A DNA stretch of 54,190 nucleotides from Verrucomicrobiota bacterium (GCA_038745205.1 JBCDLR010000001.1:1-54190), one strand, 5' to 3'. Positions 1 through 54,190 are shown, counted from the stretch's first letter. Numbers and translations are program-made. Notes: generated from the sequence alone by a model not told the origin.

Positions 1-92
1 CCGCCGACCAGCGCCCGAACGCCAACGCCCCCGTCGACCGCCCGAGCTATTCGCCGCCTTCCCGGACGGCCGGCACCCGCAGCCCGAGCAGC

Positions 93-1670
93 ATGAGCCA
101 CGCGTTTTCCAGCGGGGCCAACCAGTCGATCGCCAAGCTCGAAGCGCAGATCCGCGATCTTTCCGGGCAACGCGAAAACCTCCTCGACCGTCTCGACGCG
201 ACCGGCGAAACACTCAAGAGAACGGAGTATGATCTAGAGCAGTCCCGCATCGCCCAGGCCTCGCTCAACGAGGAAATCACCCGCCTCCGCACCGAAGGCA
301 GTGGCACGCAGCTCTCGGAGCTGACGGAAAAACTCGACTTGGAGCAGAAGGCTTACTCGCGACTTGAAAGCGAATACAACGCGATGCGTGACGACTTCGT
401 GGAGTCCCGCAAGGAAATCGGTCTCCTGAAGGACGAACGCGACAATCTCGAGCGCGAACGGGATGAATTGAAGGCCCTCGTCCAGCGCACCGGCTCCGAC
501 GACATCGATGCGCTGATCAAGGAAAACCTCGCCCTCAAGGAAGAACTCAAGGAGGCCCGCGGCCGGATTGAACTTCTTGCGAAAAGCAACGACGCCAAGG
601 ACGCGGAAATCGACGCGCTGAAGAAAAAGGTCGGCGAAGTCGAGGCCCAACTCGTGAAGCTCCGCGAGGAAAATGCCGAATACCATCGCCGCATCGTCGC
701 GTTGTCCGACAAACTCCGGAAAACCGCGAAGCAACTTGACGAGGCCCTCCTCAAGTCCCGCGAAGGCGTCTCCGACGAATTGATCAACGAGAACAAGCTC
801 CTCCGCGGTGCCATCGTCCGCCAGTTGCGCAAGCAAACCGCCCGCGAGGACAAGAAACAGCTCCTCCTCGCCGAAGTCTCCAAGCTTGAAGGCATGTCCG
901 ACTCCCTCCTTTCCCAGATCGCGGAAATCGCCGGCGAAGGCATCCAGCTCACGGCCGACGAAAGGGCACTCTTCGAGGACTCCGCCATCGTAAACTTCAT
1001 CGACGACAGTGGCGCGATTGATCAGACGCTCTTTGCCGAAAGCCGGGGTGACGCCGTCCCCGAACTGCCGGAGGTCACGAGCAACGAAGGGGAGAAGGTC
1101 ATGCATGGCCTGAACCGCGACCTCACCCAGTTTGCCAAGTCTGCCGCCTACGACTTCCTCAGCGGGAAATTCGCGGAATCGGAAACAACCTACCAGCGGA
1201 TTCACGACGTGGCGCCCGACAACGTGTATGCCTTGCGCAACCTCGGCATCGTCAAGATGAAGCTTGAGAAGATGGACGAGGCCGAGCACGTCCTCCGCAA
1301 AGCCGTCTCGCTCAATCACGAGGACGCCCTTTCCCACTACATGCTTGGGAACCTCTACTTTCTCGTCGACGACCTCGAGAAGTGCCAGAAGGCAATGGAC
1401 ACCTCCGTCTCCATCAAGCCCGATCTTGCCCGCGCTCACTACCACCTGGGAGCCATCCAACTCCGGAAAGGCGACCTCGCAGCGGCCGCCGCCGAGTTTG
1501 AGAAGGCCCTCGCAATCGATCCCGATTTCGCCGACGCGCACTATAACCTCGCCTGGATTTGCCTCAATAGCAGCCCCCCGGACCGCCGGGCCGCCCGCGA
1601 TCACTACCGCATGACGCTTCGCCTTGGCGGGAAAGGCGATTCCGCGATGGAGCAGGCGATCGGCAGCTGA
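93..1670 (+). CDS. Coiled-coil plus TPR-repeat protein, function unknown (5' end may lie outside the window)
   Basis: 525-aa ORF. The N-terminal two thirds is E/K/L/R-rich coiled coil (LEAQIRDLSGQRENLLDRL...). The C-terminal third has TPR units (AHYHLGAIQLRKGDLAAAAAEFEKALAIDPDFADAHYNLAW). There is no stop codon in this frame between nt 3 and the ATG at 93. Confidence 0.6.
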   Translation: MSHAFSSGANQSIAKLEAQIRDLSGQRENLLDRLDATGETLKRTEYDLEQSRIAQASLNEEITRLRTEGSGTQLSELTEKLDLEQKAYSRLESEYNAMRDDFVESRKEIGLLKDERDNLERERDELKALVQRTGSDDIDALIKENLALKEELKEARGRIELLAKSNDAKDAEIDALKKKVGEVEAQLVKLREENAEYHRRIVALSDKLRKTAKQLDEALLKSREGVSDELINENKLLRGAIVRQLRKQTAREDKKQLLLAEVSKLEGMSDSLLSQIAEIAGEGIQLTADERALFEDSAIVNFIDDSGAIDQTLFAESRGDAVPELPEVTSNEGEKVMHGLNRDLTQFAKSAAYDFLSGKFAESETTYQRIHDVAPDNVYALRNLGIVKMKLEKMDEAEHVLRKAVSLNHEDALSHYMLGNLYFLVDDLEKCQKAMDTSVSIKPDLARAHYHLGAIQLRKGDLAAAAAEFEKALAIDPDFADAHYNLAWICLNSSPPDRRAARDHYRMTLRLGGKGDSAMEQAIGS

Positions 1671-1802
1671 TTTTCCGCGATCGAGCATCGAACTTTGCGG
1701 TTGAGGCAAGGAGCCAAACCTCCTATCTTCGCGGCCCCCGTCCGGCGAGAAATACCCCGGGTGGCGCATTTATTCCAATCTCCACGATAACTCCCCTCGA
1801 CG

Positions 1803-3815
1803 ATGCTCGAACTCATTCGCAACCAGCAAAAGACCCTCATGATCGCCGTCGCGGCGCTCGTCATCGTCGCGTTCGCCTTTCTCTACGACTCACAAAGCTA
1901 CAATAACCAGGGACGCCAGGGGTCCACGATGGTCCTCTATGGAAAGCGGATCAGTCCGAACAAGTTCCAGAATTACCTCGCACAGGCGAGCTTCATCTCG
2001 AGCCCCCGCATGCTTCAGGTGGTCTTCAATCTTGGACTCGGTGATTTGTATTTCCACCTGCGCGGCAATCAACGCTCTCAAGGGGACGTTCAGGACCTCA
2101 TCACGAATCTTCTCGTCCTTCGCCAGGAAGCGGAGGATTTGGGAATCAAGGCCTCTGATGAAGAAATTGCGGAAGCGATCAAGGAAGCGAGGTTCTTCGC
2201 CAACCAGCAGACGCAGCAGTTCGACGAAGCCCTCTTCAGCGACTTCAAGGCGAACCTTGGAAACACCGGGATCACGGAAGCCGACTTCCAGCAACTCGTC
2301 GCCGACTCTGTCGTTCTGGAAAAGATGCGTAACCTGCTCAAGGCCGGGTTGAGACCCTCCCAGGTCACCCTCGACTCCACCTTCAATGAACAGAACGCCT
2401 CCGTTGCAGCCTTCCGTCTCGATTTCGCTGCAGAGAAATACGCGAAGGGAGCCGAGGATTTCACCGAGGAGGAACTCAAGGAATTCTACGAGGACCGCAA
2501 GGCCGACTATCAGTCGCCGGAAAAGCGGAATGTGCAGTTCGTCCACTTCAGTCGACCCGACCTTGAGAAGAAACTCGAGGAAGCGAAGAAGGCAGCCGAG
2601 GAAAAACAAAAAGCTGAAGAGACTTCAGCCGCCATCCCCCCTCCTCCCGTCCCTGCACCGATTCCTGAGAAAAGTTCAGAGCCTCAGCAAGCGAAACCCG
2701 ACACAGAAAGCGATGATCCCGTGGAGGAGAGCGCCCCGGAAAGCGAGGACGACGCCGACGCCCCGAAGGAACAGAAACAAGACGCACAGGAATCCGCTCC
2801 GGATAAATCAGAGAAGGGCGGAAAAGAGGCGGAGTTGCGGCAGGAAGCCGATGCCGACGCGGCAGGAGTCATCGCCGCCCCGGAAGCATCCGCACCCACC
2901 GATCAAGGCGCGTCAGCATCGGAGGTCGGAGCAGAGTCGGAGGACAAGGAAGAGCAGCCCGCGGAAGAACCAGCAACGGAGCCGGTGGAAGGAGAAACGG
3001 GACCCAGTAGCGCCGAACTGAATTCCGAGTTTGGCAAGGTGATGAATTCTTTCATCTCCGAAGCGGCCGGCAACCTCGAAGACTTCCCCGCCCTGGCGAA
3101 AAAGTATTCGGAAGCAGCAGAAGGCAAATTCTATGCGATCGACTACGTGGAAACCGGCCTCTTTACCCGAGACGATCCGCCCGCATCGCTCCTGCAAAAC
3201 AACGGCGAGCCCGAGCAGCTGATTCTCCAGTCGATTTTCCAGCGACCCGCAGCCCAACCGTTCCAAAGTGAAGCTCCCCGGGACATGGATTCCGGGTTTG
3301 TCGTCTTCCGCCTTCTCGAGGTCGTACCCCCGCAGGAAAAGACGTTTGAGGAGGCCAAGGAGAAAGTGACGGAAGCCTTCATTCAGGACAGGCAATCCGA
3401 GATGCTTCGCGAAGCCGCCGAGGAAGTCCGCTCCGGGATCGTTGAAGCCGTGCAGGGCGGAAAAGCTTTCGAGGACGCCGCCAAGGAAGCTGGTGCCGAA
3501 TACATCTCCATCCCGCGGTTTACCATGACTTCACCACCGGTTGGCGTCGAGGACTGGGGTATGAAGTTTGCCGACAAGGTCAAGAATACGCCGGCCGGCC
3601 AGATGACGGAACCGGTCGCCGGGGACGACAAGGTCACAATGATTTATGTTGCCGCACGCGAACTGCGCGAGGTCGATGCAGAGGCGACTAAACGCGACTC
3701 CCTCCAAGACCAAATTTCCTCGCAGTATTACGAAAATCTCGTCTTCCAATCCTGGCTTGAAGAAGCGAGGAACAAAGCCGGCGCCTTCAAGGGCGACCTT
3801 GGCCTCGGGTCTTGA
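1803..3815 (+). CDS. PpiD/SurA-N-like membrane-anchored periplasmic chaperone with a long acidic low-complexity insert
   Basis: 670-aa ORF with a family-typical N-terminus (MLELIRNQQKTLMIAVAALVIVAFAF = short cytoplasmic tail plus TM), followed by a SurA-N-like helical region. No canonical parvulin signature was recognised. There is an acidic/Pro-rich insert at about aa 255-410. Confidence 0.6.
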   Translation: MLELIRNQQKTLMIAVAALVIVAFAFLYDSQSYNNQGRQGSTMVLYGKRISPNKFQNYLAQASFISSPRMLQVVFNLGLGDLYFHLRGNQRSQGDVQDLITNLLVLRQEAEDLGIKASDEEIAEAIKEARFFANQQTQQFDEALFSDFKANLGNTGITEADFQQLVADSVVLEKMRNLLKAGLRPSQVTLDSTFNEQNASVAAFRLDFAAEKYAKGAEDFTEEELKEFYEDRKADYQSPEKRNVQFVHFSRPDLEKKLEEAKKAAEEKQKAEETSAAIPPPPVPAPIPEKSSEPQQAKPDTESDDPVEESAPESEDDADAPKEQKQDAQESAPDKSEKGGKEAELRQEADADAAGVIAAPEASAPTDQGASASEVGAESEDKEEQPAEEPATEPVEGETGPSSAELNSEFGKVMNSFISEAAGNLEDFPALAKKYSEAAEGKFYAIDYVETGLFTRDDPPASLLQNNGEPEQLILQSIFQRPAAQPFQSEAPRDMDSGFVVFRLLEVVPPQEKTFEEAKEKVTEAFIQDRQSEMLREAAEEVRSGIVEAVQGGKAFEDAAKEAGAEYISIPRFTMTSPPVGVEDWGMKFADKVKNTPAGQMTEPVAGDDKVTMIYVAARELREVDAEATKRDSLQDQISSQYYENLVFQSWLEEARNKAGAFKGDLGLGS

Positions 3816-4162
3816 ACACGGAAGAACGCGACGATCTTTTTGACAACGCGAATGGCGATCTCGCCGTCGGCGACCTCGAAAGCGCGGTCGAAAAGTACCG
3901 TCGCTGCGTCGAGGGCGATCCGGACTTTTTCGACGGCTGGCACGCGCTTGGAATGGCCTTGATGAAGACCGGCGAGATCAAGCAAGCCATCGGCGCCGGC
4001 CTCATGGCGACCAGCCTGCAACCCAATGACCTTCTCGCCTGGACCGCGCTTTCCCAGATGTACGTGCAGAATGGCCAGATCGCTGAAGCCGAGGATGCCA
4101 AGTCAAATGCCCGCATCCTTTCCCTCGGCGGGAAAGTTGTCCGCGATGCCGGGAATGACTGA
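3812..4162 (+). CDS. Small TPR-repeat protein
   Basis: 116-aa ORF with TPR-like units (DLESAVEKYRRCVEGDPDFFDGWHALGMALMKTGEIKQAIGAG...AWTALSQMYVQNGQIAEAEDA). It has a TTG start that overlaps the upstream stop (TTGA). There is no in-frame ATG near the start, so the start is uncertain. Confidence 0.5.
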   Translation: MNTEERDDLFDNANGDLAVGDLESAVEKYRRCVEGDPDFFDGWHALGMALMKTGEIKQAIGAGLMATSLQPNDLLAWTALSQMYVQNGQIAEAEDAKSNARILSLGGKVVRDAGND

Positions 4163-4249
4163 CCGGGGAGACTGGTCGAGCGACAACCCCTTGGAAGATA
4201 CCGGAAAACGTCGCCCAGTGCCCCGTCTTTCGGTCCGATCAACCCCATC

Positions 4250-4302
4250 TTCCTGACAATTTCCTGACATACTTCTGACGCGCCGGTGACGAAAATCACC
4301 GG
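4250..4302 (+). promoter_or_regulatory. Phased direct repeats (TGAC every 11 bp, four times) ending in a perfect 7-6-7 inverted repeat, upstream of the VWA gene
   Basis: TTCCTGACAAT / TTCCTGACATA / CTTCTGACGCG / CCGGTGACGAA, with TGAC at 4254, 4265, 4276 and 4287. CCGGTGA-cgaaaa-TCACCGG lies at 4283-4302, 16 nt before the first ATG of the VWA ORF. Confidence 0.4.
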
Positions 4303-4317
4303 TCTCCATGCGTTGTT

Positions 4318-5667
4318 ATGTGCATGAAGGATATGAAATACGTTGTTTGCCTGACTGGCCTCATCCTGACCTCACCGGTCATTGCGGATTCGGTGAAAGT
4401 GGACGCCGAGTCCGGCCACGCCGCCCTCCTTGCGGGGGAGAAGGGAACCACTTTCATCAAGGTGGGGTTGACCGGAAAGAAATGGGAGAGGCCGCAGACT
4501 GACCGCGCTCCGGTCAATGTTGCTCTCGTCCTCGACAAGTCCGGATCCATGTCCGGCGAAAAGATCCGCCAGGCGAAGATCGCGGCGAGACAGGCCATCG
4601 AGCGCCTCACCTCCGACGACATCGTCTCCGTGGTCGTCTATGACACCACCGTGAAGGTCGTTGTTCCCGCGACGAAGGCGACCGACAAGGCCACCATCCT
4701 GCAGCAGATCGACTCCATTCAAGCCCGCGGAAACACCGCCCTCTTCGGCGGCGTCGCCAAGGGAGCCGAAGAACTCCGCAAGTTCATCAACCGGGAACGC
4801 GTGAATCGCATCATCCTCCTCTCGGACGGCCTCGCCAATGTCGGTCCGAAATCCCCCGCCGCGCTTGGCGATCTTGGCAAATCCCTCGCCAAGGAGAACA
4901 TTTCCGTCAGCACGATCGGACTCGGCGGCGGCTACAACGAGGACTTGATGTATGAACTTGCGAACAAGAGCGACGGATCCCACCACTTCGCGGAAACACC
5001 CCAGGAACTCGCCGGCGTTTTCGATCGCGAGTTCGGGGATGTCCTTACGGTGATTGCGCAGAAGATTCGTATTCGCATCCTCTGTGCGGAAGGAGTGAGA
5101 CCAGTGCGCCTGCTCGGTCGCGAGGGCGACATCGCCGGACAAGAGGTCTTCATTCCCCTGACCCAGATCTACAGCGAGGACGAGCAATACGTCATCCTTG
5201 AAGCGGAAGTCGCGCCCGGGCTCGCGGGCGACCGCCGTGGTCTTGCGGACGTCAGCGTCACCTATTTCGATTTGGAAAGCCAAAAGGAAGCCACCGCCGG
5301 CGAAGCGCTGACCATCGCCTTCACCAATTCAGAGCCGGAGGTGCAGGAACTCGCCAACGCCGAAGTCATGGCAGCAGGGATCAGCCAGATCGCCACCTTG
5401 AACAACCGCTTCGCCATGAAACTGAGGGACGAGGGCAAAATCAACGAGGCCAAGGTTGTCCTCAACGACAACAGCATGTTCTGCGTCACCGCTGGAAATC
5501 TCTGGGGCGACCAGGGGCTCATCGAGTACGGAGCACAAAACGAAGCGGACGCCGAGAACCTGGAGGGACCCGTGTGGATGATCCGTCGGAAATCGATGGT
5601 CGAGCAGCAGCAATACAATATCCGTGGCGGCCTGCAAAAAACGGGTACAATTCAGAAGTCCCGGTGA
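4318..5667 (+). CDS. Secreted von Willebrand factor type A (VWA) domain protein
   Basis: 449-aa ORF with an N-terminal signal-like segment (MKYVVCLTGLILTSPVIADS). MIDAS motif DKSGSMSG (DxSxS), with downstream GNTAL and LLSDGLAN. A C-terminal extension of about 200 aa follows. The start could be any of three ATGs at 4318-4335. Confidence 0.85.
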   Translation: MCMKDMKYVVCLTGLILTSPVIADSVKVDAESGHAALLAGEKGTTFIKVGLTGKKWERPQTDRAPVNVALVLDKSGSMSGEKIRQAKIAARQAIERLTSDDIVSVVVYDTTVKVVVPATKATDKATILQQIDSIQARGNTALFGGVAKGAEELRKFINRERVNRIILLSDGLANVGPKSPAALGDLGKSLAKENISVSTIGLGGGYNEDLMYELANKSDGSHHFAETPQELAGVFDREFGDVLTVIAQKIRIRILCAEGVRPVRLLGREGDIAGQEVFIPLTQIYSEDEQYVILEAEVAPGLAGDRRGLADVSVTYFDLESQKEATAGEALTIAFTNSEPEVQELANAEVMAAGISQIATLNNRFAMKLRDEGKINEAKVVLNDNSMFCVTAGNLWGDQGLIEYGAQNEADAENLEGPVWMIRRKSMVEQQQYNIRGGLQKTGTIQKSR

Positions 5668-5704
5668 TTTTCATGGGACGGATCTCCTCCGTTGCCTATG
5701 TTTC

Positions 5705-5732
5705 GCAGGCGAGCCCGTGAGGGTTTGCCTGC
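5705..5732 (+). promoter_or_regulatory. Stable stem-loop in the VWA-to-kinase spacer (possible attenuator or weak terminator)
   Basis: GCAGGCGAGCCC-gtga-GGGTTTGCCTGC forms a 12-bp stem (two G-U pairs) with a GTGA loop. It is followed by CGCCTTTCCCTTG, which is a poor U-tract. Confidence 0.3.
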
Positions 5733-5752
5733 CGCCTTTCCCTTGATCACGA

Positions 5753-7342
5753 TTGAACCCACGGTTGACCATACTCTTCGTCCTCCTTGTCGGCGGTCCC
5801 TTGATCACCGCCATCTGGTTCGGATTGCGCATGGTCGACTCGCAAGCGAGGGAAGAACGGCAAAAGCAGCAGCAGCAAATCGAATCGATAGCGAGTGCGG
5901 AGATGGAGAATACCCGCAATCGCATCAATGACCGCTTCGCCAACCTGCAGAGGGAACTCACAATCCTGACGGAAACGACCTTGGCGGACGAGAGCGCTGC
6001 CCGTGAGATCCCGCGCAATCATCCGCTGGTGCGGCAGGTCTTCATTCTCGAGAACGACGGTCGCCTGCTCTTCCCCTCGGGTGATCCTTCACGGCGGACC
6101 GCCGCAGAGACCGAATTCCTCGATCGAAGCGCGGAAATCTGGAGCTCTCAAAAGCAATTCTACCGCTCCTACGACGAAGGCACACGAGTCGCCGGGAACC
6201 GCATGGGATGGCATACCTGGTACTGGAGCGAGGGACTCCAGTTGCTGTTCTGGAAACTATCCGCAAAAAATGGCCGTGTCATTGGTCTCGACATCGACCG
6301 TTCTGCCCTTCTCGCCACCCTTCTGCAACTTGTTCCGGAGAATACGACGATCCCCGAGGGCGCCGTTCAGCTCATCAACACGGGAGGAACCGTCTTTCAT
6401 CAATGGGGATCGAACGAGGATGTCACAGAGCAACAGCTCCTCGGGACGGTCGACCTCCGTCCTCCCCTCACCTCATGGAAACTCATGTCCTTCGCCCCCG
6501 CTTCCGCATTCGGCGTCGGGGAAGACCTGAAGCAAACCGCCCAACTCGGCTTCTACTCCACGCTGGGGATCGGCGGTCTCCTGACCATCCTTGCCGCTCT
6601 TTGGTTTTACCGAGAGAGTTCCAAGGGTATGCGCGAGGCCGAGAAAAGGGTCTCGTTCGTGAACCATGTTTCCCACGAATTCCGCACCCCCCTGACGAAC
6701 ATTCTCCTCTACACCGACCTCGCGCAGGCCGAAGAGGACGCGGGGAAGCTCAAGGACCACCTTTCCGTGGTCGAAGACGAAGGCCGACGTCTCCATCGCC
6801 TCGTGGACAATGTCCTCTCCTTCGCCCGCTCCGAGCGGGGAGCTCTCATCGTGAGGAAACACCCAATCGATATCGACAACGCCATCAGCGAGGAAGTCGA
6901 CGCCTTTCGCCAGGCATTTGAAGAAAAGGAGATTGAAGTGGAACTCCAACTTCAATCGGGTGGAACCGCTCTCGCCGACGCGGAAGCCATTCGTGAAATC
7001 ACGGGGAACCTTCTGGGGAACGTCGAGAAATACGGCGCTTCCGGACGTTGGGTCCGCGTTTCCACCGACCGCGATGGTTCGAAAGTAACCATCTCCGTTG
7101 AAGACAAGGGACCCGGACTGACAAAGAAACAAGCGCGACGCATCTTCAAGCCGTTCTACCGTGCCCACGACAATGTCACCGAAGGAGCTGCGGGTGCAGG
7201 CATCGGGCTAAGCATCGTGCAGCGTTGGGTGCGCCTCCACGGCGGAACCGTTCGATGCCGACCCGGATCCGAGGGAAGAGGAATCCGCTTCGACGTTTCC
7301 ATCGAAGCACCACATCCATCAACGAGGACCAGGGGGAAATGA
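5753..7342 (+). CDS. Sensor histidine kinase (two TM segments, periplasmic sensor domain, HisKA, HATPase_c)
   Basis: 529-aa ORF. TM1 is ILFVLLVGGPLITAIWF and TM2 is LGIGGLLTILAALWFY. H-box is SHEFRTPLTNI, N-box LLGNVEKY, G1 EDKGPGL, G2 GAGIGLSIV. The TTG start is uncertain. Confidence 0.9.
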   Translation: MNPRLTILFVLLVGGPLITAIWFGLRMVDSQAREERQKQQQQIESIASAEMENTRNRINDRFANLQRELTILTETTLADESAAREIPRNHPLVRQVFILENDGRLLFPSGDPSRRTAAETEFLDRSAEIWSSQKQFYRSYDEGTRVAGNRMGWHTWYWSEGLQLLFWKLSAKNGRVIGLDIDRSALLATLLQLVPENTTIPEGAVQLINTGGTVFHQWGSNEDVTEQQLLGTVDLRPPLTSWKLMSFAPASAFGVGEDLKQTAQLGFYSTLGIGGLLTILAALWFYRESSKGMREAEKRVSFVNHVSHEFRTPLTNILLYTDLAQAEEDAGKLKDHLSVVEDEGRRLHRLVDNVLSFARSERGALIVRKHPIDIDNAISEEVDAFRQAFEEKEIEVELQLQSGGTALADAEAIREITGNLLGNVEKYGASGRWVRVSTDRDGSKVTISVEDKGPGLTKKQARRIFKPFYRAHDNVTEGAAGAGIGLSIVQRWVRLHGGTVRCRPGSEGRGIRFDVSIEAPHPSTRTRGK

Positions 7343-8043
7343 AGGTTCTCATCGCCGAAGACGATCTCCGAACCCGGAATGCCCTCTCCGGCATTCTCGC
7401 CGACGAAGGCTATGATGTCTCCTCCGCCGCGACAGGTATCATTACCTTGGAACTGTTCGAGCGATTCAAACCCGACATCGTTTGCCTCGATATCATGATG
7501 CCGGAAAAGAGCGGGTTCGACGTCTGCCGGGAAATCCGCAGTCTCGACAGGAAATGCGGCATTCTATTCATCAGTGCGAAGTCAGATGAGATGGACACGG
7601 TGCTCGGGCTGGAACTGGGGGCCGACGACTTCATCGTGAAGCCGTTTGGCAAGAAAGCCGTCGTTGCGCGCATCCGGGCCCTCACCCGCAGGATCCTCAA
7701 TCAACGGCAATCTGATGGGGCCACCTCCGGCATGGAGACTTTCTTCATGGAAGACCTGAAGATCGACCCCGCCCAGCTCCGAGCGTTCCGTGGGGACGAA
7801 AAGATCGAGCTCAGCCCCAGGGATATCTCCATCCTCTCTCTTCTCTACCAGAAAAAAGGTGAAGCCGTTTCGCGGGACGAGCTGCTGGCAAAGTGCTGGG
7901 GTTTCGATTTCCTTCCCAACAGCCGCTGCCTCGATCAGCATATCTCACAACTTCGCAAGCGAATCGAAAGAAATCCCCGCTCTCCACGCTGCATAAGAAC
8001 CGTTCATGGAGTCGGCTACCGCTTCGACCACTCTTCCGAGTAA
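7339..8043 (+). CDS. OmpR/PhoB-family response regulator (receiver plus winged-helix DNA binding)
   Basis: ATG at 7339 overlaps the kinase stop (ATGA). N-terminus is MKVLIAEDDL, the phospho-acceptor region is DIVCLDIMMP, and the C-terminal winged-helix signature is RTVHGVGYRF. The longer ORF-track start at 7225 was rejected. Confidence 0.9.
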   Translation: MKVLIAEDDLRTRNALSGILADEGYDVSSAATGIITLELFERFKPDIVCLDIMMPEKSGFDVCREIRSLDRKCGILFISAKSDEMDTVLGLELGADDFIVKPFGKKAVVARIRALTRRILNQRQSDGATSGMETFFMEDLKIDPAQLRAFRGDEKIELSPRDISILSLLYQKKGEAVSRDELLAKCWGFDFLPNSRCLDQHISQLRKRIERNPRSPRCIRTVHGVGYRFDHSSE

Positions 8044-8095
8044 ACGGCCATCAAACGCAGTCTTGGCACGAGGTCCCGGAGACGACGCAACCGCT

Positions 8096-8812
8096 TCAAG
8101 AACCGCTCCAGGATGAGTAGATTGAGACGCGCGTGCCGGATTTCGTGTGATTGAAAAGGGTTTGTGCCGCATCGGAAGGGAAGCGAATGCAACCCGCTGA
8201 GGCCGGGTAACCTGGAAGGTGTCCCGCATGCATGCCAAACGCCGTGCTGTTCAAACGCATCCAGTAAGGCATGCCCACACCGTAAATAGTGGAAACCTTG
8301 CCGACAGGGACGCGTTCGGTGACATAGAAAGTCCCGCGCGGCGTGTACTTGCCGGTGCGCGCGGTCGAAACCGGAGATTCCATCGCAATCCTGCCGGCGC
8401 TCGTCACGAGATAGGCCTTTTGCTTGCTGATGTCGATGACCACGCGATTGGAGTAGCGGTTGGACGAGGCAAGGACGGCCCGGTTGATATCCGCACGAGG
8501 CTCATAGACCTTGCGCTGGACAGGCGTCGCGCTGCGGAAGTTGGAACTGGTCGTAGTGTTAGACGGCTTGAAGAGCCTCGCAAGGAGACCACGCCTTTCA
8601 CTCGATGACCTCTCGGTTTGGCTGGACGTGCGCACTCGCCGCGATACGGGGATCGCTCTTCTTACTTCCATCCGTTCTTTTGCCACCCGTGAGGCCGCGA
8701 CCTGAGCAGGACCCTTTCGTCGGAATATGCCCGCTTCGGAGGATTCAAAAGACACGAAGGTTACCCCGGCGATCGCCGCGGCGGTGATGAGCTTGGTGGT
8801 AATGGATTGCAT
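8096..8812 (-). CDS. L,D-transpeptidase (YkuD domain), secreted
   Basis: 238-aa ORF with a signal peptide. The YkuD catalytic signature is HAGHLPGYPASAGCIRF (His ... Ser-x-Gly-Cys-Ile-Arg). Confidence 0.85.
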   Translation of the reverse strand: MQSITTKLITAAAIAGVTFVSFESSEAGIFRRKGPAQVAASRVAKERMEVRRAIPVSRRVRTSSQTERSSSERRGLLARLFKPSNTTTSSNFRSATPVQRKVYEPRADINRAVLASSNRYSNRVVIDISKQKAYLVTSAGRIAMESPVSTARTGKYTPRGTFYVTERVPVGKVSTIYGVGMPYWMRLNSTAFGMHAGHLPGYPASAGCIRFPSDAAQTLFNHTKSGTRVSIYSSWSGS

Positions 8813-8831
8813 GGAGAGTGGGATTGAGGCT

Positions 8832-8940
8832 GGAAATTTGAAATATTAAGGTTTTACCGGCTTTGTTTTGATTCGAAAAGCCGAAAAATTTCCGTTACGT
8901 GCCTCAGACTACCCAATTTTTAAAAATTTCTAGAAAAATT
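8832..8940. promoter_or_regulatory. AT-rich divergent promoter region with nested inverted repeats and A-tracts
   Basis: GGAAATTT (8832-8839) pairs with AAATTTCC (8886-8893) and encloses CGGCTTT...AAAGCCG. There is a 14-bp perfect palindrome AATTTTTAAAAATT at 8915-8928. AAAAATT recurs at 8884, 8922 and 8934. Confidence 0.3.
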
Positions 8941-9077
8941 GTGGTTCCTTGGAAAAGTTTCTCGGGATGCATATCCTTCTTGGGCACTGGGCCGCGAATC
9001 GGTTTTTGACGGATTTGAGCCTATGGTAATCTCCCTGCTCCTCGACCCGTTCATCCACCCATCACCCACCTCCTCCT

Positions 9078-9983
9078 ATGCGCTGGAAGCATGCTAGAAA
9101 AAGTTCCCATGTGGAAGACCGCCGCGGTCGCGGTCGCCAAGTTGCCATGGGTGGAGGCATTGGCGGCCTCATCATCGCTCTCATTGCCGTCTTTTTCTTC
9201 AACCAGGATCCCTCGCTTCTTTTCCAAGCGGCCGGTGATGCCGCGGGAGGCGGAGGCTCCTCGAAGCCCTTTGAGCCATCGGCGGCGGAAAACGAACTCG
9301 CCGCCGAGGCAAGCGCGGTCATGGGCTTCACGGAGGATGTGTGGCAACAGATCTTCCCGATGGCAGCCCAGGGATATCGAAATTCCGCCAAGACGAATTC
9401 GTACAAAAAACCGAATCTCGTTCTTTTCACCGACCTGGTGAATTCCGGATGCGGCAAGGCCGGTTCAGGAATGGGACCTTTTTACTGCCCGGCGGACAGC
9501 AAGGTATACATCGACCTCTCCTTCTTCGATCAACTCAAGCGAGAGTTTGGCGCCGCCGGAGATTTCGCCCGCGCCTATGTCATTGCCCACGAGGTCGGTC
9601 ACCATGTGCAGAATCTCCTCGGCTTGACCGACTATGTGCATCGACGGCGCACCCGCATTTCCGACGAGGAATACAACCAGCTCTCCGTCCGCCTCGAGTT
9701 GCAGGCTGATTACTTCGCCGGTGTCTGGGCCCACCAGACCGAAAAAATGGAGATTCAGCGTGAGGGCCGCGGCTTCCTCGAGCGCGGCGACCTTGAAGAA
9801 GGGATGCGCGCGGCCAGCGCCGTCGGGGACGACACGATCCAGAAGCGCCAGCGTGGCTGGGTTCAGCCGGAAACGTTCACCCACGGCACGGCGAAACAGC
9901 GCACGCGTTGGTTTCGACTGGGCCTGAAAACGGGAGATCCACTCGCCCACAGCCCCTTCGAGCTGCCCTACAACCAGCTTTAA
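9078..9983 (+). CDS. ypfJ: YpfJ-family putative neutral zinc metallopeptidase
   Basis: 301-aa ORF. N-terminus MRWKHARKSSHVEDRRG plus a TM segment, then GPFYCPADSKVYIDLSFF and the HExxH zinc motif (AHEVGHHVQ). Confidence 0.8.
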   Translation: MRWKHARKSSHVEDRRGRGRQVAMGGGIGGLIIALIAVFFFNQDPSLLFQAAGDAAGGGGSSKPFEPSAAENELAAEASAVMGFTEDVWQQIFPMAAQGYRNSAKTNSYKKPNLVLFTDLVNSGCGKAGSGMGPFYCPADSKVYIDLSFFDQLKREFGAAGDFARAYVIAHEVGHHVQNLLGLTDYVHRRRTRISDEEYNQLSVRLELQADYFAGVWAHQTEKMEIQREGRGFLERGDLEEGMRAASAVGDDTIQKRQRGWVQPETFTHGTAKQRTRWFRLGLKTGDPLAHSPFELPYNQL

Positions 9984-11857
9984 TATTCCGCCTTCATCCC
10001 GAGAATGGCGAAGCAGGAGAAGCGGATAAACAGGCCCAGCGAAGATTCATTCCGACCCCGCCACTCGTCGAGGCATTTTTGAGCAGCGGCGGTGACGGTA
10101 TCGGATCGACTACCTACCAGTTCAAGGGCACGGATGGCCCGGAGGACGGTTTCGGGCTCCTCGGCGCCGAGTTCACCAATGAGGACATCCGTTTCGCCCA
10201 GGGCGGCGGCGGCTTCAATGCGAATGCTTGCAACGTCATCCTTGAGAGCCTTTTTCAGGGCCGTCTTCCTCTCCTCGGTCCGTTCACTCGCCCGTAGTCC
10301 GATCGTTGCCCAGTAGCGTACGGCCGCATCACGACTTCCCATCAGTGTCCGCTGTTCTTCAAACGCCTCGTCATTCCCCACCATCCACGCCGCCGATAGA
10401 ATCCGGTCCATTTGGTACTTTCCCGGATTCGCCGCTGCTTCGAAAGTGTTGGATCCTTTCGACCTCTGATGAGCCACATCCTCGGGGAGAAATCCGGAAT
10501 CCCTTGTCCCTACAACAGTTGTTCTCAGCCGATCCCTCATCGTCTGACGGATGGCTGCATGTGCGGGCTCGGCGATCAGGTTGGCAAGGTTCAAGGGATC
10601 CTCTCCTACCTTGTAAAGTTCCTCCCGCGGACGGGGAACCCCGGCATACTGCTCCTGCTCGGGCGTCATCTTCCCGGACGCGATCATTTTCCCGAACTCG
10701 CTCCGCACCCTGCCACCATCGGGGTAAACAGCCGGCTGGTGCCACGCGAAGTACGGCATGAAGTTGCGGATGTAGAGGTAGTCTTTTGTGCGCACCGAAC
10801 GCGAGAAGTCATAGACCTCGTCCACGCGATCCCGGGCGCCGAAAACAAATTCCCGAGGCGGCATTTGTTGATCACCGATGAATGGAAGTCCCTGCATGTA
10901 ACTCGGAATATCCAGCTCAAGCAGACTCAAGACGGTCGCGGGGAAATCAACGAAACTCACAAGCCGATCGATCTCCGTTCCCGGCTTCGCCGGCGCAAGA
11001 TGCTCCCACTTTTTCGGAAAGTGAATGATCAGGGGCACATGCATCCCTGAATCGTAAAGAGCCCTCTTATGGCGTGGCAGGCCCGCTCCGTGATCACTGA
11101 AGAGGAACACAATCGTATTCTCCGCCAGGTCATCCTCCTCCAATTCCTCCAGCATTTGCCCGAAATTCCTGTCCATCACCGTGATGCAGTCGTAGTTCCG
11201 CGCAATGGTTTTCCGGATCAACGGCGTGTCGGGATAGTAAGGCGGGACCGGTGCCGTCTTGGGATCGTGTTTCTCTTCCGCCGACAGTTTCGACTGTACT
11301 TTCTCCACGAATTCCTTGAAGGGCCACACCATCGATCTCGATTGGTGGGTCGTCATGTCGTTGAAAACGTGGAAAAAGGGCTGGGCCTTGTCCGGGCGGT
11401 TCCGGAAGTGAGCCTCCTCACTGGATTCATCCCAACTCTCGGCAATCAGCCGCTTCTCGCTTGAGGTATTGTAGTCGGTCTTGACGTTGTTCGTCGTGTA
11501 GTATCCGGAACGCCGCAGAAACGACGGCCAACCAGTGACGTAATCCGGAAGTGGAAAATCGGAACGCAGGCGCTGTGTCCCCAGCGTTGTCGCATACACT
11601 CCCGTGATGAGGCAGGATCGCGCGGGCGAACAAACCGGCGCCGTGGCGAACGCATTCCTGTAAAGCACGCTTCGTTTCGCGAAGGCATCAATGTTCGGCG
11701 TGTGCGCGTACTCGTCGCCATAGCAACCAAGGTTTGCGCTCATATCCTCGGCCGTGAACCAAAGTATGTTGGGTCTGTCGGCTCCGCTCAACGGAAGGGA
11801 GAAAGCGAAGAGGATGATGAGCGAAAGTCGCCGCGAAGTCTTCATGTTGCGGACCAT
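9980..11857 (-). CDS. Cys-type sulfatase fused to C-terminal HEAT-like repeats
   Basis: 625-aa ORF with a signal peptide (MKTSRRLSLIILFAFSLPLSG). Sulfatase start is RPNILWFTAEDM and the formylglycine motif is CSPARSCLITG (C-x-P-x-R). The C-terminal ~140 aa is helical-repeat-like (AAVRYWATIGL..., IRIEAAAALG..., LRAIRALELVG). Confidence 0.85.
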   Translation of the reverse strand: MVRNMKTSRRLSLIILFAFSLPLSGADRPNILWFTAEDMSANLGCYGDEYAHTPNIDAFAKRSVLYRNAFATAPVCSPARSCLITGVYATTLGTQRLRSDFPLPDYVTGWPSFLRRSGYYTTNNVKTDYNTSSEKRLIAESWDESSEEAHFRNRPDKAQPFFHVFNDMTTHQSRSMVWPFKEFVEKVQSKLSAEEKHDPKTAPVPPYYPDTPLIRKTIARNYDCITVMDRNFGQMLEELEEDDLAENTIVFLFSDHGAGLPRHKRALYDSGMHVPLIIHFPKKWEHLAPAKPGTEIDRLVSFVDFPATVLSLLELDIPSYMQGLPFIGDQQMPPREFVFGARDRVDEVYDFSRSVRTKDYLYIRNFMPYFAWHQPAVYPDGGRVRSEFGKMIASGKMTPEQEQYAGVPRPREELYKVGEDPLNLANLIAEPAHAAIRQTMRDRLRTTVVGTRDSGFLPEDVAHQRSKGSNTFEAAANPGKYQMDRILSAAWMVGNDEAFEEQRTLMGSRDAAVRYWATIGLRASERTEERKTALKKALKDDVASIRIEAAAALGETDVLIGELGAEEPETVLRAIRALELVGSRSDTVTAAAQKCLDEWRGRNESSLGLFIRFSCFAILGMKAEY

Positions 11858-11878
11858 TGCATGGATTTCACCCGTGCC

Positions 11879-13120
11879 TCAAGTCTGATTCCCTTTCCCG
11901 CCCTTCGCGGCTCCCTTTCTCGCTTGCCTTCGGTCCACTTCGCCATCTTCACCGGGTTCACCACGAACGACAACCTGCGCGCCCTCCGCCGCGTAGGGGA
12001 GGGCTGTCACGCAGAGTCGCTCCTCAACGGGAAGCTCTGTTCGTGTGACGAACGTTTCCGTGTCGTCCCAGAGGACTGTCACTTCCCGTCGACGCAGACG
12101 GTTCTCCGCATCCACGGTGAGAACCTCTCCATCCTGCCGCAGCGCTTTGCGTGGAAGCACGAAAACGTTCGGCAGAACACGACCGGAAATCTCCGCCTCA
12201 ACGAAGAGCCCCACTTTGAGCGGCGGCGCTCCCGGCTCTCGGCGTGCGTAGGGATCATCCACCTGGGCAACGACGAAGAGTTGGCGGCTGCGGGTGTCGA
12301 CCCGCCCTTCCGTGCGGACGATCACTCCCTCCCACGTGTAGGTCTCTCCACCGAAATCGCTCCTCAGAAGAACCTTCGGCTTGGGCCTGTCATCGATGTT
12401 CTTGTCACCATGATAGAGTTCAGGAAGGTCAACGAAACCTTCCTGTTTCCTTGTGATCGGCAATCGAATCTCCGCGAAATCCACGGCATAAATCGATGCC
12501 AGCGTCGTCCCGGTGGAAACGAACTGTCCGACATCCACCATCTGCTCCAGGACGCGACCCGTGTAGGGCGCACGAATCTCGGTCCGGTCCAAATCCCGCC
12601 TCGCTTTGGCCACCTGGGCCTGGGCGGAAGCCAGGCGACCCTTCGCTTCGGCGAGTTGCGGCTTTCTCAAGACAAGGGGGCTGGGCTCACCGCCCTTTCC
12701 CAGGGCGCGCCAATTGTCCAGCGCCTGCTCGGCCCGCGCCTGTTCCTGCTGAAATACGGCCTCCGCTTCCGCTTCCGCGCTATCCGCCACGGTCAATGCC
12801 GTCCGATAGTCGCTCGGATCGACGCGCAGGAGAATCTCCCCCTCCTCAAAGAAACCCCCGGCGCGAAACGACGGCGTAATCTCCACGATGCGACCGGAGA
12901 CCTCGGGAATGAGGGTGCTCGTCGTCCGTGCACGCACTGTGCCGCGCGTTCTCAGCACCACCTGGTAATCCGCCCTCTCCAGCGGGATGACATCAACGGC
13001 GAGCTTCATCCCCGGCCGCTTGCGCTTCTCCGGCTCCGGACTCGTGAGAACAAGCCAGTAAGCAAGCGCACCCGAACCCGCCAAGACGGCAAGCGGTACG
13101 ATCCATTTCAGGGGATTCAT
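11879..13120 (-). CDS. Efflux transporter periplasmic adaptor subunit (membrane fusion protein, HlyD/AcrA-like)
   Basis: ATG at 13120 gives MNPLKWIVPLAVLAGSGALAYWLV (a TM anchor). This is followed by lipoyl/beta-barrel-type segments and an alpha-hairpin (AEAEAEAVFQQEQARAEQALDNW...LAEAKGRLASAQAQVAKARRDLDRTEIRAPYTGRV). The TTG start at 13180 would overlap the upstream gene. Confidence 0.8.
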   Translation of the reverse strand: MNPLKWIVPLAVLAGSGALAYWLVLTSPEPEKRKRPGMKLAVDVIPLERADYQVVLRTRGTVRARTTSTLIPEVSGRIVEITPSFRAGGFFEEGEILLRVDPSDYRTALTVADSAEAEAEAVFQQEQARAEQALDNWRALGKGGEPSPLVLRKPQLAEAKGRLASAQAQVAKARRDLDRTEIRAPYTGRVLEQMVDVGQFVSTGTTLASIYAVDFAEIRLPITRKQEGFVDLPELYHGDKNIDDRPKPKVLLRSDFGGETYTWEGVIVRTEGRVDTRSRQLFVVAQVDDPYARREPGAPPLKVGLFVEAEISGRVLPNVFVLPRKALRQDGEVLTVDAENRLRRREVTVLWDDTETFVTRTELPVEERLCVTALPYAAEGAQVVVRGEPGEDGEVDRRQARKGAAKGGKGNQT

Positions 13121-13158
13121 TCGGGGTAATTTCGGGGCGAATCGCCTTCGCGGCAAGT

Positions 13159-14727
13159 TTATCGACGCCCACCGCCCCAACGCTTGTCCCGCCGGGCCGC
13201 GGTCGTCATTTTTGCATTCGAAGCGATCGCGACCGGATGCTCTTCCGGCTTCAGTTTGCTGCTGAAGTCCCCTCCCAGGGCGAGGTAGAGGTCCACGCGG
13301 TTTTGCAGGCGCAAATTGCTGATCGTGATGAGCGAACTTGCGGAATCAAAGGATCGACGTTGGGATTCTAGCACGGTCACTATATCAACCAATCCCCGCG
13401 AGTATTGTGTCACCGCAAGTTTCTCCGCTTCCTTCGACTCGATCGCCGCTTCTCGGACAGCCGCCTCCTGCGCCGCGAGAAACTCATCCGCGGCCAAAGC
13501 CGATTCCACCTCACGAAACGCGGTGAGCGCGGTCTGGGCGTAATCGTGCACCGCCTCCTCGCGGTTGGCATCAGCCACTTTCAACTCTCCGGCGAGGCGC
13601 CCTCCCTGGAAGAGCGGCTGGGTGAGATTTCCCGCAATGTTCCAAACAATGGTTTCGGGTCGAAGCAGTTCGTCGAGATCCTCGCTCTGGAAGCCCCGGC
13701 TCCCGGTGAGTCGCAGGGAAGGAAGAAAGGCTTTCCGCGCGGACTCCACGCGCTCGCCGGTCCCGAAAAGTCGGTATTCCGCTGCGCGAATGTCGGGCCG
13801 GCGCAGGAGCAATTCGGAGGGAATCCCCGCGGGAACCATGGAAGCGATTCCCGGAAGGTCGGGAACCACCGAGAGCTCTTCCGCAGGATATTGCCCTAAC
13901 AAAACCTCAAGATTCCTCACCGCCGCGTCGCGATTTCGCTCCTCCTCGCGAAGACGTCCCCGGGCCGAAGCCACATTGGCCCGGGTCAGGCGCACATCGA
14001 GCGCCCCGTCCCCCTGGCCTTCTCCCTCGATCCCTCGTTCAAACATTTGCTCAACGACACCGAGATTGTCTTCAAAGCTTCTCAACGTTTCCTCCGCCAG
14101 CCTCATCTGCTGACCGGCTTCGATCGCATTGAACCACGTCCTCGCGGCATTCGCAGCGAGTGAAAGACGGGCCGCATAGTAGTCGAAGCGCGCCGCTTCC
14201 GCATCGGCGAGGGATGCCCGCCGATCATTTCGCAAATCCCCCCAAAGATCGATCTCCCATGAGATGTCCGCAGCCAGATCGAAGTTGTTCCGGATATCGG
14301 CCGATGATGAACTCTGGGACGCCAGGGTATTACGGTCTGCGGCGGACCCACCGGATCGAACGTTCGCATTGTTGGTGGTGGATCCCCGCTGCGTGCGGGA
14401 CGGTTGAAAGGACGTGGATACCTGCGGAAAAAGCGGAGCACGCTCGACAATCGATCTCGCCTTCGCCGCCTTCATCCGGGCCGCCGCCGCCTTGAGGTCA
14501 TGGTTGAATTCGAAGGCCTGCGCGACAATCGACTCAAGCTCCTTCGAAGGGGAGAATCCCCCGACCCATCCCGTCTCGGACACGGATGTTTCACTTCGAC
14601 GGCCGCTGCCCCACTCAGCAGGAACCGACAAATCCGGTTTCTCCTTCAAGGCAGACGTTGGAACACAGCCGCTCAGAAGAGCAACCAGCGGAAGAGAGAG
14701 TCCTATCCGTGGAACAACGCGAAGCAT
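13159..14727 (-). CDS. Efflux outer-membrane factor lipoprotein (NodT/TolC family)
   Basis: 522-aa ORF with a lipobox (LVALLSGC). It has two TolC-like repeats with long helical segments, and the length is typical. Confidence 0.8.
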   Translation of the reverse strand: MLRVVPRIGLSLPLVALLSGCVPTSALKEKPDLSVPAEWGSGRRSETSVSETGWVGGFSPSKELESIVAQAFEFNHDLKAAAARMKAAKARSIVERAPLFPQVSTSFQPSRTQRGSTTNNANVRSGGSAADRNTLASQSSSSADIRNNFDLAADISWEIDLWGDLRNDRRASLADAEAARFDYYAARLSLAANAARTWFNAIEAGQQMRLAEETLRSFEDNLGVVEQMFERGIEGEGQGDGALDVRLTRANVASARGRLREEERNRDAAVRNLEVLLGQYPAEELSVVPDLPGIASMVPAGIPSELLLRRPDIRAAEYRLFGTGERVESARKAFLPSLRLTGSRGFQSEDLDELLRPETIVWNIAGNLTQPLFQGGRLAGELKVADANREEAVHDYAQTALTAFREVESALAADEFLAAQEAAVREAAIESKEAEKLAVTQYSRGLVDIVTVLESQRRSFDSASSLITISNLRLQNRVDLYLALGGDFSSKLKPEEHPVAIASNAKMTTAARRDKRWGGGRR

Positions 14728-14822
14728 GAAGGGAATACAGACCGTAGCACGCGGTCGAGTCGCCCATCATGGCCTCGAAAATCCGTTGGCGAAAGCCCCG
14801 ATTCTCCCCCGGGCGAGGAGCC

Positions 14823-15809
14823 TCAGTTCCTCGATGAGCCGGAAACCTCGACGAGTTGGTCCACAAGCGTCACCGTGCTGAGTTGGTTCATCACGTATCG
14901 CTGGCGGGCCGTTTCCTCCCTCAGTTCCCCAAGTTCCCGACGCTTCTTCGCCAAGTCCCGCTCGAGTTCCACGATGCGACGCGCCTGCTTCCGCCGCAAT
15001 CCACCGGCGTGGACCCCTGCCGCAACGATGAGCAAGACCAACGGTGTCACGACCCACTGGAGATACGCAATAACCGTGCGGCCGCTGTCCCCGGAACGCG
15101 GAGTTTCCTTCAGCCATCGATCGGCCAGAGTCGACTTCTGACCCGTCCGCTCCACAACGCGCAGCCCCGCATTCAGTGAATCCCGAAGGGAAAACTCCGT
15201 CGTCGCAAAAGCAAACTCACGCCCGAAGAACCCGTTGCCCGTCATGCGGACTCCACCCATCGTCTCTGACAAGAACAGCCCGTTCTGCTCCTCAAGGACA
15301 GCAGCTTCGGATTCTCCTGCGATCACGGAGCGCAACGCTTCTTCACTGCTATCATGGATCGCAAACCGATTGACGCCGATTTGTCCCAAATAGGGTATCA
15401 CGGGGTCCCCATCCACGACCGCGACTTTCCGGTCCATTTTCAAGTCCTCCAAGCCGCGAATGATGGACCCGGAGGGCACGAAAACCGCATGATACCGCAA
15501 GGCGACCGGAAGCGTGAATTGCTCATTCCGATCCGAGGTGGTCAACGCCTTCGAGAGGCTGACGTCCCCCTCTCTCTCATTCGTCCAATCCGTTTCGATG
15601 AATTCGATTTCCAGTCCCCTGTTTCGAGCCACTTCCCGCAGCAACTCTACCTCAAATCCCGACGGTTCGCCCTGTTCACCCGAGAACGCGAAGGGCGGAT
15701 TGTCGAGAGGACCAAAGACCGTGATGGTTTCGCCAAAGGCCGTGAATGCCGAGAAACCCGTCACGAGAAGGAATCCTTGCCAAAGGGGGATAAAATTGCC
15801 AGAAAACAT
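14823..15809 (-). CDS. Periplasmic solute-binding (family 3 / PBPb-like) domain, one TM segment and a short cytoplasmic coiled coil; no recognisable output domain
   Basis: 328-aa ORF with a signal peptide. The ~230-aa domain resembles amino-acid-binding proteins (PPFAFSGEQGEPSGFEVELLREVARNRGLEIEFIETDW...KVAVVDGDP...). The TM segment is VVTPLVLLIVAAGVHAG. The tail is a ~70-aa Arg/Glu-rich helix (RIVELERDLAKKRRELGELREETARQRY). Confidence 0.6.
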   Translation of the reverse strand: MFSGNFIPLWQGFLLVTGFSAFTAFGETITVFGPLDNPPFAFSGEQGEPSGFEVELLREVARNRGLEIEFIETDWTNEREGDVSLSKALTTSDRNEQFTLPVALRYHAVFVPSGSIIRGLEDLKMDRKVAVVDGDPVIPYLGQIGVNRFAIHDSSEEALRSVIAGESEAAVLEEQNGLFLSETMGGVRMTGNGFFGREFAFATTEFSLRDSLNAGLRVVERTGQKSTLADRWLKETPRSGDSGRTVIAYLQWVVTPLVLLIVAAGVHAGGLRRKQARRIVELERDLAKKRRELGELREETARQRYVMNQLSTVTLVDQLVEVSGSSRN

Positions 15810-15857
15810 AAAATTTATGGAAATAATAACATTTAATAGAGTCGTTTCAACTCTTTG

Positions 15858-16823
15858 ATGGCGAGAGACCGAGAATCCCCGGGGAAAACCAGCGATTTTC
15901 TTTGCAACGACGGGCCTTGGGGGAATTCGTGCCCGGTGGCGGAATCATTCCTTAAAATCGGGCTGGTACAGTCGAAGTCGATGGGCAGCGTCGAGGCGAA
16001 TCTGGCCCTCGCTGAATCCAGTATCGAGGTCGCGGCGGAGCGGGGCGCACGCGTGGTCTGTCTCCAGGAGCTTTTTGCCTCCGCCTATTTCTGCCAAGAA
16101 GAAGACGAGGCGTGGTTCGAGCTCGCAGAGCCCATTCCCGGACCGACCACCCAAGCCATGCAGCGCTGCGCCAGAAAGTTGGGAATTGTCCTCATCGTCC
16201 CCGTTTTTGAGAAGCGCGCCCCCGGGGTGTATCACAATTCCGCCGTCGTCATCGACGCAGATGGGACAATTCTTGGGACCTACCGGAAAATGCACATTCC
16301 TGACGATCCCGGGTTTTACGAAAAGTATTATTTCGCGCCGGGTGACTTGGGCTTCAAGACCTGGACGACGTCAGCGGGAAAGATCGGCGTTCTGATTTGC
16401 TGGGACCAATGGTTTCCCGAAGCCGCGCGCCTCACCGCGATGCAGGGAGCCGGCATTCTCTTTTACCCGACCGCTATCGGGTGGCTTCCGTCCGAAAAGG
16501 AATCCCTGGGCCAGGCGCAAGTCGCCAGTTGGGAAACCTCCATGCGGGGACATGCCATCGCGAACGGATGTTTCGTCGCCGCGGTGAACCGCACCGGACA
16601 CGAAGCACCTGCGGGCGGTGAGGGAATTGAATTCTGGGGGCAATCATTCGTGGCAAATCCTCAAGGGGAGGTCATCGCTTCGGCCGGCACAGTCGAAGAA
16701 GAGGTGTTGGTCGTCGACATTGATCTGCAGCAGGTCGAAGCCCAGCGAAAAGCCTGGCCCTTTTTCCGCGATCGACGCATCGATGCCTACGAAGAACTCA
16801 CCAAACGCTGGACCGATTCATGA
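15858..16823 (+). CDS. aguB: N-carbamoylputrescine amidase (carbon-nitrogen hydrolase family)
   Basis: Nitrilase-superfamily Glu-Lys-Cys triad contexts are CLQELF, YRKMHIP and LICWDQWFPE. The gene is immediately followed by, and overlaps, agmatine deiminase. The start is uncertain: ATG at 15858, or an in-frame GTG at 15936 closer to the conserved core (LKIGLVQ). Confidence 0.85.
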   Translation: MARDRESPGKTSDFLCNDGPWGNSCPVAESFLKIGLVQSKSMGSVEANLALAESSIEVAAERGARVVCLQELFASAYFCQEEDEAWFELAEPIPGPTTQAMQRCARKLGIVLIVPVFEKRAPGVYHNSAVVIDADGTILGTYRKMHIPDDPGFYEKYYFAPGDLGFKTWTTSAGKIGVLICWDQWFPEAARLTAMQGAGILFYPTAIGWLPSEKESLGQAQVASWETSMRGHAIANGCFVAAVNRTGHEAPAGGEGIEFWGQSFVANPQGEVIASAGTVEEEVLVVDIDLQQVEAQRKAWPFFRDRRIDAYEELTKRWTDS

Positions 16824-17821
16824 CGTCGCGACGCCGATGGCCCGCAGAGTGGGAGACTCACACGGCAACATGGCTCAGTTGGCCCCACCGCAAATGCCTA
16901 TCCTGGTCGGGCGAAGGCATCCATCGTATCCGGCCCACGATGCTCGCCCTCGCCGAGACACTCGCCGAAGTCGAAAATGTCCACATCAACATCACCAATG
17001 ATGAGGAGAGGCAGTTCATCGAGGCCAACATTCGGAGCGAGCTTCGCGGAAAACTCCGCCTTTTTGACATCGCCACCAATGATCCATGGTGCCGCGACCA
17101 TGGGCCAACCTTCTTGTGGAATGGCGAGGGTCTACGGGAAGGGATTTGCTGGCAGTTCAATTCATGGGGCCAGAAATACGGCCCATGGAAAGACGACGCC
17201 CTTGCCAGCAACCGGATGGTCAAAGCTCTGAATTGCGACGCCATTGAGAGCCCCCTCGTATTCGAGCCGGGAGGACTTGAAGGAAACGGCCACGGCCTCG
17301 CGCTCGTCTCGGAACGCAGCGTGATCCATCCGATGCGAAATCCCGGAAAGGCGAGGGACGAAGTCGAACGGGAACTACGTGAAAACTTGTCCCTCGATAC
17401 CCTCATTTGGGTCGATGCCATGATCGAGGGTGACGACACCGATGGTCACGTCGATAACTTTGCCCGTTTTGCCTCCCGTAACACGCTCCTCGTCACGAAA
17501 GAGGGATTGGCGGCAAACCCCCAACTGGGGAAACTGGACCTCGAAATTCGTCTTCTCCCGGAACCGGCGAAAAAAGTCATCGTCGACGGAAAAACCTGTC
17601 CTGCGAGCTACGCGAATTTCTACATTGCCAATGAGAAGGTCATCGTTCCAAGCTTTCAGGATGCCGAGGACGACAGAGCCGCAAGATTGCTCGAAGAGAG
17701 TTTTCCCGACCGGATGATTCAGAGTCTGGACAGCAGGGAATTACTCTGGGGGCATGGTGGCATCCATTGCATCACCCAGCAGGTCCTTCCGCCAACTGCT
17801 CAGGAAAGCCGTGACTTGTAG
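16820..17821 (+). CDS. aguA: Agmatine deiminase
   Basis: 333-aa ORF with PAEWETHTATWLSWPH, DPWCRDHGP, GDDTDGHVDNFARF and the C-terminal catalytic-Cys motif GGIHCITQQ. ATGA overlap with aguB. Confidence 0.9.
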   Translation: MTSRRRWPAEWETHTATWLSWPHRKCLSWSGEGIHRIRPTMLALAETLAEVENVHINITNDEERQFIEANIRSELRGKLRLFDIATNDPWCRDHGPTFLWNGEGLREGICWQFNSWGQKYGPWKDDALASNRMVKALNCDAIESPLVFEPGGLEGNGHGLALVSERSVIHPMRNPGKARDEVERELRENLSLDTLIWVDAMIEGDDTDGHVDNFARFASRNTLLVTKEGLAANPQLGKLDLEIRLLPEPAKKVIVDGKTCPASYANFYIANEKVIVPSFQDAEDDRAARLLEESFPDRMIQSLDSRELLWGHGGIHCITQQVLPPTAQESRDL

Positions 17822-18951
17822 TCTTCGTAGAAGAACTCCCGGACAATCTCCAATTCCCTCTCATTTTCATCCCAGGTCGCTATGGCTGGCAGGGGAATTC
17901 CATTAAAGGTGGTGTTCTTCACCATCGTGTAGTGGGCCATATCGGTGAAGCAAATCCTGTCACCGGGTATCAAAGGCTCCGCAAACGTATAAGTTCCAAT
18001 CTGATCCCCCGCCAGGCATGAGGGACCACCCAGCCGGGCGGTCCAGCCTTCCGAGTCTCCACGAGTCGCCCCGACAATCTCAGGCACGTAGGGCATCTCG
18101 AGCACATCGGGCATGTGCGCTGTCGCGGAGGCGTCAAGGATGGCGATTGGACCGTCATTATCAATGATATCGATCACCGTCGCCACGAGCCAACCCGCAT
18201 CAAGAGCCACGGCCTCTCCCGGTTCGAGAAACACCTGAACGTCATAGCGGTCCCGGACCCTCGCGATCAACTCGCACAAGTGCCCGACATCATAATCATC
18301 CCGCGTGATATGATGCCCCCCACCGAGGTTCATCCATTTGAGATCTCCAAGCCATTGACCGAACCCTTCCTCGACGGCAGCGAGCACCTTTTCCAAGGCC
18401 GCGCTATCCTGCTGGCAAAGGGCATGAAATGAAACGCCGTGGATCCCCGCGAGGTCTCCTGCTTCTATCTCATTCGCCCTGATTCCCAAGCGCGAACCCG
18501 GAGCACATGGGTCATAGAGAGGGCTGGGGGAACTCGATTGCTCCGGATTCACACGAAATCCCGGTGACACGTTTGATTCCTCCACCCTTCGGCGAAATGC
18601 TCTCCACTGGTTGATTGAATTGAATGAGATATGGTCACTGCGGTCAAGAATTGCCTTGAACTCCTCGTCCTTGAAGGCCGGCGAAAAAGTGTGGACCAGC
18701 CCCCCGAACTCTTCTCTCCCGAGAATTGCCTCATGCAGTCCACTGGCACAAACCCCATCCAGATACGGCCGCAAGAGCGGGAAAGTCGAGAAGGCCCCAT
18801 ACGCTTTCAAGGCAAGAAGGATCTTTGCGCCCGTCCTTCTTCGTACGTCCGCCAGTACTTCCGCATTTCCTTGTAGCTTCGTCAGACTAATAACGTAGCA
18901 GGGAGACGGAAGAGCATTGGGATCAAATCCCCCGGGGAACCCCTCTCTCAT
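17800..18951 (-). CDS. nspC: Carboxynorspermidine/carboxyspermidine decarboxylase
   Basis: 383-aa ORF with a PLP-dependent alanine-racemase-fold decarboxylase layout (PSPCYVISL..., ILLALKAYG, NLGGGHHIT, LEPGEAV, CLAGD). It sits directly downstream of the dehydrogenase with an ATGA overlap. Confidence 0.85.
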   Translation of the reverse strand: MREGFPGGFDPNALPSPCYVISLTKLQGNAEVLADVRRRTGAKILLALKAYGAFSTFPLLRPYLDGVCASGLHEAILGREEFGGLVHTFSPAFKDEEFKAILDRSDHISFNSINQWRAFRRRVEESNVSPGFRVNPEQSSSPSPLYDPCAPGSRLGIRANEIEAGDLAGIHGVSFHALCQQDSAALEKVLAAVEEGFGQWLGDLKWMNLGGGHHITRDDYDVGHLCELIARVRDRYDVQVFLEPGEAVALDAGWLVATVIDIIDNDGPIAILDASATAHMPDVLEMPYVPEIVGATRGDSEGWTARLGGPSCLAGDQIGTYTFAEPLIPGDRICFTDMAHYTMVKNTTFNGIPLPAIATWDENERELEIVREFFYEDYKSRLS

Positions 18952-20141
18952 TGCTCGACAAACACGTCTTCGTCCTCATGCCATGGCAAACCCAATTCCT
19001 CCATGTTCGCAAGAAACGGATCAGGATCGAATTGCTCGACATTGTAAACCCCGGGTTTTTTCCAGACACCGGTCGCCATCAATTTGGCGCCCACGGTCGC
19101 AGGAACCCCTGTCGTATAGGAGATGGCCTGAGCTCCCACTTCCCGATAGCAAGCCTCGTGGTCGCAGACATTATAGACCCGGCGAACCCGCTCCTCTCCG
19201 TTAGTCGAGCCCCGCACTTCGCACCCGATCCAGGTCTTTCCTTTCGTCTCCGCCCCCAGATGACCCGGCTCGGGAAGAACCGCCTTCAAGAATTGGAGAG
19301 GTACGATCTCCACGCCCTCGTAGTCGATCGCCTCGATGCTCGTCATCCCCACCCCTTCAAGGACCCGGAGATGCGTGAGATACTCGTCGGAGAAAGTCAT
19401 GAAAAACCGCATGCGCTCAATCCCGTCCAGATTTCTCGCCAGCGTCTCCAGTTCTTCATGATAGATCAGGTAGAGTCTTTTCTCACCAATTCCTTCGCCG
19501 AAATCATAGGATACCGAGTTACTGAAAGCAGGAATGGTATGCCAACGTCCATCTTCGAAGTATCTCCCGTCCTGTGTCACTTCCCTGATATTGATCTCGG
19601 GATTGAAATTGGTCGCAAACGGCCTCCCGTGATCGCCCGCGTTACAGTCCAGAATATCGATGGTCCTGATTTTCTCGATGTGGTGTTTCCTCACGTGCGC
19701 GATAAAAACACTTACAGCGCCCGGATCGAACCCGCATCCAAGGAGCGCCATCAGGCCCGCATCCGCAAAACGATCATGATAACTCCATTGCCATTCATAG
19801 GAAAACCGGGCCTCTTCCGGAGGCTCATAGCAAGCGGTATCAAGATAGTGCACTCCCGCCTCGAGGCAGGCATCCATAATTGGAAGATCCTGGTATGGCA
19901 GTGCGACATTCACAACGAGATCGGGGCGGAAGTCACGAAAAAGGGACAACACCTCGCCGGTCCTGTCCGCATCCACCTTCGCCGTCGCCACCTCTCCATC
20001 GCACTGTCGCGCAATTGCCTTGCACTTGGATTCCGTCCGGCTCGCCAGGCAAATATCGGGAAAAACATCCCGCAACCCCGCACATTTTCTGGCCACAACG
20101 TTCCCCACACCGCCCGCGCCAATGATGAGCAGACGACTCAT
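18948..20141 (-). CDS. Carboxynorspermidine/carboxyspermidine dehydrogenase (saccharopine dehydrogenase family)
   Basis: 397-aa ORF with the Rossmann motif LLIIGAGGVGNVV. The length and position between speA and the decarboxylase are typical of the alternative spermidine pathway. Confidence 0.8.
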   Translation of the reverse strand: MSRLLIIGAGGVGNVVARKCAGLRDVFPDICLASRTESKCKAIARQCDGEVATAKVDADRTGEVLSLFRDFRPDLVVNVALPYQDLPIMDACLEAGVHYLDTACYEPPEEARFSYEWQWSYHDRFADAGLMALLGCGFDPGAVSVFIAHVRKHHIEKIRTIDILDCNAGDHGRPFATNFNPEINIREVTQDGRYFEDGRWHTIPAFSNSVSYDFGEGIGEKRLYLIYHEELETLARNLDGIERMRFFMTFSDEYLTHLRVLEGVGMTSIEAIDYEGVEIVPLQFLKAVLPEPGHLGAETKGKTWIGCEVRGSTNGEERVRRVYNVCDHEACYREVGAQAISYTTGVPATVGAKLMATGVWKKPGVYNVEQFDPDPFLANMEELGLPWHEDEDVFVEQ

Positions 20142-22063
20142 GATTTTCTCAAATAAGTGTAATCCTTCAAACTCTTGTCATACTCCGAGTTCATGGACTC
20201 CCCCTCTTCCGAAGAGATTAACCCCCGCTCAGCCGCCTTTTCCGTCAAAACCCCGAACTTCTCACGGAGCCCCTCCAGATCATATTCGAGGAACTCGAGA
20301 ACATCGTCCGAACTGTCCCCCCGGACGATTTTACTGAAGACCGTTTCTCCCGCGACGTTTTCCACGCTCGCGACGTGTGTCAATCCGAACAAATTGTGCA
20401 TATCACCAAGGGTTTCCTGGTAAGCCCCGACGAGAAAAGCCCCCATCAGGTAATTCTCTCCCGGTTCCAATTCGTGGACGGGCAGAAAGTCACTTTCGTC
20501 CTTCGGATGAATGTAAGTCTTGATCTTGCCATCACTGTCACAAGTCAGGTCCGCAATGACTCCCTGCCTGGTCGGTTGCTCATCGAGTCGGCGAAGTGGA
20601 ATGACGGGGAAAAACTGTCCCAGCGCCCAGTGGTCCGGAAGGGACTGGAAGACCGAGAAGTTGGCGTATAGGAAGTCACTCTGCCCAATTGTCGGCTGAA
20701 GTGCCGCCATGGCATGATTCTCGACGGCCGCCCCTTTGGCCAGGCGTTGCGCACCATAGAAAAATCGATCCGCCAAACCGCACTCCCGGAGTGTCAGCTC
20801 ACCGTCCGCAAAGCGGTTCCGCGCTTCCTTGCGGAGGGAGGCTAGCGACGTGACGACAGTCCGCGCATTTTCTTCCGAGATGGAGCGGAACTGTCTCTGC
20901 ATCTCCGCAAGCAAGTCATCCGAATCCGCGGGAAGTTCATCCGGCGTCTGGCTCTCATCAAATTGAGAGACTTCGAGGATATTAAAGACAAGGACGGAGT
21001 AGTGGGCGGCGACTCCCCGCCCGCACTCGGTCACGATAACGGGATGTTCCACGTTCTCCCGGTCGAGAATCTCCTTCAGGGAATCGACCACGGCCGCGCA
21101 GTATTCTTCGACTTCGTAGTTCATGCTGTTGCTGGATACCGTCTGCGAGCCGTCGTAATCCACCGCGAGACCGCCGCCGGTATTCATGAAAGCCATGGCC
21201 GCACCCTCCCTCTTCAGTTCGGCAAACACACGCGCCGCTTCCTTAGCCGCCGAGCGCACTCCGCTCAATCCTGCAATCTGGGACCCCTGGTGATAATGCA
21301 GCATTTGCAGGCAATCGAGGGCTCCCTCCTCACGAAGAAAGTCGACGACTTCAAGAATCTGTGAGGTGTTCAATCCGAAAAGCCCCTTGTCACCGCTCGT
21401 GCTTCCCCACCGGCCGGTTGCCTCGAGACCCAGCCGCAACCGCAAGCCGAGAACAGGCACAATCTTCATTTCTGTGGCGACTTTCATGATCGTCTTCAGT
21501 TCGCCAGGCATTTCGACGACGATGACCACCTGCAGACCAGCCTTCAGGCCGGAAAGAGCGAGCCGGATGTAGGCTTCATCCTTGTAACCGTTACAGATCA
21601 GGAACGCCTTGGGATCGGCAAGATGAGCCAGGGCAACGGTTAGCTCCGTGCGACTGCCAACCTCGAGGCCGTAGTGATACTTTGCCGCCGCCCCCGCCAT
21701 TTCCTCGATCACCTCTGCACGCTGATTGACCTTGATGGGAAAAACCCCGCGATAGACGTTCTTGTATCCGGCAACTTCAATGGCCTTTTCGAAGCCAAGG
21801 TGAATCTTCTCCAGACGAGACCGCAGGAGAGAGGGAAAGCGCAGGAGAACGGGGGTCTGTATTCCCTCCTTCTCCAATCCACTTACCATGCTCGACAAGC
21901 TGAACTCTTTCGTTGCCCCGTTTTCCGCATCCGTCAGGTCTACCGTGACCTCCCCCTTTTCTGATATGCGAAAATATCCGTCGCCCCAGTTCTTCAGGCG
22001 GTAGATTCCTTCGGACGATTCAGGATTCCAAGTGGCGGAGGAGGCAGATACCGACCGTGACAT
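20138..22063 (-). CDS. speA: Biosynthetic arginine decarboxylase
   Basis: 641-aa ORF. N-terminus YRLKNWGDGYFRISEKGEV, PLP-lysine context FPIKVNQ, and GGGLAVDYDG. The size is typical of SpeA. Confidence 0.9.
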   Translation of the reverse strand: MSRSVSASSATWNPESSEGIYRLKNWGDGYFRISEKGEVTVDLTDAENGATKEFSLSSMVSGLEKEGIQTPVLLRFPSLLRSRLEKIHLGFEKAIEVAGYKNVYRGVFPIKVNQRAEVIEEMAGAAAKYHYGLEVGSRTELTVALAHLADPKAFLICNGYKDEAYIRLALSGLKAGLQVVIVVEMPGELKTIMKVATEMKIVPVLGLRLRLGLEATGRWGSTSGDKGLFGLNTSQILEVVDFLREEGALDCLQMLHYHQGSQIAGLSGVRSAAKEAARVFAELKREGAAMAFMNTGGGLAVDYDGSQTVSSNSMNYEVEEYCAAVVDSLKEILDRENVEHPVIVTECGRGVAAHYSVLVFNILEVSQFDESQTPDELPADSDDLLAEMQRQFRSISEENARTVVTSLASLRKEARNRFADGELTLRECGLADRFFYGAQRLAKGAAVENHAMAALQPTIGQSDFLYANFSVFQSLPDHWALGQFFPVIPLRRLDEQPTRQGVIADLTCDSDGKIKTYIHPKDESDFLPVHELEPGENYLMGAFLVGAYQETLGDMHNLFGLTHVASVENVAGETVFSKIVRGDSSDDVLEFLEYDLEGLREKFGVLTEKAAERGLISSEEGESMNSEYDKSLKDYTYLRKS

Positions 22064-22116
22064 TCGGGCTATCGAGTAGGGACGTGATGATGAGGTTTGC
22101 TGGAACGAATATAACC

Positions 22117-23139
22117 TTAATGACCAAGGACGTAGTGGAAAAGTAGCGGGGCAACGATGGTCGCATCGGACTCAATGACGAATTGAGGCGTGTCGATGGA
22201 GAGTTTTCCCCAGGAAATTTTTTCGTTGGGCACCGCGCCGGAATAGGAACCGTAGCTCGTCGTGGAATCCGAGATCTGGCAGTAATACGACCACAGGGGC
22301 ACATCCGGAACATCCGCATCCTGGGTGAGCATGGGCACCACGCATATCGGGAAGTCTCCCGCGATCCCTCCCCCGATTTGGAAGAAGCCGATCGGTTTCT
22401 CGGTGGAAACCCTCATGTAGTAGTCAGCGAGTTCAAGGAAATACTCCATACCGCCCTTGACGCTGAGCGGAGACTTGAGGCGCTTATCGTAGACGCAGGC
22501 TGCGTAAATGTTCCCGAGGCTCGAATCTTCCCATCCCGGGACAAAAATCGGGAGATTTTTCTGGGCCGCGGCGAGGAGCCAGCTGTGGCTTGGATCCACC
22601 TCGTAATGCTCCTCCAGGCTACCGGAGAGGAGAAGTTCATACAGAAACTCATGGGGAAACCGGCGATCTCCGGACGTTTCCGCTTCCTGCCAGAGCGGGA
22701 TGATCTTGTCCTCAATCTTGTCCATGGCGTCGTCTTCCGGAATGCAGGTGTCGGTGACGCGATTCATTTTCCGCTCAAGAAGGGCCAGTTCGTCCTCGGG
22801 CGTCAGGTCACGGTAGTTGGAAACTCGTTCATACTTGGAATGCGCCACCAGGTTGAATACATCTTCTTCGATGTTCGCGCCCGTGCAGCAAATCGCATGC
22901 AGCTTGTCTTCCCTGATCATTTCCGCGAGCGAAATGCCCAGCTCGGCAGTGCTCATGGCCCCGGCCATGGCCAAAAACATCTGGCCCCCATTTTCGATAT
23001 GCCCGCGATACCCTCGCGCCGCGTCACGCAGCGACGCCGCATTGAAGTGCCGATAATGGTGTTCGATGAAATCCGAAACAGTCTTGATTCCAGACTGATT
23101 CGAAGTTTCGCCGGTAATTTGGTTTATTGAGTGCAGCAT
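22117..23139 (-). CDS. Deoxyhypusine synthase-like protein (candidate homospermidine synthase)
   Basis: ATG at 23139 (MLHSINQ...); the ORF-track start at 23184 is TTG. DHS-family segments are AMAGAMSTAELG, CCTGANIEEDV and GGGIAGDFP. ISWGK (nt 22204-22218) matches my recollection of the eukaryotic DHS catalytic-lysine motif VSWGK. Confidence 0.75.
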   Translation of the reverse strand: MLHSINQITGETSNQSGIKTVSDFIEHHYRHFNAASLRDAARGYRGHIENGGQMFLAMAGAMSTAELGISLAEMIREDKLHAICCTGANIEEDVFNLVAHSKYERVSNYRDLTPEDELALLERKMNRVTDTCIPEDDAMDKIEDKIIPLWQEAETSGDRRFPHEFLYELLLSGSLEEHYEVDPSHSWLLAAAQKNLPIFVPGWEDSSLGNIYAACVYDKRLKSPLSVKGGMEYFLELADYYMRVSTEKPIGFFQIGGGIAGDFPICVVPMLTQDADVPDVPLWSYYCQISDSTTSYGSYSGAVPNEKISWGKLSIDTPQFVIESDATIVAPLLFHYVLGH

Positions 23140-23277
23140 AATAGGGGTGAAATCAGGAACTTCACTCCTCCCGGCTGCGAACAAGCGCGTGGTGGTCCAG
23201 CTGCAAGGTAAGGGTTTTTGGATATTTTGCCAATGGAATCTGCGAGTTTTCTAGTAATTGCAGAGAGGAGCTCCGAC

Positions 23278-24636
23278 TCAATTTTCTAGCAATTCCAGCA
23301 TTTTCCAACGCCCGCTGCGCCAACGTCCCCAGAAAACCAGCCCCTGAAGAGCCAAATAGACGCCGGCGACGAGCCAGACACCCACCGAGCCAGAGCCCGG
23401 GGAAAACTGCACGACCAACCTACCACCAAGAACGAGCACCACGAGTGTGAGCACCAAGTTGGCAATCGCCGGCCAAACCGTGTCCCCCACCCCCTGCAGG
23501 GCATTGACGAAGACCACGGTCATGGCGTCGAACCACTGGATCAGCGCCAGAACAAGCAGGCAACGAGACCCAATTTCGATGATCTGCGGATCTGACGTGA
23601 ACAGTCCCATGATCGGTTCCCGAAAGATGAAGAAAAGGAGCGCCGTGAAGAGCGAATACAGGGAGAGCCCTTTGAAGGTTTCTCTCACCCCCCTTTGGGC
23701 CTGCCTGAATTTTTGCGCTCCGACGGACTTGGCAACGTGCATGGAAAGAGCAATCCCGAGACCATCGGCAGGCATGTAGGAGAGCTGCATGCATCGAAGA
23801 ACGACCGTCGTCGCAGCCACATGTTCCACGCCGAAAAAACCAACGAGCCACAAGATGACCACCCCCCAGGATGCGAGATCGAGAGCTTCCTGAAACCCCG
23901 ATGGAAGTCCAATCGCGGCCATCTTGCGGAGAGAGACGGAAGATGGCACAGCCTGCAGGGTTCCATACTGGTTTCGATTGGTGGCATTGAGAAAGAAGAG
24001 CAAAAAGTACAAGAACTGGGCACCAATTCCAATGACGGTTCCCCAGGCGATTCCCGAAAGCCCCATCGGCGCCAGCCCGAGCCATCCAAATGAAAGTGAG
24101 AGACTGGCAAGAGCATTGATCCCCACGGCCACCGCCGCTGAAATGAGGGGTAACCAGGGTCGCCTCGTCGCGACCGCAAACATCGCCATTGCGTCCACCG
24201 CCATCTCCAGTCCCACCGCATAAATCGAAATGCGGAAATAGTCGACCTGGAGTGGGAAAACCTCGGGTGCACTGTTGAAAAACTGCCCGAAGAGGACCGG
24301 TGCGGTCGGGATCAGTGTCAGGCAGGCCAATCCGAAAGCGAGCCCCATCCAGATTCCCTGCCACGCAAACTTTCCGCAGTCTTCATTCCGACCCGCGCCG
24401 AAGGCTTGCCCCAAAAAGGCGCTCACCGCGCCCATGACGCCGAGCCCGAAGGTCACGAGCACGAGGATCATCATCGAAGCTGGCCCCAGTGCCGCCAGCG
24501 AGACCTCGCCAAGCCTCCCGGCAATTAGGGCGTCCACCACGTGAATCAGCGTCACCGAATACTGTGTCGCAATCAGGGGTCCCGCCGTTTTGAGCAAACT
24601 CGAGAAGGAACCTTGGGATCGCTTGATATTAGCCAC
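23278..24636 (-). CDS. MATE-family efflux transporter
   Basis: 452-aa ORF with about 12 hydrophobic segments. It has a MATE-type N-terminus (LLKTAGPLIATQYSVTLIHVVDALIAGRLG) and an internal duplication pattern. Confidence 0.8.
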   Translation of the reverse strand: MANIKRSQGSFSSLLKTAGPLIATQYSVTLIHVVDALIAGRLGEVSLAALGPASMMILVLVTFGLGVMGAVSAFLGQAFGAGRNEDCGKFAWQGIWMGLAFGLACLTLIPTAPVLFGQFFNSAPEVFPLQVDYFRISIYAVGLEMAVDAMAMFAVATRRPWLPLISAAVAVGINALASLSLSFGWLGLAPMGLSGIAWGTVIGIGAQFLYFLLFFLNATNRNQYGTLQAVPSSVSLRKMAAIGLPSGFQEALDLASWGVVILWLVGFFGVEHVAATTVVLRCMQLSYMPADGLGIALSMHVAKSVGAQKFRQAQRGVRETFKGLSLYSLFTALLFFIFREPIMGLFTSDPQIIEIGSRCLLVLALIQWFDAMTVVFVNALQGVGDTVWPAIANLVLTLVVLVLGGRLVVQFSPGSGSVGVWLVAGVYLALQGLVFWGRWRSGRWKMLELLEN

Positions 24637-24675
24637 GGAAGCTCAGGGACGGCCGCCCGGTCTCGCCGAGAGACG

Positions 24676-24774
24676 TTGAAAATTCAATAAATCGAACCTT
24701 TAAGATCGTTGAGGAACAGGGCTCCGAAAGCCGAATTTACATCAAAGATAAATAAAAATATTGATTTAATCAAT
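24676..24774. promoter_or_regulatory. Two related palindromes in the AT-rich divergent region between the MATE operon and the PotD-like gene
   Basis: TTGAA-aa-TTCAA at 24676-24687 and ATTGAT-tta-ATCAAT at 24760-24774. Both fit TTGA-N4/5-TCAAT. The segment 24733-24797 is conspicuously AT-rich in an otherwise GC-rich window. Confidence 0.35.
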
Positions 24775-24797
24775 TTTTCATATTTATTAGAATTATT

Positions 24798-25988
24798 ATG
24801 AAAGCTCTCCCCAGCTCATTTCTTTCAAAATCACGGGTTCTCGTCGGCGCCGTAGTGGCTTCGGTCTTTGCACTTTTGACATCCTGCGGGAACCAATCGG
24901 AAATCTCGGCCACCGGGGACAATCCAGGGAAAGAGAGTACGGTTGGGGAAACGATCGTCCTCTACTCTTGGAGCGAGTATTTCAGCGAAGATCTCCTCGC
25001 CGAGTTCACGGAGCGTACCGGAATCAGCATCGACTACCAGGAGTTCGACAATACAGACAAGCTTCAGGAGATTTTAAAATCTTCACCAGGCCGCTACGAC
25101 GTGGTCGTCATCGACGACGTCACGATTCGCTCTCTCGTGGATGCCCGGCTGGTCCGTGAACTTGATCTCAGCCGTCTCCCGAATTTCTCGAACATTGACG
25201 TCCGCTACCTGACGGAGGAGACGGGCAAGGACGGAAACAAGTCCTTCGGCGTTCCTTATCTTTGGGGAACGACTCTCGTGGCCTATCGCACCGACAAACT
25301 TGAAGACCCGGACAATTCTTGGAATCTCATCTTCAATCGCACCAAGGAGGGTGAGGCCATTGTCCTCGGAGAGCGTATCGAGTGCTATCCCGCCGCACTC
25401 TATGCCCTCGGCCTCGATCCCAACAGCCAGAATCGCGACGACCTCACCGAGGTCACCAACCTTCTTTCCGACGTCGCCTCCAAGGGAACGATTCGGTTCG
25501 GATCTGACGATGACGTCATGGACGCGATGGTGGATGGCACCGCCACTGTCGCCATGCTCTACTCTGGTGATGCGGCTCTTCTCGCCGATGAGGAACACCC
25601 GGTTGATTTCTTTATCCCTCGTGAAGGCGCCATGCTCTGGACCGACAACTTCGTCATCCCCCGTGACTCAGAGAAATCGGATGCTGCCTATGAATTCATC
25701 AATTTCATGCTGGAAGCGGACTCCGCCGTCGCCAGCTCGGAGGAAGTCTGGTATGCCACGCCAAACAAATTGGCTCTGGACCTCCTCGACCCTGAACTTC
25801 GCGAGGACGAGCGCATCTTTCCTCCAAAGGAAGTCCTCGACCGTTGTCAGTTCATCCATTCCTGGAACGAAAATACCGAACGTCTTGTCAACAACGGCTG
25901 GACGCGTGTGCAACGTGCCTATTTGAAGAAGGAAACCGCCTCCGAGCCGGTGGCCCGGACGACCGAATCGGTGGAGGTCGCCGACTGA
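24798..25988 (+). CDS. PotD/PotF-like polyamine-binding lipoprotein with no cognate ABC transporter genes nearby
   Basis: 396-aa ORF with a lipobox (FALLTSCGN). PotD-type segments are VLYSWSEYF, LPNFSNIDV, VPYLWGTT and GAMLWTDNFVIP. Confidence 0.8.
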   Translation: MKALPSSFLSKSRVLVGAVVASVFALLTSCGNQSEISATGDNPGKESTVGETIVLYSWSEYFSEDLLAEFTERTGISIDYQEFDNTDKLQEILKSSPGRYDVVVIDDVTIRSLVDARLVRELDLSRLPNFSNIDVRYLTEETGKDGNKSFGVPYLWGTTLVAYRTDKLEDPDNSWNLIFNRTKEGEAIVLGERIECYPAALYALGLDPNSQNRDDLTEVTNLLSDVASKGTIRFGSDDDVMDAMVDGTATVAMLYSGDAALLADEEHPVDFFIPREGAMLWTDNFVIPRDSEKSDAAYEFINFMLEADSAVASSEEVWYATPNKLALDLLDPELREDERIFPPKEVLDRCQFIHSWNENTERLVNNGWTRVQRAYLKKETASEPVARTTESVEVAD

Positions 25989-26024
25989 TTCTCCCCCGCC
26001 GCAGCAACCGCGGCCCTATCCGTC

Positions 26025-28745
26025 ATGAGGCCAGCCCGCGCCATCCTCAGTTCGATCAGACTACGGGTTTTGCTGGCCTTCCTCCTTGTTGGCACTCTCC
26101 CCGTAATCACGCTCTTCTTCGTCGCAAGAAATCTGACGGCCAACGCCATCATCAACTCAGAGTATGAGAAGATTTCGGAAGTCAGCAATGAACTGGCCCG
26201 ACAGATCAAGATGATTGTCGAGAACGCGTCGAACGACATCGCGTCCCTCGCCTCCAGCCCGGTTCTTGTCGACCCCGACCAGACGATCCCCGCGAAGAAA
26301 GCGGAGTTCAACCGGCTCGTGAAGCTCTACGAGAACTTCTACGACATCACCCTTCTCGACAACCACGGTTTCCCCATTGTCTCCAGCAACGAAGAGCACG
26401 CCGGGAGGCGGGACCAGACTTCGTGGTTCGATGTCGCACTCTCCGGAGAAAGCTACGTTTCCCGACCCGAAATTTTCCATCCCCGGGCCGACGGCGAAGC
26501 CGAAAGGAGGATCGGGCTCTTCTTCACGATCTATCTTCCGGTCACGAAGGAGGGAACCAGCGCCCCGAACCTCGTCATCAAGGGCCGCGTCCGCTTCGAC
26601 AAGGTCTGGTCACTGCTGGACGAAGCGGGAGTTGGCGCCACGGGCTCCTTCACGCTGATTGACGATTTCGCCAATCTCCTCTCGCACAAGGACAAGTCCC
26701 GCATCCTCACCAAATTCGACAGCCGCTACCCCGACCGCGCCGCCATGCTTGCCCTCGCCGAAAACAACCGGGGGATCTACGGGACGACCGAAGGAATGCC
26801 TTTCATCTACACGGCGAAAACGATCTCTCCGACGAGCACGGATGATCGCCGCTGGTTCCTCGTCGGCCTTAAATCAAAGGAAGAAGCCCACGCCCCGGTT
26901 GCGGAGATGACCAATTATCACCTTGTTGGAGTCGCCGTAACGCTCGGCGTTGCTCTCGGCCTCGGCCTTCTTCTCGCAAACCGGCTCAGTTCCCCCATCA
27001 TCCAGGCCTCACAGGCAGCCAAGCGCATTTCCGATGGAGAACTGGACGTTCGTATTCCCGCCAAAGGGTCCGTCGAGAACGTCGACCTCGCCAATTCGTT
27101 CAACCAGATGATCGACGAGGTTCGCGAACACCGCTTCGAACTCGAGCTCTTGGTCGATTCCCGAACACGTCGCCTCAAGCGTTCGCAGGAAGACCTTGAA
27201 GACCTCTCCGCGCAGCTGAAGGCCGCCTATGAGTCCGTCCAAGACGGCATCGCCGTCATTCGGAATGATGGAACGATTCTCACCGCGAACGGGAACCTCC
27301 GCGAATTCTTCGGCCTCGACGAAAACGTGACCAACCTTTCCGTCGATCTATTTCGGGACACGCTCGTGGACTGCTTTGAAAGTGGGAAGCGATTTGAGAA
27401 GCTCTGGAATACCGCCGAAGTCAAGGAAGACGCGGTGATCGAGCGGGAGCTTGATCTCAAAAACCCGGTGCCCCGAAATCTCGACATTTACTCCGCACCC
27501 GTCCGCAACAAGTCAGGGAAGGTGATCGCCCGCGTCTGGATGTTCCGCGACATCACGGAGCAAAAACAGCTTCAGCTCAGCCTGCAACAGGCCCAGAAGA
27601 TGGAAGCCATCGGACGCCTCGCCGGGGGAGTTGCCCACGACTTCAACAACCTCCTTACCGGCATCATCGGCAACCTCCAGCTTGCGCAACTGGGGAATGC
27701 CAAGGGCACCTCCGAGGAGGGGCAATTCATCGAATCCGCAAAGAAGGCCGGGCAGCGCGCTGCGGAGCTGGTCAAGCAACTCCTTGGATTTTCGCGGCGG
27801 ACCCACCTCGAATTGCAATTCACCAACGCCAACGAGGTTATCTCGGACGTCGAGAAGCTCCTCACCGCGTCCTTTGATCCCCGCATTCAGATCGAAGTCC
27901 ACCCCTCCGACGACCTCTGGGGTGTGAAGATTGACCCCACGCAGATGGAACAGGTTGTCATGAACATGTGCGTCAACGCCAAGGACGCAATGCCCGAGGG
28001 GGGAAGACTACGGCTCAGCACGCAAAACCAGGCTCTGACCGAGAGAGACGCGTCCGCCATGACGGGGGCACGCTCGGGCGACTTCATCATCATTTCCGTG
28101 GAAGACAACGGCGAGGGAATCCCGCCAGAGGTCATGGAAAAGATCTTTGAGCCGTTCTTCACAACCAAGGAACAAGGCAAAGGCACCGGGTTGGGCTTGG
28201 CGACATCCTACGGCATCGTCCAACAGCACGGAGGATGGATCAGTTGCGAATCCCTGTCCGGCGAGGGGACGACCTTCCGCATCTACCTGCCCAAGCAGGA
28301 GAAAAAGGCGGATTCCGGCCATCCCCGCAACCGAGAGAAGGACGTCCGGGGTGGAGACGAAACCGTTCTCCTTGTCGATGATGAAGCGGTCGTCCGCGCT
28401 GTCGCGGAGGGAGCGCTCAAGCACCATGGCTACAGGATTCTCTCCGCCTCCGACGGCCAGGAGGCCCTCGATATCCTTTCGGAACCCGAGCACAAGGTGG
28501 ACCTCGTCCTCCTCGACCTGACCATGCCTCGTCTCTCCGGCCGGGAAACCCTCAAGGTCATCCGCGAGGACCACGGAGACTTGCCGGTGGTCGTCTGCAG
28601 TGGATTCCTCGTTGACCTCGATGGCTTCGAGGAAGAGACCGGACTGCGCGCCAACGGCTTCGTGCAGAAGCCCTACAACCTGAAAGCCCTCGCCGGAAAA
28701 GTCCGCGACATCCTCGACGAATCCGCCCTCGTCGTCGCCGGCTAG
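26025..28745 (+). CDS. Hybrid sensor histidine kinase (TM, Cache-like extracytoplasmic domain, TM, HAMP, PAS, HisKA, HATPase, receiver)
   Basis: 906-aa ORF. TM1 is at about aa 12-34 and TM2 is [20 protein letters not shown], with ~265 aa between them. HAMP ([14 protein letters not shown]...NQMIDEV), H-box [12 protein letters not shown]-boxes EDNGEGIP and GTGLGLA, and receiver VLLVDDE...[10 protein letters not shown]. Confidence 0.9.
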
Positions 28746-30418
28746 TCGGAGTAAATCGTCGTCAGACTATTGTCGAAGCTGACACGGTCTTCCGTTCCCG
28801 GGCTTCCGCCGAAGCGTGTCTCGGAAACGACGACCGTCCGTCCACTGTCGTCCGCCGCATCGGCACCAATGCCATACTCAAAGGTAAGGGTCTCACCTGC
28901 GTCGAGAGCTGAAAATGTGGACGTGCTGTCCCCGGACCCGATCGAGACATCGACGATGCCGTTATAGACGGGAACCCGGCCGCGATTCTCGACAGTCACA
29001 TAGAGGGTTTCGCCTTCCCGGTAGTTGCTGGCCACGGCTAGATTCGTAAACGACGGATCGTTCGCATGGCTCACCGACGACAAGTTCAGGTTCCCGTTCC
29101 CGTGCTGCGGGTCAAAGCCGGGGGCTCCTCCTTCCACGGTGGATTCCACAATGATGTTCCAAGCCTGCGTCGCCGAGACATCATAAATCGACATCACGGC
29201 AGCGACAGACGGAGCAACAACGGGTGCTGAACTGGATGTCCCTGAAAACCCAACCACGTCACCTTCGCTCCCGGCAGCGGGCAACCCGAGCCCCGGCGCT
29301 CCAATGTCGATGTTATCCCCTGAATTGGAAAACAAGAGGTGCTGCCCGCTGGCATCGACGGAACCGACAGCGATGACTTGATCGTAGGCCGCAGGATAAA
29401 GAACCGCACCTCCGTCATTACCGGCGGCGGCCACTACGACCATGCCCCCATCCGTCACCTGGATGATGACGTCGTTAAGCACGTTGCTATTTGAAGAGGA
29501 TCCCAGAGAAAGGTTGGCCACCTGCGCCCCATTCTGAAAAGCAATGTTCAGGGCTTCGGCAATTTGGAAACTCGACGTTTCGCCACTGGCATCGAGCACT
29601 CGAATATCCAGCAAATCCGCAAGGGGAGCAATCCCGGGAGCCCGCGGGTTATTCCCTGCAACGAGCGAAGCCACTGCCGTCCCGTGGGCCAAAGATGCCG
29701 CCGTCGCTGCCTCGCCAACGAGGTCAAAACTCCGAATCTGCCCATCACGAAACGTCACGTGAGACGCAATCCCACTGTCAATGATCGCAATCGTCACCCC
29801 AAGTCCCCATTGGCTGTTGTCCACATCGATTCCAAGCCGCTCAAACAACTGATAACCCACGGCCTCCGCCCCTTCCTGCACTCCCGCGCCTGCCCCCTCA
29901 GGCGTCGAGAACGATGGCGTCGTGTAGACATAGTTCGCCTCCAAGGACACGCTGTCCGGATCCAACTGCGCGAGTTCGTTGTGCAGGGCTTGTCCATTCT
30001 CGAATCTCAAGCGAACGGCCCGGAGACCATCGATGCTGGAGATGAGCTTGACCCCTTCCGCCCGTGCCCTTGCCAGAAAGTCTGCATAAGCCTCGTCGTC
30101 CGTGAAGCGAAGAATGACCTCGTTGCGGAGGGCGTTATCATCCTTGAGCATTTCTTCCAGCAGCGCCCGCATCGCGGCCGCGGCAAAAGCCATTCCAGGC
30201 GGAAGCCCCTTGGAAGCCTTCTCGTCGACTTCGGGCCGCTCGACGCTTCCCCGCGCTTTCCCGGGCCTTGATTCCGCTTCTGCACTTCTCGCACCCTCAC
30301 CCATTCGCTTCTCTGCTTCCCCTGCATCGAATTTCAAAAACAGGCCCAGGATGGCCCCGGTTATCAGCGCCAGGATGGCGACACCTCCAAGGATAACGGC
30401 TCTATTCTCCATGTTCAA
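28742..30418 (-). CDS. Membrane-anchored S8 (subtilisin-like) serine peptidase with a C-terminal CARDB-like beta domain
   Basis: 558-aa ORF with an N-terminal TM segment (VILGGVAILALITGAILGLFL) and a propeptide-like region. The catalytic triad contexts are AIIDSGI, HGTAVASLV and GTSSSAPVV. Confidence 0.85.
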   Translation of the reverse strand: MNMENRAVILGGVAILALITGAILGLFLKFDAGEAEKRMGEGARSAEAESRPGKARGSVERPEVDEKASKGLPPGMAFAAAAMRALLEEMLKDDNALRNEVILRFTDDEAYADFLARARAEGVKLISSIDGLRAVRLRFENGQALHNELAQLDPDSVSLEANYVYTTPSFSTPEGAGAGVQEGAEAVGYQLFERLGIDVDNSQWGLGVTIAIIDSGIASHVTFRDGQIRSFDLVGEAATAASLAHGTAVASLVAGNNPRAPGIAPLADLLDIRVLDASGETSSFQIAEALNIAFQNGAQVANLSLGSSSNSNVLNDVIIQVTDGGMVVVAAAGNDGGAVLYPAAYDQVIAVGSVDASGQHLLFSNSGDNIDIGAPGLGLPAAGSEGDVVGFSGTSSSAPVVAPSVAAVMSIYDVSATQAWNIIVESTVEGGAPGFDPQHGNGNLNLSSVSHANDPSFTNLAVASNYREGETLYVTVENRGRVPVYNGIVDVSIGSGDSTSTFSALDAGETLTFEYGIGADAADDSGRTVVVSETRFGGSPGTEDRVSFDNSLTTIYSD

Positions 30419-30504
30419 TCGATGTAACCCGTGGGATGTCCGAGAGTCGCCCGGTATTCCTGGAAAAGCAACCGGACGCCATGGCCAACGGATCTCGTTC
30501 CTGA

Positions 30505-31683
30505 CTAGGCCATTCCCTTCCGGAATTCCTGGATCAAATCCAGCATTGAATCCCGGACTTCAAAAAACTCTTTTCGTGCGCCTTCGATCCATTCCGTCGA
30601 AAACTCTCCCACCTCCAGCGCTTCTTCGCAGGCCGCGAGCGCACGGTCAATGATCGGCAAGCCGCGTTTCAACCAAGCCACGACGAGCCCCGGTTCGGGA
30701 TCGATGTCACGCGAAAGCCCATTCAGGGCCCCCGCCAGTTTCGCGCCGAGTTCCATCGCCGCGAACACCACGTCCTGCACAGGATTCACCCCTTCGGAGT
30801 CGTCGTTGCGAATGAAACCAAATTCCTGCGCTTCACGGTGAATGCGCAAGCTGAAGGCACGAACCCGCTCATAGAGCGGATGCTTGTCCTCCCATGGTTC
30901 CTCGAACGCATCCTCCGCGTCCTCCTCCTCGAGGTCATCCCCCTCGAACTCCAAGGCATCGAATTCGTCGTCTTCCTCAAAAAGCAGGTCGTCCCCGTCC
31001 GAGAGGTGATCCCATCCCATGAGGTCCGCCACCTTCTCCTCCTGGTCGGAATCGTCGCGATACTTGTCGAGCGCCTCGAGGTAGGCGTCGGTAATCCGGT
31101 CGGACTCCTTCAGGCGCTCTTCCCATTCAAATTCGTCGAGCGGACGCGGGTCATGATCCGTCTCGGCTTCCGCCGGCTCAACCCGGCCTGCGACTCGATC
31201 GATGTAGTCCTTCATCAATCGGTGATTGGCCTCCTTCTGTCTCACCTCCTCCTCCTTGGTCATTTGCCAGGTCTGTTCCTTGAACTCCAGGTCGAGGGCG
31301 AGGCTGTCGACGACGACCCGCTCTCCCTCCCGGTTGAACCACTCAATGAGGAGCCCGTTGGCAATGATCGGACTTTGTTCGGTGATCAGTCCGGTCTCCT
31401 CGTCCAGTTCCTCGCTCAATACCTGCACACGCCGGGAAGCGGTGATGTCCCCCACCACACCCTGCTGGAGAAACTTCAACTCATTCCATTCCGTCGGAAC
31501 TTCCATGGGATCCGGACTCTCCAGCGCAAATTCACAGCCAGCGAGGTCGCGGAGAAAATTGCCTTTTAAATCGAGTTGGATAGGAGCCTCCCGGCCGATC
31601 AACCAAATCTCTCCCGTCACCCTGTCCCGCTCGGTGTTCCGGAGAATTGCACGATCAAGAAAGTCTTCCAGGTGAATGGCCAC
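30505..31683 (-). CDS. Hypothetical cytoplasmic protein with a central hyper-acidic linker
   Basis: 392-aa ORF with good coding character and no family recognised. The N-terminal ~130 aa looks beta-rich. The centre is a D/E-rich stretch (DDLLFEEDDEFDALEFEGDDLEEEDAEDAFEEPWED). The C-terminal ~120 aa is helical. Confidence 0.55.
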   Translation of the reverse strand: MAIHLEDFLDRAILRNTERDRVTGEIWLIGREAPIQLDLKGNFLRDLAGCEFALESPDPMEVPTEWNELKFLQQGVVGDITASRRVQVLSEELDEETGLITEQSPIIANGLLIEWFNREGERVVVDSLALDLEFKEQTWQMTKEEEVRQKEANHRLMKDYIDRVAGRVEPAEAETDHDPRPLDEFEWEERLKESDRITDAYLEALDKYRDDSDQEEKVADLMGWDHLSDGDDLLFEEDDEFDALEFEGDDLEEEDAEDAFEEPWEDKHPLYERVRAFSLRIHREAQEFGFIRNDDSEGVNPVQDVVFAAMELGAKLAGALNGLSRDIDPEPGLVVAWLKRGLPIIDRALAACEEALEVGEFSTEWIEGARKEFFEVRDSMLDLIQEFRKGMA

Positions 31684-31756
31684 GGCGTGTCAGGGGAAAG
31701 GAGGTCGAGAGAATGTGTTGGTTCAAGGGGGAACAGGAACCATGCCAAAGTTTATC

Positions 31757-32662
31757 TTACAGCGCAAGCAACTCGTCAATCATTCGTTCCGCCTGCCGTC
31801 GATAGCCTCCACCGAACAAGACAAAGTGATTCAAGATGTGGTACACGTTGTAAAGTGTTCGTCGTCTTTCATAGCCATCTTCCAGGGGGAACGCCTCCCG
31901 ATAGGCGCCGTAGAATCCCGCACTGAATCCACCAAACATTTCCGTGAACGCGAGATCCGTTTCGCGATCTCCGTAGTAAACAGCCGGATCAAACAAGACG
32001 GGTGCCCCCTCGCCGTCAAAGCCCGCGTTCCCACCCCAAAGATCACCGTGCAGCAAGGATGGAACCGGGGCATGACTTTCCAGCAAATCGGGAATCCTTT
32101 CCACGAGCGCCTCCCCGCCCGCGATGTCCGGCCCACGTGCCTTCGCCAGAACCAATTGCCTCTCGATCCGCTCCTGGGCAAAAAACTCACTCCATGATTT
32201 CGTCCATGTGTTCGACTGCGGAGTTTCTCCGATGAAATTGTCCCGCTGCCAGCCATGGTTGCCGTTACCCGAGGTCACTCGATGCAACTGCGCCAGTTCC
32301 CGCCCCATCCTTTCCTCATCTCCCCGGCGCTGCAGGTCGAGGTACTCCAGCACCAGGAAGGCGTGATCTCTGCTCTCCCCAAGACAGATCCTCTGCGGGA
32401 TGCGGATGGCTCCCACCGAAGCCAATTCGGCCAATCCGTCCGCTTCCGCCTCCAACATCGCCGCCTTCGACACCCTGTTTTTCTTCACAAAAAACCGGTC
32501 TCCCGTCGCGACTTCCTCAAGGACGAAACTCTCGTTGATGCACCCGCCTCCGACAGGCCTGGTCACGAACTTCCCCAACGAACGGCCCAGCGCCGTCTCC
32601 AGGGAATCACGCAGAGTTTCCAACATCCTTGTTCTCCTTGATTCGGCGGACAATCTCCGCAC
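31757..32662 (-). CDS. Fructosamine/ketosamine-3-kinase family protein
   Basis: Contains LLHGDLWGGN and PAVYYGDRETDLA, plus a kinase-like N-lobe (FFVKKN). The start is uncertain (32662, or the ATG at 32626); either overlaps the end of the upstream LMW-PTP gene. Confidence 0.85.
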   Translation of the reverse strand: MRRLSAESRRTRMLETLRDSLETALGRSLGKFVTRPVGGGCINESFVLEEVATGDRFFVKKNRVSKAAMLEAEADGLAELASVGAIRIPQRICLGESRDHAFLVLEYLDLQRRGDEERMGRELAQLHRVTSGNGNHGWQRDNFIGETPQSNTWTKSWSEFFAQERIERQLVLAKARGPDIAGGEALVERIPDLLESHAPVPSLLHGDLWGGNAGFDGEGAPVLFDPAVYYGDRETDLAFTEMFGGFSAGFYGAYREAFPLEDGYERRRTLYNVYHILNHFVLFGGGYRRQAERMIDELLAL

Positions 32663-33107
32663 AGCCGTCCTCGAGGAGATCGAGCACGTGCTCGAATCCC
32701 GCCGCTCCGCCGTAGTACGGATCAGGCACCTCTTCCGCCTCGTGTTCAGTCACAAACTCACAAAAGCGGCGCACAACGGCCTTTCCATCCTGCCCTCCCC
32801 GTCCGCGCTCGATGTCGGCGAAGTTATCGTCGTCCATCGTGAGAATGAGGTCGAAGTCGGAAAAGTCCCCGGCATGAAACTGACGGGCCGCTCCCTCCAC
32901 GGAGATGCCCCGCGCCTTCGCCGCTTTCCGCATCCGCGCATCCGGGGAATTCCCCGCGTGGTAACCGATGGTTCCCGCGGAATCACATTCGATCCTTTCC
33001 CCCATCCCCTCCGCTTGCGCCGTCGCCCGCAGAACACACTCCCCGGCCGGCGAACGGCAAATATTGCCCATGCAGACAAAGAGAATCCGGTAGGGCCCGT
33101 TCGCCAT
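32607..33107 (-). CDS. Low-molecular-weight protein tyrosine phosphatase
   Basis: ATG at 33107 gives MANGPYRILFVCMGNICRSP, the C-x5-R-S P-loop at the family-typical distance from the N-terminus. The Asp loop is VPDPYYGG. The longer start at 33191 was rejected. Confidence 0.85.
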   Translation of the reverse strand: MANGPYRILFVCMGNICRSPAGECVLRATAQAEGMGERIECDSAGTIGYHAGNSPDARMRKAAKARGISVEGAARQFHAGDFSDFDLILTMDDDNFADIERGRGGQDGKAVVRRFCEFVTEHEAEEVPDPYYGGAAGFEHVLDLLEDGCAEIVRRIKENKDVGNSA

Positions 33108-33189
33108 GCCTTCCCGTAATCGCGGCCCCGCGAAATGCAACAAGTTGCGGGCCGCCCCATCCCGTCGTATCTCTCGGTCCATCTTTTCC

Positions 33190-34491
33190 ATGCACGCTTT
33201 CAGCTACAGAGACGGAACACTGCACTGCGAATCCGTCGACCTTGATTCCCTCGCCCGCGAACACGGAACGCCCCTGTATGTCTACAGCAAGGCCACGCTA
33301 CTTGACCACTACCGCCGACTCGATTCCGCGCTTTGGAACATCGATCACATGATTTGCTACGCGGTAAAGGCCAATTCCAACCTCGCCATCCTCGACCTTT
33401 TCGCCGATGAGCAATCGGGCTTCGACATCGTCTCCGGCGGCGAACTCTACCGCGTCATCAAAGCCGGCGGCGACGCGGCGAAATGCACCTTCGCAGGTGT
33501 CGGTAAGACCCGGCCTGAGATCGAATACGCCCTCGACCAGGGGATCTACAGCTTCAACGTCGAATCCGAGGCGGAACTCCGCTTCATCAACCAGGTCGCA
33601 GGGGAAATGAAGCGCAAGGCGCCCGTGGCCGTCCGCGTAAACCCGAATGTGGACGCCGGAACCCACGCCTACATCTCAACCGGCAAGAAAGAAGACAAAT
33701 TCGGCATCGATTTTGACCAGATCGAGGACCTCTACGCACGCGCCGCGCAGGAACTGCCGCACGTCCAGCTCCGCGGGATCCAGATGCACATCGGCTCACA
33801 GCTCACGCGCATCGGACCGTTCGTCGAGGCAACGAAGAAAGTTGCCCCGCTCGCGGCCAAGCTGAAGGCGGATCACGGCATCGAGTTTTTCAGCATCGGC
33901 GGTGGCATTGGCATCGTTTACCAGAACGCCCTCAACAGCGGCCACGAATCCTGGTGGCACGAAATGGACGACATCGAGCAAATCACCATCGACCACTACG
34001 CGGAGTCACTCCTCCCCATCCTCGAGCCGCTCGACATGAAAATTCTTCTCGAGCCCGGTCGCTTCATCTCCGGGAACGCCGGAGCCCTCATCACGGAAAA
34101 ACTCTACGAAAAAAAGGGCGCAGCCAAGACCTTTGAGATCATTGATGCCGGCATGAGCGAACTGATCCGGCCCGCCTTGTACTCCGGTCACCATGACATC
34201 ATTCCGGTCGCGGAACCCGAGGAAGAGACGCCGAACCGCATCGTCGATATCGTCGGCCCCATCTGCGAGAGCGGCGATTTCTTCGCCAAGGACCGCGAGC
34301 TTCCGGTCATGAAGCAGGGGGACCTCCTCGCCGTCCTCAGCGCCGGAGCCTACGGCTTCGTCATGGCGTCGAACTACAACTCACGCCCCTTCCCCGCCGA
34401 AGTCCTCGTCGATGGCAGCCATGCCCAGGTCGTCCGGAAGCGCCAAAGCTGGGACGACCTCATCGCCGGCGAAATCGCGCCAGCGATCTGA
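33190..34491 (+). CDS. lysA: Diaminopimelate decarboxylase
   Basis: ATG at 33190 gives MHAFSYRDGTLHCESVDLDSLAREHGTPLYVYS. Also present are CYAVKAN (PLP Lys), GGGIGIVY, EPGRFISG and CESGD. Confidence 0.9.
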   Translation: MHAFSYRDGTLHCESVDLDSLAREHGTPLYVYSKATLLDHYRRLDSALWNIDHMICYAVKANSNLAILDLFADEQSGFDIVSGGELYRVIKAGGDAAKCTFAGVGKTRPEIEYALDQGIYSFNVESEAELRFINQVAGEMKRKAPVAVRVNPNVDAGTHAYISTGKKEDKFGIDFDQIEDLYARAAQELPHVQLRGIQMHIGSQLTRIGPFVEATKKVAPLAAKLKADHGIEFFSIGGGIGIVYQNALNSGHESWWHEMDDIEQITIDHYAESLLPILEPLDMKILLEPGRFISGNAGALITEKLYEKKGAAKTFEIIDAGMSELIRPALYSGHHDIIPVAEPEEETPNRIVDIVGPICESGDFFAKDRELPVMKQGDLLAVLSAGAYGFVMASNYNSRPFPAEVLVDGSHAQVVRKRQSWDDLIAGEIAPAI

Positions 34492-34577
34492 ACTCCATCC
34501 ACCAAGAAGATCGTTGACAAATCGACGATTATTGGGAAAGGCTCGAAGGAGTTTTTGGCCGTCATTTGTTTCTCAAA

Positions 34578-35333
34578 ATGAAAGCATTCTCCGTGGACCC
34601 GAAAGGCATTCTAATTCTTGCTAATCTGGCTCTCTTTTCGATACAGGGAGAAGCTGCCTCGATCGGGGGAATGACGATTGGAGGGATCACTTTCGACCAG
34701 AATGCTTTCGTCGATGAGCTAGTCTCCTCTTCCAATCTTTCAAACCTTTCTCCGACGGTGTCCGATTTTGAAACGGTGCTTACTGATAATGCCCCGAATA
34801 CTGGGGCGAGCATTGGACTTCAGCCCCCACCGAATTCGCCTTTGGGGACGTTGGGCGTGCCGGGATTTGTTGTTCTCCGCTTCACAGACAACATCCTCTT
34901 CAACGGCCCTGGATTTGACCTCGCACTATTCGATTTCGGCGGAAGAATGCTGCCTCCACCTCAATCCGAATCCTTCCTGGTGATGGCAGTGGGTGTGGGC
35001 CCCTCCCTCGAGGTCTTCGTTAGAGACACGAACTTCGATGTAACCATTCCCGCCCCTGATGGGCGCACATTCGATCTCCAAGTAGCACTGGTTGATTTGG
35101 ATCTCCTCGGAATTCCACCGGGAGGACAAGTCGCTGAAATCATGATCTCCAGTGGAACTACATCGTCGATTGGACAACCGGCCGAACTCGCGCTCGTCGG
35201 AGCAATCAATTCTATTCCAATCCCTGAATTCTCTTCACCACTCAACGTCTTACTTGTCGGTTTCCTCGTCGTATCGCTTCCTCGAAGAAGTCGATCGGCC
35301 AGATCGGCCAGATCGGCAAAATTGCGCCCCTAG
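34578..35333 (+). CDS. Secreted protein with a PEP-CTERM-like (PEF variant) C-terminal sorting signal
   Basis: The ATG at 34578 gives a signal peptide (MKAFSVDPKGILILANLALFSIQGEAA). The C-terminus is IPEFSSPLNVLLVGFLVVSLPRRSRSARSARS: a PEx motif, a TM segment and a basic tail. Confidence 0.65.
   Translation: MKAFSVDPKGILILANLALFSIQGEAASIGGMTIGGITFDQNAFVDELVSSSNLSNLSPTVSDFETVLTDNAPNTGASIGLQPPPNSPLGTLGVPGFVVLRFTDNILFNGPGFDLALFDFGGRMLPPPQSESFLVMAVGVGPSLEVFVRDTNFDVTIPAPDGRTFDLQVALVDLDLLGIPPGGQVAEIMISSGTTSSIGQPAELALVGAINSIPIPEFSSPLNVLLVGFLVVSLPRRSRSARSARSAKLRP
35293..35319 (+). repeat. 9-bp tandem repeat (GATCGGCCA, 3 copies, last degenerate) encoding the RSARSARSA basic tail
   Basis: Read directly: gatcggcca gatcggcca gatcggcaa. 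Confidence 0.9.
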
Positions 35334-35447
35334 AATATCGGAACCAAGAAGGGGGCAGATTTCCAAGACTTGGAAATAACCCAAAGCTCGGTCTTCCGAA
35401 AACTGAGCGATGCTGAGCGGCCGGACCAAAGACGTGGCCAATATTCC

Positions 35448-35495
35448 ACAAAAAAGAACCCCCGATCCTGATTCGAGCGATCAAGACCGGGGGTT
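35448..35495 (-). terminator. Rho-independent terminator downstream of the 412-aa PEP-CTERM gene
   Basis: On the minus strand, AACCCCCG...CGGGGGTT forms an 8-bp GC-rich stem (35457-35464 with 35488-35495). It is followed by CTTTTTTGTGG and lies 49 nt after the stop at 35544. Confidence 0.7.
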
Positions 35496-35543
35496 TGTGA
35501 AACGAATGCTAACGGGATTAAGACTCCTGCTCGCGTCGGCTTA

Positions 35544-36782
35544 TCAACGACGGCGGCGTGTGACGAATCCGAAGATGCCGAGCGCGGAAAGCAAGGCGAC
35601 TGACGGCTCGGGAATCAGGACAGTGAGAGTCACATCCGTGCCGCTGCCCCCCACATAGCTGATAATGCCGAACTGCCCCCCCCCAATCGGAACGGAAGCG
35701 CCTTCGGCCAGACCATCAAATTCTCCGACAACTGCCGCAGCGCTGTCGATCAGGATGATTTCCTCCGCGTCCGTTCCTGTTCCAATGGCGGAGAACTGGC
35801 CCCATGCCGTCAGATCCACAACAAGGGAAGATGTTCCGAGCGTTGATCCGTCGTTGAGGAATGTCGTCCCGGTCACGATTGAAGTGACCCCACCGGCATC
35901 GGCGGTGTAGCTGAGGTTTCCGGTCGTGTCCGCCGCGGCTGCACTCTCACCACCTGCATCAAAATTCGTCGCCATGATGGTCGCGCCGCTTCCTTCGATA
36001 TTGAGGTTGCCTGTAGCTCCACCGCCACTACCAAAGTGCCGCCCAATGCGAAGGTAGCCGGCATCGACGATTGATGCTCCACTCACGTTCATCGTTCCTG
36101 TCGCCCCTTCTTGTTGCCCCACGGACAGGTCACCGGGAATATTCAGGGATCCGCCAGTCATGGTAAGCGTTCCATTCGCTCCGCTTGTCTCGCCCACGGT
36201 CATCCAGTTGTTACTCGATACTGTACCTCCGGAGATATTCATCTGCCCGGTGTTTCCGTCGTTCTGCGCCACGACGATTGCGTTGGCCGAGACTCCCGCC
36301 GAGCCGGAAACATTCATGATCCCGGTTGAATTCCCATTGCCTCCTCCAGCTCCGAGAGAAAGGACGCCGCCGACACCGAATGTTGAAGACCCGGAAATGT
36401 TGTAGGTTCCAGTCGATACTCCGGAGGCATCACCATCGATTCCAACGAGGGCCCAGTTCGAAGCAGTCACGGAGCCAGCTGTATGGTTCACCGTTCCGTT
36501 GGCAATACCTGATGCTCCCCTACCCACATGAAGGTCGAAAAAGGTCGGCACATTTGCGGTAATGTCGGCGGTAAACGAATTGCCGCCACTCCCTACGCGG
36601 ACAATGCCAGCCCCGGCATTCGCTGGAACGCCATCCGGATCCCAGTTGGCAGCGGTGTTCCAATTGGAATCGATTCCACCACCGTCAAAGTTGGAATCTT
36701 GGGCCGATATAGGCGCGGTCAATCCGAGCAGGAATACCAAAGTGGAAGAGATAGCCGGAAAGGCAATTTTACGAGGGTTCAT
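35544..36782 (-). CDS. PEP-CTERM-anchored secreted protein with beta-helix-type Gly/Asn/Thr-rich repeats
   Basis: 412-aa ORF with a signal peptide. It has repeated units ending in ...G(T/Q)(L/M)N(I/V)SGG... The canonical C-terminus is IPEPSVALLSALGIFGFVTRRRR. Confidence 0.8.
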   Translation of the reverse strand: MNPRKIAFPAISSTLVFLLGLTAPISAQDSNFDGGGIDSNWNTAANWDPDGVPANAGAGIVRVGSGGNSFTADITANVPTFFDLHVGRGASGIANGTVNHTAGSVTASNWALVGIDGDASGVSTGTYNISGSSTFGVGGVLSLGAGGGNGNSTGIMNVSGSAGVSANAIVVAQNDGNTGQMNISGGTVSSNNWMTVGETSGANGTLTMTGGSLNIPGDLSVGQQEGATGTMNVSGASIVDAGYLRIGRHFGSGGGATGNLNIEGSGATIMATNFDAGGESAAAADTTGNLSYTADAGGVTSIVTGTTFLNDGSTLGTSSLVVDLTAWGQFSAIGTGTDAEEIILIDSAAAVVGEFDGLAEGASVPIGGGQFGIISYVGGSGTDVTLTVLIPEPSVALLSALGIFGFVTRRRR

Positions 36783-36856
36783 GAGTATAAGCAGGGTGGG
36801 TTTTTTGACGTTAAATCAGTCTTTAGAACCTTGAGAGTAAACAGGCGGCAGGGATT

Positions 36857-36893
36857 GAAAAGAAAAAAGTGCAATAAATTGCACTTTTCTTTG
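36857..36893 (-). terminator. Strong, potentially bidirectional rho-independent terminator about 270 nt downstream of lptD
   Basis: Perfect palindrome AAAAGTGCAAT-aa-ATTGCACTTTT at 36865-36888. It is flanked by an A-run on one side and TTTTCTTTG on the other, so there is a U-tract on both strands. Confidence 0.65.
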
Positions 36894-37159
36894 AGCAGCC
36901 CGGAATCCCTTGTGATTCCATGGAATTTCATGCACGCGCAATGGGTAGGAGGCCCGGAATCCAACCCATTCTCAGAGTTTCATCCCCATCCTGCACCTTT
37001 CCGGTCTCGCCATCCTGTGGGAACCGATTTCTCCGCGGATTCGTCGCACCGCTCAAGAAGCAAACAACCCGATGATCGGGCGGGCCGGGAAAAAGGCCAT
37101 CTTTCCCAACTACTCTCCCTACCCCCTGATCAGACTCTCCTGCTGGGAAACGTTTCGAA

Positions 37160-39682
37160 TCAGTTTCCTGTGCCGCCAGGCTGCAGTTCAAACGGAACGC
37201 TAAGTTGCGGGAAATCCTTGAGGGTCATGAGGAAGACAATGCCAAAGTCGGTGTCCCCCTCGCGATGGTCGCGAATGGTAGCGCCAATGCCCATGGACCA
37301 ACTCGTCAGGTCCTTGTGAAGGGAGTATTGCTGGTATTCGAGCGTGCTGTCGTCGGCCTCGTAGCGGTGGAAGGTGCTCACTCCGAGCGTCTCGGTCAGT
37401 TTCGTGTAGGTCGTCAGCTCCAGGAGGTTGGAGTCCTCGAAGAACGGATGGTCCTGAAGAAGGCGGTTGCCGATGCTGAACTCGAAGTTCTTCGTCGGCT
37501 GGAACGTGAGGCGGGTATTGATCTCGGTGAAATCAAACTCATCACCACTGTTGAAGACGGGAATCTGGGAGTCCACATCGAGGGCGAGCCACGGAAGCGG
37601 CCTCCAACGGGTTTCGTTGTGAATGTTGGAGAAGTCGCGTTCGAACTCGGGATCATCGATGTAGTAGTCGAAGTAAGTATTGGTCTCGAGCCAGTTGTAG
37701 GCGCGGCCATCGCGGACGGTCTGCCAACGCTGGCTGACCCCGGGACGCACGATGTTCCAGCTGACGATGTCATCGACGAAGGTGGACTGGTGAAGATCGA
37801 TCGGACGGAGTTTCGTCGTGGGAACAAACCGGTCGATGCGGCGGATGCGGTCGTCGAGGGACTCGTCAGTGCTGACATAGGAGTAGTTGACGTAGGGCTG
37901 GACGATGTGGCGAAGTCCGTCCACGCCGAGTCGGGGCAGGGCGACGTTCGGCATGTCACGCGAGAGCTTGAACGAGAGATCGAAGCCCGCGTGGAAGGTG
38001 GTCCGATCGAGGGAATTGGAGAGCCCGGATCGGTCCGCCGGCGCGGTCCCCACAGTCGTTTCCGTGACGTCAGAGACGGAACCGTCGTCGCCAGTCTCAC
38101 TCCCGGTGATCGTTGTCGTCACGCCGGTAACTTCCACACCCTCATCCGTGTCGATGTCGTTGTAGGACGTGTAACGGAATCCAACGCGCGGATTGAAGTT
38201 CAGCCAGCCGAAGAACTCCTGCGGAGCGTTGATCTGGTGGTAGGTATCGAAGCGGTTGTAACCGGTTGTCTGCCCGAGCTGGCGGGATAATTCCTCAATC
38301 ATCGATTCCGTCTCCGTCACGCTGAAGTCGGGGTCCTTGAGCAGGGTGCCTGCCGGATCCTCAAGACGGCGCGAACCCTTGCCGATATCGGTGAGGAATT
38401 GCTCGCGCTCAAGGTCTCCGAGTTCCTCGTCGTAGATGCCGAAACTGGTTTCGCCGGTGTAGAAGAGCCCGGTGTCGAAAATGGGCTGCGTCGTGAAGTC
38501 GACGGCGATCTCCGGAAGCCGGGTGTCGTTGCGGTAGAAGTCGTTGACGTCAAAACGCGTGAGCAAGCTGACCTGCCCGCGTGGGAAAATTTTCTGCAGG
38601 TTCAGGAGATTGTCCGGCTGCGGGTCGATGCGGAATTCCTCTTCAAAGAAGTCCTCATAGAAGAAGCCGTCGCTGATCTTGTTGATGTCGATGTCGAGGT
38701 AGAGCGTGCTTTCCTCCGGACCGGGCAGGTAGATACGGTGTTGCAGGTTCACGCGGTAACGGGTGGAGTCGATGTCGACGTCTTCACGAATGCGACCGGA
38801 ATTGGAGATCGTCGTGTCCGTGTCGTTCGCGATGTAGAACTTGAAGTTCCCGAAGTTGGGATTGTCCTCGAAGCGGATGGACTTGAGGTCAATGCCCCCG
38901 GCCACGCCCCGCTTGCTCCGATAGTCGAACCGGAATGTCGCAATCGTGTGATCGCCGATCATGATCCCGTAGCGGTTCAGGAGGAACCCACCCCAGTTGT
39001 CGCGGAACCCGGGAAGAAAGTGGTATCCGAGTTCCTCGTCGAGGGGCTGGGAGAGATAGGGAAGGTAGAAGACGGGAACGTTCCCGGCATAAATCGTCGC
39101 CTTGCGGAAGACCACGCGCCGGTCGCGACCGTTCGGGTAGATCGTCATCTTCTTCGCCCGGATCTTGTAGTTGGGCGTTGCGGCGTCATGGGTCGTGAAC
39201 TCCGCATTCATCATGGAGATCTTGTCGAGCGCCTCGGCGTCGGTGCTCATCTCGTCGGTGGTGTAAAAGAGCGGGGCCATTCCGCTGCGAAGGGAGGTCG
39301 ATTTCAACTCCTCCGTGCGCACGTTGTAGACAATGGACTCACCGCGGAAAATCTGTCCGGCGCGGTAAACGGAAACCGACCCGTCGGCAAAAATGTCGCC
39401 GGTCGAATGGTGGTATTGCGCCTTTTCCGAATAGATCTCCGTGCCACCGACCTCGATATGCACGTTGCCCTCGGCGCGAGCCACATCGTTGCTTTCCCAA
39501 AACGCGTTGTCCGCGGTCACAGTCAGTCCGGTATCTTCGATCCCTTGCGCCAGACTTCCCATGGACGCACCGTCCTCTTCCTGCACACCCTCTTCTTGCG
39601 CAAAAACCACACTGGTCCCAGACAGCAAAAGACTTCCAACAGCGCCCGCAAGAGCGCCTCTGAGACTAAGACGGCTTAGCAT
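37160..39682 (-). CDS. lptD: LPS-assembly outer-membrane protein LptD (OstA family)
   Basis: The ATG at 39682 gives a signal peptide (MLSRLSLRGALAGAVGSLLLSGTSVVFAQ). The OstA-like N-domain is TADNAFWESNDVARAEGNVHIEVGGTEIYSEKAQYHHSTGDIFADGSVSVY. A large Tyr/Asp/Phe-rich beta-barrel follows. Confidence 0.8.
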   Translation of the reverse strand: MLSRLSLRGALAGAVGSLLLSGTSVVFAQEEGVQEEDGASMGSLAQGIEDTGLTVTADNAFWESNDVARAEGNVHIEVGGTEIYSEKAQYHHSTGDIFADGSVSVYRAGQIFRGESIVYNVRTEELKSTSLRSGMAPLFYTTDEMSTDAEALDKISMMNAEFTTHDAATPNYKIRAKKMTIYPNGRDRRVVFRKATIYAGNVPVFYLPYLSQPLDEELGYHFLPGFRDNWGGFLLNRYGIMIGDHTIATFRFDYRSKRGVAGGIDLKSIRFEDNPNFGNFKFYIANDTDTTISNSGRIREDVDIDSTRYRVNLQHRIYLPGPEESTLYLDIDINKISDGFFYEDFFEEEFRIDPQPDNLLNLQKIFPRGQVSLLTRFDVNDFYRNDTRLPEIAVDFTTQPIFDTGLFYTGETSFGIYDEELGDLEREQFLTDIGKGSRRLEDPAGTLLKDPDFSVTETESMIEELSRQLGQTTGYNRFDTYHQINAPQEFFGWLNFNPRVGFRYTSYNDIDTDEGVEVTGVTTTITGSETGDDGSVSDVTETTVGTAPADRSGLSNSLDRTTFHAGFDLSFKLSRDMPNVALPRLGVDGLRHIVQPYVNYSYVSTDESLDDRIRRIDRFVPTTKLRPIDLHQSTFVDDIVSWNIVRPGVSQRWQTVRDGRAYNWLETNTYFDYYIDDPEFERDFSNIHNETRWRPLPWLALDVDSQIPVFNSGDEFDFTEINTRLTFQPTKNFEFSIGNRLLQDHPFFEDSNLLELTTYTKLTETLGVSTFHRYEADDSTLEYQQYSLHKDLTSWSMGIGATIRDHREGDTDFGIVFLMTLKDFPQLSVPFELQPGGTGN

Positions 39683-39849
39683 GAGTGAGATATTCCCAAA
39701 TGTTTTGTGGACGTTAAGCGAAAGAATTCCGCCCGTAAACCGAGGAATCTGAAGAAAATCCGGTCGCAAATTATAGAAAATATAACTGTTTTTTATGGCA
39801 CCGCCAATCGCTAATTCTTCCGAATGGTCGGGAATCCCGAAGGACGCCC

Positions 39850-40626
39850 CTAGGTTGGCGGAAAGCAGATTCCTTTTTGGCTCCTCGCGCCCAGAAATTC
39901 AAAGAATTTTCGGGCCAGCGACCCCCATTTTTCCATTTCGACCCCCGCCAGCACCTCGCCCAGCGGCTGGTCACCTCGAAAGACAAGGGAATAGGCGCGC
40001 TTCAGCTCTTTTCGGGCCTCGCCGTCCGCGCCGGCCCGCCTCAATCCAATCACGTTGAGTCCGTGTAATTCATTGAGTCTCGCAGCCACACAATAGGGCG
40101 CGATGTCCTTGCTGATCGCTCCGTTCCCTTGAACGATGCACCCGTTGCCCAGCCGGATGTGTTGGTGAAAAACGGCCCCGCCGCCGAGGAAAACCTTGCT
40201 CCCGACCTGCACATGCCCGGCGAGGAGGCAGTTGTTCGCGATGACGTTCCCGTCCCCGAGCTGCACGTCGTGGGCGAGGTGAACGCCCCCCATGAGAAAG
40301 TTGTCGTCACCGATGACGGTCATCGATCCTTCCTTCGACCCCCGGTGGATTGTGCCGTATTCGCGAATTCGGTTTTTCCGCCCGATGCGGATACCACTCT
40401 TGACGGTGGGTGCGAAGGAAAAGTCCTGCGGTTCTTCCCCGATGATCGCGCCGCGACCTATCAAGGTTTCTTTCCCGACTTCCACATCACCGAGCATTTG
40501 TGCATGAGCGAGGACTCTTACACCGGTTTCCAATTTCACGGGGCCCTCGATGATCGCATACGGACCGATCTCGACACCGTCAGCAATCATCGCTTCCGGC
40601 GAGACAATGGCAGTGGGGTGAATCAT
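39850..40626 (-). CDS. lpxA: Acyl-ACP--UDP-N-acetylglucosamine O-acyltransferase
   Basis: The ATG at 40626 gives MIHPTAIVSPEAMIADGVEIGPYAII. Hexapeptide repeats run throughout, with a helical C-terminal domain. The length (~258 aa) is typical. Confidence 0.85.
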   Translation of the reverse strand: MIHPTAIVSPEAMIADGVEIGPYAIIEGPVKLETGVRVLAHAQMLGDVEVGKETLIGRGAIIGEEPQDFSFAPTVKSGIRIGRKNRIREYGTIHRGSKEGSMTVIGDDNFLMGGVHLAHDVQLGDGNVIANNCLLAGHVQVGSKVFLGGGAVFHQHIRLGNGCIVQGNGAISKDIAPYCVAARLNELHGLNVIGLRRAGADGEARKELKRAYSLVFRGDQPLGEVLAGVEMEKWGSLARKFFEFLGARSQKGICFPPT

Positions 40627-40731
40627 CCTGGCGCTACCTTCGGCGATCAATCTTCATTTTCCACCCTCGATCAAAAGCGGGGCGGGGATGACGAAAAAGG
40701 AAAAACTTTCCCTTCGTCGCCTCCTGCACGG

Positions 40732-41406
40732 TTATTTTTTTGCCGAGTAGATGGACGCAATTCCGCAGGTCTGCGGCTCCGCCCTCGCTTCGCTGAATCC
40801 ATTCTCAACTAACAACTCACACATCGCCTCACCCGAAGGAAAATCCTCGATCGTTCCTCCCAGGTAATCGTAGGCATGGCGTGCTCCCGTCAACCAGCCC
40901 GCTACGCGATTCAGGACTTGATGGAGATAGAAACGGTAGCCGGCCCGAACGACCGGATTCCTCGGCAAGGAGAAATCGAGCACATACAAACTTCCCCCCG
41001 GTCGAATCACGCGCGCCATCTCCCGCGCGCCACCCGCCCAGTCCTCCATGTTACGGAGGCCAAAGCCGATCGTGACCGCGTCAAATCCCCCATCGTCAAA
41101 AGGCAGGTTCATCCCGTCCGCGACTGTCGTGTTCGACACGCCGCGTTCCCTCGCCACCTCGAGCATCGGCTCGCAGAAATCCGCGGCCACAATCATTGCC
41201 GACGGAAGCCGCTTCCCCAAGGCGAGTGCCAAGTCGCCCGTTCCGGTTGCGAGGTCAAGAATCCGCGACGGATTCTCCCGGGCCACCATCGAGGCCAAGC
41301 GCCGTCTCCACAGCTTGTCGATGCCGAGGCTCAACACATGATTGGTCGACACATATTTTGGCGCGATTTCGGCGAATGCTTCACGCACATAGACAGGATC
41401 CTGCAT
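40732..41406 (-). CDS. ubiE: Demethylmenaquinone/ubiquinone C-methyltransferase (UbiE/MenG family)
   Basis: The ATG at 41406 gives MQDPVYVREAFAEIAPKYVSTNHVLSLGIDKLWRR. The SAM motif is ILDLATGTGDLAL, and TIGFGLRN is also present. Confidence 0.8.
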   Translation of the reverse strand: MQDPVYVREAFAEIAPKYVSTNHVLSLGIDKLWRRRLASMVARENPSRILDLATGTGDLALALGKRLPSAMIVAADFCEPMLEVARERGVSNTTVADGMNLPFDDGGFDAVTIGFGLRNMEDWAGGAREMARVIRPGGSLYVLDFSLPRNPVVRAGYRFYLHQVLNRVAGWLTGARHAYDYLGGTIEDFPSGEAMCELLVENGFSEARAEPQTCGIASIYSAKK

Positions 41407-41472
41407 TACCAACAAATACGTCGGCCCAACCCGAACTTCCGCAAGCAATGTGAAACGATCCGTGGAGAATGG

Positions 41473-43416
41473 CTACTCACCAAAACTCCAGCGCTTCAAC
41501 AGGCCTTCGGCTCCGGAATACTCAACCAAGGCGATATCGACCGGTCCAAGCTCAACCGGGAGATAAAGCCGGACCAGCCTCGTCGTGCCTTCTACCGGCA
41601 GCGTCAGCTCCCGTTCCTCCCAGTCACCCGTCCCCTGAAGAGTGAAGGGAACGCCCCGTCTGCCGTTCGGGAAATTCTCATCCTTCGTCGTCATCCAGCG
41701 GACCGCCCCTTCGCCCTGCATTCCGCGCAGGCGAAGCTTGACGGTGATCGGACCGTTCGCCTTGATCCGCGCCGTTCCGAGAAACGGCGTTCGTCCGTCG
41801 GCGTCGACACGCAGAATGCCATCGACCACTTCCATCTTCGCCATCTTCGGAACAAGACCAGCCGCGGGATCACGGTCGGTGCTCGCGTCAAGCGGACTGT
41901 AAGCCGGATTCAAAATCGGCGGAAGGGCGCCGGTTTCGTCCATGAAGCTCTCGATCAAGGCTTCCAATTCCCCGACTTTCCCCGGCATCGATGCGGCAAG
42001 ATTCCTTGTCTCTCCAATGTCCTCCTTGAGGTTGTAGAGTTCGCGAACCTCCGGGTATTCCGAATGCGGTTCCCATCGGTAGATCAGCTTGAAATCGCCA
42101 ACCCGAACCGACACGGCGGGCACGCCATGCGGGAACCATGAAAACAGCGCCTCACGTTGCATTTCCCCCTCTTGCTCCAGCACGGGGAGAAAGCTTTCGC
42201 CGTCAATGATGTGGTCCGCGGGACGGTCGACACCGACCGCGTCGAGTATCGTCGGATACATGTCGATCGGTCCCACAATCACGTCGCTCACGCTTGCCCC
42301 GCGAATTCTCCCGGGCCATCGCACCATGAGCGGAACACGCTGCCCGCCCTCGTAAATGCGCGCTTTTCCTTCCCGCAACGGGGCGTTGTTCGTCGGAGGC
42401 TCCGGTCCTGCCCACCGTCGCCAGTCTTCGAGGAAATCAAACTTGGGATGCCCCGGCTTGATGCCGACCAGTTTGCGATCGTCTTCGACGTTGCTGTGCA
42501 CGTTGCCACCGTTGTCGGAATAGAAAATGAGGAGGGTCTTGTCCGCGATTCCGAGATCGTCGAGTTTGTCCATGACGCGCCCGAGGCTGTCATCAACGCT
42601 TTTGAGCATCGAGGCCATGATCGGATTACGTTGATGGCCCCGCGGGTCGGTTTTCTTCGCGAATTCCCGTGTGTACTCCTCCTTGTGCCCCCACGGCCCA
42701 TGAACGCCGTACTGCCAGAGGTTGACGAAAAAAGGCCCATCTTTGTGGGTCTCGATAAACTCCAGCGCCTCGTCCGTGAGCCGGTCCGTGATGTATTCGC
42801 CTTCCGGTCCATCGGTGATGTTGCCCACCTTGTTTTTCCCGGTTGGGCGACCTTCCGTCATCACGCCGTAGGGAGAAAAGTAGCTTGGAGGACCGGGATC
42901 AGGCGCGCAGTGCCAGGTCGCCTCGAACCCATACTGGTCCGGTCGGTGCTCCGGCATCAATCCAAGGTGCCATTTGCCGAAGTGCCCGGTGCGGTATCCT
43001 GCCGATTGCAGGACCTCGGCCAGCGTCTTTAAAGCGGGATCGAGGTAGTTCTTGCTCGCGGCGTAAATGAATTTCTTGTTCGACGGAACCTTTTCGGGAT
43101 ATCGCGAAGCGTCCGCGGGCTGCGGCGAACGATGACCGGAAGCAGACGTCAACCCGTGACGGGACGAATACTGCCCGCTCAGGATGGAAGCCCGGCACGG
43201 CGAGCAAAGTGGCAGCGCGTAGGCGTCCGTAAAACGCATCGCCTGCTTGGCGAGGCGCTCCATGTTCGGTGTCTCGTAATACTCCGAGCCGTAGGGCGTC
43301 GAATCCATCCAGCCCATGTCATCGACGAGAAAGAAGACGATGTTGGGCTTGTCGGCGAAGGCCAAACCAGGAAACACCTGGGACAGGAGAAGGAGAATCA
43401 AGAGAACGGCTTTCAT
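41473..43416 (-). CDS. Cys-type sulfatase with a C-terminal beta-sandwich extension
   Basis: The ATG at 43416 gives a signal peptide (MKAVLLILLLLSQVFPGLAFA). PNIVFFLVDDMGW and the formylglycine motif CSPCRASILSG are present. Confidence 0.85.
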   Translation of the reverse strand: MKAVLLILLLLSQVFPGLAFADKPNIVFFLVDDMGWMDSTPYGSEYYETPNMERLAKQAMRFTDAYALPLCSPCRASILSGQYSSRHGLTSASGHRSPQPADASRYPEKVPSNKKFIYAASKNYLDPALKTLAEVLQSAGYRTGHFGKWHLGLMPEHRPDQYGFEATWHCAPDPGPPSYFSPYGVMTEGRPTGKNKVGNITDGPEGEYITDRLTDEALEFIETHKDGPFFVNLWQYGVHGPWGHKEEYTREFAKKTDPRGHQRNPIMASMLKSVDDSLGRVMDKLDDLGIADKTLLIFYSDNGGNVHSNVEDDRKLVGIKPGHPKFDFLEDWRRWAGPEPPTNNAPLREGKARIYEGGQRVPLMVRWPGRIRGASVSDVIVGPIDMYPTILDAVGVDRPADHIIDGESFLPVLEQEGEMQREALFSWFPHGVPAVSVRVGDFKLIYRWEPHSEYPEVRELYNLKEDIGETRNLAASMPGKVGELEALIESFMDETGALPPILNPAYSPLDASTDRDPAAGLVPKMAKMEVVDGILRVDADGRTPFLGTARIKANGPITVKLRLRGMQGEGAVRWMTTKDENFPNGRRGVPFTLQGTGDWEERELTLPVEGTTRLVRLYLPVELGPVDIALVEYSGAEGLLKRWSFGE

Positions 43417-43474
43417 CGATCGAAGGCAAATCAAGGTCTGGACGTCAGGGCAAGGTTTGGATTCGATTTGGCGC

Positions 43475-46400
43475 CTATCTTTCCTTCACGGTTAGAACTC
43501 CCCTCATGAGGAAGGCGTGGCCGGGAAACGTGCAGACGTAATCGTAGTCGCCCGGCACTTCGGGGGCGACAAAGTCCAGTTCCACCTCGACTCCGCCATC
43601 GATCATGTCGGTGTAGGCGAGGATATCCGAGGAATCCGGAATGAACTGTTTGGCAAATCCGTCGGCACCCATGGCGATCGCAGCGTTGCCGACCTCGGTG
43701 GCCGTGCCGGGATTCATCAGCACGAGGTTGTGCGGGAGGGCATCCGGATTCGCGAAAATGATGCGGGTCTGTTTTCCGGCCGTGGTTTCCAGCTTCGTCA
43801 CATCGTAGCGGAGTTGCTCGACCACGGTGTTCACTCGAAGGACCGTCAATTCCGGCGTCTCCGAGACAAGGCCGCCGGGTTCGATTTCCATGACTTCCTC
43901 TTCCTCGATGACCTGCGCGCCCAAGGCCGGATCAGCAACGTCCCAGTGGTGCTTGACCGTCGCGGCAGCAAGGCGCGCGTGCTGCACCGGTGAATTCAGG
44001 ACAAGTTGGAGAACCTCCCGGTTGCGGACGTTGTGTTGCTGATGGACCCACAGTCCCTCGAGCAGATACCCGGCGTGGTCCGGGTTCTCCGGATCCCATT
44101 TCGCCATCCATTTTTCCGCGGCGGTGATGACCTCGCTGCTCTCACGCTCCGACAACTCGACGCGGGTGCGGTGCCGGACGCCGTCCACCGGGTGCTCGAG
44201 ATTGGACATGAGTTGGTCGAGAGGCTGGCCGTCGATCGCAACTGGCTCTTGGAACGGCCGAGCCGGATAGGTCATGCGGTAGATCCTGCCATGACTCTTG
44301 TCGCGGTTGGGGTCGCGGATGTTGTGCTGCATGTGGCCGATGATGACATTCGACCAGTCGGAAACATAGAGCGCACCATCCTCTCCGAAGACGGCATCAG
44401 TGGGCCGGAAGTTACCGTCGTCGGATCGAAGCAAATCTTCTTCCGGCGTACCCCAGACCTCGCCGAACTCGTGTTCAACGGTCACTTCTTCGCGGATCTT
44501 CTTGCGGGTTTCCTTGTCCCGCTTCTCCACGATTCCCGTCCGCGTGATGCCCTCGCGTTCGAGCCTGTAGTTCTTCAAACCGAGGAAGCCGATCGTGTTG
44601 CAGACGAGGAAATTCCCCTGGATCTCGTCCGGAAAATGCGAGCTTGAGACGATGGCGTTCGCCGCGACCGGACGCACTTCCTTCGTCAGTAGCTGGTGCA
44701 TCTTGAAGCCCGACCCCTCCGGCCGCACCTGGTAGCAGCGCCCGCCCGTGCCATCGCTCGCATAGTGGTAGCCCCAGTGATCAAAGGAGATGCCGTGCGG
44801 GTTCGGGGAATTGGCGGCGTGATAGGCGATCGTGTGGCGCCGAGGGTCCCAGCGATACATGGCCGAAGCTGTTGTCGTCAGCGGCGGACCCCAGGGATGC
44901 TCGTGGTTGTGCTGCAGGAAGACGCCGCTTTGCCAGTAGATGTGCCCATCCGGACCGTAGATCAGGTTGTTGGCCGTATGGTGCGTATCGGATGAACCGA
45001 AGCCGCCGAGCATGATCTGCCGGACATCGGCCACGTCATCGCCGTCGGTGTCCTTGAGGAAGATGAGGTCCGGCTGCGAGGTGACGAGCACGCCTCCGTT
45101 CCAGAACTCGAAGCCCAGCGGGTTGTGCACGCGGGCAAACTCCTTGCAGGTGTCCGCAACGCCGTCCTTGTCCGTGTCCTCGAGGATGACAAGCGCGTCC
45201 TTCATCTCCTTGAGCGGCTCCCACTTCGGATACGTCGGCCACACCGCCGCCCATAGACGCCCTTTGGTGTCCACCTGCATCTGCACGGGATTCACCATCT
45301 CCGGGAACATGGTTTCGTCGGCAAAGAGATTGACCTCGTAACCCTCGGGCACCGTCATCTTCCGGAGTCCTTCGATCCCCGAGATGTATTCGAGGCTCCC
45401 CTCCTTGGCGGCGTTCGAACTCTTGGACCCGCCACCCACGTTGGAAATGACGGGAATCGGATCGGGTACGTTCCCGTCGCTCACCACCCATGCCTTCCCC
45501 TGCGCCGCCGCCCAGATGGCTTCATCGCGGTTCGCGCTCATGACGTCGATCATGGCGAGCTCGTGCTGCAGGACTTCGGCGTTCGTCTGGTCGTTGACGA
45601 ACTTCAGCTTGGAGCGTCCACCCCACACGTCATTGCCGTCGGTCGCGCGGTAACGGTTGAACCAGTGCCAATTCTTGTCCGATACGGCGGCGGCAATTTC
45701 GGTCAGCGGTTTCTCTCCCGGATCCACGCCGGTAAGGGTCTCCGCAATATGGCGCCCGATGAGCTCATTTCCCCGGTCATTCAAGTGAATGCCATTGATC
45801 GTCAGCGGCTCTTCATGCTGGATATAGAGCCCCTTGGAGACGTTGAAAAGGTTCACATAGGCGACGCCGGCCACGGCGGCGGCTTCGCGGGTCGCTTGTG
45901 TGTACTTGGTGAGACGCTTGTTGTTCGCGCTCCCGTCCGGCAGATTGGGATCCCCAAGATCCTCGTGTGCGATAGGACTGAAGAGCACAATGCGAGGAAA
46001 GGATTTTCCGTTCGGCTGATAGCCCCGCAGCTCGTTCACGAAGTTGACAAGGCGGGTGGTGTAATCACGGTGATCTTCCTCAAAGGATTCGTTGTAGCCG
46101 AAGAAGCAGAAGATCACGTCCGCCCCGACGTGCTGCAGGTAGGCGTCCATTGAGTTGTACCCCTTGGAGCGAGGAAAGATCCCCACCATGTCCCCGGAGA
46201 CGCTCATGTTCCGAAAGCTGAGCTGGTGATTGGGGAGGACACTTTGAAACGGTGTCTCGAGCCAGCCTCCGTGCTGGAATCTCTCGCCGAGCGAGTTCCC
46301 GAGGATCGAAATGACGTCGCCTTTCCGGAATTCAAATGCTTCAGGGTCGCGGTAGTTCGACGGCACCTTGACCGTGGGTCTCACGGACAGCTCCTGCGCC

Positions 46401-47008
46401 TCGGACCGGTCGCCCTTCCAGTCGGTTCCACTTCCCACTTCCTTTCCCTTTGCGTCGAGATAAACAATTCCGCTTTTTCCCTGCGGACGGATGTGAATCG
46501 AGCTTTCCGGCGCAGCGAGGGTCAGCTTTTCGTAGACCTTGTTCCGCTTTGCGTCGAGCAGGGCGATGGTGAATCCGTCGAGTCGCCGCGCAAGGCTGCC
46601 TCCCCGGTTCCAGATTCCCACGGCTGTGACCTCGAATTCCCTGCCCAGATCCAACTCCCACCAGGGATCACGTCCACCCTCCGGCGTGTGCGTCTGTCCG
46701 CCCTTGCCCCAATCCGGATCCCGGTTGCCGTCGATGGCTCTCGATGCTTCGCCGCCATGAGACGTAGCGGACTGCGTCGCCTTCCCTTGCGGAGCAATGT
46801 TCTTCCCGCCGCTGAGAACCTCCACCTCGGCGAGCGTAAGGGTTTTATCGCCACCCTCGAGTGTGATTCGCACGTAGCGGGCTGCGGGACCACCCTTCTC
46901 CTTGAGAAAGGGGCTTTGAATGGCTGCGCTGGAGGCACTTGCCACGATGAAGATGGAGAGAAAAAGAAGCGAGTATCGATGAACTTGAAGCGAAGACGGG
47001 ATTGACAT
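43475..47008 (-). CDS. Secreted multidomain protein: discoidin (F5/8 type C)-like, SGNH/GDSL hydrolase-like, PVC-type 'membrane-bound dehydrogenase' beta-propeller, HEAT-like repeats, and a C-terminal azurin-like cupredoxin
   Basis: The ATG at 47008 gives a signal peptide ([29 protein letters not shown]). Discoidin-like: [36 protein letters not shown]-like: [12 protein letters not shown] ... [12 protein letters not shown]. Propeller: [18 protein letters not shown]...DTDKDGVAD...DTDGDDVAD. The type-1 copper site is PHNLVLM ... [10 protein letters not shown] (Cys-x4-His-x3-Met at nt 43505-43534). There is no CxxCH motif. Confidence 0.7.
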
Positions 47009-47278
47009 GAATTCGGGGGGTTTGGATCCGGTCGAACTCAATGACAGACTTTCTTCCCTGTCCACAACGACAGCAGAGCAATTGGCCAGTTCGAACGACC
47101 TTCGTTGGTAGCGGGTCACCTGCCTTGAATGGCGTCAATGAGGCACCCAACCGGTAATTTTGCCGCAGTTGTGCGGTTGGCCAACGGGATATGCTCCCCA
47201 GCACACAAACCTTCTGGCCTTTTTCGAAAAGAATTGCGACGATTTGCCGATAAAATAGATCACCAGTCAACAAGCCCC

Positions 47279-48463
47279 ATGAATTCCCATCTCACCCCTA
47301 CCCTCACCGCTCTCCTTTGTGCCTGCGCTGCAATTCTGCCGGGCACGATGAAATCGTCCGAATACCTCGTCTATGAGGGCACGAAGGGGCCGGGCGCCGG
47401 CAAGCACATCGTTTTCATCGCCAACGATCACGAATACCGTTCCGAGGAAACCTGCCCAGCGCTCGCAAAAATCCTCGCAAAACACCACGGATTCCGCTGC
47501 ACCGTTCTCTTTGGCCTCGACGAGAATGGGCACATCCAGGCGGGCAGCGCGCCGGTTCCCGGGATGGAAGTCCTCAAGGAAGCGGACCTCCTCGTCTTCT
47601 ACACGCGATTCATGACGCTTCCCGACGAGCAGGCGGACCTCCTCGCCGCATACTTTGAGCGCGGAGGGCCGGTTGTCGGGCTTCGCACATCCACGCATTG
47701 CTTCAACAAGCAGGAAGGAAAATGGAGCAAACTGAATTTCAACCATGACGGTGACGACTATCATGGAGGTCTCGGCGAACAGATCTTCGGCAATACCTGG
47801 AACAAGGAACACGGGCAATCGCACTACGGGGCCAACCACCGGCTCGGCGGCACCGTCAAGCCGCTCGCAAGTGCGAAAGATCATCCGGTCCTGAGTGGAG
47901 TGCAGCCCTTTCACACCTACTCCGGCGCCTACAAGTCCCAACCGCCCGCCGGGTCCACACCGCTGCTCGATGTGCAGGTACTCAACACGTTTGGTCCGAG
48001 CGAGGACATCAACACGGAACTCCCCGCCGTCAACGCCGGCTGGACCCGCGACGATTACATTGCGCCGTCTGGCACGAAGAAAGCAGCCCGCGTCGTTTAC
48101 ACTTCCTATGGCACCTCCGAAGACCTATTCGATGACGGCGCAAGAAGATTCCTCGTGAACGCATGCCTCTGGGCGGCTGGATTGGAAAAGGACATCTCCG
48201 CCGATCTGAATGTCGACTTCGTCGGTGGCTTCAAGCCCTCTCCCTACACGACGGGCGCCTTCAACCGCGTGGGCGTCAAGCCCGCCGACCTCGCCGGCTG
48301 GGATACCCAGATCATGCCCGACGACGCGAAGATGAACGGTCTTCATGACCCGGCCAAGGGCATCAGTTCCCGTATGGGCCGCGCGCTCAAGCCTCGTCCG
48401 GAATTATTGAAGGAGTTGAAGGAGACCTATACAGAATTCGACTGGGAAAAGTTTCAACCTTAA
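47279..48463 (+). CDS. ThuA-like (trehalose-utilisation family, glutamine-amidotransferase-like fold) secreted protein
   Basis: The ATG at 47279 gives a signal/lipoprotein-like N-terminus (MNSHLTPTLTALLCACAAILPG). The core is KHIVFIANDHEYRSEETCPALAKIL...ADLLVFYTRFMTL...YFERGGPVVGLRTSTHCF. Family assignment is from memory only. Confidence 0.5.
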   Translation: MNSHLTPTLTALLCACAAILPGTMKSSEYLVYEGTKGPGAGKHIVFIANDHEYRSEETCPALAKILAKHHGFRCTVLFGLDENGHIQAGSAPVPGMEVLKEADLLVFYTRFMTLPDEQADLLAAYFERGGPVVGLRTSTHCFNKQEGKWSKLNFNHDGDDYHGGLGEQIFGNTWNKEHGQSHYGANHRLGGTVKPLASAKDHPVLSGVQPFHTYSGAYKSQPPAGSTPLLDVQVLNTFGPSEDINTELPAVNAGWTRDDYIAPSGTKKAARVVYTSYGTSEDLFDDGARRFLVNACLWAAGLEKDISADLNVDFVGGFKPSPYTTGAFNRVGVKPADLAGWDTQIMPDDAKMNGLHDPAKGISSRMGRALKPRPELLKELKETYTEFDWEKFQP

Positions 48464-48944
48464 ACGCGGTTTCCGGCGGCTCAATACGCCGATTAGAGCG
48501 GAGTGTCACCACGCGACCGTCGGAATAAGTTTTTCCGTAAATAGTTTCCTTAGCCGGCAAAACGGCGAGAGACCACTGCGCCTAAGATGATCCGACTCGA
48601 AATGAGATAAGTTCTGATACGGAAACGAGGAGAGCGAACTGAAGATTGTCCCCTAACAATTTTTATCTGCGTCACGTCGCAAGTAGATTCGGAAAACCGT
48701 CTGGCGGCAGAAGTGCTGAAAAGCAAATCCCCATCCTTTTTTCTTATTTGATTACTCTGATCCCATGGCATAATCGGCCGCCTACATGGAGTCAGTTCCG
48801 TTACGCTCGGCTCAAACCCCTTCGCGCTGTATGGGGGAATGTTTCGACATCCGTGGCCTTGATTTACTTCAAGGCAGGCCAACGTTTGCTCCAGCGATGA
48901 CCTCGTCGATCAGGGTTCGATAGGGCGGACTAGTGTGACCGGCG

Positions 48945-49619
48945 GTGCCGAATCGCCTTCTCCGGAGGGAAGAGATTGGGTGCAATTCAGCGGCTTGCGG
49001 CGATAATCCTGAGGTTACTTCCCAGAACGAGCAGTTGAAAGGCCCATCCCATGATAAGGGAGAGGAGCTGGCATCCGACAGCCCGCCACCTCCCGCGAAA
49101 TCGGACGATCTCTTCCAAAGCGTCTACGACGAGCTCACGAAACTTGCGAGTCTGCGGGTCGCCAGCGAGGGAGCTGGCGCGACTCTCAGTGCAACCTCCC
49201 TGGTCCATGAGGTGTTTCTTCGACTTTCGTCCGACAACGAAAAGATGAGCCGTTTTCGCAATACCGCTCACCTTTTTGCGACGGCCTCGGAGGTGATGCG
49301 CTGGGTGCTTGTCGACCGGGCGAGAGCACGCAAGCGGCAAAAGCGAGGGGGAGAATTCGAACGAATCCAGCTTTCCGAATCCCAAATCGTGTCGAGCGTG
49401 GATGACGATTTGATTCTCTCGGTCCATGAGGTTCTTGACACACTGCAAAAGGAAGACCCGGAGACGGCCGATCTCGTCAAGATGAGGTTCTTCTCGGGAT
49501 TCTCGTTCCAGGAGATCGCCGATGCCACCGATGTTTCCTACCGGACCGTGACGAGACGATGGACATACGCCAAGGCTTGGTTGAAGGAAGAGTTGAAGAA
49601 GGACCTCTCGGTCGAATGA
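48945..49619 (+). CDS. ECF-type sigma-70 family factor (Planctomycete/Verrucomicrobial ECF subfamily often linked to Ser/Thr kinases)
   Basis: Region 2 is LFQSVYDELTKLASLR...TSLVHEVFLRL. Region 4 HTH is FFSGFSFQEIADATDVSYRTVTRRWTYAKAWL. The start is uncertain: GTG at 48945, an in-frame TTG at 49035, and no in-frame ATG before the conserved core. Confidence 0.8.
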   Translation: MPNRLLRREEIGCNSAACGDNPEVTSQNEQLKGPSHDKGEELASDSPPPPAKSDDLFQSVYDELTKLASLRVASEGAGATLSATSLVHEVFLRLSSDNEKMSRFRNTAHLFATASEVMRWVLVDRARARKRQKRGGEFERIQLSESQIVSSVDDDLILSVHEVLDTLQKEDPETADLVKMRFFSGFSFQEIADATDVSYRTVTRRWTYAKAWLKEELKKDLSVE

Positions 49620-49670
49620 CCGGATAAGGAATCCGACGGCTCATTCTTCGATCCCGTCGGATTGCTTTGG

Positions 49671-52600
49671 TCACTTTGGAGCGGCAAGGGCAGTCAAATC
49701 TCGACTCAGGAGCACTCCTGCCGTCGCATCCCAGACCCTGACAGCACCATCGCGGCTCGTCGACGCTAGACGTTGCCCGCTTTGATCCCAGGAGAGGTCT
49801 GCAATGAGGTCGCTGTGCCCATGCAACTGCAAGATAGGCTCCCCGTTTTCCCAATCCCAAAGAAAGAGGTCCCCGTCTTCGCCGCCCGCTGCAAGGCGAT
49901 TTCCATGGGGATGCCATGCGATAGCACCGACAATGCCAGAGGGGGAATTGAATTCCCGAACCTTTTCCTTTTCTCGCAGAGACCAGATCGAAATCGCCCC
50001 CCCGGCAGAACATGTCGCGAAGTGGAGACTGTCAGGATGCCAAGCGTGGGCCACCAGTCGCCGCTCCTGCTTTTTCGATTCAAAAACAACTTCGCCGGAA
50101 TCGGTGGCGATGACGGAAAATCCTCCGTCATCGCTGGAAGCGAGGATGTAGCGAAGGTCCGGGCTCGCGGAGACCCTCGAAAAAGATGCACCCTCTTCTT
50201 TCCCGGGAGGGCGAAGTCGATTTGCCGAATATTCCCCATCAAGGGTGATCTGCAGAACTCCGCCGCTTTTCTCGAGCAGGAAGACTTCATCGTCCCGGGG
50301 CCATATCAGATCAGCCGAATTGGTCGTGCCAAGGCTGAGGGAATGCCTTTCCTCTTTCTCTTCGAGATCGACAATTGCCAATTGATCACCGGTTGGCATT
50401 CGGTGGACGGCGGCGACTTTCTTCCGGTTAGGGCTCCAGGCATAGGTCTCCGAGGTGGCCCGGTCGAGGGTGACTGAAGAGAGGACCTGGCCCGTGGCAG
50501 GAAGAAACGAGAAGAATTGGTCGGATTCGCTTCGACAAACCAGTGTGGCTCCATCCCCGCTCCAGGCGACCGTGGAAACAGGCTCACCATGGTGGAGAAC
50601 GACCTCAGAGACGACAGGCAGTCCATGTCGCCAGATGGAGATCTTTCCATCCGAATTTCCTGCGACAATGGAGTGCGCATCGCCGCTCCACACCACCGCC
50701 GACACGACCCCTTCAAATTCGTGAAGGATATCATGGGAATTCAGGGAGAAATCGAGCAGGACCAGTCCTTCAAAGCCTTCGATCGTGTTGATGAGTGAAG
50801 GGCCATCCGGATCCCAAGCAAGTGCGGTCACGGTATCCCGATAGAATTCCGCCTTGTCATAGTTCACACCGGCATTGGCAATCTTGAGGCCTCCGGGGAC
50901 GCCCCAGATCCGAACGGCTCCGTCCATGTCGCCCGTTGCAAGCCAGGAACTGTCGCTCTTCCAAGTCAGTGTTGTCGGATGGCTTCGGTGACCCGGATAG
51001 GTCTCAAGGGGAGTGTTGGGGTCATCGAGGTCCCAGATAAAAACAGTCTTCGAGTTTCCAATTCCCGCAAGGTAGCGGTTGTCCGGACTCCAAGCGATCG
51101 CTTCGAATTTCACGGGAGGTTGAATCGGCTTTCTCAGGCTTTTCGGGGATTCTTCATTCGACCAGAAGGAAATCGTGTTGTTTGCCTCCAGCACCGCCAC
51201 CTGCGCCCCCCCGTGCCCCAGGGAGATGGATCGTCCCGGTGATTTGATCGGAAGAGAGGTGAGCACGGCCGCGGTTTTCGCGTTCCAGATTTTCACTTTC
51301 CCGGATTGACCAAGCGTAACGATGGTCTCCCCGTTCCGGCTCCAGGAGGAAAAGAGATGCTCTTCGCCGTCGGTGAAGCTTCGGCCGATGGCGCGGGTCA
51401 GGGTGTCGAAGATCGTTGTGCCCTTTTTATTACTCACGAGGAAAAACTCCCCGAACGGAGAGAAGTCGATCGAGTTGACCTTTCCTTTCTGACGGAACTG
51501 GATCGGCGAGGAGTGGAGTTGGCCAAACGTGTAATACCATTCCCAGCCCCGGAAGTCTTCGTCTGAAGCATCTGGACGAAGCGTCGTCAGCATCGTCTGG
51601 GTTGCCATTGGGGTTGTCGTCCCGAGATGGGCAGCGGTGCTGATGAGACGCATGTTCGACGCGTAGGCGAGGCGCCGATTGGCATAGGCTCGCTTGTTTG
51701 AGAGCTCCGCTGCCTCGATGGCCTTCGCTTCGGCACTCTCAGCGGAGCGTTGAGTGGTTTCCGCCCTATCCCTTGCCTCATCGGCGAGTTTGCGAAGAGA
51801 CGCCTGCTCTATTGCCACAAGGGGACCGCCGATTCCGAAGGAGAGAAGAAGGAGAAAAATCGATCCCACCAACCCTGCCTCGACCGGCTTTCTACGTATC
51901 CATTTGATAAGCCGTTGAGCAGGTGTCTGCGCCCGGGCTGAGATGGGCCGACGGTCGATCCAGGCCTCGAGATCGTCGGCAAGACTGTGCGCGGAGTCGT
52001 AGCGGTCGACCGGGTTCTTCTCAAGGCATTTGGCGACAATGGTTTCGAGGTCGCGGTCGATGCTCGCATCGAGCAGGCGCAGGCGCGTCGGCGTTTCATC
52101 GGTGAGGCATCGCAGTGCAGCGGTCAGCGAATCCGCTTCGAGAACGGGACGGCCGGACAACAGTTCGTAGAGGATCGCTCCGAGGCTGTAGATATCGGCA
52201 TGCGTCGTAATCGCGCCACTCTGGACCCCAGCTTGCTCCGGGGCCATGTATTGGGGCGTTCCGAGGATCTGGCCCGTGAAGGTGAGACCGATGTTTTGGC
52301 GCAAGTCGAAGGCGAGCCCGAAATCGCTGATCAGCGGCTCACCGGCCTCGTCGAGGAGAATATTCCCCGGCTTCAAATCGCGATGGAGGATCCCCTGTTC
52401 GTGGGCGATTTGCATGGTCCGCGCGACCTTGGCCATCAGCGAAACCGCGCTCCTCCGGTCTTCGCGGATCTCATGGAGGTGATCCCGCAGGGTGCCTCCG
52501 GAGATGTAAGCCATGCTGTAGAAGTCGTGCCCGTCATGCTGCCCGATTTCATGGATGGGAACGATGTGGCGGTGATTGAGGCTGGCGGCTGCCTCGGCTT

Positions 52601-53039
52601 CGAGGCGAAAGCGGCTCCGCCCGGCTGAGGTCACCCAAGTCGAACCAAGTATGACCTTCACCGCGACTTCACGATTCAGACTGACCTGCTTGGCCCGGAA
52701 GACCACGCCGGCGGCGCCTCGACCGACTTCATCGATCAATTCATAGTCACCAAGGCGCATAATCGTTTCGCCAAGATCCGCCATGAAACGCGAATCCTGC
52801 TCGAGGCATTCAGAGAGCGCTTCGAGTTCCTCCTTGGCGGTGGAAAAACTGTCGGCATCGAGCGGGTGACCCGTGTCTTCGCCCGATTTCAGGAGCCGAT
52901 TCACCCGTTCGAGAAGAGCTTCATCCCCTCGGCACTTTTGTGCAACGAATTCTTCACGCTCGCGCGGAGTTTCCTGCTCGAGGGCCTTGAGAAAGATTGT
53001 CTTCTCTCTGCTTTCGATCTGGCGGGAAGAATCACTCAT
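49671..53039 (-). CDS. Membrane-spanning Ser/Thr protein kinase with a large extracytoplasmic WD40 beta-propeller region
   Basis: The ATG at 53039 starts MSDSS.... There is a pre-kinase helical region (IFLKALEQETPREREEFVAQKCRGDEALLERVNRLL). Kinase motifs are GRGAAGVVF, VAVKV, HRDLKPGNILL, SDFGLA and MAPEQ. One TM segment (LVGSIFLLLLSFGIGGPLVAI) is followed by a coiled coil and then ~640 aa with many WD-type repeats (VRIWG, ISIWR, ISIWSL, LFLWDW, VRVWD). Confidence 0.9.
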   Translation of the reverse strand: MSDSSRQIESREKTIFLKALEQETPREREEFVAQKCRGDEALLERVNRLLKSGEDTGHPLDADSFSTAKEELEALSECLEQDSRFMADLGETIMRLGDYELIDEVGRGAAGVVFRAKQVSLNREVAVKVILGSTWVTSAGRSRFRLEAEAAASLNHRHIVPIHEIGQHDGHDFYSMAYISGGTLRDHLHEIREDRRSAVSLMAKVARTMQIAHEQGILHRDLKPGNILLDEAGEPLISDFGLAFDLRQNIGLTFTGQILGTPQYMAPEQAGVQSGAITTHADIYSLGAILYELLSGRPVLEADSLTAALRCLTDETPTRLRLLDASIDRDLETIVAKCLEKNPVDRYDSAHSLADDLEAWIDRRPISARAQTPAQRLIKWIRRKPVEAGLVGSIFLLLLSFGIGGPLVAIEQASLRKLADEARDRAETTQRSAESAEAKAIEAAELSNKRAYANRRLAYASNMRLISTAAHLGTTTPMATQTMLTTLRPDASDEDFRGWEWYYTFGQLHSSPIQFRQKGKVNSIDFSPFGEFFLVSNKKGTTIFDTLTRAIGRSFTDGEEHLFSSWSRNGETIVTLGQSGKVKIWNAKTAAVLTSLPIKSPGRSISLGHGGAQVAVLEANNTISFWSNEESPKSLRKPIQPPVKFEAIAWSPDNRYLAGIGNSKTVFIWDLDDPNTPLETYPGHRSHPTTLTWKSDSSWLATGDMDGAVRIWGVPGGLKIANAGVNYDKAEFYRDTVTALAWDPDGPSLINTIEGFEGLVLLDFSLNSHDILHEFEGVVSAVVWSGDAHSIVAGNSDGKISIWRHGLPVVSEVVLHHGEPVSTVAWSGDGATLVCRSESDQFFSFLPATGQVLSSVTLDRATSETYAWSPNRKKVAAVHRMPTGDQLAIVDLEEKEERHSLSLGTTNSADLIWPRDDEVFLLEKSGGVLQITLDGEYSANRLRPPGKEEGASFSRVSASPDLRYILASSDDGGFSVIATDSGEVVFESKKQERRLVAHAWHPDSLHFATCSAGGAISIWSLREKEKVREFNSPSGIVGAIAWHPHGNRLAAGGEDGDLFLWDWENGEPILQLHGHSDLIADLSWDQSGQRLASTSRDGAVRVWDATAGVLLSRDLTALAAPK

Positions 53040-53668
53040 CAGTTTGCCCACCTGAAGGAAAGCGTTATTCAGCAGCGAACTTCGCCATCTTCGCGAAAAA
53101 AATTCCGAGGCCGGCTGCCGTTTCAGGAACGGGTGGCTTCGATGGAATCACGGGCCGATCGGCCTTCGTTGCAAATTCGGACCACTGATTTCCGGGAGTC
53201 TCGCCTCCATGGTCGTTTGAACAACGAATTATTTTTTCCCACCGCCATGTCCGACTCTCGAAGGAAAGAGCGCTTTGGCATCATGGAATGGCCCAACAAA
53301 ATTTCCGTCTGATTTGCAACGACTGCTTTCCTTCCCGGGATGAATCCTGCCGCGCTGTCTTTAAGAGCGGCACGCTGTCACTCCGCCGCCAAGCGGAGCT
53401 TGGATACCTGAGGGTCGCTAAGGATTCCCGATCCAACCTGACCGTGTCGCCGCGCTTCCACCACTTGAAGAGGCCCATGCACCTTTGCCTCTGAACCAAC
53501 GCTCCCGGCTGCGCAGCTCTACCAACCGTTTCTCCTTATCCATTCAGAAATTCGCCAAATTCAAAACCCAAATTGGTCATGAACACGTCTGCCGAACCTT
53601 CCATTTCACCGATGCCGACCGGCTCAACATTCTCCTGGAGAATACAAACCTTGTGCCCCCACGACGTC

Positions 53669-54190
53669 ATGAAATGTTTAGCCCGAATCCTCGCCCTGCT
53701 ACTGGCAATGGCTGCTTCAGTTTCGACGGCAAGTGCCCAGATCACCGCGACCTCCATCGTCGTCAACGATCGCCTCACTGACGGCAGCGGCACCCATTCC
53801 GTCTTCATCACCTGGAAAGCGCCCGCGGGCCAGTTGATCAACGCCAGCAGTCTGGGGACGGACGACATCACTGTCACCGGCCCTTTCGACAATCCCATGG
53901 TCGTCAGCACGAGCGCACCCGGGGCCAACGCCAACGAGATCACGCTCGAGTATCTCATGATCGCCCCAGTCGGGTTCCCGTTTCTTGGGAATTGGTCCTC
54001 CAACCTCGATGGGACCTACAATGTGAACCTGGTCGCCGGGCAGGTCGTCGACACGGGTGGGGGCAATGGGAACGCGGCGCAAAGCGCGGCTGCCAGCTTC
54101 CAGGTGCAGGTCATCTACATCACGGAGGAATTCTTTGGAGGAGTCTCTCCCACTGGCTTCTCCAACAGTACCGCGGGCGAAGTCGAATTC
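53669..54190 (+). CDS. Secreted protein, function unknown (3'-partial, runs off the window)
   Basis: Not in the ORF track because it has no stop. I translated 174 codons from the ATG at 53669 without meeting a stop. Signal peptide is MKCLARILALLLAMAASVSTASAQ, followed by Ig-like/beta-rich sequence. In-frame upstream ATGs at 53579 and 53612 are less likely. Confidence 0.6.
   Translation, partial: MKCLARILALLLAMAASVSTASAQITATSIVVNDRLTDGSGTHSVFITWKAPAGQLINASSLGTDDITVTGPFDNPMVVSTSAPGANANEITLEYLMIAPVGFPFLGNWSSNLDGTYNVNLVAGQVVDTGGGNGNAAQSAAASFQVQVIYITEEFFGGVSPTGFSNSTAGEVEF

Follow-up and report, generated by a model that had tools for sequence, protein, structure and literature searches.

Introduction

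Polyamine signalling through a solute-binding protein (SBP) is known from NspS–MbaA of Vibrio cholerae and Sinorhizobium meliloti, in which the gene of the PotD-like SBP NspS lies directly upstream of that of the dCache-like receptor MbaA. NspS has no transport role; it is co-transcribed with MbaA and conveys a polyamine signal. The system was reported in fewer than 1.4% of proteobacterial genomes (PMC9993111). Together with NspS–MbaA, nine sensor kinases that depend on an SBP are established (LuxP–LuxQ, TorT–TorS, HptA–HptS, ChvE–VirA, CBP–ChiS, XylFII–LytS, AioX–AioS, BctC–BctE and GltB–GtrS), and the genes are neighbours in 10 of the 11 characterised couples (PMC8050422, PMC11113362). A neighbouring periplasmic SBP presents the signal to the extracytoplasmic domains of these kinases, the signals of the characterised couples being AI-2, TMAO, sugars, sugar phosphates, chitin oligomers, arsenite and citrate (PMC8050422).

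Here we analyzed a 54,190-nt stretch of DNA from a Verrucomicrobiota bacterium (GCA_038745205.1, JBCDLR010000001.1:1-54190; hereafter the window), in which an earlier note had proposed that an orphan PotD-like lipoprotein and a hybrid histidine kinase form a polyamine-sensing system.

Results

A PotD/PotF-type lipoprotein gene directly precedes a hybrid kinase gene

ORF prediction, translation, Pfam and NCBIfam identify the gene at 24798..25988 (+ strand) as encoding a PotD/PotF-type solute-binding lipoprotein of 396 amino acids. It is followed on the same strand, after a gap of 36 nt, by a gene (26025..28745, + strand) whose 906-residue product is a hybrid sensor histidine kinase by its Pfam domains and catalytic motifs. 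A search of the + strand between the two genes found no terminator-like site. The coordinates, lengths and spacing in the earlier note were all reproduced, and the four SBP motifs that it quoted are present in the translation. Its claim that the window holds no ABC ATPase also stood, as both a motif scan in every frame and a phmmer search with MalK came back empty. Similarly, the Hpt domain that it reported as missing is found in none of the window ORFs of at least 100 amino acids, nor do these include a stand-alone response regulator. With neither component nearby, any statement on the output of the kinase is guesswork.

The signal peptide and lipobox (LTSC) of the SBP end at Cys30 (codon 24885-24887), which is retained in 39 of 40 homologues, and the binding domain spans residues ~50-376; the mature form contains 72 D/E versus 34 K/R. 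The protein matches Pfam SBP_bac_8 (8.9e-29) above the gathering score. Its matches to the NCBIfam models of PotF (8.7e-50) and PotD (7.3e-43) fall far under the equivalog cut-offs, making it an orthologue of neither, and in the phylogenetic tree its clade forms a branch apart from the PotD and PotF branches. A PDB sequence search returned PotF, PotD, SpuD and SpuE with E-values of 1e-42 to 1e-51. When the AF2 model (pLDDT 88.5, pTM 0.82) was submitted to Foldseek, ranks 1-30 were all polyamine-binding proteins (E 8e-33 to 6e-23, TMt 0.76-0.90), headed by PotF/D–spermidine complexes, whereas the GABA receptor Atu4243 appeared at rank 47 with 18% identity. Family model, PDB matches and predicted fold thus agree with the earlier description of a PotD/PotF-like lipoprotein.

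The predicted pocket retains the residues used for polyamine binding

We mapped the pocket from the PotF ligand positions W37, D39, Y40, E185, W244, D247, F276, D278 and Y314, and the mapping gives exactly the published PotD and PotF numbering. W58, Y255 and W281 of the SBP are the counterparts of the PotF aromatic box W37/W244/F276, E60, D258, E195 and D283 those of PotF D39, D247, E185 and D278, and E192 that of PotD D168. Additional acidity comes from D106 and D107, the SBP being acidic where PotF has S85 and A86. The conserved pocket residues are W58, E60, Y61, D106, D107, E192, E195, Y255, D258, W281, D283 and Y319; across 40 homologues, W58, E60, Y61, E195, Y255, D258, W281, D283 and Y319 vary little or not at all. 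No position has turned basic, and the acidity is strong and redundant; an Arg or Lys at position 193, found in 33 of 40 sequences, adjoins the pocket acids. The earlier note had held that a pocket devoid of the acidic and aromatic residues of polyamine binders would refute its proposal; instead, every PotD/PotF position is kept and acids are added. In PotF, the combination of F276W and A182D shifts the protein toward spermidine (PMC8666671), and the window SBP has W281 and E192 at the equivalent places. The likeliest ligand would be a triamine, for example spermidine, norspermidine or homospermidine.

The kinase combines a periplasmic dCache domain with hybrid kinase modules

The N-terminus of the kinase contains a continuous hydrophobic run at residues ~4-38, of which we took ~14-35 as TM1; with TM2 at 298-321, a periplasmic domain of about 262 amino acids lies between them. 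Pfam, AF2 and Foldseek identify this region (residues 36-297; 26130..26915, + strand) as a dCache_1 sensor domain, the proposed docking site of the SBP. The window sensor scores 35.2 bits (1.3e-8) against dCache_1 (PF02743), for which the gathering score is 45 bits, whereas its orthologues and relatives reach 51-62 bits or more. In its AF2 model (pLDDT 78.7), a long helix at the N-terminus leads into two alpha/beta modules, the whole lying between the transmembrane helices, and Foldseek matched the model to ligand-binding dCache domains, among them those of PscC, PctA/B/C and TlpA (E 1e-12 to 1e-10).

The cytoplasmic portion, likewise on the + strand, comprises a HAMP domain (residues 316-368; 26970..27128; Pfam HAMP 4.6e-11), a PAS domain (397-514; 27213..27566; PAS_4 2.8e-10), the kinase core with HisKA (530-593) and HATPase_c (637-758; together 27612..28298; Pfam and motifs) and a C-terminal receiver (781-893; 28365..28703; Response_reg 5.3e-21 and motifs). 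The H-box provides the phospho-acceptor His538 (27636-27638), and the N (NMCVNA at 647), G1 (DNGEG at 694), F (FFTTK at 711) and G2 (GTGLGL at 720) boxes follow. The receiver has the acceptor Asp831 (28515-28517) together with Lys882 and the DD pair at ~786; no Hpt domain was found C-terminal of it. CckA-type hybrid kinases are the best NCBIfam matches of the core, all under cut-off. The order Cache, HAMP, PAS, HisKA, HATPase and receiver, read from the sequence in the earlier note, was thus recovered by Pfam, and the dCache fold by AF2 and Foldseek.

The SBP gene is paired with the sensor domain across genomes and outputs

The adjacency of SBP and kinase genes proved to be conserved: the same dCache protein is encoded directly 3′ of the SBP gene, on the same strand, in 49 of the 51 Verrucomicrobial homologues that could be assessed, the spacing being mostly -4 to +86 nt. 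In none of the assessable homologues does potABC adjoin the SBP gene. Inspection of 61 loci, with flanks of up to 10 kb on either side, turned up just three ABC ATPases; none resembles PotA, and each lies at a distance of 3-8 kb. The earlier note had considered that a transporter might simply have been lost or relocated in this genome; the related loci give no sign of it. Two SBP paralogues without a kinase were found, each in a different locus. In nine loci, the SBP is duplicated as a fused double lipoprotein before the kinase, an arrangement that, to our knowledge, has no precedent among importer SBPs.

We then compared the divergence of the components. Pairwise identities of the SBP and the periplasmic sensor correlate with r=0.92 (partial r 0.90 when controlled for the kinase core), compared with r=0.53 for the SBP and the kinase core, and the Spearman coefficients are 0.78-0.82 for SBP and sensor versus 0.29-0.58 for all other pairings, MATE included; both partners being periplasmic and fast-evolving may account for part of this correlation. 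In three loci, the kinase core has no more than 21-23% identity to that of the window, whereas the SBP (32-37%) and the sensor (35-37%) are kept together. The closest relative (L005) is a poor fit to simple one-to-one co-evolution, since its kinase is 87% identical and its SBP just 49%; within the SBP gene, nucleotide similarity between the two loci is confined to the last third.

Within dCache_1, the sensor falls into a narrow subfamily, for which an exhaustive search of 1.84 billion proteins returned only 193 representative relatives; dCache_1 was matched in all 64 of the closest. A PotD-type SBP gene lies immediately upstream in eight of nine non-orthologous members of the subfamily, whose outputs are GGDEF-EAL, GGDEF-HD, HK, HK-REC or HK-REC-Hpt. 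Of the 64 closest relatives, 5-7 have GGDEF-EAL, and some distant cassette members carry an Hpt and/or have a REC-only gene next door. Such persistence of the pairing while the cytoplasmic part is exchanged would be difficult to account for if the SBP did not work with the sensor domain. On the evidence of these sequences, the pairing spans dozens of related genomes and extends beyond the lineage of the window and beyond hybrid kinases.

Polyamine biosynthesis genes and a MATE transporter are divergent neighbours

A MATE-family transporter gene (23278..24636, - strand; Pfam MatE 2.8e-43, TIGR00797 above cut-off) is divergent from the SBP gene. Downstream of it, polyamine biosynthesis genes span 17800..23184 (- strand), identified by Pfam and NCBIfam: a deoxyhypusine/homospermidine-synthase-like (DS-like) gene (22117-23184), speA (20138-22063, above the equivalog cut-off) and the genes of carboxy(nor)spermidine dehydrogenase (CANSDH; 18948-20141) and decarboxylase (17800-18951, nspC above the equivalog cut-off). 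The DS-like enzyme matches both the homospermidine synthase and the 1,9-bis(guanidino)-5-aza-nonane synthase models weakly. This gene order is as the earlier note described, and the cluster is extended by an aguB/aguA-like pair (15855..17821, + strand; CN_hydrolase 1.2e-66, PAD_porph 1.2e-88), which, as N-carbamoylputrescine amidase and agmatine deiminase, would complete a route from agmatine to putrescine.

The suggested tie to the biosynthetic genes holds in part. It recurs, with speA near the module in seven related loci besides the window and with speA and/or a DS-like gene or CANSDH in 11 loci, but it is not universal; the third member found most consistently with the module is MATE, whose gene diverges from that of the SBP at a distance of 64-362 nt in 26 related loci. 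MATE might hypothetically export the sensed cation. About 27 related loci have SET-domain methyltransferase genes beside the module.

The MATE and SBP genes are separated by 161 nt of AT-rich sequence (24637..24797), presumably a shared control region. Searches of it with Rfam and for a sigma-70 consensus yielded no matching family and no consensus. It contains a palindrome, ATTGATTTAATCAAT, at 24760-24774. The upstream regions of homologues are also AT-rich and are enriched in TTATGGT/ACCATAA, which we note as a lead only.

Discussion

The SBP has no transporter at hand, and its pairing with a kinase recurs; the couple therefore looks like an uncharacterised form of extracellular polyamine sensing. 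We favour, with moderate confidence, the interpretation that SBP and kinase constitute a two-gene extracytoplasmic polyamine sensor, in which a polyamine-binding SBP docks on the dCache domain of the kinase rather than serving an ABC importer. The lipoprotein would be tethered in the periplasm through Cys30 and bind a polyamine in its PotD/PotF-type cleft. Either liganded or free, it would dock on the dCache domain of the co-transcribed kinase, with no hand-over to an ABC importer, and its docking or release would shift the transmembrane helices. HAMP and PAS would relay this movement to the DHp/CA core and shift it between autophosphorylating His538 and acting as a phosphatase. From His538, the phosphoryl group could then be passed to Asp831 of the kinase's own receiver and on to an Hpt protein or a response regulator whose gene lies elsewhere. 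The divergent MATE and polyamine-synthesis genes would be the most plausible target, and polyamine export and synthesis may thereby be under feedback or autocrine control.

Adjacency alone is no proof that an SBP and a kinase work together, as illustrated by the nearest experiments on this idea, which gave a negative result: the PotF-family SBPs whose genes neighbour those of AgtS and AruS in P. aeruginosa bind GABA or 5-aminovalerate, not polyamines, and showed no binding to the kinase sensors (PMC11113362). In addition, the kinase might need no co-receptor, since dCache_1 domains can bind amines and polyamines directly, McpU, TlpQ and the dCache_1AM class being cited in PMC10589655. We regard it as unlikely that the membrane-distal pocket of the dCache domain senses the ligand by itself and that the SBP is merely a co-expressed buffer or scavenger without contact to the kinase. 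The sensor model does resemble the ligand-binding PctA/B/C, the P. aeruginosa neighbours did not interact, and in the closest relative the SBP diverged sharply and the sensor did not. However, such an arrangement hardly explains why the pairing outlasts replacement of the receptor's entire cytoplasmic part, being present in eight of nine distant relatives with HK, GGDEF-EAL and GGDEF-HD outputs, or why the divergence of SBP and sensor correlates most closely of all pairs tested.

The SBP could instead be a co-receptor for another amine, such as agmatine, GABA, 5-aminovalerate or a modified (methylated or guanidino) polyamine, a reading to which we assign a similarly low probability. The P. aeruginosa proteins had been predicted to bind polyamines before they proved to be GABA/5-aminovalerate binders (PMC11113362), and agmatine is also bound by PotF (PDB 6ye6). 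The weak model scores of the DS-like enzyme, the SET-domain methyltransferase genes beside the module and the Arg/Lys at position 193 next to the pocket acids point in the same direction. Against this, the pocket is redundantly acidic with no position made basic, the structural ranking sets polyamine binders far above Atu4243, and all eight norspermidine contacts of NspS have identical counterparts, as mapped by spacing alone (PMC9993111). Less likely still, the SBP might be a transport component of a distant PotABC-type importer, with the kinase just regulating its expression. Orphan SBP genes that serve distant transporters are common, and as our inspection covered the 54-kb window and, in homologues, flanks of 10 kb per side, potABC could lie elsewhere. 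Nevertheless, a pot-type ATPase lies beside the SBP gene in none of the 61 loci, the SBP clade is separate from PotD and PotF, its gene accompanies the sensor domain regardless of output, and the fused double lipoproteins precede a kinase.

Compared with the transporter SBPs PotD/PotF, SpuD/SpuE and VcPotD1, the window SBP has the same fold, aromatic box and acidic residues (25-31% identity, TM-scores up to 0.9). Unlike them, it forms a separate branch, lacks a nearby ABC permease or ATPase partner in the window and the 61 loci, and has its gene coupled to that of a signalling protein. The PotF-family genes PA0602/AgtB (near AgtS) and PA4985 (near AruS) of P. aeruginosa resemble it in lying in the neighbourhood of a kinase. 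PA0602 and PA4985 are orphans outside transporter operons, and AgtB belongs to the agtABCD transporter operon; in contrast to the window SBP gene, none of them directly precedes, within a shared operon, the gene of a member of a dedicated dCache subfamily. One of the AgtS/AruS clusters includes an ABC transporter, whereas the window has no ABC ATPase.

The likeness of the window pair to NspS–MbaA is probably deeper than analogy; relatives of the sensor occur on GGDEF-EAL proteins with a PotD-type SBP gene directly upstream. Both systems place a PotD-like SBP gene immediately before that of a dCache-like receptor, and we propose for the window pair the same non-transport role, co-transcription and polyamine signal. 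When mapped by spacing only, the NspS contacts W41, D70, D90, F131, Y233, D236, W261 and D263 (PMC9993111) would fall on identical residues with matching offsets, W58, D87, D107, F150, Y255, D258, W281 and D283. The systems differ in that the window SBP is a lipoprotein and belongs to the Verrucomicrobiales, and in their outputs: MbaA acts on c-di-GMP through GGDEF-EAL, whereas HisKA/HATPase_c and a receiver would imply a phosphorelay. The logic by which an SBP presents a signal to a neighbouring kinase would be shared with LuxP–LuxQ and the other SBP-dependent kinases, among which LuxQ, HptS, VirA and ChiS also have dCache-like domains and several are hybrid (PMC8050422). The window SBP is predicted to bind polyamines; among the SBPs characterised with these kinases, no polyamine binder of the PotD/PotF type (SBP_bac_8) occurs (Table 1 in PMC8050422). 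If our interpretation is correct, the window encodes an NspS–MbaA-like sensory cassette wired to a phosphorelay.

Results

Translation yielded the gene of the PotD/PotF-type binding protein (SBP) at 24798-25988 on the forward strand (396 aa), exactly where the earlier note had placed it, and all four peptide motifs quoted there were found in the product. The N-terminal signal peptide closes with the lipobox LTSC, whose cysteine (Cys30) is conserved in 39 of 40 homologues. The SBP matched Pfam SBP_bac_8 (8.9e-29) and the NCBIfam models PotF (8.7e-50) and PotD (7.3e-43); since the two NCBIfam scores lie far under the equivalog cut-offs, the protein is a member of this family and an orthologue of neither. 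Its top sequence matches among solved structures were Lmo0810, PotF, SpuE/SpuD, VcPotD1, and PotD (1e-42 to 1e-51). A Foldseek search with the confident AlphaFold2 model (pLDDT 88.5) returned polyamine-binding proteins at all of ranks 1-30, with PotF/D variants with spermidine on top; the GABA receptor Atu4243 did not appear before rank 47 (18% identity). Judged by sequence and predicted fold, the SBP looks like a polyamine binder.

We mapped the ligand pocket by aligning the SBP with E. coli PotD and PotF; as the alignment reproduced the published residue numbers exactly (PMC8666671), we consider the sequences used and the mapping valid. W58/Y255/W281 of the SBP correspond to the PotF aromatic box W37/W244/F276, S59/E60/D258 to the proximal residues S38/D39/D247, D106/E192/E195/D283 to the distal residues S85/A182/E185/D278, and Y319 to Y314. 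The mapped positions are invariant or almost so among 40 homologues. In PotF engineering, a spermidine-preferring state was described in which position F276 holds Trp and position A182 an acid (PMC8666671), and the SBP resembles it in both respects. Its D106 and D107 bring charge that neither PotD nor PotF has. At offsets matching the eight published ligand contacts of NspS (PMC9993111), mapped by spacing and not by alignment, the SBP carries identical residues.

The kinase gene (26025-28745, forward strand; 906 aa) lies 36 nt 3′ of the SBP gene in the same frame, again as placed earlier, and Pfam recovered dCache_1, HAMP, PAS, HisKA, HATPase_c, and receiver domains in its product. Hydrophobic runs at residues ~4-38 (continuous; ~14-35 taken as TM1) and 298-321 (TM2) leave ~262 periplasmic residues between TM1 and TM2. 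The dCache_1 score, 35 bits, is under the Pfam cut-off of 45 bits, which orthologues and relatives exceed; the AlphaFold2 model of residues 1-356 (pLDDT 78.7) matches solved dCache ligand-binding domains. The catalytic motifs are all there: His538, the N/G1/F/G2 boxes, and Asp831 and Lys882 of the receiver.

The SBP had been described as an orphan, and its surroundings bear this out. A phmmer search with MalK, run over all frames of the 54-kb window, found no ABC ATPase, and Pfam scans of all window ORFs of at least 100 aa detected no ABC component, no Hpt domain, and no stand-alone response regulator. The divergent gene order also held: a 161-nt AT-rich spacer separates the SBP gene from a MATE transporter gene, which is followed by a deoxyhypusine/homospermidine-synthase-like (DS-like) gene, speA, and the carboxy(nor)spermidine dehydrogenase and decarboxylase genes. 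An N-carbamoylputrescine amidase-like and agmatine deiminase-like pair (15855-17821, forward strand) adjoins these synthesis genes, so that the window contains a full arginine-to-spermidine route; a separate Orn/DAP/Arg decarboxylase-family gene lies at 33106-34491 (forward strand). With the amidase/deiminase pair, the decarboxylase-family gene, speA, and the carboxyspermidine genes, the pathway is unusually complete. The DS-like gene (22117-23184, reverse strand) scored about equally, and far under the cut-off, against the NCBIfam models for homospermidine biosynthesis, deoxyhypusine synthase, and 1,9-bis(guanidino)-5-aza-nonane synthase; its pairing with speA was seen again in the related loci L015, L025, L029, and L030. 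Unrelated to the SBP and kinase, an ECF sigma factor gene (48945-49619, forward strand) has as its neighbor a gene for a Ser/Thr protein kinase of 1126 aa with fused WD40 beta-propellers (49671-53051, reverse strand).

The region upstream of the SBP gene (24637-24797) is strongly AT-rich in a genome of 57% GC and contains the perfect palindrome ATTGATTTAATCAAT at 24760-24774. Among 34 non-redundant upstream regions of related loci, TTATGGT/ACCATAA occurs in 8 (0.9 expected) and TTTTTCA in 9 (2 expected). These features may be an operator or promoter element; a sigma-70 promoter consensus was looked for in the MATE/SBP intergenic region and not found. Riboswitches of the guanidine class often precede MATE/SMR pumps, and a riboswitch in this intergenic region was considered and rejected for want of an Rfam match.

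A one-genome-per-species scan with an alignment of the SBP clade gave 57 loci, almost all from Verrucomicrobiales, Akkermansiaceae, and related MAGs. ORFs were called in all loci and searched with the window proteins. Where enough downstream DNA was available, the dCache protein was encoded next on the same strand after 49 of 51 homologous SBP genes, mostly at a gap of -4 to +86 nt; the adjacency to which the earlier note had drawn attention is thus conserved, and the two unpaired SBP genes (in L037 and L038) are additional copies that stand alone. Flavin amine-oxidase-like genes next to these two copies looked like a link to polyamine oxidation; as their NCBIfam matches were unspecific (protoporphyrinogen-oxidase-like), we draw no conclusion from them. 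Only three ABC ATPases occurred in 61 loci, all 3-8 kb off the SBP gene and one of a 766-aa exporter type. A MATE gene is divergent from the SBP gene, 64-362 nt away, in 26 related loci, and speA, the DS-like gene, or the carboxy(nor)spermidine dehydrogenase gene is near the pair in about a dozen.

The pair also comes in variants: two SBPs or two tandem SBP-kinase pairs (L001, L004), a kinase without PAS followed by further hybrid kinases, and, in nine loci (L019, L031, L033, L038, L043, L046, L047, L048, and L050; for example L043:9968-12145), a 717-736-aa lipoprotein of two fused PotD-like domains directly 5′ of the dCache kinase, which could read two ligands at once. In L051 (11129-12151) and L052 (3300-4322), the gene after the SBP encodes a 340-aa dCache_1 protein without a kinase part, which is a receptor cut short or else a sensor in its own right.

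Other neighbors recur. Genes for SET-domain (PF00856) methyltransferases of 160-220 aa are beside the pair in about 27 related loci, for example L019:8478-8987 and L025:8115-9329 on the reverse strand and L053:15468-16037 and L009:15396-16061 on the forward strand; the window has none. Given the rarity of SET genes in bacteria, chance is an unlikely explanation of the association. The SET gene is divergent and directly upstream of the SBP in loci without MATE; in a marine clade it follows the kinase at ~1.6 kb, separated from it by a gene for a 491-aa protein that matched no Pfam family. In the MATE-less loci, a gene for a 112-135-aa membrane protein with weak DMT/SMR-type matches adjoins the SET gene upstream of the SBP (reverse strand in L025:9338-9682, L033:5212-5619, and L050:8922-9314; three more loci), and this small cation-exporter-like gene seems to stand in for the MATE pump. 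Beyond MATE, L017 (1995-3766, forward strand) and 12 other marine loci have arginine-dihydrolase/DDAH-like and phosphatidylserine-decarboxylase-like genes, kept in 11-13 loci; the former is a further arginine-linked neighbor.

Over 33 complete pairs, pairwise identity of the SBP correlated with that of the periplasmic sensor (kinase residues 36-297) at r = 0.92, and at a partial r of 0.90 when the kinase core was controlled for, as against r = 0.53 between the SBP and the kinase core of the same protein. With the MATE neighbor as an extra control, SBP and sensor remained the tightest combination (Spearman 0.78-0.82; all other pairs 0.29-0.58). L040, L045, and L049 have what is in effect another kinase as the cytoplasmic part (21-23% identical), and SBP and sensor are kept at the usual 32-37%. 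At the level of sequence divergence, the SBP goes with the sensor domain rather than with the kinase. One observation cuts the other way: L005, the closest relative, has a kinase 87% identical to that of the window and an SBP (L005:3-1109) only 49% identical, and its nucleotide similarity to the window sets in only at 25605, within the final third of the SBP gene. The pattern points to replacement of most of the gene or to very fast evolution; recombination with a paralogue is a possibility.

Word-indexed searching gave nothing useful when the sensor domain was the only query. Searched exhaustively with HMMER, 1.84 billion representative proteins yielded only 193 relatives of the periplasmic domain, 69 of them at E ≤ 1e-10; the sensor subfamily is therefore narrow. 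The best 64 of the 193 contained dCache_1 (64), HisKA (47), receiver (33), GGDEF (7), EAL (5), HD (1), and Hpt (1) domains. We examined the genomic context of nine relatives that are not orthologous to the window kinase, and in eight a PotD-type SBP gene is immediately upstream on the same strand. Their receptors comprise two dCache-GGDEF-EAL proteins, which have the MbaA architecture, one dCache-HAMP-GGDEF-HD protein, and several kinases with or without REC, Hpt, or an adjoining REC-only gene. Because SBPs accompany such differing receptors, the conserved unit is a PotD-type SBP plus this dCache type, with an interchangeable output. These SBPs are ~30% identical to the window SBP and form a separate branch. 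We do not claim a single origin of all signaling SBPs, as the neighbor-joining tree did not group those of other lineages with the Verrucomicrobial clade; all groups in it are ~30% identical to one another. A tblastn search of a plasmid collection with the sensor domains and a GGDEF-EAL-linked SBP gave no usable NspS-MbaA pair: the matches were weak, belonged to common ABC operons, or had an amidase gene after that of the SBP.

Discussion

We observed the anatomy of the SBP and the kinase, their family membership, pocket, orphan status, and conservation, and every computational test available backed the polyamine-sensing reading of the earlier note. On balance, we favor the SBP as a polyamine-sensing co-receptor of the kinase, with some reserve. 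The membrane-tethered SBP would bind an extracellular polyamine, most likely a triamine, and in its liganded or free form would dock on the dCache domain, like NspS on MbaA or LuxP on LuxQ. The resulting shift would travel via TM2, HAMP, and PAS and set the balance between kinase and phosphatase activity; Asp831 would take phosphate from His538 and hand it to an Hpt protein or regulator encoded elsewhere. Our guess is that the output comprises the divergent MATE and polyamine-synthesis genes, the likeliest to be regulated.

Docking of the SBP on the kinase is what conservation and co-divergence suggest; the dCache domain could instead sense its ligand directly, or the SBP could serve a distant importer, both of which we hold less likely. 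Pocket and gene context point to a polyamine as the ligand. A non-polyamine amine is a less likely choice, for which there is precedent: P. aeruginosa PotF-family SBPs encoded near the AgtS and AruS kinases bind GABA or 5-aminovalerate (PMC11113362). The same proteins did not bind the AgtS and AruS sensor domains (PMC11113362), and these results are the main reason for caution about the co-receptor model.

A wider reading, which we regard as improbable though worth stating, makes the locus a produce-export-sense circuit for a self-made polyamine and, more broadly, makes the PotD-type SBP with this dCache_1 subfamily a portable polyamine receptor. The polyamine would be made through the speA, aguAB, carboxyspermidine, and DS-like genes and exported by the divergent MATE, and its concentration outside the cell would be monitored by the lipoprotein together with the dCache kinase; bacteria would plug the receptor into phosphorelay, c-di-GMP, or HD-GYP outputs. 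If the circuit exists, the polyamine would be an autocrine or population-density signal in Verrucomicrobiales, an order that takes in Akkermansiaceae and many marine and freshwater lineages. 

Apart from this wider reading, our data suggest that dependence on a binding protein can be recognized from sequence in one narrow dCache_1 subfamily. A set of orphan receptors would thereby gain a ligand class, and orphan PotD-like proteins now labeled ABC transporter components by annotation pipelines would gain a function; SBP_bac_8 directly 5′ of this dCache type could serve as a simple search rule for more cassettes. The conserved MATE neighbor points to a candidate bacterial polyamine exporter; our literature search found no example of one in the MATE family.

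Polyamines are abundant extracellular metabolites and, to our knowledge, the sole well-understood bacterial polyamine receptor that uses a binding protein is NspS-MbaA, a c-di-GMP control system of a few Proteobacteria. A review of SBP-mediated signaling includes nine SBP-dependent sensor kinases, none with a PotD/PotF-type protein; for polyamines it gives just two cases, PotD acting on Trg, a chemoreceptor, and NspS acting on MbaA, a GGDEF-EAL protein with a sensor termed dCache-like (PMC8050422). NspS-MbaA pairs are found in <1.4% of complete proteobacterial genomes (PMC9993111). Literature searches on PotD-, PotF-, or NspS-like proteins together with histidine kinases, and on polyamine sensing in Verrucomicrobia, turned up no account of this wiring. 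The present system is uncharacterized, conserved across Verrucomicrobiales, and found in other forms elsewhere. This locus and ~50 like it suggest that the sensing principle of NspS-MbaA feeds two-component phosphorelays in Verrucomicrobiales: like NspS-MbaA, the system combines a binding protein with a dCache sensor, but it is coupled to a phosphorelay and not to c-di-GMP.
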